This document shows, one piece after another, positions 1 through 37,035 of a DNA stretch of 37,035 nt (position 1 is its first letter; the number at the start of each line of letters is the position of its first letter). The translations under genes were made by a program, and so were the position numbers. The notes under the pieces were generated by a model. The model worked only from the letters and a program-made list of their open reading frames with translations, was not told the origin of the DNA and made no database searches. The stretch is from a virus (Duplodnaviria > Caudoviricetes), in IMG/VR virus record IMGVR_UViG_3300008255_000254, positions 1 to 37,035 of that record. One strand, given 5' to 3'.

Positions 1-172
1 CCGAGCGAGACGTCGGGGAGGCGGTCACTGTTATGGCTGTGACAGGAGATGCGGCGAGCTTCCAAACGCCTGCGTCATTGACCCAGACCTCCGGTCGCTT
101 CCATATTCCGTTGTCGTTCAGCCAAACCTCGGGGGTCTTCCAGACGCCCTCGTCGTTGACGTGGAGGGGCAT
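1..172 (-). CDS. Tail-associated protein, partial (runs off left edge)
   Basis: ATG overlaps upstream TGA (TGATG); manual translation MPLHVNDEGVWKTPEVWLNDNGIWKRPEVWVNDAGVWKLAASPV..., three VNDxGVWK repeats; frame open to window edge; not in ORF track. Confidence 0.75.
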   Translation of the reverse strand, partial: MPLHVNDEGVWKTPEVWLNDNGIWKRPEVWVNDAGVWKLAASPVTAITVTASPTSRS

Positions 173-2034
173 CAGACCTTGAGCCAGATGTCGCCGCTGT
201 TGCCGCCCGAGGGGGAAGCCGCAGAGATGGTGACGACACCACCAAAGCGGCTGGTGTCCGCGAGGGACAGGACGCGCCGACCCGCTTCGCGTATAACGCC
301 CGCGGTTCCAAGGTTGCCCGAGCCATCCAGCTTAAAGGCGTCAGCCACGGCCGACCACCCGCCGATGCGGAACACATCATCTGTGCCGAGGCCCATGTTG
401 ATCGCGGAGGAGTTCGTCCGGTGGAACGAGATAGCGGCGACAGTGGACGGACCTCCGCGAACCGAGAGAGACCCCATGTCGTTGGCGCTGTTTACGTCGG
501 TGGCCCCGCTGCTTCTTCCAGTGATGAGGTCGCTTGCAATCAATGGCCCGCCGAGGTTCAGCGACCCGTCGTTAAGGTTCAGGGTCATAGGCCACTGTCC
601 GTTCGCCAACGTGGTCCAGCTCGTGCTGTTCGTGCCGCCTCGCATGAAGTAGGCGATGTCCGCGTTGACGTGGATGCCGAAAGTTCGGTGGTCGGTGTCG
701 TGCCACCACAGGGTCGGGGAGGAGGATCGCAGATACGAAGACTGCCCGTAAACGGTCAGATCGCCGCTAGGATCGAGCCTCATTATCTCCCCATCAGAAG
801 GACTGCGCCACTCGAAACCGTAGCCGGACCCGAAGTAAGTCCGCCCGTTTTCGGCGAAGAAGAAACGGTTGCGACCCTCGCTGGTGGTAAGCCATTGGCT
901 TGTGCCTCGGCCCATCTTGCCAATCAAGGCTTCGTTCAGACCCGACACGTCGTCGGTAGAGTGCCCGTGGCCGCTCGGAGGGAACGCCGAAGGCTTGCCG
1001 CTGATGTTCGACCAAGGGGCACCGCCGCTAATGCTGATGGGCCAGATGCTCCCGAAGTTGGAAGCATCAACTTGGACGGCCAGCGAAGACCCATTCCATC
1101 CGATGTAGAGCTTGCTCGGGAGCTGGCCGGTGCCGCCGCCCTGCTGGACAGGCGAGAAGCCGAGGGATGCCTGCTTCGCGTCCAGCGCCGCCTGCAGGCC
1201 GGAGACCTGTGCGATGCTGTGGGTGTGCGAAGCGGAAGCATAGGAGCCGACAGGCTGTTTGCCGTCGAGAGCCGTCTGGAGACCAGCAACGTCGGCGATG
1301 ACGTGACCGTGAACCAGAGGAGCCTTGCCCGCGAGGGCGTTGGTCATGGTCGTGGCGAAGTAGGGATCGTCCCCAAGAGCCGCTGCGAGCTCGTTCAGAG
1401 TATCCATCGTGACCGGGGCTTGCCCGACCAGCGCCTCGATACGGTCGTCGACAGCGGCAAGGGTGGCGAACTGCGCCGGGTCGATGGAGATGGCGTAGCC
1501 ATAGGCCGCGTCTCGGGCCTCCTCCGCACCCACACGGGCTGCTAAGGCGTTATCGGCGTTCAACAGGCTCTCATCCCGAGCCGTGAGGGCTTCGGCGGAG
1601 GCGTTGGCAACGGCGAGAGCGTCGTTGGAGACCTGTGAGGCCCATGACTGCACGGCGGCCCAACGGGCGGCCACGTCATCGCGGAGGGTCTGTGCTTGGT
1701 CCCGCGAAACGAGCGCGGCAGCTTGCGCGCCCGTGGCTCCGGTCAAGGCGCTCTGCGCGTCTGCCTTGTGTTGTCCTGCGAGGATGGCCGCAGCTTCCGC
1801 GGCGTCCCGGTGTGATCCCGCCAGAGCGGCAGGACCTTCCACCAGATCGAGCACCGAAGGCAGCGACAGGAAGTTCTCCGTCGTGCCCTCGGCGTTCGTC
1901 AGGGGATATTTGCCGTCAAGGTTGGGACCACCAGACGGGTCGCCGGCAAGCCAAGCCGCGAGCTGGTCGAGCTGGCTGTTCCACCGCAGGAGGACGTTGG
2001 AGACCTGCGTGGCGAGTTGTGCGTTGGTGGTCAT
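172..2034 (-). CDS. Tail fibre protein 2
   Basis: 620 aa; Ala-rich coiled coil, APxTMDTLNELAAALGDDP motif, HxHxIxxVxGLxxAL repeats, GFSPVQQGGG, C-terminal SPSGGNSGDIWLKV; position after first fibre. Confidence 0.85.
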   Translation of the reverse strand: MTTNAQLATQVSNVLLRWNSQLDQLAAWLAGDPSGGPNLDGKYPLTNAEGTTENFLSLPSVLDLVEGPAALAGSHRDAAEAAAILAGQHKADAQSALTGATGAQAAALVSRDQAQTLRDDVAARWAAVQSWASQVSNDALAVANASAEALTARDESLLNADNALAARVGAEEARDAAYGYAISIDPAQFATLAAVDDRIEALVGQAPVTMDTLNELAAALGDDPYFATTMTNALAGKAPLVHGHVIADVAGLQTALDGKQPVGSYASASHTHSIAQVSGLQAALDAKQASLGFSPVQQGGGTGQLPSKLYIGWNGSSLAVQVDASNFGSIWPISISGGAPWSNISGKPSAFPPSGHGHSTDDVSGLNEALIGKMGRGTSQWLTTSEGRNRFFFAENGRTYFGSGYGFEWRSPSDGEIMRLDPSGDLTVYGQSSYLRSSSPTLWWHDTDHRTFGIHVNADIAYFMRGGTNSTSWTTLANGQWPMTLNLNDGSLNLGGPLIASDLITGRSSGATDVNSANDMGSLSVRGGPSTVAAISFHRTNSSAINMGLGTDDVFRIGGWSAVADAFKLDGSGNLGTAGVIREAGRRVLSLADTSRFGGVVTISAASPSGGNSGDIWLKV

Positions 2035-2042
2035 GGGACCTC

Positions 2043-2198
2043 TTAGGCTTCGGGGGTTTCCTGCTCCGCCGCGCGCTGCGCTTCGGAGAACTGCTTGATG
2101 GCCGTGAACTGGCCGAGCTGCTTGTCGACAGCGTCGAGCTCGTCACGGAGCTGCGCCTTGCGGGCGAGAAGGGTGACGATATTCTGGTCGATGTTCAT
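2043..2198 (-). CDS. Small coiled-coil protein (possible tail fibre chaperone), 51 aa
   Basis: MNIDQNIVTLLARKAQLRDELDAVDKQL...; ATG lies 1 nt after the TAA that ends the alternative-frame fibre C-terminus; fused to the fibre in the ORF track. Confidence 0.6.
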   Translation of the reverse strand: MNIDQNIVTLLARKAQLRDELDAVDKQLGQFTAIKQFSEAQRAAEQETPEA

Positions 2199-2199
2199 A

Positions 2200-4352
2200 T
2201 TATTCTTCCGTGTATCTGATGCCGATGGAGTTCGCCGCCGTAGGTTCGACGGCTTGTCTGTGGTTGTGTTGATGAAAGAGGTCCGCCGAACGCGCAGAGC
2301 CGCATCGCCAGCGGGCAGGGTTACGGCCGTTGTCGCGGACACGCCTATACTCACCCTATGGACGTAGCGCCGCAGAGGTCTCGGCTCCGCCCCTCCCGTC
2401 ATTCCGGCGTTACTAACGAGCGTGAAGGAGGTCGCTGTGGACGAGTAAGACCCTCTTTGGGTCCAAGGTCCAGATGCAGATGGCGCGCTCTCCAGCACGT
2501 AGGCAATTGAGTAGCTTTGACGCGCCGAGACGTAAGGGTCCGGTGGCGGGAACTCCGCGTCCCAAGTTGACCCTGTGGCAAGCACCATGCCGGAGCTCGC
2601 GTTCACAATGGCGCTTGCAGGACGTCCTTGGGTCGCGAATGGACCAAGAACGACAGCCGAGGTGCCCACCAGAGTTGTCTGGATCGCGTTGCTGATTGTT
2701 CCTGCAGACAGGCTGCCGCCGAAGTAGGCATCGCCGTTTGTCTTGAGGAACGTGATGGCGTTCGCCTCACTGCACTGATCGACGTCCATCTTGGGACCGA
2801 ACCACTCAATGAACTGGCCCTCGCTGCCGAAGCCTACGCCTGCCACTTTCATGTGTGTCCCGTTATCCCAGATGATGCGCCCGGTCCCCACCACCATGTC
2901 GGCGTTGAGTTGACCGTTGGTCAGCTTACCGATGGTCAGTGAGCCGATGATTGCGTCAGGGATACGGACGACGCCGCCGGAGACCTCGAAAGGAACCCGA
3001 GGAGCCCCGCCGTTGGGATCGACGATAGCGAAGCGGTCGGCCGTCACCACGAAGCTCCCGCTGGCCCCGTTGTTGAACTGGCGGAACCCGGTGATGTGAC
3101 CGTTGACGTTGAGGACGACCCCGTATTGGGCAGAGAGCCCGTTGACGGTCGACTGCAGCGTGGAGACGCTGGCAATGTTTCCATTCAGGGAGCTCTGGAG
3201 CGCCGTAAGGGACGAGGCCAGAGAGCTATCGGCCGAAGCGCGGGCGGTCTGCTCGGAAACGATGGCGGCCTCGGCAGTGCCGATGCGGGCGTCGATCCCG
3301 GACAGACGGGTGCCAAGGGCCACACCTCCTCCGAGCCGCACGGTGCTCTCATTGAGAACATAGGCGAGACCGTCGGAGCTGGTGGTCCCGAGCAAGTCCA
3401 GCTTGGTCGCCAGAGCGCCGTCGGCGTTAACGCGGGCAGTCGCTTCGGACTGCACGGCTGCTCCAATCTCACCCCGAAGGGTCGCTGCGAGACCGTTGCG
3501 GGCAGTTGCTTCTGCGCTGATGGCATCTGCACGGGCAGTCTGCTCTGCCACTATGGCCGCTTCGTTGGCGCCCGCGCGGGCGTCGATAGCGGTCAGGCGT
3601 TGCGCAAAGGTTTCCGTAGGAGACACGCGGAGAGTGTTGAGGTTGGCGATGAAGCCGGTCCCGCCTGCACTCTTGGCGCCGATGAGGGAGATGGTGTTGA
3701 CCAAGGCCGTGTCACCAGCGATGCGGGCGTTGGTTTCGTTTTGGATGAGCGTGGCGATGCCGGTGCCGGGGTCTCCCCCAAGCAGGCTGTCGACCACCCC
3801 GCGAAGCGTGGCGAGCTCGTCGTTGACGGCTCCGATGTCGCCTCCTTGTGCGGAGATAGCCTCGGCGAGGTTCAAGACCTCGATCCCGTTGGCGTCGATG
3901 TCGGAGATGCGGCTGCGGAAATCATTCAGGAGAGCGTCCGCGGCCGCTTGCTGCGCGATGAGGTTCGCCATCTCCTCGGAAGGGATGGTGATGCCCCCGA
4001 GGTCTGCGATGCGCGTGAAGGCTCGCCCAATGGTCCGCTCTTGTGCGGCGGCAAGCTCTTGCTGGCGGAATAGGACCTGCTGGACGGCCTTGTTCAGGTC
4101 GTCAGCGGTGAGGATGTTTCCATCCCGAAACTTGACGAGGGCGTCTTCGATTGGCGTGACGCGCTCGACGGTGACGAAGGCCCCCTCCGAGACCCCGAAG
4201 GACAGCCGGAGGCGGCTGGCATTGGGCCACGAGAGGGGGTTCGTTCTGTCGCCATTCACCCGCACGACGAGGTGTTCGCGGCTGATGTAAGGGAACGGGA
4301 CGTCGAAGTCCCGCTGCCCTGCAGAGGCCGTGTATTCAACGTAGGGGGTGAT
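2200..4352 (-). CDS. Tail fibre protein 1 (T7 gp17-type N-terminal anchor); apparent ATC start and frameshift near 2258
   Basis: In-frame extension ITPYVEYTASAGQRDFDVPFPYISREHLVVRVNG and VKFRDGNILTADDLNKA match the T7 gp17 N-terminal domain pattern; AAGGAG 7 nt before ATC at 4352; coiled-coil repeats, then DUF1983-like beta region. Confidence 0.8.
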
Positions 4353-4363
4353 GGTATTTCTCC

Positions 4364-7300
4364 TTATAGGCCGGGGTCCGGCAGTCCGAGGGAGCGGACG
4401 TCTTCTGTTGCGAGCTGACGGGCCTCCGAATTGGTGGACCCGCTGTTCATGTAATCGACGAAGGACTTGTATCCGACGCGCTTGGCTTCGTAGCCGGGGT
4501 TGCGTTCCTCCATGATTTCCCGAGCGTTGGTGTTGAGACCTTCGAGAACGTCTTGGATCGCAGCTTCACGGGCCGCCTTGGTAGGCAGCGCGTTGAACGC
4601 AGGATCGTCGAGGAGGTAAGCAAGCGCCTCTCCGAGGGTTTCCCCGTTGGAGTTGGTCGCTTCGGTCGCCCGGATTTCACGGAGCTGGTCGAGCTCCTTG
4701 CCGGTCAGGCGGAAGCCTAGCCGGTCCCGCTTCTCGATGTCCGAGAGGTCGAGCCGCATATCCGCGAGCTTCTGGCGGATGTGGCCGGGATCGGTCGCAC
4801 CAGCGTTGATGCCCATGAAGCGGCCGTCCTTCGGTTGCCCGAGCCAATCCCTTTTGACACCGAGGTCGGTGCCGGGGATCAGGCGGAGAAGGTCGTCCAT
4901 GATCGACATTGTCTCCGGGATTTCTCCTCGGACGGTGTCGGCCACTTGGCGCGATGTGCCGGACAGGGGAACCTGTGCGACCGCGAGGGTCCGCGCGAGT
5001 TCCTCTCCGAGCTTCACGATGCCGCTGGTGCTGTCGCCTTCCTTGGTCTGGAAGAACGCCTGCATGGCTTCGCGGAACCCGGTCAGGTAGGTCTTGTCTA
5101 GCACGGCTTCGCGGAAGGACAAGCCCGCCACGTTCACCGCAGTCCACCAAGCCTGCTCCTCGGAGTAACCCATCTTGAGGTCCCGGTCGCGCGCCTTCAA
5201 TGCCTGCCCGAGCATCCCGCCGAGGGCGAGCGAGTAGGCGAAAGGATCGAGACGACCGAACTCAAAGTAGGCTCCGCCGGGGAGGTTGAGCCGGTTGGAC
5301 GGCTTGCCCTCAAGCTGGCCGGTGTTGTTCCAGCCCCCGTTGGTGATGGTGATGGCGCCGGCTGCACCCATAAGGGCGCCCATGCCGATGACCATACTCC
5401 CGACCTCCATGCGAGCAAGCTCGATAGCGGCCTCCGGTCCACCCTTGGCGAGAATGGCTTGCACCTCACGGGCTTTGCCACCCCACGGGGTGTAGTGGAC
5501 CATTCCGCGCTCGAAGATGCGAGCCGGTGTGGAGACGTAGGGGAACAGCGTCGTGCGAACGATGTCGACGACAGGAACGTCCTTGGACGAGTTCAGGATA
5601 TTCGCGAGGCCCTTCATGGGAGCCGTTTGCGGGCCATCCATGAACAGGACGCGGTCAGCTTCCTTCTTGGCCTGCTCCTTGACGGAGAGCCCGAAGTTCA
5701 CTGCCTCGTCGACCGTGCCGGTTGTCGCGAGCTGCTCCTCTGCTTCCCGAAGGAGCTTTGCGGGAGGCATCTCTGCGAGTTCGATGGCGCGCTTCTCGAC
5801 ATACTTGCCGAGGGCTTCGCCTTCGAGACCGGCCTTGCGCCCCTCGCGCACCGCATAGCGGGAGGACAGGCGATAGGTCTCCTTGAGCATGACCATGTTC
5901 GAGCCCCAACTATCCATCGCCCCGGTCGCCACTTTGGCGGTCAGGGTCCCGGCGTAGTCGAGACCTTCTGCGCCCACGGCTCCGGCGCGCTGCGCGGCCG
6001 CCCAAACACGGGCAAAGCCGCCTTGGCGTTCCAGCTCACGGATGCGTCGATTGAACTCCTCGGGATTGTGGACCTTGGCGCGGGCAGCAGTGTCGAACTC
6101 GCGTAACGGCGCCGGCTCATAGCCAGCATCAAGCAAGCCCTTCTTATTCCCGCTGGCGTTCGCAGCCTTCCCGAGGTTCCCGGAGAGTGTCGCAATGCGC
6201 TCCACGTTCTCCCAATGGTCCCACTGGATGCGCTGCATCATCGCCTTCATCCCGGCCATATGGGTCTGGAAATAGACCCGGTCGGCAACGGCCTACTCCA
6301 GATGGAGGTCAAAGGCTTCGTCGACCATCCCCGCGCGCTTCATGGCGAACATGGCGTAACGTGGGGCGATGTGGTTTCGGAAAAGGTCGTGAGAGATGAA
6401 GCCAGCCACGTTGAACATCGCGGTGGCAGGTGAGAGGAGGTTCGATTGCACGAACGAGACCATCGAACGCTGCATCCGCATGAACTTGCTGACGGTCTTC
6501 ACGTCATCGACGTTGTTCAGGGTGTTCAGGAGCTCGTCGATGTCCCGCGTGGTGCGGGCTCGCTTCAACATGGTCGCGAGGGTGGTGTCATCCATCTCAT
6601 CCAGAGCTGCGCGGACGCGCGCCTGAATGGCCTTGCTGTCTTCGATCTGCTCCGCGCCGTCGACAACCTCGTCGACCCCGAGCTTCGATTTCATCCGCAG
6701 GGAGCCGAGAGCTCGGCCGACCTGTGACTTGATGTAGTTCGAGCGCGAGGTGAGCGAGATGGCTTCGGCGATGGTGGACGCAAGCTGCTCCTTGGCTTCT
6801 GCGTCGCCCTTCTGGACGAGAGGCAGGAAGACCGAGCGGGCCTTGGCGAACTGGACCGAGGCGAGCATGGCGACGTGATCTGCCACGCGGGCGTCCATCA
6901 CAATCTTGCCAGCCCGGTCGGCTGCGCCGTCGATGTCATCCTCTGTGAGGATGCGGCCGAACCGTTTGCGGAACTCGTCCTCAATCGAACCGAACGACCT
7001 CTGACCGGCTCCCGCCTTCTCCAGAATGGCCGTCGTGGCTTCTTCAAGGAGAACTGCGGCGCGGTGCGCGGTGTCCGCATCGACGCCGGTGTCGGAAACG
7101 TCGATGCCGAGGAGCGAGCGGTAGTGAGGATCGTCGACGACCGTGCCAAGGGCTTCGGCCTTCTCAAGACGCTTGGCGAGGAGGATGGCCTCCTGCGTCG
7201 TCATCTTTGCCACACGTTGCGCGATGACCCCACGGGCCTTGCCCATGTCCCCGGTTAGTTCCCGGATCGACAGGACAGCGCCGTCTTCGACGACGTCGTC

Positions 7301-8119
7301 GGCTGCGCCAGTGATGATGTTGCGAACCTGCGGCTGTTGGACAGGGGTGCCCTTCTTGGCTCCCTTGGCTCCCACAACGGTCGCTGCGTCAGCAAGGTCG
7401 CCAGCCACGGAGGGCTCTGCACGTCGCAGGACGACGTCAGGCGAGAACTGGTCGAGGACCTTCTGCGGACGCCCGTGACGGATCGCGAGGCCGAGCTTCT
7501 TTGCTCCGCCGACCGCACCGGCCACTGCTGCGGAACCGAGAGGGACGATAGCTGCCCCGAGGGTGTATCCGAACACACCGCCCAAGGCGCCGCCAGCGGC
7601 TGCACCCTTCACGCGGTCGAACAGGTCCCCGTCGGCCGAGCCTGCTCCATAGAGAGCCCCCTGCACCGCGCCAACGGCGGCAAAGGTTCTGGCGTTCTGG
7701 GCAGTCGTGGAGACGCCGCGAGAGATGTTTGCGGCTTGTGCTGCTTTTGCGCCGCCAGCCACGCGACCGCCCCATCCCATGAAGGGGACGAAGCCGCCGA
7801 GCATCTGGCCGGCGAAGAAGGCACCTCCGTTTTCTTCGGAGGCTGCGTCGAGGATCGCGCGGTTCTCTGCGAGAGCCGTGTCATAATCTTTGCCGAGGAA
7901 AAGCCAATCGGCCCCGGCTCCGAGTTCGTCGAGAAATCCGAACGTGACGGTGTCCGCCAAGCCCATTGCCCACGAACCGGCTGCATCAGCTTTACGGTCG
8001 GTGATGTCGACCTTCCGGCGGACCTCCGATGAGGGGATGGTTCGGGTCTCGGCACGAGCCGGAGCAGGAGCGGCGGCCCCGTAATCCGGTTGCCAATCGT
8101 CGAATGTGTAATCGCTCAT
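4364..8119 (-). CDS. Large internal virion protein (T7 gp16 position), interrupted by one in-frame TAG at 6293-6295
   Basis: ORFs 6293-8119 and 4364-6259 are in the same frame, separated only by TAG plus 11 sense codons; joined length about 1251 codons; syntenic with gp16; no RBS before ATG 6259. Confidence 0.7.
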
Positions 8120-8135
8120 CAGAGGTCCTTTGGTT

Positions 8136-10475
8136 TTATCGGAGGGAGTTGGAGGCGTCAGCGGTGGGAGCCCGGAAGCTGCGCACCATCCAGTTTTGCA
8201 GCTCGCTCTGGGTGTCTGCCCAATTCGGGGCTTCACCCGATGCTGCGTCGGTGAGGGCTTCGAGCGACAGGCGACCGAGTTGTGCCTCGGCCATCTTCGC
8301 CGCTTCTTCGCGGGTCACTCGTTGCACCTTCCCTTGCGGGTCCACGTATTCGAGACGTGTTCCGGGAGGCAGCTTCGACCCGAGAACTTCGGCCGTCCGC
8401 TTGACGTTGCGCTGGTAGGTTTGGACCGCAGGCGTGGAGAGGTTGAGGTTCTCCATCCCTTCGGCCAAGCGTCCCGCCTGAATGGCAGTTTCCGCCCGGA
8501 CAATCGGGTCTTCGATCAGGTGCAAGCTGCCCATGACCGAGGTGATGATGTTCCGAGGGTCTCCGCCCTTGCTGAAATAATCGAAGGCTGCGACCCCAAT
8601 GACGGAGCGCGCTGTCCGTTCGATACGCTGTTGCTCGGCTGCTTCTGCCCGGTCAGCTTGGGACTGACGGTAGGCTTCTTCGCCGCGCTCGTGCGCCTGC
8701 AGGCTCTCGAACCACTTGGCCGCTTCGACGTCTGACAAACGCCCCTCTCGGTGCGCCTTGGTGATGTCGATGCGGGTCAGGGGCGGCCCGTTGCCGATCA
8801 GCCGGAGAGCAAAGGCTCCCGAGGTTTCCGTGGAAATCCTCGCGCGCTCCTCGTCCTCGAAAGCGTCCCAACGCTTCACCAGCGCCTCACGCTGTTGCAG
8901 GAGGAGCTGACGTTGTTCGGCATTGGCCGCAAAGCGACCTTCGAGTTCCGGGATGAGCTGCGCCGTCGGGTCCATCGCACGATCCCGCACCGACCGGGGG
9001 AGCCCGTTCGGAGTGTAGGAAGGATCGCCGGGAGGAACCGCGGCAGGCGTCGAGCCGGGTTCTGCACCCATCTTCCGCTCTGCCCATGCAACGAGCTGGC
9101 CCGCATTGCGGACCCCGCTGAACACGGAGCTGTTCGCACGACGCGAGGACCGAGACACGAGGTCGCCAATGTTGGCGTTCGGGTCGGCCTTGAGGACCTT
9201 GAGAGCGTCGCCTTCGCCGAGGAAGTGCATCAGATAGACGGTGGCGTCATTGACGGCCACGCCGTTCTTCTGGAGCTTCTCGACGTTCTGCCGGGTGAAG
9301 GTCTCCATGACCTTGTCCTGCGTGGCTCCGTCCGCGCGCTTGGCGAGGATTTGAGCCTCACTCTCCCCGGTGTCCCCGAAGGTCTGCCGGTAGCTCTGGA
9401 GCCAAGTCCCCTTGAGGAACTGGTAGCGCCCGTAGGCCGAGCTGGTCGCGGCTGCTGCGGTGTCGTTGCCGCTGCTCTCCGCGCTCCGGTTGCGGCCCAT
9501 GTAGTTGCCAATGTCGAAGTCCGCAGGAGCCGGCTGTGCGGCACCTTCGGGGACACTTGCGACACTGGACGGGCCGGGATCGAACGAGACGATCCCCGAG
9601 CGTTCCTCGGGAGGCAGTGAGGCTTCGGCAAGGCCGAGAGCTTGGTCGAGGAGGGCAACGCCTTCCTGATGTCGACCCTGACGCTCCAGCTCGCCCGTGA
9701 TGGACGTGACCGTGTTCAGGTAGGCGGCCGTCACTTGCTCCTGCGGAACCGATGGGGGAACCCGGTCGATCAGCTCGGCAATGTTGACAGGTTCGCCAGA
9801 GAGCACTCGGTTGCGCACCGAGGTCTGGAACAGGTTGAGGGCTTCGCCTTCAAAGCGAGCGGTGATGCGCTGGCCGGCGGCTGCGAGTAGGACAGGGCGG
9901 GATTTCTGAACCTGACCGAGGGCAAGCAGATAGCCGTCCTTGTGGCCCATGTCGATGACTTCGCCGGTTTCCGGGTCCTTCACGAACGAGCCAAAGTATT
10001 CCTTTTCAATCCATTCGGCAGCACTCTTGAGACGACCTTCGAGGGTCGGCTCCTGCTGCTGTTCGAGGAACTCTTGGAACTCCAAGTCCTTTGCGGTCTT
10101 GTGCTCGAACCAACGGGTCTCCGTCTGGGCCATGCCAAGACCCCGGCGGTAGGCTTCGGAGCGACCCATGCGTTCTTCGCTGGTCGAGCCGGTCATGTGG
10201 TCGAGGAGAGCCTGTTCGTAGTTGTCTTCCTCCTCAATCGCGAACTTCGCCTGTGCGGTTCGCTGTGCGTTGCCGAGGCCATCCTCCAGCATCCCGAGGG
10301 ATCGTAGGATGCCTTCTGCTCCGCCGGAGCCGCGACGGGCTGTCCGCATATCGCCGAAGGTTTGGAGTTGGTTCTGCCGAGGATCGACCTCGGGGAGGAT
10401 GCCCTGCCGCCGGTCGACCTTCCGGTCGCCGCGGAGGACCCGCGCTTCGTTTCTTGAAAGGTCGCGGTTTGGCAT
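8136..10475 (-). CDS. Internal virion protein (gp15 position) with lytic transglycosylase-like domain
   Basis: Start MPNRDL by TAATG coupling; AESSGN...SSAYGRYQFLKGTW...YLMHFLG lysozyme-like motifs; synteny. Confidence 0.8.
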   Translation of the reverse strand: MPNRDLSRNEARVLRGDRKVDRRQGILPEVDPRQNQLQTFGDMRTARRGSGGAEGILRSLGMLEDGLGNAQRTAQAKFAIEEEDNYEQALLDHMTGSTSEERMGRSEAYRRGLGMAQTETRWFEHKTAKDLEFQEFLEQQQEPTLEGRLKSAAEWIEKEYFGSFVKDPETGEVIDMGHKDGYLLALGQVQKSRPVLLAAAGQRITARFEGEALNLFQTSVRNRVLSGEPVNIAELIDRVPPSVPQEQVTAAYLNTVTSITGELERQGRHQEGVALLDQALGLAEASLPPEERSGIVSFDPGPSSVASVPEGAAQPAPADFDIGNYMGRNRSAESSGNDTAAAATSSAYGRYQFLKGTWLQSYRQTFGDTGESEAQILAKRADGATQDKVMETFTRQNVEKLQKNGVAVNDATVYLMHFLGEGDALKVLKADPNANIGDLVSRSSRRANSSVFSGVRNAGQLVAWAERKMGAEPGSTPAAVPPGDPSYTPNGLPRSVRDRAMDPTAQLIPELEGRFAANAEQRQLLLQQREALVKRWDAFEDEERARISTETSGAFALRLIGNGPPLTRIDITKAHREGRLSDVEAAKWFESLQAHERGEEAYRQSQADRAEAAEQQRIERTARSVIGVAAFDYFSKGGDPRNIITSVMGSLHLIEDPIVRAETAIQAGRLAEGMENLNLSTPAVQTYQRNVKRTAEVLGSKLPPGTRLEYVDPQGKVQRVTREEAAKMAEAQLGRLSLEALTDAASGEAPNWADTQSELQNWMVRSFRAPTADASNSLR

Positions 10476-10972
10476 TAACCTGCTCCTGCGTTCTGGCTTG
10501 CTTGGGCCTTGTTGATCTTGGCGCCGTTGATGCCGGACCAAGCGTTGAGGCCCGCGCCTGCGAGCTGAAGACCGGCGCCCACGGCGTTGACGTTCTGAAC
10601 TTGCGAGAACATCGAGTTGGCTTCCGCCACGTTGGCGGCGACACGGCTCTCTTGGTTGGCGATGGAGCGGTCGTTCGACATCTCCGCCTGCATGGCGCTA
10701 TCCATCAGTAGGGTGTCGACGGAGCCCGTCAGGGCAAGGCCAGCTTCGCCAGCGGCAGCGCGGACGCGCCCCTGCTCACGGCGGGAGGCCCGCATGGTGT
10801 CGAAGATTTCGGTGGAAGCCTTGCGACGGGCTTCCTCGTTCGTAAACTCAAGCTGCTGGTGGATGGCCCTGTTCTGGGCCTTCGCCGCTTGGCTTTGAGC
10901 AATTAGGCTGTAGCCGGTAGAGGCCACCGCCGTAACGCCTGCGGCGATGGCAAGGCTTACGGGTTCACACAT
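10475..10972 (-). CDS. Internal virion protein B (gp14-like)
   Basis: MCEPVSLAIAAG N-terminus, Ala/Gln-rich, RAAAGEAGLxxxGSV motif; synteny. Confidence 0.8.
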   Translation of the reverse strand: MCEPVSLAIAAGVTAVASTGYSLIAQSQAAKAQNRAIHQQLEFTNEEARRKASTEIFDTMRASRREQGRVRAAAGEAGLALTGSVDTLLMDSAMQAEMSNDRSIANQESRVAANVAEANSMFSQVQNVNAVGAGLQLAGAGLNAWSGINGAKINKAQASQNAGAG

Positions 10973-11456
10973 GGATAGACCTCGCGAATGTGTAGAAGGC
11001 ACGGCGTTCTCGGCCGTGGAAGGGGTGGAGGGAAACAAGCCGGAAGCCGGTCCATTTGAGCCAGCGCATCGAGACCTCGTTTCTCGCGTCGATGTAATTC
11101 CAGAGGAGGTCGTAATCGGCCTGCATCTCATCCATGTAGCGGCGAGAGTGGCGAGCGATTGACAGGGCCTCGTCTTCGATGCCGTCGGTGCCAAGCATCC
11201 ACGCTGCACCCATGCGGGGTAGGGCGAGCGGGGCGGCTCCGAATACGGCGATGGGTTCCCCGGTCTTGTCCGAGGTGATGACCCAACCGTGAGACGAGAT
11301 GCTCACAGATCGGGGGAGAATGTCGTGGATAGGGATTGCCGAGGAGGCGCGAACCTCCTCGACATCCTGTTTCCGCATATTGGCTGCGATGCGGTCAAGC
11401 CACGGCCCCACGGTCTCCCAAGGGGTCTCACGCAGGTCGTGGACTGTTATCGTCAT
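10965..11456 (-). CDS. Internal virion protein A (gp13-like, GNAT-like fold)
   Basis: ATGA coupling; MRKQDVEEV, AWMLGT, LWNYIDARNEVSMRWLKWTGF motifs. Confidence 0.8.
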   Translation of the reverse strand: MTITVHDLRETPWETVGPWLDRIAANMRKQDVEEVRASSAIPIHDILPRSVSISSHGWVITSDKTGEPIAVFGAAPLALPRMGAAWMLGTDGIEDEALSIARHSRRYMDEMQADYDLLWNYIDARNEVSMRWLKWTGFRLVSLHPFHGRERRAFYTFARSIHV

Positions 11457-13618
11457 CGCAATGCTCTGTGCTGGAAGAAGCCCTCCCATTCCGCCGACAC
11501 GAAGGTCGAGGCGACGTGTGTGTCGTTCGTCAGGGCCACGGTGCATTGCGCCGCGTCCCCGAAGACTTGGAAGGAGAACTTGCCGGTGTGATAGGCGGGC
11601 CGTCCAAGCTCCAGCTCCGCAGAGCCAACGACCATGCCGTCGAACGCTGCGAGTTTGGAAGGAACGACCTCGGTGATGGAGGGATCGGTCAGAGCCCCGT
11701 AAGGCGAGACCTCGGCTCGGAAGAAGCCGGTGCCCACATAGTTGACCGTGAAGGTCCGAAGGGTCAGTCGGCCCGTCGAGAGCGGTCGGTTCTGATAGTC
11801 CAGCGGGAATTGCCGCGAGAACTGGAACCGCATCTCATAAGCCTCGCCCGCCGTGATGGTCTCGGCAATCTGACCGGGGACCCGAACGGTCGTGGGGTTC
11901 AGCCACTCGTATCCTGCGGTGTTCACCAGAGCGCCTCCGACAGATGACGCCTTGCCTCGAAGGAGACGGGCGGAGCTCTGTTGGGGAGCGTAGGGGAACG
12001 TGAAGGTCGTCTTGTCCGCCGAGGAGTCGTAGGTCCCGGTGAGGGCGACACGTCGGTCCAGATAGGTCTGCTCGTCCTGCTCTGCTGGCTTGGCTTCCTC
12101 TGCGAGGTTCATGCGTTCAAGCCGGAGGTTTCCACCGTAACGCACGAGAAGGTAGAGATAACCGGCCAGATAGGTCCCAGAGACGACATCACCCGAGAAG
12201 CGCCAGCGGCGCCAAGCGGAGATGACCTTCTCGTTCCCGTTCCAGTAGAACTGATAACAGAAGACGTCCCGGCCGCCGGTCAAGGCAAACAGGGCTTTCA
12301 TGTTCGGAGCCGCGATGAGATGCTCGATGTCCTCGGGGATGAAGTCGGGGACGTGGGCGGTGATTTCAGCCGCCGACAGGCCCTCGCTTCCCGCGAGACG
12401 GGTGTATTCCCAGATGACCGAATAGCCGTTCTGGTTCCCCGCGTAATAGACCTCGGAACCGATGGAGACCGGGCGGACCTTGAGGTTCACCTCGTAGCGC
12501 GTGACGGGGTCGATTGCGACCGAGCTAGGCGTCAGGCCGTCCTCGCCGTTCGTGATGCTGAACTGGACTTGGTCCGCGAACGCCATGATCCCGTCGTTGA
12601 AGGGCAGGGCGTAGTTCAACAGGGCGACGTTGGAGGTGGTGACAGCTACGTCGACGACGTCAGATGCGACTGCGTCGAGGACGGTATTGCGCCAGAAGTT
12701 GCCGAAGTCGCCCGCGCACGAGAACACGACGTTCTCATCGACCAGCAGGCCGAGGCGGTTCTGGTAGAAGAACACGTCCCGGATGGATCGGCCAATGAAG
12801 GTCGGCTCCGGGTTGGTATCAAGACTACCGACACGGCGCGGTGCCCACGAGAAGGGAGCGAACGTGAATGTCCCGTCCCCCTCGCGCACCAGCGCAAACG
12901 GCATGGTGTTCTGGTCGAGGTGGTTACGAAGGCCGTTCGGGACGGTCTCCTCCCACACTGCTCCCACGCGCCGCACGTAGAACGTGGTGAAGCCCGTATC
13001 GACTGATCCAGTGACCTTGTAGATCGAACCATTTGGGGCGTCTGCGGGGAGCTTCTCAACGCTCGTGACTTCGCCGGAGAACGTGCCGGGGCCTTTGTTC
13101 GCGAGATACGTTGCGACCGAACCGGCGAGGACGTCGAACGCGAAGCCGCTGCCAGTGAGGCCGCCAGAGCTCCGTGGGAGCCAGCGGGAGGCTTCGCTGT
13201 CGACCTGTGTTGCGTCCACGGTTGGGGACATCAGACAGGTCTTCTCGGTGTTCACAATGAAGGTGTAATCGGCGACCGTCACTGCCCGGAACTTTCCGCC
13301 AGCCAGATAGGCGAACCCGCCGGGACCATTAACGGTCTTTGCGGAACCGTCGGAGCTGTCGAAGACACGTAGGACGCCGCCGTCGATGACGACGATGTAA
13401 CGCTCGGTCACGTCCCGGTTGATGTGGTGGATAAAGGCGTTCTCGGAGAAGGCTCCGAGGTCTGCCAAGTCCTCCGTCGGGGGCCGCTTGCCGACACCCT
13501 TTGAAAGGATGCCGTGGGTGTTCAGCTCGTCCTCGTTCTGATCCGAGGATCGGAGGATGGCCGGCTGGCGGCTCACGCCGTTGTGGATGGCGGATAGGAC
13601 CCGCTGCCGTAGGCTCAT
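11453..13618 (-). CDS. Tail tubular protein B (nozzle, gp12-like)
   Basis: 721 aa; GVSRQP, GVGKRPPT, WEETV, TMPFALVR, RRVGSLDTNPEPTFIG, FFYQNRLG motifs. Confidence 0.93.
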   Translation of the reverse strand: MSLRQRVLSAIHNGVSRQPAILRSSDQNEDELNTHGILSKGVGKRPPTEDLADLGAFSENAFIHHINRDVTERYIVVIDGGVLRVFDSSDGSAKTVNGPGGFAYLAGGKFRAVTVADYTFIVNTEKTCLMSPTVDATQVDSEASRWLPRSSGGLTGSGFAFDVLAGSVATYLANKGPGTFSGEVTSVEKLPADAPNGSIYKVTGSVDTGFTTFYVRRVGAVWEETVPNGLRNHLDQNTMPFALVREGDGTFTFAPFSWAPRRVGSLDTNPEPTFIGRSIRDVFFYQNRLGLLVDENVVFSCAGDFGNFWRNTVLDAVASDVVDVAVTTSNVALLNYALPFNDGIMAFADQVQFSITNGEDGLTPSSVAIDPVTRYEVNLKVRPVSIGSEVYYAGNQNGYSVIWEYTRLAGSEGLSAAEITAHVPDFIPEDIEHLIAAPNMKALFALTGGRDVFCYQFYWNGNEKVISAWRRWRFSGDVVSGTYLAGYLYLLVRYGGNLRLERMNLAEEAKPAEQDEQTYLDRRVALTGTYDSSADKTTFTFPYAPQQSSARLLRGKASSVGGALVNTAGYEWLNPTTVRVPGQIAETITAGEAYEMRFQFSRQFPLDYQNRPLSTGRLTLRTFTVNYVGTGFFRAEVSPYGALTDPSITEVVPSKLAAFDGMVVGSAELELGRPAYHTGKFSFQVFGDAAQCTVALTNDTHVASTFVSAEWEGFFQHRALR

Positions 13619-14217
13619 CAGTAACTCCGGTTGTTGATGCGGGATGCCATTGAGGCGTTGCCCAGGAACAAGTTGGTCTTGCGGGTCCGACGCTCCTCAC
13701 GCTGCAGGAGAACCCACGCGCGGATTTCGTCGTCCTCCTCGAAGCGGTCGATGATTTGCGAGCCGATGAACTTGCTCTGGAACCGGCGGCCTGCCGAGAT
13801 AGCGATGTAGCTCCGAGCGGCCTCTGGGAGGTCCTCGAAGGTGAAGCCCCACACAACCTCCACCTCGACCGGCGTGGTGAACTCAAAGGCTCCGGCGGTG
13901 CGGTTGTAGAGACGCATGACGCCGCCGGGGTGGCGGCGCTGAACCAGCTCGATTGTCGGGTTCGTGCTTTCAATCCCAAGGGCGTTCGAGGGGATCGCAA
14001 TGAGCCCGTCGATGTCTGGGTTGAGCGTGTATTTGTCGTCCGTGTTGAACGCGAAGCCATGCAGGAGAACCTTGCGGGTCTGGGAGGCTAGGCGCTGCTT
14101 GGCGATGTTGACGTCGGAGATGCCGGTGACGGCAAGGGTGTTGACCGGGGCTTGCCCGATGCTCGCCAACATCTCGTTGACTGCTTCGAGCTCCGTCGTC
14201 GGGGTGATGTCGGGCAT
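13618..14217 (-). CDS. Tail tubular protein A (gp11-like)
   Basis: TELEAVNEMLASIGQAPVNTL, GFAFNT, FEDLPEAARSYI; GGAG RBS before ATG 14217. Confidence 0.93.
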   Translation of the reverse strand: MPDITPTTELEAVNEMLASIGQAPVNTLAVTGISDVNIAKQRLASQTRKVLLHGFAFNTDDKYTLNPDIDGLIAIPSNALGIESTNPTIELVQRRHPGGVMRLYNRTAGAFEFTTPVEVEVVWGFTFEDLPEAARSYIAISAGRRFQSKFIGSQIIDRFEEDDEIRAWVLLQREERRTRKTNLFLGNASMASRINNRSY

Positions 14218-14237
14218 TGGGGAAACTCCGGGAGATG

Positions 14238-14275
14238 AAAAAATGGGCCCCACCTCCCAGAGGAGATGAGGCCCA
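14238..14275 (-). terminator. Intrinsic terminator after capsid gene (T-phi position)
   Basis: UGGGCCUCAUCUCC-loop-GGAGGUGGGGCCCA stem followed by UUUUUU. Confidence 0.85.
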
Positions 14276-14282
14276 AAGCCTA

Positions 14283-15251
14283 TTAGGCCGGGATGGCGCC
14301 AGTGCGGAGCTCGACCGCGCACTTGGTGCGCAGCGGGTCCGTGCCGACCATCATCCGCGAGAGAAGCAGGGTGCCCTGCTTCTCGGGCTGGTCGACGATC
14401 TGGAACGACGGGCGCTGCACGAGAGCCGAGCAGGCCGCCATCGGGGTCCAGACAACGCCACGGGTCGTGCCGAACTTGGCGCGATACTTCGCCGGGATGT
14501 TGGCGTTCGCGCTGTCGTCAGCACCGAACACGCCAGCGGCAATGTTCGACTTGTGGACGTTGATGTCGTCGATGGTGGTGAGCGTCATCGACTTGACGCT
14601 GGCGGTGCCGCCGTTGGTGTCCCGGTTCAGGTTCTTATCGCTGCGAGCGATACGATACCACTGTGCGGGAGCCAGCAAGGCGTGGACCGGCTGCGAGTGG
14701 ATGGGAACGTCCTTGACGTCCATCACTTCCTTCGCCTGCGAGATACCGTCGATCAGGATGTTTGCATCCGCATCGAAGCCGGCGTTCTGCAGCGCACCGC
14801 CGCCTTGGTCGCCAGCGAACAGCGCGGGGCCGCGAGCCGACAACAGCAGGGTGCGAAGGATGTTCGAGTCGTAGTGCTCCGCGAGGAAGCGACCAAGCTC
14901 GGTCGTGTAGGGCTGGCGAACGTCAAAGTGGTTCAGCAGCTCGTCGATGTCCGCGATGAACACGCTCGACACCAGCTTATCGTCAGGGCTGACGATGATT
15001 TCGGTGTGCGGGATCGTGTCTCCGGTGATTTCGGTGCCGGGGGTGTGGTAGCCGCCGGTCGCCTTCCAGATCGCCGGGAAGCGGAACTCTTTGCCCTTCG
15101 ACAGGGTCTTCGACTGATGCTTGTCCATCAGCATCGTGTTCTTCTGGAAGGCCGTGATGACCTCGCCGCCGAACAGGGCCAGCATCAGAGCGTTTACGTC
15201 TGCGCCGCCATTTGCGTCCAAACCGGGGCGGTTCGGAGTGCTATCTGCCAT
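14283..15251 (-). CDS. Major capsid protein (gp10-like)
   Basis: LALFGGEVITAF, GKEFRFP, YHTPG, IADIDELLNHFDVRQPYTTELG; AAGGA RBS. Confidence 0.96.
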   Translation of the reverse strand: MADSTPNRPGLDANGGADVNALMLALFGGEVITAFQKNTMLMDKHQSKTLSKGKEFRFPAIWKATGGYHTPGTEITGDTIPHTEIIVSPDDKLVSSVFIADIDELLNHFDVRQPYTTELGRFLAEHYDSNILRTLLLSARGPALFAGDQGGGALQNAGFDADANILIDGISQAKEVMDVKDVPIHSQPVHALLAPAQWYRIARSDKNLNRDTNGGTASVKSMTLTTIDDINVHKSNIAAGVFGADDSANANIPAKYRAKFGTTRGVVWTPMAACSALVQRPSFQIVDQPEKQGTLLLSRMMVGTDPLRTKCAVELRTGAIPA

Positions 15252-15489
15252 GATATTCCTTAGATACAGTGGGTTGAAGGATGTTGTTGAGCTTCAACCT
15301 TAGACAGCCGGGGCCAGCCTTGGTTATCCCCGAAGGGGCCGAGGGGGCGAGCACGGGAGCTTCGGTGGTAAGCGGATACAGGGTGAGAGCCGCCCCCTGC
15401 GGTGCGCGCGTTGACGAGCCCCCGTCAGGGCTCAAACGCACCTCTCGTAGCTCCCCCGTCAGGGAGCCAGAGGAGAGGGCCATATTCGA
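15252..15489 (-). promoter_or_regulatory. Structured capsid mRNA leader
   Basis: 238-nt intergenic with two hairpins sharing CCCUGACGGGGG, a CCC-UUCG-GGG hairpin and a GGUUGAAG/CUUCAACC hairpin. Confidence 0.55.
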
Positions 15490-16431
15490 TTACTCGAAGG
15501 TGTGTATCGCCCGCGCGAAACGCTGTCCCGGAGCCAGCTCAATGCCGGACGAGAGGCTGCGCTGAACCTTCTCCTGCACCGCTTGGGTATAGGCAGTGTC
15601 GGTTCCGTAGCGACCATCCATCTGTGCCGTGACGAGCTCGTCCATGCTGCGATAGACGTCGCCCGTGGCGCCGGCTTGTCCGCCCTTCGGAGCAACGAGA
15701 CTGCCTTCCGAAGGGTTCGCCTTGGAGAACTTGGAGTAGAGGTCGCGGACAGCGAACTCGCGGAGGCTCGGATTGTCGAGCGCCGTGTTGAAGGCGTCGA
15801 TCCCGGCGTCGTCGAGATTGCGAGAGGCCCACGTAATCATGGCCTCGTAGTTGTCCTTGCCTTCCACGAAGCTGTGGAGCTGCGTGAGCTGCTGCTCCGT
15901 CTGGGCGCGAAGACCCGCGACGTAGAGGTCGGTCATTTCCCGAGGGATGCCGGCCTTCTCCAGAGCTTCGTAGGCTTCTGGGCCGAGCTCTTGGCCGGTC
16001 GCGAACTGTTCACGAGCGAGCTCGATGGCCGACTGCAGGGCGGGGTTCGAGGCGTCGTTCGCCGCGTCTTCGACCTGCTCTGCAACGGTCTTCTCGACCT
16101 TGCCGTCGTTCCGAGCCGGAGGCGTCTCGCCGTCCTGCACGGGCTCCTTCGGTGCCTCACCGCGGCTCTTTTCGAGTTCGGTGTAGCTCTTGAGGAGCGC
16201 CTCGGTGTTCACCTGACCCTTTTCAGCGTCCCAGAACTTCTCGGGGACACCTTCGGGGCGCTGTGGAGCTGCCGGGGTTCCGGCGGGAGGTGCCGGGTTG
16301 TTCGGGTCCGTCTGCTGGATGCCGGTTTCGGCAACAGCAATGGCCGCGCGTTCAGCTTCGTTGAACTGCGGGGTGCCGCTCGGGGCGGCCGGGGTCTCCG
16401 GGCCGCCCTGTGGGATAGTTCCGTCGCTCAT
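15490..16431 (-). CDS. Capsid scaffolding protein (gp9-like)
   Basis: RPEGVPEKFW, LLKSYTELEK, GKDNYEAMITWASRNL, MDGRYGTDTAY; acidic; between portal and capsid. Confidence 0.92.
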   Translation of the reverse strand: MSDGTIPQGGPETPAAPSGTPQFNEAERAAIAVAETGIQQTDPNNPAPPAGTPAAPQRPEGVPEKFWDAEKGQVNTEALLKSYTELEKSRGEAPKEPVQDGETPPARNDGKVEKTVAEQVEDAANDASNPALQSAIELAREQFATGQELGPEAYEALEKAGIPREMTDLYVAGLRAQTEQQLTQLHSFVEGKDNYEAMITWASRNLDDAGIDAFNTALDNPSLREFAVRDLYSKFSKANPSEGSLVAPKGGQAGATGDVYRSMDELVTAQMDGRYGTDTAYTQAVQEKVQRSLSSGIELAPGQRFARAIHTFE

Positions 16432-16655
16432 TAGGTGTAGCTGACGATGACGGTGCCGTTCGCGCTTTCTTCGGCCGTTTCCGAAGCCTTCTTCGGCTCC
16501 GGGCGTTCAGCTTCGGTGTTGTCGATCACGAACGTCTGGTTGATCGTTTCGGTCTCACCGGCCACTTGCGGCGCGGCGGTCGGGACGGCTTCAACCTTGG
16601 CGGGTGCCGAGGTTTCGACCTTCGGCTCTGCGGCCGTCTTCTTTGGGGTGCTCAT
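16431..16655 (-). CDS. Hypothetical protein, 74 aa
   Basis: Fills the portal-scaffold gap, TAATG coupling to scaffold. Confidence 0.7.
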   Translation of the reverse strand: MSTPKKTAAEPKVETSAPAKVEAVPTAAPQVAGETETINQTFVIDNTEAERPEPKKASETAEESANGTVIVSYT

Positions 16656-16658
16656 GGG

Positions 16659-18218
16659 TTATGCTCCGGTTGGGATGGGAGGACCGCCTTCTGCGACCAT
16701 GCCGTCCATCACGCCCTTCGCCACTTGGGGCACTGCGCTCATGGCGGCCTGTTGCGAGGCGGCTGCTTGCTGTTCTTCTTGCTGAACCTCGGGCGACTTG
16801 ATGAGGTCGTCGACCGCGTCGATGCCGTAGCTGTCTGCAAGGCGACGGCCGACCTCTGTGGGGTCGGTGATCTGGGCGAGGATTTGCTCGCCGTAACGAG
16901 CCTTCATATCGTCGAGCCAGCGGTTCAGACGGGTCGCAGCGTGGTTACGTCCAAGGGCCTCGAAGCCAGTCACAATGGTCGGCTTGATGGTCTCTGGCAG
17001 GTTCGGCGCTTGGCCGCTTCGCTGCAGGATGTAGAGGTAACGCTTGATGAGCGGGAGCTGGAGTTCTGCCGAGAGGACCGTGTAGGTCCCGCCGAGCACG
17101 TTTTCGAGCTCCTGCGCCATTGCGCGGATTTCCTCTGCCGTGACCCGCTCCGCGTTACGGACGGTGCCACTCTGGAGCAGGAAGGAGTGCGAGAGGCGAA
17201 GTTCGAGACGTTCGGCGACCGAGGAGGCCACCTGAAAGTCTGCATACTTCTCCATCTGGAGAGCCTTGACCTTGTCCGCGTAGCCGTGGACGTAGTCACC
17301 ATTCTCGGCCTCGTTCAGCTCCTCAATGTCCGTCATCGAATTGGGTTCGACGAGATAGACCACACGGGAAGCCAGAGAGGCGAACTGGATGATCGACTTG
17401 GAGAGGTCCTCCAGCGACATCAAGTCACCAACGTATTCGCTGACGTGAGCGCGGCCATAGTCGCTGCCCGGAACTGCCTGCCACCGCAAAGCGATGAAGG
17501 CCGGGGCGTCCATTGGTGAAGCTCCTTCGGAGTTCGGGACGATGTGGTCGTTGATCTGCTGGTAGTGCCGATACTGGTCGCCCTCACGGAAGACGTGAGT
17601 GTAAAGGTCCACGAGCTGCGTGTTTTCTTCACCCGGCTTCACTTCGACTTTACAGGCCGTCAGGGTCTCCTCATCCAGAGCGGAGGGATAGACCCGCTCG
17701 TGGATCACGGCTTCCAACATCCTCCCACGTTCGTCCCGCAGGACGACATACTGGTCGAGGCGGAAGATGCGCGGGGTTCCTTCGAGAGGCACATTAAGGA
17801 GCGCGTTGCCGGCAACGATGAGGTGCCGAAGCGCCTCCATCATCACGGGGCGAGCCGCGGTGGTTTCGAGCAAGAGGTGGGCCTTGGCGCTGATGCGCGA
17901 CAGGGCCGTCTTCACCTCGGTCAGCTTCTCGCCGAGCTCCTCCGCTGCATCCTCGTGAACCGAGAGACGAGCGAAGTGTTGGTCGGGCGGGAACTGCGTG
18001 ACGAGGAGGTATGAGGCGAGGTTGTTGACGCCACGGGCGCCTAGGCTCTGGTAGGGCTGCGAGAAGCTGGAGTTGCTGTCCTGTCCGTCCTGCGGCACGA
18101 GGCCGGGGATTGTCAGGTCAGAGTTCTCGCGGGCCCGCCGGAGCGCCGTTTGGCGCCCGGTGGATAGCGTATCGAACCGGCTCTTGGCCTTCGGCTCGAT
18201 AGCCTTTTTTTCGGCCAT
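16659..18218 (-). CDS. Portal / head-tail connector (gp8-like)
   Basis: PYQSLGARGVNNLAS, HLIVAGNAL, DYGRAHV, RNAERVTAEEIR, LGGTYTVLSAELQLP. Confidence 0.96.
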   Translation of the reverse strand: MAEKKAIEPKAKSRFDTLSTGRQTALRRARENSDLTIPGLVPQDGQDSNSSFSQPYQSLGARGVNNLASYLLVTQFPPDQHFARLSVHEDAAEELGEKLTEVKTALSRISAKAHLLLETTAARPVMMEALRHLIVAGNALLNVPLEGTPRIFRLDQYVVLRDERGRMLEAVIHERVYPSALDEETLTACKVEVKPGEENTQLVDLYTHVFREGDQYRHYQQINDHIVPNSEGASPMDAPAFIALRWQAVPGSDYGRAHVSEYVGDLMSLEDLSKSIIQFASLASRVVYLVEPNSMTDIEELNEAENGDYVHGYADKVKALQMEKYADFQVASSVAERLELRLSHSFLLQSGTVRNAERVTAEEIRAMAQELENVLGGTYTVLSAELQLPLIKRYLYILQRSGQAPNLPETIKPTIVTGFEALGRNHAATRLNRWLDDMKARYGEQILAQITDPTEVGRRLADSYGIDAVDDLIKSPEVQQEEQQAAASQQAAMSAVPQVAKGVMDGMVAEGGPPIPTGA

Positions 18219-18227
18219 GCTGGTCCT

Positions 18228-18527
18228 TTAATAGCGGTGGATGTTGCGGGGACTGATCCCCCGTCCACCACCTCCGCCACCGGCAACTGGCGGCGGGCGC
18301 GGGATGCCTCCCGGCGGGGTGGAAGCCACCGGGCTCACAGGAACATAGCCCGCCGCAGGTGCGGCAGGAGTTCGACCGGAGCCTTTGGGGATGCGGAGGG
18401 AGGAGCGGCCCGTCCGCATCGAGCGGGTCTTGGGATCAACTCCGTCGAGATAGGAGTTGCGAATGATGGCCGGGTCCTTGGGCTGCGTCTCTGACGGCTT
18501 CGGGATTTTCGGCTTGGGTGGACACAT
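18228..18527 (-). CDS. Small virion-associated protein (gp6.7/7.3 position)
   Basis: MCPPKPKIP start, RTGRSSLRI motif, TGATG coupling, directly before portal. Confidence 0.7.
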   Translation of the reverse strand: MCPPKPKIPKPSETQPKDPAIIRNSYLDGVDPKTRSMRTGRSSLRIPKGSGRTPAAPAAGYVPVSPVASTPPGGIPRPPPVAGGGGGGRGISPRNIHRY

Positions 18528-18718
18528 CAGCTTTTCGCCTTTCGTTCTGCGCTGCGGGCCTTCTGGCCCTTCCAGTGCTTGAGGAAGACCACGAGCTCGC
18601 GCTTGGCGGCTCGGCGCTGGATGGAAATGATTTCGTCGCCCGCTTCGGGGATGACTTCGGGGAACATCTTGTCCAGCTCGTCCACGAGGTCGGCGGACAG
18701 GTAAGGGAACTGGACCAT
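18527..18718 (-). CDS. Hypothetical protein (gp6.5 position), 63 aa
   Basis: GGAG RBS; LSADLVDELDKMFPE...RELVVFLK; synteny. Confidence 0.7.
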   Translation of the reverse strand: MVQFPYLSADLVDELDKMFPEVIPEAGDEIISIQRRAAKRELVVFLKHWKGQKARSAERKAKS

Positions 18719-18733
18719 GAGAGGCTCCGGTGT

Positions 18734-18805
18734 TGGCGAGGGTGGTGGGTAACGCTCCCACGGGGCGAGGTTTTGGAGACCTGCCCGCCACTTAGGCTCA
18801 CCGAC
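18734..18805 (-). tRNA. Degenerate tRNA-Trp(CCA)-like element
   Basis: 72 nt ending in CCA; anticodon arm AGGU-CUCCAAA-ACCU; T-arm GUGGG-AGCGUUA-CCCAC; D-arm GCC-UAAGU-GGC; acceptor 5 of 7 pairs; non-canonical T-loop. Confidence 0.55.
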
Positions 18806-18811
18806 AAAGAT

Positions 18812-18897
18812 GAAAAAATGGGGGCCGCTCAAGCCGACACATGGTCAGCGAGCGGCCCCCTAGGAGACACAATGACAGCAGGAATGTTCTTCCTACC
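18812..18897 (-). ncRNA. Putative antisense small RNA (~86 nt)
   Basis: Starts at predicted promoter +1; 5' hairpin, 16-nt unpaired seed GUCAUUGUGUCUCCUA, terminator hairpin and U6; seed complementary to early-gene translation starts. Confidence 0.55.
18813..18860 (-). terminator. Intrinsic terminator
   Basis: 11-bp perfect stem GGGGGCCGCUC/GAGCGGCCCCC with inner GCUGAC/GUCGGC helix, then AUUUUUU. Confidence 0.8.
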
Positions 18898-18914
18898 AAA
18901 GGGTGGCAGTAATT
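18883..18914 (-). promoter_or_regulatory. Phage RNAP promoter (late), predicted +1 at 18897
   Basis: AATTACTGCCACCCTTT-GGTAGGAAGAACATT; one of six intergenic co-oriented copies. Confidence 0.85.
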
Positions 18915-18918
18915 GGCC

Positions 18919-19749
18919 TCACGGTGTCCACGGCAGGATACGGCCGTCGACGTAGTCGGTGTGCTTGAGGATGCGGGCGAGGTTCACCTGTCGGATCGCG
19001 TCTGCTTCCGTCAAACCTGCCTCCGCAAACGCAGCCACGATAGCCTCCCACCGGGACCCGTAGGTCACGTCGTGTCGGCGGGTCTCGAACTGGCCCTTGC
19101 GGGCTCCGCTTTTGAGCTCGTGCTGGTAGCTCTCACGGACCACGAACTCGTCGAGGATGCGGTCGGCCGCCTTCGGTCCAATACCGGGACAACCGGCGTA
19201 GCCGTCGGTGGTGTCGCCTGCGAGGCCCTGCCAGAGCATGAAACGCTCGGCTAACTCCGGCTCGATTAGGCGGACGCCTTCCTTCTTCCCATCACGGTTC
19301 CGGCAAGGCCGATAGAACCAGCACGGGATCGTCTGCATATCCTTGTCGTCCGAGACAATGATGCGCCTGCCCTCGTGAGGTTCGGTCGCAAGGATGCCCA
19401 TGACATCGTCGGCTTCGAGACGGGGGATGCCCACGGAAGGCCACTCGGCGGCAAGCCATTCCTTGAGCTCATAGAGCTGGACAGGACGCTCGGAGCCGGC
19501 GCGGTTCTGCTTGTAGGTCTGGTCGACCTCCTTACGGAAATTGTCGACCTCGTCGGAGAGACAGACGATAACCTCATCGGCCTTGAGGATCGCCACGAGG
19601 TGCTCGATTTCGTCTTCGACGGCGGCCTTCATCTCGTCGAGGTCAGCCACTTGGCTCGTGACGCCGTCTCCCCAATCATAGTCCCGCTGTTTCGAGGCAG
19701 AGGCTTGATAGGCGAAGATGTCGGCGTCGAGGAGGAGGGCGGTGCTCAT
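18919..19749 (-). CDS. 5'-3' exonuclease (gp6-like)
   Basis: LLLDAD, NFRK...YKQNR, LEADDVMGI, VSDDKDMQTIP, GDTTDGYAGCPGIG, ARIL. Confidence 0.95.
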   Translation of the reverse strand: MSTALLLDADIFAYQASASKQRDYDWGDGVTSQVADLDEMKAAVEDEIEHLVAILKADEVIVCLSDEVDNFRKEVDQTYKQNRAGSERPVQLYELKEWLAAEWPSVGIPRLEADDVMGILATEPHEGRRIIVSDDKDMQTIPCWFYRPCRNRDGKKEGVRLIEPELAERFMLWQGLAGDTTDGYAGCPGIGPKAADRILDEFVVRESYQHELKSGARKGQFETRRHDVTYGSRWEAIVAAFAEAGLTEADAIRQVNLARILKHTDYVDGRILPWTP

Positions 19750-20075
19750 GCTGTGGCCCAAAGGCTATAGGCGAGGGCGCACAATGCGAAGGCGACCATC
19801 GGGAGTAGGTGCCAATCTCGCAGCGCCAATAAAGGTTCCTTCCAACCTTTGAGGCTCTCCCAAACGCCCTTGCCGTTGAACAAGCGGCGGATGGCGTAGC
19901 TCCGGGCGAAGCTCACGATGGTATAGGCGACCGCGATGCCGATGTTCGTGGCGGCCGAGATGGTGACGCCGAGGAACCACGGCAGGAGGATCGCGTTGGC
20001 GGTGAAGGAGACGATGAGGCCGATGACGATGTTCGTCAGGGCCTCCATCGCGCTGTCGGTCTTGGATTGGCTCAT
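19746..20075 (-). CDS. Small membrane protein (DUF7220-like)
   Basis: MSQSKTDSAMEALTNIVIG...RSYAIRRLFN; hydrophobic segments; ATGA coupling; family name from recall. Confidence 0.7.
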   Translation of the reverse strand: MSQSKTDSAMEALTNIVIGLIVSFTANAILLPWFLGVTISAATNIGIAVAYTIVSFARSYAIRRLFNGKGVWESLKGWKEPLLALRDWHLLPMVAFALCALAYSLWATA

Positions 20076-20356
20076 TGCTTCGCCTCCGGGCAGGGGTTCT
20101 TGTTCGCGGCTTCGAGCCGTTCGACGTGCCCCTCCAGAACCCGCCGGTCAGCCAAAGCTGTCTTCGCCAGATCGAACAGGCCAGCGCCTGGTTGCACCTT
20201 GGGGCGCACCGGGGCGGGGGCCTGCACGGGCTCGCAAGGAACCGGCACGGGAATGAGGACCTCTGTGGGAGGACCGGGGATGGTTCGGGTGGTGGCGCAG
20301 GCAGGCACCGTCAGGATGATCCCGATGGCGATGAGCCAGCGTTGCAGGCGGGTCAT
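20072..20356 (-). CDS. Outer-membrane lipoprotein, probable o-spanin
   Basis: Signal peptide ending VPA-C (lipobox-like), Pro-rich PTEVLIPVPVPC, C-terminal helix. Confidence 0.7.
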   Translation of the reverse strand: MTRLQRWLIAIGIILTVPACATTRTIPGPPTEVLIPVPVPCEPVQAPAPVRPKVQPGAGLFDLAKTALADRRVLEGHVERLEAANKNPCPEAKQ

Positions 20357-20643
20357 CCTTCGTCTTCCTCCCAAAGTTCTTCCATCGCGAAGTCGTAGCC
20401 GCTCCAGTTGTCGACCCCGGCGCTCTCAAGAGCTCGGAGCTTACGGAGGTCTTCCTCGACGTCGGCGGGAAGATCGACTGTGTCCACCGAGTAGGAGACA
20501 GGGCAGTCGTCATCGTATTCTTGTGGGAGCAGATCACGGTAGCGGGCGTGAACTTCGTCTTCGGTCGGGCGTTTGTCGAACAACAGAACGGGGATGTCGT
20601 CTCCGCTCTCCGTTCGCCCATAGGTGGCGAACAATTTGGTCAT
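20353..20643 (-). CDS. Hypothetical acidic protein
   Basis: ATGA-coupled at both ends; LRALESAGVDNWSGYDFAME motif seen in phage proteins. Confidence 0.75.
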   Translation of the reverse strand: MTKLFATYGRTESGDDIPVLLFDKRPTEDEVHARYRDLLPQEYDDDCPVSYSVDTVDLPADVEEDLRKLRALESAGVDNWSGYDFAMEELWEEDEG

Positions 20644-21020
20644 TGGCTCATCTCCTGTTCGAGAAGGGTGCGGGCGGCACGGCACTCGGCCAGCTCATCG
20701 GCGAACTGACTTTGCAGCCCGAGAAGCTGCGCGGCGCGGTCGTCCTTGGCGGTGGCCCGCTGGTCGGCTCGGGCGTAGTCCTGCAGGTAGATCGTGCGAC
20801 CCTCGGTGCGGCGTTCGGCGAGCGCCTCGATGGATTGGTTCTGGCTGGCGATGGCCTCGCCGAAGCCCTGCAGGGCGTTCTCTTGGGACGTGATGGTCTG
20901 GGCGCGGGAGGCCGCAAGGGTCTCCGCGTCATTCGCCCGGTCGCGCTGGTAGAGACCGAACGCGACCAGAGCGGCGATGATGAGGAACGGCCAGTAGCGG
21001 CCGAGGAGGCGGGCAATCAT
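20640..21020 (-). CDS. Probable i-spanin (Rz-like)
   Basis: Single N-terminal TM followed by long coiled coil and late Cys. Confidence 0.65.
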   Translation of the reverse strand: MIARLLGRYWPFLIIAALVAFGLYQRDRANDAETLAASRAQTITSQENALQGFGEAIASQNQSIEALAERRTEGRTIYLQDYARADQRATAKDDRAAQLLGLQSQFADELAECRAARTLLEQEMSQ

Positions 21021-21223
21021 TCGGGTCTCCGAAGGTCGGCGAGCGCCATTGTCAGGTCCATACTGGCGCGCTTGAGGGCGGCTGTGGCTCGGGTGTCGTT
21101 GATGACGAAGAAGCTGTGCTTGTCGCTAAGTTTGCGCAGCTCGAAGGCTTCCGCAGCCGGGTTGACCCGGTCTAGGAAACGCTGCGCTTCTTGAGCTGCT
21201 CGGATGATTTTCTCGGGGTTCAT
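21017..21223 (-). CDS. Hypothetical protein, 68 aa
   Basis: MNPEKIIRAAQEAQRFL...TAALKRASMDLTMALADLRR; GGAGG RBS; ATGA coupling. Confidence 0.75.
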   Translation of the reverse strand: MNPEKIIRAAQEAQRFLDRVNPAAEAFELRKLSDKHSFFVINDTRATAALKRASMDLTMALADLRRPE

Positions 21224-21474
21224 TCGGATGCCTCCGGTTCGTCTTTGCGCTTCGCCCACAGGGCTCCGCCGGTTGCTGCTAGGATGGCCGCCGCGCCCGC
21301 GCCGTAGTTGCTCGGGTCGAACGGATTTTCGTTGAGGACGACGTCCCACGCCGCGAGGGCGAGGAACTGCGCGCCGATCAGGATGGAGCCGATGCGGATG
21401 ACATCGGGGGTCCGGTTGTCCCGGCTGGAGGTCAGCGCGCGGACCCACCGGAGGACCGTGCGGAACAGGGTCAC
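21220..21474 (-). CDS. Probable holin (two TM segments)
   Basis: 84 aa, two hydrophobic segments, charged C-terminus, near spanin-like genes. Confidence 0.6.
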   Translation of the reverse strand: MTLFRTVLRWVRALTSSRDNRTPDVIRIGSILIGAQFLALAAWDVVLNENPFDPSNYGAGAAAILAATGGALWAKRKDEPEASE

Positions 21475-21800
21475 GGGCGGAGGCGGGTTTTCAGTCCGAC
21501 CTTTTCGGAGGTCGCGTTGAACTTAGCGGCAACGGCCGCGTCAAGGTCGATGCCCTCGGCCATCGCGATAAGGTCCGCGCAGATGATTACATCAGCGAGT
21601 TCCTCCGCGAGGTGCTCGATTGTGTCGCGTGAACCGCGGATGCCGAGGCGCTCGCGCTCGATTTTCTTGATGACGTTACAGGCTTCGCCTGCTTCGCCAG
21701 CCAGCTCGTTGCCACGGTATGCCAGCGTGATGCGGCTGTCGCCGTCCCACTCTGCTTGCCGCGCCACGTTGGCGGCCCGCAGGGTTTGATAGGTGCTCAC
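21471..21800 (-). CDS. mazG: MazG-like nucleotide pyrophosphohydrolase
   Basis: ELAGEAGEACNVIKK...LAEELADVII...KFN; GTG start by GTGA overlap. Confidence 0.88.
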   Translation of the reverse strand: MSTYQTLRAANVARQAEWDGDSRITLAYRGNELAGEAGEACNVIKKIERERLGIRGSRDTIEHLAEELADVIICADLIAMAEGIDLDAAVAAKFNATSEKVGLKTRLRP

Positions 21801-22030
21801 AGGTAGAAGTAGCTCAAAGGCTTGGTGAAGATGGCGAAGAAGTCGCGGATGGTCGACCGCTGGAACCACAGGCGGAAGCCGTCCTGCCATGTGCGGAACG
21901 TGGTGTAACCCCACTCGCCCCGGCTTTCGATCCATGCCCAAGGCAGTGCCGACAGGAAGATGAACGGGTAGAGCAGGAAATAGACGAACAGGGCGACGCG
22001 GATTGCGAAGTTGCGGTAGATGGCTTTCAT
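21797..22030 (-). CDS. Hypothetical membrane protein, 77 aa
   Basis: Aromatic-rich TM segment; tight packing with neighbours. Confidence 0.65.
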   Translation of the reverse strand: MKAIYRNFAIRVALFVYFLLYPFIFLSALPWAWIESRGEWGYTTFRTWQDGFRLWFQRSTIRDFFAIFTKPLSYFYL

Positions 22031-22031
22031 G

Positions 22032-22502
22032 TCAGGTTCTCCGGGGCGGCGGGGCGCCGCGCTCGATTGCTGCGAAGAACTCTGCGATGTCGTAGAGCTC
22101 TTGCGGTGTGGCGTCGTTCTTGATGCGGTTGGCCCGCTGCGAGATGACGATGACGTTCCCCGGCACGTAGCCGAGGCGTGGGACTATCCGGTCGAGGGAG
22201 GGCGCGTTGTCGCGCTCCCCTGTCGCGAGGGGGATGTGTAGGACGGGGCAGGTCTCCGGCATGGAGATGTCGCCCGCTTCGATGGTGAAGGGGAGGCCAC
22301 GGGACTTGGCGCGGGATCGCGCCGCCGAGAGCATCCGAGAAACGGCCGGGGTCGGTCGTGTAGCTCTCCGCTCAAGGCGGATGCACTCGCCGCATCGGCC
22401 ACGGAAGCCGGAGGGGTGCGACTTGTCCGCAAACTCCAGCTCCGGCTTCCATTCCCCGCACGTCGAACAGCGCCTCTGCGGCGCCGGTGCGGTATTCTTC
22501 AT
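22032..22502 (-). CDS. Free-standing HNH-type (His-Me finger) endonuclease
   Basis: N-terminal CxxC...CxxC; CPVLHIPL...SLDRIVPRLGYVPGNVIVISQRANRIK; AAGGAG RBS. Confidence 0.82.
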   Translation of the reverse strand: MKNTAPAPQRRCSTCGEWKPELEFADKSHPSGFRGRCGECIRLERRATRPTPAVSRMLSAARSRAKSRGLPFTIEAGDISMPETCPVLHIPLATGERDNAPSLDRIVPRLGYVPGNVIVISQRANRIKNDATPQELYDIAEFFAAIERGAPPPRRT

Positions 22503-22641
22503 GCTTCTCCTTGATGCTTCTCGATGTAGCTGACGAGGGCCTTGAGCTCGGCCAAGGAGGCGTCGGCTTTCAGGCGGTTCGCCCGCTCGGCGCAGGGCCG
22601 GGGCGTTTACGGCCCTCGGAAGGGCCGGTAGGTTTGGTCAA
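22499..22641 (-). pseudogene. Internally deleted HNH endonuclease remnant
   Basis: AAGGAG + TTG start; out-of-frame 3' part reads ERANRLKADASLAELKALVSYIE, aligning to QRANRIKNDATPQELYDIAEFF of the adjacent nuclease; 143 nt. Confidence 0.65.
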
Positions 22642-22649
22642 GTTTCTCC

Positions 22650-24620
22650 TTAGTGGGTCTGGGCCCAATTCGCGCCGATGTCGCTGGAACCTGCGAGGAC
22701 GCACCGAACTCCGAGGGCAACCCCGGCGTCTCGGATAGCATCTCGCCCCATCTCTGCGACTATTTCGGCCAGATGCGTCGGAACCTCAATTTGGTATTCA
22801 TCGTGGACGTTGACTACGAAGCCCATGACGTGATTGCCCTTGCGGTATTCTCCGGTGAACAGGTCGGGGACCCATCCATCGGCCCGCAGGCGCTCGTCGA
22901 GGATCACCAGTGCCTTCTTCATCACGATAGCGCCGTTGCCCTGCAGGAGGGTGTTGAGCGCCGCGTGAGCCGAGCGGACGATGAGGATGCCGCCGTCGAG
23001 GGACGGGAGCCAGCCACGTTTGGCGAGCTTCTGAACCTTCTCTTGCAGCTTGCCGAGAGCCGGCAGACCTTCCTCGACGCGAACGCGGGCTTGCTTCCCG
23101 AGACGGGCGAGGGCCTGTTCGCGCTTCTGACCGGCCGGGTGCTTGGCGTTGAACGCTTCGCGCTGCGGACCTGTCATGTCCTCGTAGATGACCATGCCGA
23201 GTTTCAGCAGGCCAGCTCCATAGAGGTAGGCGTATATCCACGTCTTCGCGGAGTTGCGGCTGTTGAGGCGGATGAGGCGCTGGTTGACGGTGTGAACGTC
23301 GGTGCCGTCTTCCTTCTTCCCGTCGACTACCGTGCGGCCGTATGCACCCCCGTCGTGTTTCGCCATGTAGTGAGCGAGCATACGAAGCTCCAAGCCTTCG
23401 GCGTCGCAGCCGACGAGCTTGTTACCGGAGGCCACTGTGAACAGCGACCGGCACTCCTCCCCGAACGGCACCTTGCCCTTGGCGTTCACCAAAGAGGGCA
23501 CTTGAGCCATGTTGGGGGTCGAGTGCGTCATCCGTCGGGTGATGGCCCCGAGGGTGTTCACGCGTCCGTGGATGCGACCGTCAGGCCCGACGGATTTCCG
23601 CCATGCCTGCTTGCCTCCGGCGAGCTGGCCGAGACGCTTCTCGATGGTCAGGAAGTCCACCAGCAGAGCGGCCTCGGGAATGTGGTCGAGGGCCGCGAGA
23701 GTGGTTTCGTCGACCGCCGGTTTACCGCCGGGGGTGAACTCGACCGGGCTCCAATCGTAGAGGGTCTTGAGGCGGTTCGCGATGTGGTCACGGGAGGCGG
23801 GGTTGAACGAGACGAGCTTCATTTTCGTCATCGGAACCCCGGCGGTGTAGCCGAGCTTCTTGTTGTCCCGCTTGGGGATGAAGATGACCGGCTTGCCGGC
23901 CTTCCTCTCGGGCTCATACCATGCCGGGAACGCAGCCAGCAGGCGGTCATAGACCTCTGCTCTCTGCATCCGCAGGACGCGCTCAAGACCGTCGGCGGCG
24001 GCGTCATCGAACAGGAAGCCGTAGCGTTCCTGCATGGCGATGATACGTGCCGTCTCGTATTCGAGGTCGAGCGCGTCCTGCGCGGGCTCCTTCGAGACGA
24101 TCCTGTCCCAAAGGGCCTCGGTGGTCACGGGGTCCTGCTCGGCGTAGCTCTCCATCTCTTGAGTGAAGGAGTGCCATTCGCCCTCGTAGTCCTTCTTGAG
24201 GACACCGAGCCGGAAGCCCCACGCTTTCAACGAGTGGGAACCGATGAGCTTGCCCGTGAACTCGGGCGGGTATTTCTTCTTGAGAAGTAGGCGTTGATCC
24301 TTGTCGCGGATGTCAGGCCACACGTAGCGAGCGGCGATGAGGGTGTCGTGAACCTTGCCCTCGGGACGCCAACCGGGATGCACCTTTGCGATGGCGGGGT
24401 TGTCGAAGGCGATGACGTTGTGCCCGCAGATCGCCGGAGCTTTCCGCAGGCGTTCGAGGCCCTCCTCGATTGACCCGTCGCTGGGCGCCGGGGAGCCGTC
24501 AGCGAAGGCGCCGCCGTTATAGCGCGCCCGTTCGCCCGTCTCTTTATCGAGGATGTGGAGGGTGTGGATTTTGGTCAGCTCGTCGAGGAGACCGTCGGTC
24601 TCGATGTCGTAAATCAGCAT
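22650..24620 (-). CDS. DNA polymerase, family A (T7 gp5-like)
   Basis: YDIETDG exonuclease motif, HSLKAWG, GCDAEGLELR, AKTWIYAYLYG, VHDEYQ; GGAG RBS before ATG 24620. Confidence 0.97.
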   Translation of the reverse strand: MLIYDIETDGLLDELTKIHTLHILDKETGERARYNGGAFADGSPAPSDGSIEEGLERLRKAPAICGHNVIAFDNPAIAKVHPGWRPEGKVHDTLIAARYVWPDIRDKDQRLLLKKKYPPEFTGKLIGSHSLKAWGFRLGVLKKDYEGEWHSFTQEMESYAEQDPVTTEALWDRIVSKEPAQDALDLEYETARIIAMQERYGFLFDDAAADGLERVLRMQRAEVYDRLLAAFPAWYEPERKAGKPVIFIPKRDNKKLGYTAGVPMTKMKLVSFNPASRDHIANRLKTLYDWSPVEFTPGGKPAVDETTLAALDHIPEAALLVDFLTIEKRLGQLAGGKQAWRKSVGPDGRIHGRVNTLGAITRRMTHSTPNMAQVPSLVNAKGKVPFGEECRSLFTVASGNKLVGCDAEGLELRMLAHYMAKHDGGAYGRTVVDGKKEDGTDVHTVNQRLIRLNSRNSAKTWIYAYLYGAGLLKLGMVIYEDMTGPQREAFNAKHPAGQKREQALARLGKQARVRVEEGLPALGKLQEKVQKLAKRGWLPSLDGGILIVRSAHAALNTLLQGNGAIVMKKALVILDERLRADGWVPDLFTGEYRKGNHVMGFVVNVHDEYQIEVPTHLAEIVAEMGRDAIRDAGVALGVRCVLAGSSDIGANWAQTH

Positions 24621-24630
24621 GGGGGTCTCC

Positions 24631-24664
24631 AGAAAACGAAAAGGGGGAGCCCGAAGGCTCCCCC
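24631..24664 (-). terminator. Intrinsic terminator immediately upstream of polymerase gene
   Basis: GGGGGAGCC-UUCG-GGCUCCCCC then UUUUCGUUUU. Confidence 0.85.
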
Positions 24665-24665
24665 G

Positions 24666-24801
24666 TGGGTTGTCGGGTGGGCCCGACATCGGCGTCTCAA
24701 GCGGTGGTCAGCCCGCGAGCGCCTCGTGAAACTGTGCAGGTTTGTTTTGACAGGAGAGCCTGCGGTCCTGTGGTCCTCGGGAGCGACCCGAGTTTGCGCT
24801 G
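24666..24801 (-). ncRNA. Putative structured RNA with H-type pseudoknot
   Basis: Hairpin CUCGGG/CCCGAG, pseudoknot ACAGGA/UCCUGU + GCAGG/CCUGC with A-rich loop, two more hairpins. Confidence 0.45.
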
Positions 24802-25029
24802 TTACTTGGGCAGAGCCGACAGACGCTCACGCGCTGCGGCGGCGTTGCCGAGGCGAACGTCAGCTTCGACGTGCCGGTCGTAGCTGGTGCGGATGGCGCT
24901 GCGCAGGCTGGTGCGGTAGGCAGTCTCACGCTCGACAGCAGCCAGAGCGCGGGTTTCGATGAAAGCGTAAAGACGCTCCAACGACAGGATTAAGAACGCC
25001 ACGAGGCGCAGCAGGAACTTGTCGAACAT
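24802..25029 (-). CDS. Hypothetical protein, T7 gp4.3-like
   Basis: 75 aa, AGGAG RBS, first gene after a phage promoter between helicase and polymerase; helical MFxxxxxL...LxRLY pattern. Confidence 0.65.
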   Translation of the reverse strand: MFDKFLLRLVAFLILSLERLYAFIETRALAAVERETAYRTSLRSAIRTSYDRHVEADVRLGNAAAARERLSALPK

Positions 25030-25058
25030 GGTGGAACTCCTAGGGAAATGGGAAAGCG

Positions 25059-25090
25059 AATGTTTCAGCCGTCAAGGGGTGGCAGTAATT
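25059..25090 (-). promoter_or_regulatory. Phage RNAP promoter, predicted +1 at 25073
   Basis: AATTACTGCCACCCCTT-GACGGCTGAAACATT. Confidence 0.85.
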
Positions 25091-25649
25091 ACCGGGTGCC
25101 GAAGGTCTCGGGGCGGTTCCGCGAGGCGCGGCTCGGCGGGAGGCCGTGTTTCGCTTCGAGGTATTCTTGGTAGCCAGCGAGAGCTCGCCAGCAGACCATC
25201 GCCCAATGGTCGTTGCCCTTGTCGTCGACGGTGTGGGTGTCGACGAGGTGGCGCAGGATTTTGTTGCGGTGGTCGAGGGACTTGGTGCGGTCCCAATGCA
25301 TCCCCTCGTCCGGGTGGTGCTGCTGCGTTGCCCGGAAGGACAGCCGCGAGACCTCGGCGAGAGCGTTGGGGAAGTAATCGAGCAGCCCTTCGGCCATCGG
25401 ATACTCGGTGCGGGCTTCGGCGTCCTCCACGAGGGAGGGCGGGGGCGGTGCGGCCTGTTCGTTTTCCGCATCCGGTTCCCAAAGCGTCAGCTTACCGGCC
25501 GAACAGCCGGAAGCTACGCAGTCCTCCGCGGTGCGGGAGCGGTGGAGGCAATTCATGCAGGAGCGCGGGTAGCAACTATCACAGTTGCGCGCGTGACATT
25601 GGAGGCCCGCGCAATTCACACGAGCCGCTCGGAGACTATAATCTCTCAT
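25089..25649 (-). CDS. dATP/dGTP diphosphohydrolase-domain (DUF5664-like) protein with Cys-rich N-terminus
   Basis: GLLDYFPNALAEVSR...QHHP...HWDRTKS.DH...RHL...CWRALA; start uncertain. Confidence 0.7.
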   Translation of the reverse strand: MRDYSLRAARVNCAGLQCHARNCDSCYPRSCMNCLHRSRTAEDCVASGCSAGKLTLWEPDAENEQAAPPPPSLVEDAEARTEYPMAEGLLDYFPNALAEVSRLSFRATQQHHPDEGMHWDRTKSLDHRNKILRHLVDTHTVDDKGNDHWAMVCWRALAGYQEYLEAKHGLPPSRASRNRPETFGTR

Positions 25650-27315
25650 CGGCGGTTTCATCCTTGAACGGTTTATCGTCGCTGGTGGGGATGGGCGCTT
25701 CGTCCATTAAGCCGGTCTCCCGGTTGTAGGAAAATGCGCAGAAGACGCCGACGGCGTCTCCGGTGAGGCGGTCCTTGAGACCGCGGACTGACGTGGGGCA
25801 GTCGGGGTCCTGCTTGTCGCGCTCCAGACCCATCATGTAGTGGGCCCAATAGGCGACGGCGCGGGAGCCTCGAAAGTGCTTCTCGGTTATCCTGCCTCCA
25901 TCCTCGTGTGACTTGCCCTCCGGTGTGGAGAGGTGGCTGACGAGGTGGATCGTGATGCCGAGCTCCTCGGCAAGACCGGCCAGCTCCGACATCATCGCGT
26001 CGAGAGCTCGCCGCTCGTCCTCGACCGTGGCGACCAGAGCGGTCATCGGGTCGATGAAGAAGTCGAGAACTCCCTCCGAGTGATAGAGGAACCGGATGGT
26101 GGCCTTGACGTCCTCCCACGAGCGGCTGGACGGCTTGATGGGGAAGTAGAGCCCCTTGAAGCTCTCCATGACGGCGCGGTGCTCGTCCCGGTCGTATTCG
26201 GTTCCCGGCACATGAACCCGTTTTCCCATCACCATTCCGGCGAGGGTCTTGAGGGTGTGTGTGGGAGCCTCCTCGAAGAACAGCGAAGCCACCTTGCGAG
26301 CCTTTGCTGGCGCAATGCCGAGCTCGGAGTGGTCGTCGTTCATTTCAGGACGCATGGCCGCAGCCATGAGTTGCTTCATCAGGGTGGTCTTGCCCGATCC
26401 TGTGCCGGAGCCCCAGACGTAGAGCGCGGCGCGGCGGATGCCGTAGGTGTTCCGCGTCATGGTCAGCCACGGCCACGGGGTTCCCCACGAGACGTCCTCG
26501 GCGGCCGCGTCGATGATGTCTTCGAGGTCGATGATGGAGGACGGGCGGTAGGCGGAGGCGGACCACATGGCGTCCACGAGCTCCTTCGAGCGCCCCGCCT
26601 TGACCATCTCGTTTGCGTCCTTGAGAGGCAGCTTGGCGATGTAGGCTTTGCCGGGAGGCATGAGAGGGAGCACGTCTTCGAGAGCCTTGCGACCGTCCTC
26701 GTCCTCGTCGAGGCAGAAGACGACCTTCTCGAACCGTTCGAGGAACGGCAGGGCCTTCACGATGGTCTTCTTCGCAGATCCGGCGCCGCTCGGAAGCGAC
26801 ACGGCAGGCCACGACAGGCCCATCGCCTGCGTCACAGAGAGGGCGTCAATCTCGCCCTCGGTGATGACGAGCATCTTCCCGCCGTCACGGCAGAGGTGCT
26901 GCCCGAACAACGGCAGGGCCTTCTTGAGGTCCCCGAGGACGGTGAAGCCCTTTCCCGCAGTGCGGACCTTCTGGGCAACGACCTTCCCGGTCTCGTCATG
27001 GTAGTTCGCGATGTGGCATTTGCCGCCCTTGAACTGCCCGATCTTGTAGCCGTATTTCTCACAGACCTGCAGAGTGAGGCCGCGAGAGGGGATGGCTTCA
27101 ACCTCCCCTGTCAGGAGCGACGCTTTGTCCTTGCTCGGCCGGCTGGCCGGTTCCCAAGGTTCGTCGTCGCTGTCCTCGTCGACCTCCTGCGTTTTCCCGT
27201 AGGTCTCGCACTTGTGGCAGTAGGTGTGCCCGTCGTCATAGACGCCGTTCGCATCGCTGCTGCCGCAGGCTTCGCAGGAGGTCTTGTAGAGGAGCTCGCT
27301 TTCGCGAGAGCTCAA
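25636..27315 (-). CDS. Primase-helicase (T7 gp4-like)
   Basis: CxxC-GSSDA...CxxC zinc finger, ITEGEIDALS TOPRIM, DEDEDG, Walker A GTGSGKTT, LVSHL, FRGS; TTG start overlapping TGA. Confidence 0.96.
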   Translation of the reverse strand: MSSRESELLYKTSCEACGSSDANGVYDDGHTYCHKCETYGKTQEVDEDSDDEPWEPASRPSKDKASLLTGEVEAIPSRGLTLQVCEKYGYKIGQFKGGKCHIANYHDETGKVVAQKVRTAGKGFTVLGDLKKALPLFGQHLCRDGGKMLVITEGEIDALSVTQAMGLSWPAVSLPSGAGSAKKTIVKALPFLERFEKVVFCLDEDEDGRKALEDVLPLMPPGKAYIAKLPLKDANEMVKAGRSKELVDAMWSASAYRPSSIIDLEDIIDAAAEDVSWGTPWPWLTMTRNTYGIRRAALYVWGSGTGSGKTTLMKQLMAAAMRPEMNDDHSELGIAPAKARKVASLFFEEAPTHTLKTLAGMVMGKRVHVPGTEYDRDEHRAVMESFKGLYFPIKPSSRSWEDVKATIRFLYHSEGVLDFFIDPMTALVATVEDERRALDAMMSELAGLAEELGITIHLVSHLSTPEGKSHEDGGRITEKHFRGSRAVAYWAHYMMGLERDKQDPDCPTSVRGLKDRLTGDAVGVFCAFSYNRETGLMDEAPIPTSDDKPFKDETADERL

Positions 27316-27503
27316 CGCTTCTTCCGCTTGGGACGCGGCGGCGTCGAGATGGCCGGCTCATAGATCGCCGGGAACTTGGCGTTCGCTGTGTCGATCCCAA
27401 GCTGTTCGGCGAGGCCCGCAAAGGCAATGGCGAGAGCTCCGGGGCGGCGGATCAGGAGCCGCGCTTGGTTCTTCGGTTTGAAGGTCTTGGTTTCGAGGGT
27501 CAT
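27312..27503 (-). CDS. Hypothetical protein, 63 aa
   Basis: Coupled to both neighbours (ATGA, TTGA). Confidence 0.65.
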   Translation of the reverse strand: MTLETKTFKPKNQARLLIRRPGALAIAFAGLAEQLGIDTANAKFPAIYEPAISTPPRPKRKKR

Positions 27504-27742
27504 GCGCGGGCCTTCTTATTGCGGAGCTGATACTCGCCGTATTCGGAGCCGTTGCTGTCGGTCTTCCAGACGGTGACAATTTCCTTGCCCTCGGGAACGA
27601 GGCGCCGGTGGGAGGTGCGGAGCTTGTGGATCGTGTCGCTCACGCGGTAACGACCGTGCTCGGCGGAGCCTGTGACCTCGGTGATGTGGCCGCGGTTCAG
27701 CAGGGTGTGCAGGGTGAGCTGCACCTTCGTTTTCTTGGACAA
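27500..27742 (-). CDS. Small winged-helix-like protein
   Basis: LLNRGHIT...RVSDTIHKLR...YGEYQL; AGGAG RBS, TTG start. Confidence 0.65.
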   Translation of the reverse strand: MSKKTKVQLTLHTLLNRGHITEVTGSAEHGRYRVSDTIHKLRTSHRRLVPEGKEIVTVWKTDSNGSEYGEYQLRNKKARA

Positions 27743-27753
27743 TGGGAGTGCTC

Positions 27754-28212
27754 CTATTTCTGGTTAAGGGAGGCCCACCACTTCTTCACGTCGAAGGATG
27801 GGCAGGCTTTGGCGACGCCGGGGACGTCACGGTGGCCGATGACCTCCGCCGCCGGATGCTCACGCTTGAGCTTCCGAACGATGGCCTCCAGCGAGGCCCA
27901 TTGGGCTGGGGTGTAGTTGTTCTCGCCGAGGCCCCGCTTGAACTCGGGGGAGCCCGCGGGAGGCGAACCGCCAACGAGACAGACAGCCAGCGAGACCTTG
28001 TTGATCTTACGCTCGTGAGCGCCGGGGGCCGTGGGGTCTCGGCCGTTCTCGGTGGTGCCGTCGCGGCGGATAAAGTAGTGGTAGCCGATGGTGCGGAAGC
28101 CGCGCTGACGGTGCCAGCGTTCGATTTCTGCAGCGCCAATGTCGCTGGTGGCGGGCGTTGCCGCGCAGTGGATAGCGATGAACTTGACGTTGTTCAGGAG
28201 GTTATATTTCAA
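27754..28212 (-). CDS. N-acetylmuramoyl-L-alanine amidase (T7 lysozyme gp3.5-like)
   Basis: IHCAAT, WHRQRGF..IGYHYFIRRDG, GAH, GHRD, KACPSFD; start either TTG 28212 or TTG 28221. Confidence 0.95.
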   Translation of the reverse strand: MKYNLLNNVKFIAIHCAATPATSDIGAAEIERWHRQRGFRTIGYHYFIRRDGTTENGRDPTAPGAHERKINKVSLAVCLVGGSPPAGSPEFKRGLGENNYTPAQWASLEAIVRKLKREHPAAEVIGHRDVPGVAKACPSFDVKKWWASLNQK

Positions 28213-28615
28213 GGTCCTCAATCGTGACTATGATGTGACCCGCTTCCCCCGGCGCCGCCCAACGCTTGCGCGTCAGGAGGTCGAGGACCTGCGTGTCGTC
28301 ATCCCACACGTTCTGTGTGCGAGTGATGGCGTCGAGAACGCCTTTGGCGTAGTTATCGACGTCGGGTTTTGGGGCGATGAGCTTGGTGGTGTTCGGGCGG
28401 GTCGCGAAGCTGGCGACAGTGGCGAACACAGGGCCGTCGAACTTGTGCAACGCAGTCCCCTCAAGGACGCTGACAATATCGTTGAGATACTGCTGGTAAT
28501 CCTTGGGGGAATACATCGACACGATAGGCGCACGGCCCCGAGGCGTTATGATGCGCGCTCGGGGCCGTGGTGTGGGCTTGGGTTCGACGTCCAGACGGAA
28601 CGTCAGCGTGGGCAA
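28202..28615 (-). CDS. rusA: RusA-family Holliday junction resolvase
   Basis: PKPTPRPR, KPDVDNYAKGVLDA, WDDDTQV motifs. Confidence 0.88.
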   Translation of the reverse strand: MPTLTFRLDVEPKPTPRPRARIITPRGRAPIVSMYSPKDYQQYLNDIVSVLEGTALHKFDGPVFATVASFATRPNTTKLIAPKPDVDNYAKGVLDAITRTQNVWDDDTQVLDLLTRKRWAAPGEAGHIIVTIEDLEI

Positions 28616-28618
28616 GGC

Positions 28619-29308
28619 TTAGAGGCCGTCGCCCACATCGCCGTCGTCTTTGTCGCCCGAGGTTTCATCCTCGAACGCCTCGACGTTGTCGAGGTCGTCG
28701 CCTTCTTCTTCCTCGAAGCCGTAGCCGGAAGCGTCGCGCTCACCGAACTGGACGAGGGTAAGAAGCTGCGCCGCGTTGAGGCGGAAGCTGACGCCGACCG
28801 TCTTGTCGTTCGGGGCGTAGTAGGGGAACAGCTCGACGTTGAGCTTCATGGTCGAGCCCGAGCCGATCTGGGGCGGCCGGTCGAGCTTCTTGCCGCGAGC
28901 CGAGAAGATGTCCGGCTTGCGCTTCCACGGCTTGTTGGTCTTCTTCGAGATGCCCGAAGCGGTCATCGCGGCGTTGATGATGATGCGGCCAGTTTCCTCG
29001 CCGGTATCGCCATCTTCTTCGGCCTTGAAGGGGTCGACCTTCTCGATGGCGTCGACGGTCTTCTTGATGAGGCCCTTCTTGCCCTGCTTCGTGAGCTTCT
29101 CGGTGATTTCCTCGACGACCTCGTCATACTTGGCGTCGATCAGAGCCGAGACTTGCTCGCGCAGGTCCGAGATGTCGGTGTCAGCCTCGAACGCGAGCTT
29201 GACGGTGTATTTGCCCTCTGCCTTGTATTTGGTGTCGGGGGTGTTCAGGTTCGCCCACAGGGCGGTGCCCACAGGGGTGCGGACCTTGGGGAAGTTTTGG
29301 CCTGCCAA
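28619..29308 (-). CDS. Single-stranded DNA-binding protein (gp2.5-like)
   Basis: TPVG.ALWANLNTPDTKY...GKY, IGSGS, GVSFRLNAAQL, acidic tail; GGAG 9 nt before TTG 29308 (ORF-track start 29341 is the alternative). Confidence 0.9.
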   Translation of the reverse strand: MAGQNFPKVRTPVGTALWANLNTPDTKYKAEGKYTVKLAFEADTDISDLREQVSALIDAKYDEVVEEITEKLTKQGKKGLIKKTVDAIEKVDPFKAEEDGDTGEETGRIIINAAMTASGISKKTNKPWKRKPDIFSARGKKLDRPPQIGSGSTMKLNVELFPYYAPNDKTVGVSFRLNAAQLLTLVQFGERDASGYGFEEEEGDDLDNVEAFEDETSGDKDDGDVGDGL

Positions 29309-29309
29309 T

Positions 29310-29456
29310 TCAGGATACTCCGGTGTGCGCCTCGCGGACATCGTCCTCGAAGGCTTGGGGGTGGACGCCGAGCTCGATGGCTTCGGCGATGTCGACTAGG
29401 TCTGGGGTGTCGCGCTCGGCCGCGACGCGCTGCACAAGGGCCTTGTAGGCTGTCAC
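29310..29456 (-). CDS. Hypothetical protein, 48 aa
   Basis: GTGA-coupled; MTAYKALVQRVAAERDTPDLVDIAEAIELGVHPQAFEDD...; fills gap exactly; below ORF-track cutoff. Confidence 0.6.
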   Translation of the reverse strand: MTAYKALVQRVAAERDTPDLVDIAEAIELGVHPQAFEDDVREAHTGVS

Positions 29457-29731
29457 AGCAGCTCGCCCTTTGCGTAATCCGAGATAGCTTCGAGGTCGCC
29501 GTTGCGGACACTTTCAGCGTCGGCGAGTTGGCGCTTGGCGCGCACCACGAGAGCATGGGGGTCTTCGCCGATGGCAAGAGAGAGTGCCACGAAGGCAATG
29601 CCCGCCGCCTCGATCTGGATGTCTCGCGGCTGCGTTTGCAGGGCGTCAATCACGGAGAAGGCGGCGGACTTGAGGGGCCGCAGCGAGGACCGGAAGGCAA
29701 TCCGATCCCGCGCCGTGGCGTAGGTCATCAT
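29453..29731 (-). CDS. Hypothetical protein, 92 aa
   Basis: ATGA-coupled, helical, codon usage like neighbours. Confidence 0.75.
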   Translation of the reverse strand: MMTYATARDRIAFRSSLRPLKSAAFSVIDALQTQPRDIQIEAAGIAFVALSLAIGEDPHALVVRAKRQLADAESVRNGDLEAISDYAKGELL

Positions 29732-30189
29732 ACTTCGATGGTCTCCACGAGTGAGAGGTCGACGAGACGGCCGGCTCTGGTGGATACTTTGAGGACGGCG
29801 TCGAAACGACGGGGGGTGAGGCGGGCAGCGCGGGCTGCGTCCTCGGCGGTGCGGAAGGAGACGCCGCCGAACGTGATGTAGGCGGTGCCGTAGTTGCGCA
29901 GGGTAGCGGCGCGGTAGGACACCTCGACGGGCGAGGGTTCCTCGTAGTTCACGAGGTCGTCTGCACAATCGTAGCACGAGAAGCGACCATCTTCTGTGTA
30001 GCCGTTGAGCTCTGTGCCTCCGTCAGGGTTCTGCACCTGCGCGATGACGGTGTCGCGTTTCGCGAAGTAGCAGGCAGCATCTCCGTCTTGCAGGAGGTCC
30101 TTGAGTTCTGCGGTGGCGGCGGTGGTCAGGATGGTGACGGTGCGCCCGTCGCGGGTGCGGACGGGCTTCGTCAGATCGAGCTTGGACAT
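29728..30189 (-). CDS. Hypothetical protein, 153 aa
   Basis: AAGGAG RBS after promoter; LDLTKPVRTRDGR motif common in phage proteins. Confidence 0.78.
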   Translation of the reverse strand: MSKLDLTKPVRTRDGRTVTILTTAATAELKDLLQDGDAACYFAKRDTVIAQVQNPDGGTELNGYTEDGRFSCYDCADDLVNYEEPSPVEVSYRAATLRNYGTAYITFGGVSFRTAEDAARAARLTPRRFDAVLKVSTRAGRLVDLSLVETIEV

Positions 30190-30217
30190 GGTGTTGCTCC
30201 TTGGGAAATCAGGCGGG

Positions 30218-30249
30218 AATGTTTCATCCCCCAAGGGGTGGCAGTAATT
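30218..30249 (-). promoter_or_regulatory. Phage RNAP promoter, predicted +1 at 30232
   Basis: AATTACTGCCACCCCTT-GGGGGATGAAACATT. Confidence 0.87.
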
Positions 30250-30253
30250 GAGG

Positions 30254-30487
30254 TCAGACGAGGTGGCCTTGGCGGCGCAGCTCGGCGAGGACCTCCTCTG
30301 CGACGTGGTCCCCGATGTCTCGGGCGGCGCGGCGCAGGCGTTCGCCGTGCTCCTGCCGGGTCTCGGCGGGGTAGTCGTAGGGCTCGTCGAACGCACTCCT
30401 AGGCGTCGGCTAGAAGCGGTATGCGTTGTAGGACAGCGGGAGCATCGTGGAGAGGCGACCGCGGTTGTGTTCTACCTTAACCGACAT
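30254..30487 (-). pseudogene. Hypothetical 77-codon gene with in-frame TAG at 30410-30412
   Basis: TGATG-coupled start with GGAGG RBS; frame continues 51 sense codons after the TAG to a TGA 4 nt before the next promoter. Confidence 0.6.
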
Positions 30488-30606
30488 CAGCGGGCCTCCT
30501 TCGAGGAAGCCACGGCGTCGCCAACGCGGACGGTGGTGCCGGTGGTTTCGGCGAGTTGACGGGCGAGGCGCGCACGGGCCTCGGCGGACAGGGTGATGGT
30601 CTTCAT
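30487..30606 (-). CDS. Hypothetical protein, 39 aa
   Basis: GGAG RBS, first ORF after promoter, MKTITLSAEARARLARQL. Confidence 0.6.
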   Translation of the reverse strand: MKTITLSAEARARLARQLAETTGTTVRVGDAVASSKEAR

Positions 30607-30635
30607 GGGTGTGTCTCCGTGAAAATGAGGGCCGG

Positions 30636-30667
30636 AATGTTTCATCCGCCAAGGGGTGGCAGTAATC
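30636..30667 (-). promoter_or_regulatory. Phage RNAP promoter, predicted +1 at 30650
   Basis: GATTACTGCCACCCCTT-GGCGGATGAAACATT, just after RNAP gene. Confidence 0.87.
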
Positions 30668-30701
30668 GCCCCGGCCCCGGATTGATGCAGCTCTGGGAGT
30701 A

Positions 30702-33185
30702 TTATGCGAACGTGTATTGAGCGCCGAGGATTTCGGAGAGGTCGAGGTCTCCGGCGGTCGGCGGGGGTGGCAGTTGCGCGGCGAGTTCTTCGCCGAGCTG
30801 GCTCTTGAGCTCCTCGTAGAACGTCCCGAGCACGTCGCCCGAGTATTGCTCCACGAAGGTCTCGCGCAGCATCCGCGACATTGCGTCGGTGTCCGCTGCA
30901 TGGGTCCCGAAGCTGTCGTGGATCACGGCAAGGTGACGGACGCCTTCCGCCTTCGCCGCCAGTGCCACGGCCTGCAGATGGCAGGCGTCGAGCGAGTGGA
31001 CGAAGTTCGGGGCGACGCCGTTCGCTTGCGCGCGGCCATCCAGCTTCTCGGTTTCGGACTGCACCTTGAGGCGCACACGGGTCCCAGACCAGTGGACGTT
31101 GACGTCCTTGCCGGTGAACACCTTGTATTCCTGCAGGATGGGAAGACCGAGAGGCGTCGTCCACCACAAGGGCAGACCTTCCTCTGCGGCGACCTTCGCA
31201 GCCGAGCGCAGCCAATCCATCGCCACGGCCGCCGAGGAGACAGTCGCAGAGATGGAACTAAATAGGACGTGAGACATCCAAACGGCCGACCGGAAGTTGT
31301 CCGCGCCATTCAGATAGGGAGCCTTACCGGCCGCCTCATTGTCCCGGTCGATTTCCCGAAGGGTCGAGAGGATCATGTCCTGCATCCCGGCGCGGGTCGC
31401 CGAATAGCAGAAGGTCATGGTGGGGCGCTTGGCAATCTTCCGATTGACCTTGCCGCCCTGCCACGGGTTCGGGAACGAGACCTCCTCGCCGGTCGCCTTG
31501 TCGACGTAGGTGATGAAGGTGGTCGCGTCGGCCTCCTCTTGCGCACGTCGCGCCACCTCCGAGTAAACGTCCTGCGGCTTGTCAGCCGGGAGGAGGTTCA
31601 CCGCCGCCCCGCCAGTCCGGTCGCGGAGCATGGCGGAGAAGTGTTGGAGACCCGAGCAGGAACCGTCGAGAGCGATGGGCAGGAACGACACGAACTGCGT
31701 CGGGTCATCTAGCTGCATCGCCCGGTTCAGCTCCACACAGGCCGCAAGGGCGCAGTAGGGGCTGTCGGCGGTGGTCCAGAAGCGTTGCCCGTCGAGCGGG
31801 TTGGCGCCGCTGTCGAGGATGGCGTCGAGGTTCTCCACGACCCACGCGAGGCGGTCGTCGAAGCTGGCCTTGTCCACGCCGAACAGGTTGGCGATGTGGA
31901 TTTGTAGCCAGCGGAACCCTTGGAGTCCGAGAGGCTTACCGTGGGAGAACCGGAGGAGCGCCTTCTGCCAATCGCAGCCTTGCGGCGAGGGGCCGAAAAC
32001 AGGGATCGGATAGACCCGGCCCCGAAAGTCCAGCTCGTGGGGGTAGTAGATTTCCGGCTCGTCCGCGAACTTGCGGGCGACCCAGATGCCTTGATGCACG
32101 GCGAGGCGCGAGGAGACGAGGTCGGCATTGCGCTGATAGACGCTCGCCGCTTCGCGCTTCCACTTGATCCGCGCTTCCTCGTTGGTGTCGATGTCCTCCG
32201 GCTTGGCAGGCACCGGCTCGTCGTGACGCTTCGGGAGCCCGCCGAGCGAGCCGCCTTCGTCCCAGAGATGGGACAATACGTCGAGAACGTCGGTGTTGAT
32301 GGCCCACGGGGTCTCCTGAATGTGGTTCACCGCATCATAGATCGTCTCGATGTCAGCGTTGCGGAGCTCCTCGTGATAGGCCCGGTTGCGCTGCTTGATG
32401 AGCACGTTGTTCGGGCGAGGGGTCAGGTAGCCGCCGTAGGTTGGCGAGCGCCAGCGACGCGGGCGCACCAGCATCGGCATATGGATCGGCTCCAGCAGCG
32501 CGCACCGGGCGTGTTGCTTGTCGAACCATGCGACGAGGTCCTCGGTCGCGCGCAGCTTGTAGATGGTCGTCTTGGCGCGCTTCACCATCTCACGGGCGAA
32601 CAGCCCGGTCGCTTCGATGACGATGTCGATGAGCTTGTCGCCGAGGTTCAGGAGGTCAGCCTGCGACGCCTCGATGCGGACGCCTTCGCTGGCAAACAGC
32701 TTCTTGACCGCGTCCTTGCGCTGGCGTGAATAGCCACGGGCTTCCTGCGCCTTGAGGAGACCGCGGTAGCCCTTGCCGTTCTCCGAACGCAGCGCCTCAT
32801 ATTCGAGGTGCTCGACCACGGCCCCGCCGAGGTTGATGGCGACCGAGGTGAGGTTCTTGTCGGCCATCGCGTGGTTCACGAGGGTCCGCACCGCGAGGTA
32901 GGCGAGCGCGTCGGGTTCCGCGAGGAGACAGTAGGAGACGGCGGAGTGCCGACGTCCTGCCTTGCCGTTGCAAGCCTCGTGGATGAAGGCGGAGATGTGC
33001 TGCGACACAGGCTCGATGCAGAGCTTGAGGAGCTGCTTGCCGGGAGGAAGGTTGGCCTCCTCGTCAGGCGACCCCGCCTCGGGCTTCCACGGGAGCTTGC
33101 GGGCATTGTAGCGGCGTTCGCCGAGGGCGCGGCTGTCGTCTTCGAGTTCGAGCTGGCGGCGGATGCGGTCGCGGATGTTCGTCAT
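30702..33185 (-). CDS. Single-subunit DNA-directed RNA polymerase (T7 gp1-like)
   Basis: 827 aa; DFRGRVY, DGSCSGLQH, RKIAKRPTMTFCY, PNFVHSLDA, IHDSFGTH. Confidence 0.98.
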   Translation of the reverse strand: MTNIRDRIRRQLELEDDSRALGERRYNARKLPWKPEAGSPDEEANLPPGKQLLKLCIEPVSQHISAFIHEACNGKAGRRHSAVSYCLLAEPDALAYLAVRTLVNHAMADKNLTSVAINLGGAVVEHLEYEALRSENGKGYRGLLKAQEARGYSRQRKDAVKKLFASEGVRIEASQADLLNLGDKLIDIVIEATGLFAREMVKRAKTTIYKLRATEDLVAWFDKQHARCALLEPIHMPMLVRPRRWRSPTYGGYLTPRPNNVLIKQRNRAYHEELRNADIETIYDAVNHIQETPWAINTDVLDVLSHLWDEGGSLGGLPKRHDEPVPAKPEDIDTNEEARIKWKREAASVYQRNADLVSSRLAVHQGIWVARKFADEPEIYYPHELDFRGRVYPIPVFGPSPQGCDWQKALLRFSHGKPLGLQGFRWLQIHIANLFGVDKASFDDRLAWVVENLDAILDSGANPLDGQRFWTTADSPYCALAACVELNRAMQLDDPTQFVSFLPIALDGSCSGLQHFSAMLRDRTGGAAVNLLPADKPQDVYSEVARRAQEEADATTFITYVDKATGEEVSFPNPWQGGKVNRKIAKRPTMTFCYSATRAGMQDMILSTLREIDRDNEAAGKAPYLNGADNFRSAVWMSHVLFSSISATVSSAAVAMDWLRSAAKVAAEEGLPLWWTTPLGLPILQEYKVFTGKDVNVHWSGTRVRLKVQSETEKLDGRAQANGVAPNFVHSLDACHLQAVALAAKAEGVRHLAVIHDSFGTHAADTDAMSRMLRETFVEQYSGDVLGTFYEELKSQLGEELAAQLPPPPTAGDLDLSEILGAQYTFA

Positions 33186-33256
33186 TGTGTGTCCTTCCGG
33201 TTCAGGGATTGGGGCCCCGGCAATCGGGGCCCGAGGAGTCAGGCGCAGAGATGGGA

Positions 33257-33286
33257 GTGTTTCTCGGCCGAAGGGCGGCAGTAATC
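33257..33286 (-). promoter_or_regulatory. Phage RNAP promoter upstream of the RNAP gene, predicted +1 at 33269
   Basis: GATTACTGCCGCCCTTC-GGCCGAGAAACAC. Confidence 0.78.
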
Positions 33287-33989
33287 AGTCCAGCCCAAGG
33301 ATGCTGCGGGCCTTGGCGCGGCGGGCGGCCTCTGCGGCGGCGGCTTCTGCGGCCTTGGCTTGAGCCCCGACGGCACGGCGTTTGCCGAGCTCCCGCTTGA
33401 TGGCGGCGCGGACGAACTCGTCCCCGTAGTCCCCGGCAATGATAGCGTGGAGGTTCTCGGTGCCCATCTCGGAGACCCGCTTCACCGCGCCCTCCTTATC
33501 CACCCACTCGGGGTCGAATAGGTCCCGACGGAGCGCGGCGTTCTCCTCACGGAGCGCGGCCATCTCCGCCCCGAGCTCCTTGAGAGCGTCGAGGAAGACC
33601 TGCGGGAGCGGCATCTCCTCGCAGGTGTCGGCGTGGGCCTTGGCTCGGGCCTCCTCGTTCAGGAGGTAGCCTCCCGTCTTGCGGATGGCCGGCAGGACCT
33701 CCCGCGTGACCCAATCTTGGAACTGGCGGGCCTCCGGTTTGTCGGAGCGCATGATGAGCTTGTAGAGGCCGCTCTCGCTAACGGCAGTCGCCCCCGCTCC
33801 CCGCAAACCCACGACGTGAGCGTGGGTAATGATGCGCTTCTCGTCGTCGCCTAGGCGCCCAAGGTGTTTGTGCGTTCCCTTGGTAAGGTCGAGCCCGAGG
33901 CACCGGCAGACGTCAGCCGCGACGAACCACGGGGTCTCGTCGAGGTCGATGGTGCGGAGGCTCTGATCGGCGAATTGAAACGTGTTCAT
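33285..33989 (-). CDS. Bro-N domain protein (antirepressor-like)
   Basis: PWFVAADVC..LGL, VSESGLYKLIMRSDKPEARQFQDWVTREVLPAIRKTGGY. Confidence 0.92.
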   Translation of the reverse strand: MNTFQFADQSLRTIDLDETPWFVAADVCRCLGLDLTKGTHKHLGRLGDDEKRIITHAHVVGLRGAGATAVSESGLYKLIMRSDKPEARQFQDWVTREVLPAIRKTGGYLLNEEARAKAHADTCEEMPLPQVFLDALKELGAEMAALREENAALRRDLFDPEWVDKEGAVKRVSEMGTENLHAIIAGDYGDEFVRAAIKRELGKRRAVGAQAKAAEAAAAEAARRAKARSILGLD

Positions 33990-34020
33990 TGGTGTCTCCT
34001 AAAGTTCTCTTACGGTGGGT

Positions 34021-34052
34021 GATGTTCCATCCCCCGAAGGGTGGCAGTAATC
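34021..34052 (-). promoter_or_regulatory. Phage RNAP promoter, predicted +1 at 34035
   Basis: GATTACTGCCACCCTTC-GGGGGATGGAACATC. Confidence 0.82.
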
Positions 34053-34070
34053 GGCGGGGGTCTGGGAAGC

Positions 34071-34357
34071 TGGCACGATGTGGCACGGGCACGATCCTCC
34101 CGTCTCTGGGACTATCGTGCCAAAACGTGCCAGCGGGGGTGTGCCAGCATCGTGCCAACTGTCACACCCCCGTTTTCCGGGATAAATTACTGATTTTATT
34201 GAGGTGATTGGCTCCCCGAGAGCCATCAGATCGTTCCTTTTCAGTGGGTTAGGGGTGACGTGCCGGGAATAGGTGTGCCATTGGTGGCACGATTACTCCC
34301 AGAGACAGGATGATCCCGGCTTTCACCCTTGTTGTCCGTTTGAGGCTGCGATGGCAC
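34071..34357. other. attP: core at 34209-34225, IHF-like site, arm-type repeats
   Basis: TGGCT-CCCCGAG-AGCCA inverted repeat around 7 bp; minus strand CTCGGGGAGCCA resembles a tRNA 3' end; AATCAGTAATTTA (34183-34195) fits WATCARN4TTR; nine TGGCAC/GTGCCA copies on both sides. Confidence 0.8.
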
Positions 34358-35566
34358 CGTAGGTGCTAATCCTCCGTTGAGGATGACCGCTCCCCGGTGG
34401 AGGTGGGTAGGCATGAGGTGGACGTATCGCTCGGCCGTGATTTTGATGTCCGAGTGACCGAGCCAATCTCGCAGGGAGACCAGATCGAGACCACCTTCGG
34501 CGAGCCGGGTTGCGCAGGTATGCCGGAAGGTGTGGAGCTTGACCTTGGACAGATCGAAGCCGCGCTCGGCGAGGTCATCCCGGATGTTGTTCCAGAGATA
34601 CCATGCACCGGAGCCGCCCTTCTTCCACGGGAACCAGCGCCCGCCGGAGGCCATCGCGTTCAAGGCGTCGAACATGGCGACCACGCGGTCAGTGCAGGGG
34701 ACGTCGCGGGGCTTGTCGTTCTTCGCGACATAGCGGTCGATCCCGAGGTAGGTTCCCCGGTGCATCTGGCCGGTGGTCGGATCGAGCCACTGCTTCTCCC
34801 GGATCGAGGCGGGCCCGAGGGTCAGCAGCTCCCCGGCGCGGAACCCCATGTCCACCGCGATGATGTAGAACGCCTTGAACAGGAACCACGGACGCGAGGG
34901 GTCCTTCTCCCGGCGCGCGTCGATGGCTTCGAGGATTGCCTTCTCCTCCACGCGGGAGATGACGCGGTCCTGCGTGTTCTTGGCGACCACGAGCTTCGGC
35001 ATGGGCGGCCGGGACGTCAGCAATCCAGCCTCCTCCTCGTGCGTCACCCGGACGGCCTCGGTCAGGGCAGCGGAGAGGGCCATCATCTTGCGCTTGATGG
35101 TCCCCGGCCGATAGCCTGCCTCGGTCAGTCGGTCGCGCACCTTGGCGAGGTAGGGCGTGTCGACGTCCACCAGCAGCGTATCCTTGTCGAGGTAGCGCCG
35201 CAGGACGGTCGCGTTCGACTGTGACGAGCGCCAGCTCTTGCAGCCCTCGGGATCGTCGACGCCCTTCGGCTTGCGCCAGATCGTGTCGAGGCACTCCATC
35301 AGCCAGCGGTCCATCGTCATCCCACCGGGAGGCGGGACCCTCCCAGAGCTGCGCCTTTCAGGTTCGCGTCCTTTGGGTGCGACCACTGCCCCCATGCTCG
35401 GGTGCTTCGGGTGCTCGCCGGCCAGCCATGCAATGCGCTGCGCCACGGCCTCGTCCTTGTCGCGGGTATCGCAGGAGACGCGCTGGCGCTTGAGCCCGCC
35501 TTTGCCGTCGGGAACGCGCACCTCCAGAAAATAGATGCCGTTCGGTTTCGTTTTAAGATCAGCCAT
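34241..35566 (-). CDS. int: Tyrosine integrase
   Basis: GFRAGEL (R), KNDKPR (K), HTFRHT (HxxR), LGHS (H), ERYVH (Y); AAGGAGG RBS. Confidence 0.96.
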   Translation of the reverse strand: MADLKTKPNGIYFLEVRVPDGKGGLKRQRVSCDTRDKDEAVAQRIAWLAGEHPKHPSMGAVVAPKGREPERRSSGRVPPPGGMTMDRWLMECLDTIWRKPKGVDDPEGCKSWRSSQSNATVLRRYLDKDTLLVDVDTPYLAKVRDRLTEAGYRPGTIKRKMMALSAALTEAVRVTHEEEAGLLTSRPPMPKLVVAKNTQDRVISRVEEKAILEAIDARREKDPSRPWFLFKAFYIIAVDMGFRAGELLTLGPASIREKQWLDPTTGQMHRGTYLGIDRYVAKNDKPRDVPCTDRVVAMFDALNAMASGGRWFPWKKGGSGAWYLWNNIRDDLAERGFDLSKVKLHTFRHTCATRLAEGGLDLVSLRDWLGHSDIKITAERYVHLMPTHLHRGAVILNGGLAPTVPSQPQTDNKGESRDHPVSGSNRATNGTPIPGTSPLTH

Positions 35567-35729
35567 GTGCTGCCTCCTTTGCTTTCCTGATAGACGTCTG
35601 GGCCCATTCGAGGGCCTTCGCGTCGCGCTCGTCCCACCTACAATCGTCGAGGAGGTGGAGGCGCACCACGCGCTCCAGTATCCAGACAGGCAGGGTCACG
35701 TTGATGGTGCGGATTGTCTTCTCGGTCAT
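35559..35729 (-). CDS. Hypothetical protein, 56 aa, overlapping integrase start
   Basis: MTEKTIRTINVTLPVWILERVVRLHLLDDCRWDERDAKALEWAQTSIRKAKEAAHG; stop overlaps int ATG region; below ORF-track cutoff. Confidence 0.6.
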   Translation of the reverse strand: MTEKTIRTINVTLPVWILERVVRLHLLDDCRWDERDAKALEWAQTSIRKAKEAAHG

Positions 35730-35776
35730 TGTGTCTTTATCCCTTCTCTGGGTATTTTTGCCGTGGAAGCGACGGC

Positions 35777-36211
35777 CTAAGCCATCGCCTCGATGATCTG
35801 CTCCAGAACGTGACGGCCGCGCGGCGTCAGATCAAAGAGCTGCTCCCGGTTGTCGGCCGGGTTGGTCTCCCGCTTGAGCCATCCGAGAGCGCCGGGGTAT
35901 AGCCGCGAGGGCTCCAGCAGGACCCGGTAGGTCGTCTTGAGCGAGCGGTTTACGTCCTCGCCGATGGCCTCCTTGATTGCCGTGTAGGTCGCTTGCCTAC
36001 CGGCGAGTATCGCGGCCGCAGCAGTCACAAAGAAAATGACTTGTGACGTCGTCATGCGGTGCGGGCTCAACTCGGCGGTAACAATCATCGCCGCCGAGAA
36101 GCGCGCTAAGTCGCCGACGTGCTTTTTTAGCGGGTCCATCCGGTTCTTTCTCCCCAATCCCCTTCGCAACGGCGCGGAGGTTGGTGCTTCGATAGCGTTG
36201 ATTTCCAGCAT
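35777..36211 (-). CDS. MarR-like winged-helix regulator (candidate repressor)
   Basis: GWLKRETNPADNREQLFDLTPRGRHVL matches the MarR wing pattern; upstream of integrase; start uncertain. Confidence 0.75.
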   Translation of the reverse strand: MLEINAIEAPTSAPLRRGLGRKNRMDPLKKHVGDLARFSAAMIVTAELSPHRMTTSQVIFFVTAAAAILAGRQATYTAIKEAIGEDVNRSLKTTYRVLLEPSRLYPGALGWLKRETNPADNREQLFDLTPRGRHVLEQIIEAMA

Positions 36212-36289
36212 TGTCTTTGCCCTTTTCGCTATGTCTGTATTCGTCAGGGGCGCTGACCCGAGCCGACCTGATTGTGCGTGACATTTTAT

Positions 36290-36318
36290 ATTATCCTTGA
36301 GATGAGACTATTTTGCAA
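36290..36318 (-). promoter_or_regulatory. Host sigma70-type promoter for regulator-integrase operon
   Basis: TTGCAA-17 nt-GATAAT in an AT-rich intergenic. Confidence 0.7.
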
Positions 36319-36404
36319 CAGCAGCGTCCGCCCATCAGCGGCGCCGAAGCGGGGTATATTCGAGATGACCCGAATAGACCAGTAGCATATGATAAGTAAT
36401 ATCC

Positions 36405-36971
36405 TCACCCTGTGCAAAGGTTTCCGCCGATAACAACAGGACCGTCGAGGTTGTCCGCGCCGACCGGCCCGCCATCCTTGGCGCGGTAGATTGCCCCACC
36501 GTTCGAGAAGCGGCCCACGCGCTGCATTGTGCCGAACGCGGCCTCGAACTTGGAGGTGATCCCGTCCAGCCAGCGGTTTGCAAGGTTGGCGTAGCCGTTC
36601 TCGTTCTCCTTCGGCACCGCCCAATAGGCGACCATGCCGCAATACTCGGAGATGCCGAAGTAGGCGTGGCAATTCTCGGCGACCGCGTGATCCTCCCGGC
36701 CGAGCCATTCGGAGCACGGGGAGGCCGAGGGGAACAGCTCGCGGAGGTGCTCCCGGAAGGGCTCGATGACGTCATCCTCGAAGTCGAAGAAGGCTTCGAT
36801 GTATCCCGCGCCGTCACAGTCGGGGCACTCGACGTCGTCCTCGCCGAAGTCTTCGGTCGGTTCGGAGACCGTGCCGGAGCCGTCGCAGTTGCAGCAGGTT
36901 TCGCGGTCATCCCCGAGCGTCCCGTAGGTGACGATCTGGGCGTTGGAAGGTGTGGAAACGCAGCGTCCCAT
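36405..36971 (-). CDS. Early acidic protein with two CxxCxGxG motifs
   Basis: AAGGAG RBS; CCNCDGSG and CPDCDGAG. Confidence 0.8.
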   Translation of the reverse strand: MGRCVSTPSNAQIVTYGTLGDDRETCCNCDGSGTVSEPTEDFGEDDVECPDCDGAGYIEAFFDFEDDVIEPFREHLRELFPSASPCSEWLGREDHAVAENCHAYFGISEYCGMVAYWAVPKENENGYANLANRWLDGITSKFEAAFGTMQRVGRFSNGGAIYRAKDGGPVGADNLDGPVVIGGNLCTG

Positions 36972-36973
36972 AA

Positions 36974-37035
36974 TCAAAACTCCTTGATTTCGTTGCCGTC
37001 TTCGTCTTCGATGTAGGCGGGGTCTTCGGTGTCGA
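36974..37035 (-). CDS. Partial acidic hypothetical protein (3' end only)
   Basis: ...DTEDPAYIEDEDGNEIKEF-stop, 2 nt before next ATG. Confidence 0.55.
   Translation of the reverse strand, partial: DTEDPAYIEDEDGNEIKEF

Follow-up and report, generated by a model that had tools for sequence, protein, structure and literature searches.

A conserved late promoter-terminator unit in an integrase-bearing T7-like phage and its predicted small RNA antisense to the start of the phage RNA polymerase gene

A short unit located behind the exonuclease gene of an integrase-bearing T7-like phage probably gives rise to an 85-nt antisense RNA, which would be made from the late promoter and would block translation of the phage RNA polymerase (RNAP) and a few other early genes. 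Judged by sequence comparison, the unit is a real and conserved element, the linker of which co-varies with the start sites of RNAP or of the gene following it. No small RNA directed against a T7-type RNAP mRNA was found in the open-licence literature, and a feedback loop of this kind was not found described for T7-like phages.

The window, i.e. the whole stretch of 37,035 nucleotides analyzed here, corresponds to the entire 37-kb virus record IMGVR_UViG_3300008255_000254. Its minus strand displays a T7-type gene order (integrase, Bro-N, RNAP, SSB, RusA, amidase, DNA polymerase, exonuclease, portal, scaffold, capsid and tail tube). Comparison of the RNAP revealed Caulobacter phage S2B and 'Mycobacterium phage jiawei' as the closest isolates (52-53%). 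The closest prophages, identified by primase (64-67%), reside in Chakrabartia, Sphingomonas and Novosphingobium genomes, suggesting that a sphingomonad is the likely host. DNA of the phage occurs in aquifer and groundwater metagenomes, no RNA dataset was among those listed as containing it, and the reads of four DNA runs, three of which span only part of the region, contained no variants in positions 18600-19100. On a portal tree, the jiawei record (L002, OR464703.1) clusters with S2B-like alphaproteobacterial phages, so that its stated host may be wrong.

Folding of the minus strand (18812-18897) resulted in an 8-bp hairpin, 16 free nucleotides and a terminator composed of an 11-bp base and a 6-bp upper stem, followed by A and U6. 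The folding energy was -45.5 kcal/mol (z -6.38), and equal stability was reached by none of 200 shuffled sequences. All linker positions had a computed unpaired probability of about 0.9 or more. The fold thus bears out the order of promoter, hairpin, unpaired 16-nt linker, terminator and U6 given in a preliminary description of this DNA, whereas the RNA length of 86 nt stated there becomes 85 nt (18897-18813). For S2B, the predicted RNA has a length of 87 nt. The promoter 17-mer exists in six window copies, each followed by a G, with PWM scores of 28.3-33.5 compared to 13.1 for the next best site. It shares the AATTA..GG form with the promoters of phage LUZ100, for which a 17-bp motif of this type was mapped by ONT-cappable-seq (PMC10134795). 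Most phage-promoter transcripts, both from the six window promoters and in relatives, have a small hairpin at their 5′ end, often with a GAAAC/GAACA-type loop at about +8 to +13. The 5′ hairpin is therefore generic and nothing special to the predicted 85-nt RNA; perhaps it protects the 5′ end. Hairpins with such loops are reminiscent of boxB, and they could serve as 5′ protection or as an antitermination signal. The traits of the sRNA class that can be read from sequence alone are present, namely an own promoter and an intrinsic terminator bounding a non-coding unit of 50-300 nt. The hairpin-seed-terminator arrangement, earlier taken as the usual layout of trans-acting sRNAs, exists as such, with the restriction that its first hairpin is shared by most phage-promoter transcripts. 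Rfam returned no family at gathering score in the window, and only chance matches around the element (E 0.36-0.87).

Table 1. Features of the promoter-to-terminator unit, phage promoters and predicted target sites in the window
Feature	Position	Strand	Basis and remarks
Phage RNAP promoter-like 17-mer (-17 to -1), with no further promoter behind it on the coding strand	18898..18914	-	Six copies in window, PWM; same place and pattern in relatives
Predicted 85-nt small RNA / late-operon leader	18813..18897	-	Fold; layout in 28 distinct phages
5′ hairpin, 8 bp, GAACA loop	18877..18897	-	Fold; common to most phage-promoter transcripts
Single-stranded linker (putative seed), 16 nt, antisense to RBS and AUG of early genes	18861..18876	-	Matches, accessibility, co-variation
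Intrinsic terminator-like hairpin (11-bp G+C base) and U6 tract	18813..18860	-	Build similar to terminator after capsid gene
First late gene 3′ of terminator, 63 aa, phrog_4970	18527..18718	-	Expression would need read-through
Phage promoter immediately 5′ of RNAP (would create a positive loop)	33270..33286	-	PWM
Phage promoter upstream of Bro-N	34036..34052	-	PWM
Phage promoter after RNAP, upstream of 39-aa gene	30651..30667	-	PWM
Phage promoter upstream of 153-aa gene	30233..30249	-	PWM
Phage promoter upstream of DNA polymerase block	25074..25090	-	PWM
Predicted target: RBS and AUG of T7-type RNA polymerase gene (30702-33185)	33181..33195	-	14/15 complementary; cofold -18.2 kcal/mol, rank 1/43; Pfam RNA_pol
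Predicted target: RBS and AUG of Bro-N / anti-repressor-like gene (33285-33989)	33986..34001	-	10-nt perfect core and bulge; -17.0 kcal/mol, rank 2/43; PHROG anti-repressor Ant, E 2e-38
Predicted target: start of 56-aa gene, stop overlapping integrase start	35725..35736	-	12/12; -16.2 kcal/mol, rank 3/43
Weaker predicted target: RBS of 39-aa gene after RNAP (30487-30606)	30610..30618	-	9-nt core; -12.0 kcal/mol with own leader, but rank 11/43

To rank putative targets, the whole predicted 85-nt RNA was cofolded with 43 gene starts of the window. Complementarity of the linker to the starts of RNAP, Bro-N and the 56-aa gene, and a partial match at the 39-aa gene, had been claimed before and were recovered (Table 1); the three former genes also occupied the first three ranks, in agreement with the expectation that early genes should precede other starts. 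Searching the window for the linker 16-mer with up to 3 mismatches gave a single other match, the RNAP start (33181-33196, 2 mismatches; 0.11 expected). The longest perfect linker complements on the coding strand all fell on start sites, with 12 nt at the 56-aa gene, 10 nt each at RNAP and Bro-N and 9 nt at the 39-aa gene. The capsid, portal, gp11 and polA starts had been described as lacking the motif beyond the Shine-Dalgarno core; the longest perfect complement among 14 late starts was 6 nt, and the best late gene reached a cofold energy of -9.2 kcal/mol. Complements of at least 9 nt existed at 4 of 29 starts preceding the unit (hereafter also cassette) with the window linker, whereas none of 24 foreign linkers reached more than 1 such start, while 159 of 3000 shuffled linkers reached even one of these starts at this length. 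On a longer contig of the same phage (L041), the starts of further early genes are similar, and one of them reaches -19.4 kcal/mol. The Bro-N gene appears to be inserted behind a promoter leader (region 33285-34052, minus strand); G006 and G009 have the same TTAGGAG stretch and no gene, and it is at this stretch that the window linker perfectly matches the Bro-N RBS.

A terminator and an upstream spacer follow the exonuclease stop codon in 28 distinct phages, a count that includes the window phage, S2B and jiawei and omits three duplicates. On the portal tree they form three subclades. The promoter pattern was detected by script in 24 of the 28 (3 doubtful), and the remaining four exhibit a similar, slightly longer pattern recognized by eye only. 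In an alignment of the cassettes, the form of promoter and stems was preserved, and the linkers varied widely in sequence. By eye or script, no cassette was detected after the exonuclease gene of more distant T7-like phages (L021-L027, L030, L039, L086, L102, L104, L107, L138 and L152), and none in the exonuclease-capsid stretches read from T7, Lo5R7ANS and Pasto. A degenerate pattern scan of viral contigs produced nine matches, two of them known cassettes and seven chance matches inside a coding region; no RNAP was found in the 5 records checked. In a Novosphingobium prophage (L159:17902-17965), cassette promoter and 5′ hairpin are tandemly duplicated. The terminators of the third subclade (G016, G017, G019, G020, L098) keep TTCCCTTGT in the loop, and a TGGCA-type motif is present in the linker; the functional seed of this subclade may differ from the linker segment used in the comparisons below.

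A usable RNAP start was available for 25 of the 28 phages, in three cases via a second contig assumed to derive from the same phage from matching promoters; gene starts were taken from a heuristic caller. All combinations of 26-nt linkers and RNAP starts were evaluated for pairing, row and column effects were removed and the cognate excess was evaluated by permutation. Cognate RNAP starts paired better than foreign ones in all 25 phages (p 1e-5) as well as in the 15 members of the window subclade (p 1e-5). The excess persisted with p 0.0016 in the 10 genomes that were left when the window, one near twin and the three pairs joined across contigs had been excluded. Neither the S2B-like (p 0.57) nor the third subclade (p 0.33), with n=5 each, showed an RNAP-only signal. 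Within the window subclade, RNAP was the only gene with an excess (mean cognate z -1.84 in 11 genomes versus +0.16 for 143 late gene starts). When 12 independent nearest pairs were considered, the cognate combination was better in 11 by energy; by longest exact match, seven of the same pairs favored the cognate, two tied and three were against it. Co-variation of linker and RNAP start, proposed beforehand as a check, is supported across relatives, with individual genomes that do not fit.

The second recurring target, derived from genome-wide exact matches, is the gene right after RNAP, with 13 nt in L159, 11 nt in G004 and jiawei and 10 nt in two more phages. Of these two targets, only RNAP had been named in advance; the class of next genes was defined after the matches had been seen, so that its statistics are partly circular. 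The mean longest perfect match of cognate versus foreign combinations was 6.16 versus 4.94 for RNAP and 7.04 versus 5.09 for the next gene, compared to 6.56 versus 6.50 for late genes (p 0.41). In whole-RNA cofolding, RNAP or the next gene came first among all starts in 12 of 25 phages and was among the top 3 in 15 (3.7 expected). Five decoy segments displayed no cognate signal on these two targets (p 0.43-0.87). Paired changes were observed between G004 (linker CUCAUGG, target CCAUGAG) and L159 (CUUAUGG, CCAUAAG), and between G005 (CAUUGG, CCAAUG) and G007 (CUUUGG, CCAAAG). The linker of S2B perfectly matches 11 nt over the RNAP RBS. At integrase starts the cognate excess was weak (p 0.017 in 17 genomes, 0.06 in 8). 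RNAP ranked 24/44 in G008, 39/42 in G010 and 39/59 in G011, and the next gene was outside the top 10 in all three; most of the third subclade also misfits in the cofold ranking. G006, G009 and L160 have a 10-11 nt linker match at a late gene start. G-U pairs beside the cores occurred in 8 of 53 flanks (13% expected); they are not enriched and carry no information on pairing at the RNA level.

Taken across the family, it is RNAP, the gene that follows it, or both, that recur as predicted targets, and not Bro-N, which among close relatives was found only in the window phage. The 39-aa gene belongs to a family that is a frequent predicted target of the RNA. Its members, present in 13 of 15 subclade genomes, are arginine-rich peptides, mostly of 36-47 aa, with an 'ARxRLARQxAE' helix. 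As the 39-aa peptide has no Pfam, PHROG or atlas match, a role as arginine-rich RNA-binding protein or antiterminator remains speculation.

The cassette promoter is the last on the coding strand and the only one at or inside the structural module in each of the 13 genomes whose late region is long, and the structural module of the window (172-18718) contains no phage promoter. The capsid genes are located behind one strong terminator, the tail genes behind two, the second of which follows the capsid gene. Since there is no other late promoter, the structural genes need read-through of the cassette terminator and the tail genes also of the second one. Because the unit doubles as leader of the structural operon, output of the predicted RNA would be coupled to late read-through. 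How all structural genes are expressed from one promoter through two strong terminators is a second question raised by this arrangement. Two further elements were noticed in the course of promoter and leader comparison. The capsid leader (~15252-15480, same place in ~20 relatives) harbors a conserved structured element, in which a G+C hairpin is flanked by GAYAAYCC motifs (one or two) and GGACCTTGAGG and a tail rich in CAACCC often come next. The element has no Rfam match and is a candidate for a translational operator or a processing/antitermination signal. Moreover, close to the genome end and past terminase, the opposite strand carries a near-perfect late-type promoter in eight genomes (L041:1854(-), G002, G004, G005, G008, G009, G010 and G011), for the window phage outside the window. 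LUZ19 also has a reverse phage promoter, and the element is possibly related to origin or packaging.

The dependence on a single promoter is compatible with a leader acting exclusively in cis. Its terminator would be a barrier against host or leaky transcription, the 3′ end of the linker would form a transient anti-terminator with the 5′ arm of the terminator, and the short RNA would be a by-product. In the window subclade the linker end can pair with its own terminator arm (cognate p 0.025; 8 of 17 beat 95% of shuffles). However, the alternative hairpin is worth 2-10 kcal/mol compared to 17-52 kcal/mol for the terminator. In the window it lacks significance, as a fraction of 0.21 of the shuffles performed equally well, and neither of the other two subclades has it. 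Co-variation with start sites about 14 kb away is left unexplained, and we regard a purely cis-acting leader as unlikely.

A related model reverses the direction of control: early mRNA would bind the nascent late leader, prevent anti-terminator formation and thereby delay late transcription until the early messages have decayed, possibly combined with mutual silencing. Early starts and the terminator arm are alternative pairing partners of the same linker bases, and expression of the late genes requires read-through. The rival hairpins of 5-7 bp are weak, T7-type RNAPs are fast, and the rival hairpin is missing in S2B and jiawei, although trans complementarity is strong in both (11 and 16 nt, respectively). 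Such mRNA sensing appears decidedly improbable.

The preliminary description had offered a DNA operator as an alternative, and a candidate binding protein exists, as a winged-helix regulator is encoded upstream of int (phrog_9665, E 3e-4; weak HTH_27). Furthermore, MarR-type control of RNAP has been proposed for LUZ100 (PMC10134795). The suggestion fared badly in the comparison of relatives. A cognate signal was obtained for antisense only (p 0.66 for the same sense), the register relative to the AUG shifts from phage to phage (-22..-14 to 0..+6) without retention of a fixed motif, and the motif is not palindromic, which leaves very little room for operator function. Just as little speaks for chance pairing of a pyrimidine-rich spacer with any Shine-Dalgarno sequence. 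Linkers do pair moderately with foreign RNAP starts, and three decoys gave p 0.02-0.035 on the broad set of pre-cassette starts. The cognate-versus-foreign tests, however, control for generic anti-SD pairing and stay significant, and late starts are null, so that this explanation is already largely refuted. A plus-strand mini-gene of 27 codons starting at 18872, despite a good RBS and ATG, is hardly credible, because the ORFs in the 28 cassettes range from 2 to 133 aa without a shared N-terminus, 2 of 28 linkers lack a start codon and several lack one behind the SD-like part, and no plus-strand phage promoter or sigma-70 site is nearby.

Antisense action of the late leader on early mRNAs would proceed as follows. 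Phage RNAP would start transcription at 18897. Part of the transcripts would end at the terminator and accumulate as a stable RNA with a 5′ hairpin and a 3′ U tail; the remaining ones would read through and serve as mRNA of the structural genes. The linker would pair with the RBS and start of early mRNAs and thereby occlude ribosome binding. A phage promoter upstream of RNAP was found in 12 of 16 genomes checked. Self-amplification of RNAP has been proposed for LUZ100 from mapped start sites (PMC10134795). Since RNAP would also drive its own synthesis through such a promoter, the RNA would add a negative loop, for which the positive loop provides a clear purpose. The negative loop would cap synthesis of RNAP, of the anti-repressor and possibly of integrase once late transcription runs. 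Integrase is a possible target because the stop codon of the 56-aa gene overlaps the integrase start, with a weak cognate signal at int. The RNA could also damp or filter leaky RNAP in the lysogen. A scan limited to the sigma-70 type revealed no such site in 18300-19400. The RNA would thus need phage RNAP, which makes it unlikely that it maintains lysogeny by itself. Of the early-to-late or lysogeny switch originally envisaged, the feedback arm is supported by target ranking and co-variation, and the lysogeny arm is unlikely.

T7-like phages are the textbook case of protein-only control by promoter classes and lysozyme. In temperate T7-like phages, RNAP is produced from its own promoter without a known brake, a point raised for LUZ100, and the late-leader RNA would, if true, supply this brake. 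Generalizing from this, an integrase-bearing alphaproteobacterial T7-like clade, perhaps together with LUZ100-type Pseudomonas phages, might run an RNA-only feedback timer, a proposal to which we assign an even chance. One late promoter would deliver both the structural mRNA and an antisense RNA silencing RNAP, anti-repressor and integrase, and the fast-evolving linker would provide a private lineage specificity; in the boldest form, early mRNA would gate late read-through. RNAP, promoter, sRNA and RBS would then constitute a natural part set with lineage-specific pairing that is usable for feedback circuits.

Known phage RNAs share individual properties with the predicted RNA. The small RNA c4 of phages P1 and P7 (77 nt listed) acts in trans on the RBS region of phage mRNA including the anti-repressor; it targets ant mRNA and underlies P1/P7 heteroimmunity (PMC12197685). 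Both RNAs have in common the (here predicted) anti-RBS action, the anti-repressor as target and a specificity differing between related phages. This likeness is confined to the window phage, where the Bro-N/Ant-like start is second in the ranking, and is an analogy, not homology. In contrast to c4, a host-transcribed and processed RNA, the RNA predicted here lacks an Rfam match, would originate from a late promoter of phage RNAP and has phage RNAP as main predicted target.

In terms of construction, the unit resembles the lambdoid pR′-tR′ region with StxS. There, a late promoter is followed by a terminator, the short leader acts in trans and read-through yields late mRNA; pR′ is active in the lysogen and opened by Q, and StxS, a processed and Hfq-binding RNA, acts on stx1B and rpoS (PMC7547250). 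The trait in common is a single late promoter that a terminator separates from the late genes, present in the 13 genomes mentioned above. The differences are the promoter for a single-subunit phage RNAP, the phage's own early genes as predicted targets and the lack of a sigma-70 site in the region scanned. Among 25 proteins searched with Pfam and 14 with PHROGs, several small ones without family, no Q-like antiterminator was found. By analogy, the unit may be a pR′-tR′-type late leader whose short product became a regulator, as did StxS. The unit would work like c4 and is built like StxS, and it is a member of neither. T7 itself has a promoter, phi6.5, at the same genomic position after the exonuclease gene, but it leads straight to the RBS of gene 6.5, and a run of 5 T is absent from the 701 bases read. 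In T7, RNAP is kept in check by lysozyme, which inhibits it (PMC10134795). This feedback is a protein-protein and not an RNA-RNA interaction; the window phage also encodes an amidase.

A covariance model built from 13 subclade members was searched in 33 sources, and the phi7 leader of LUZ100 was the best full-length match outside the clade (E 0.012). This 75-nt unit (L210:20635-20709), annotated only as a hypothetical gene, consists of hairpin, linker and terminator-like stem, and is located before capsid rather than after exonuclease. The phi7 start has been mapped at 20635, and the transcripts listed extend beyond the hairpin as far as 20828 and 21001; the covered text and supplement rows contain neither a transcript end site nor a description of such an RNA at the phi7 leader (PMC10134795). 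For ONT-cappable-seq, a mapping limit of ~80 nt is noted (PMC10914365), and a 75-nt product would fall below it. Between LUZ100 and its relative G021 (L292), 17 linker bases are identical while both stems have changed. RNAP ties for first of 54 starts. A cognate preference was not seen for this pair, as the G021 RNA pairs better with the LUZ100 leader (-16.0) than with its own (-11.9). The LUZ100 unit is a lead only as a putative element of the same kind. While the principle of an anti-RBS small RNA is known from c4, what appears new here is a predicted late-leader RNA directed against the phage's own T7-type RNAP.
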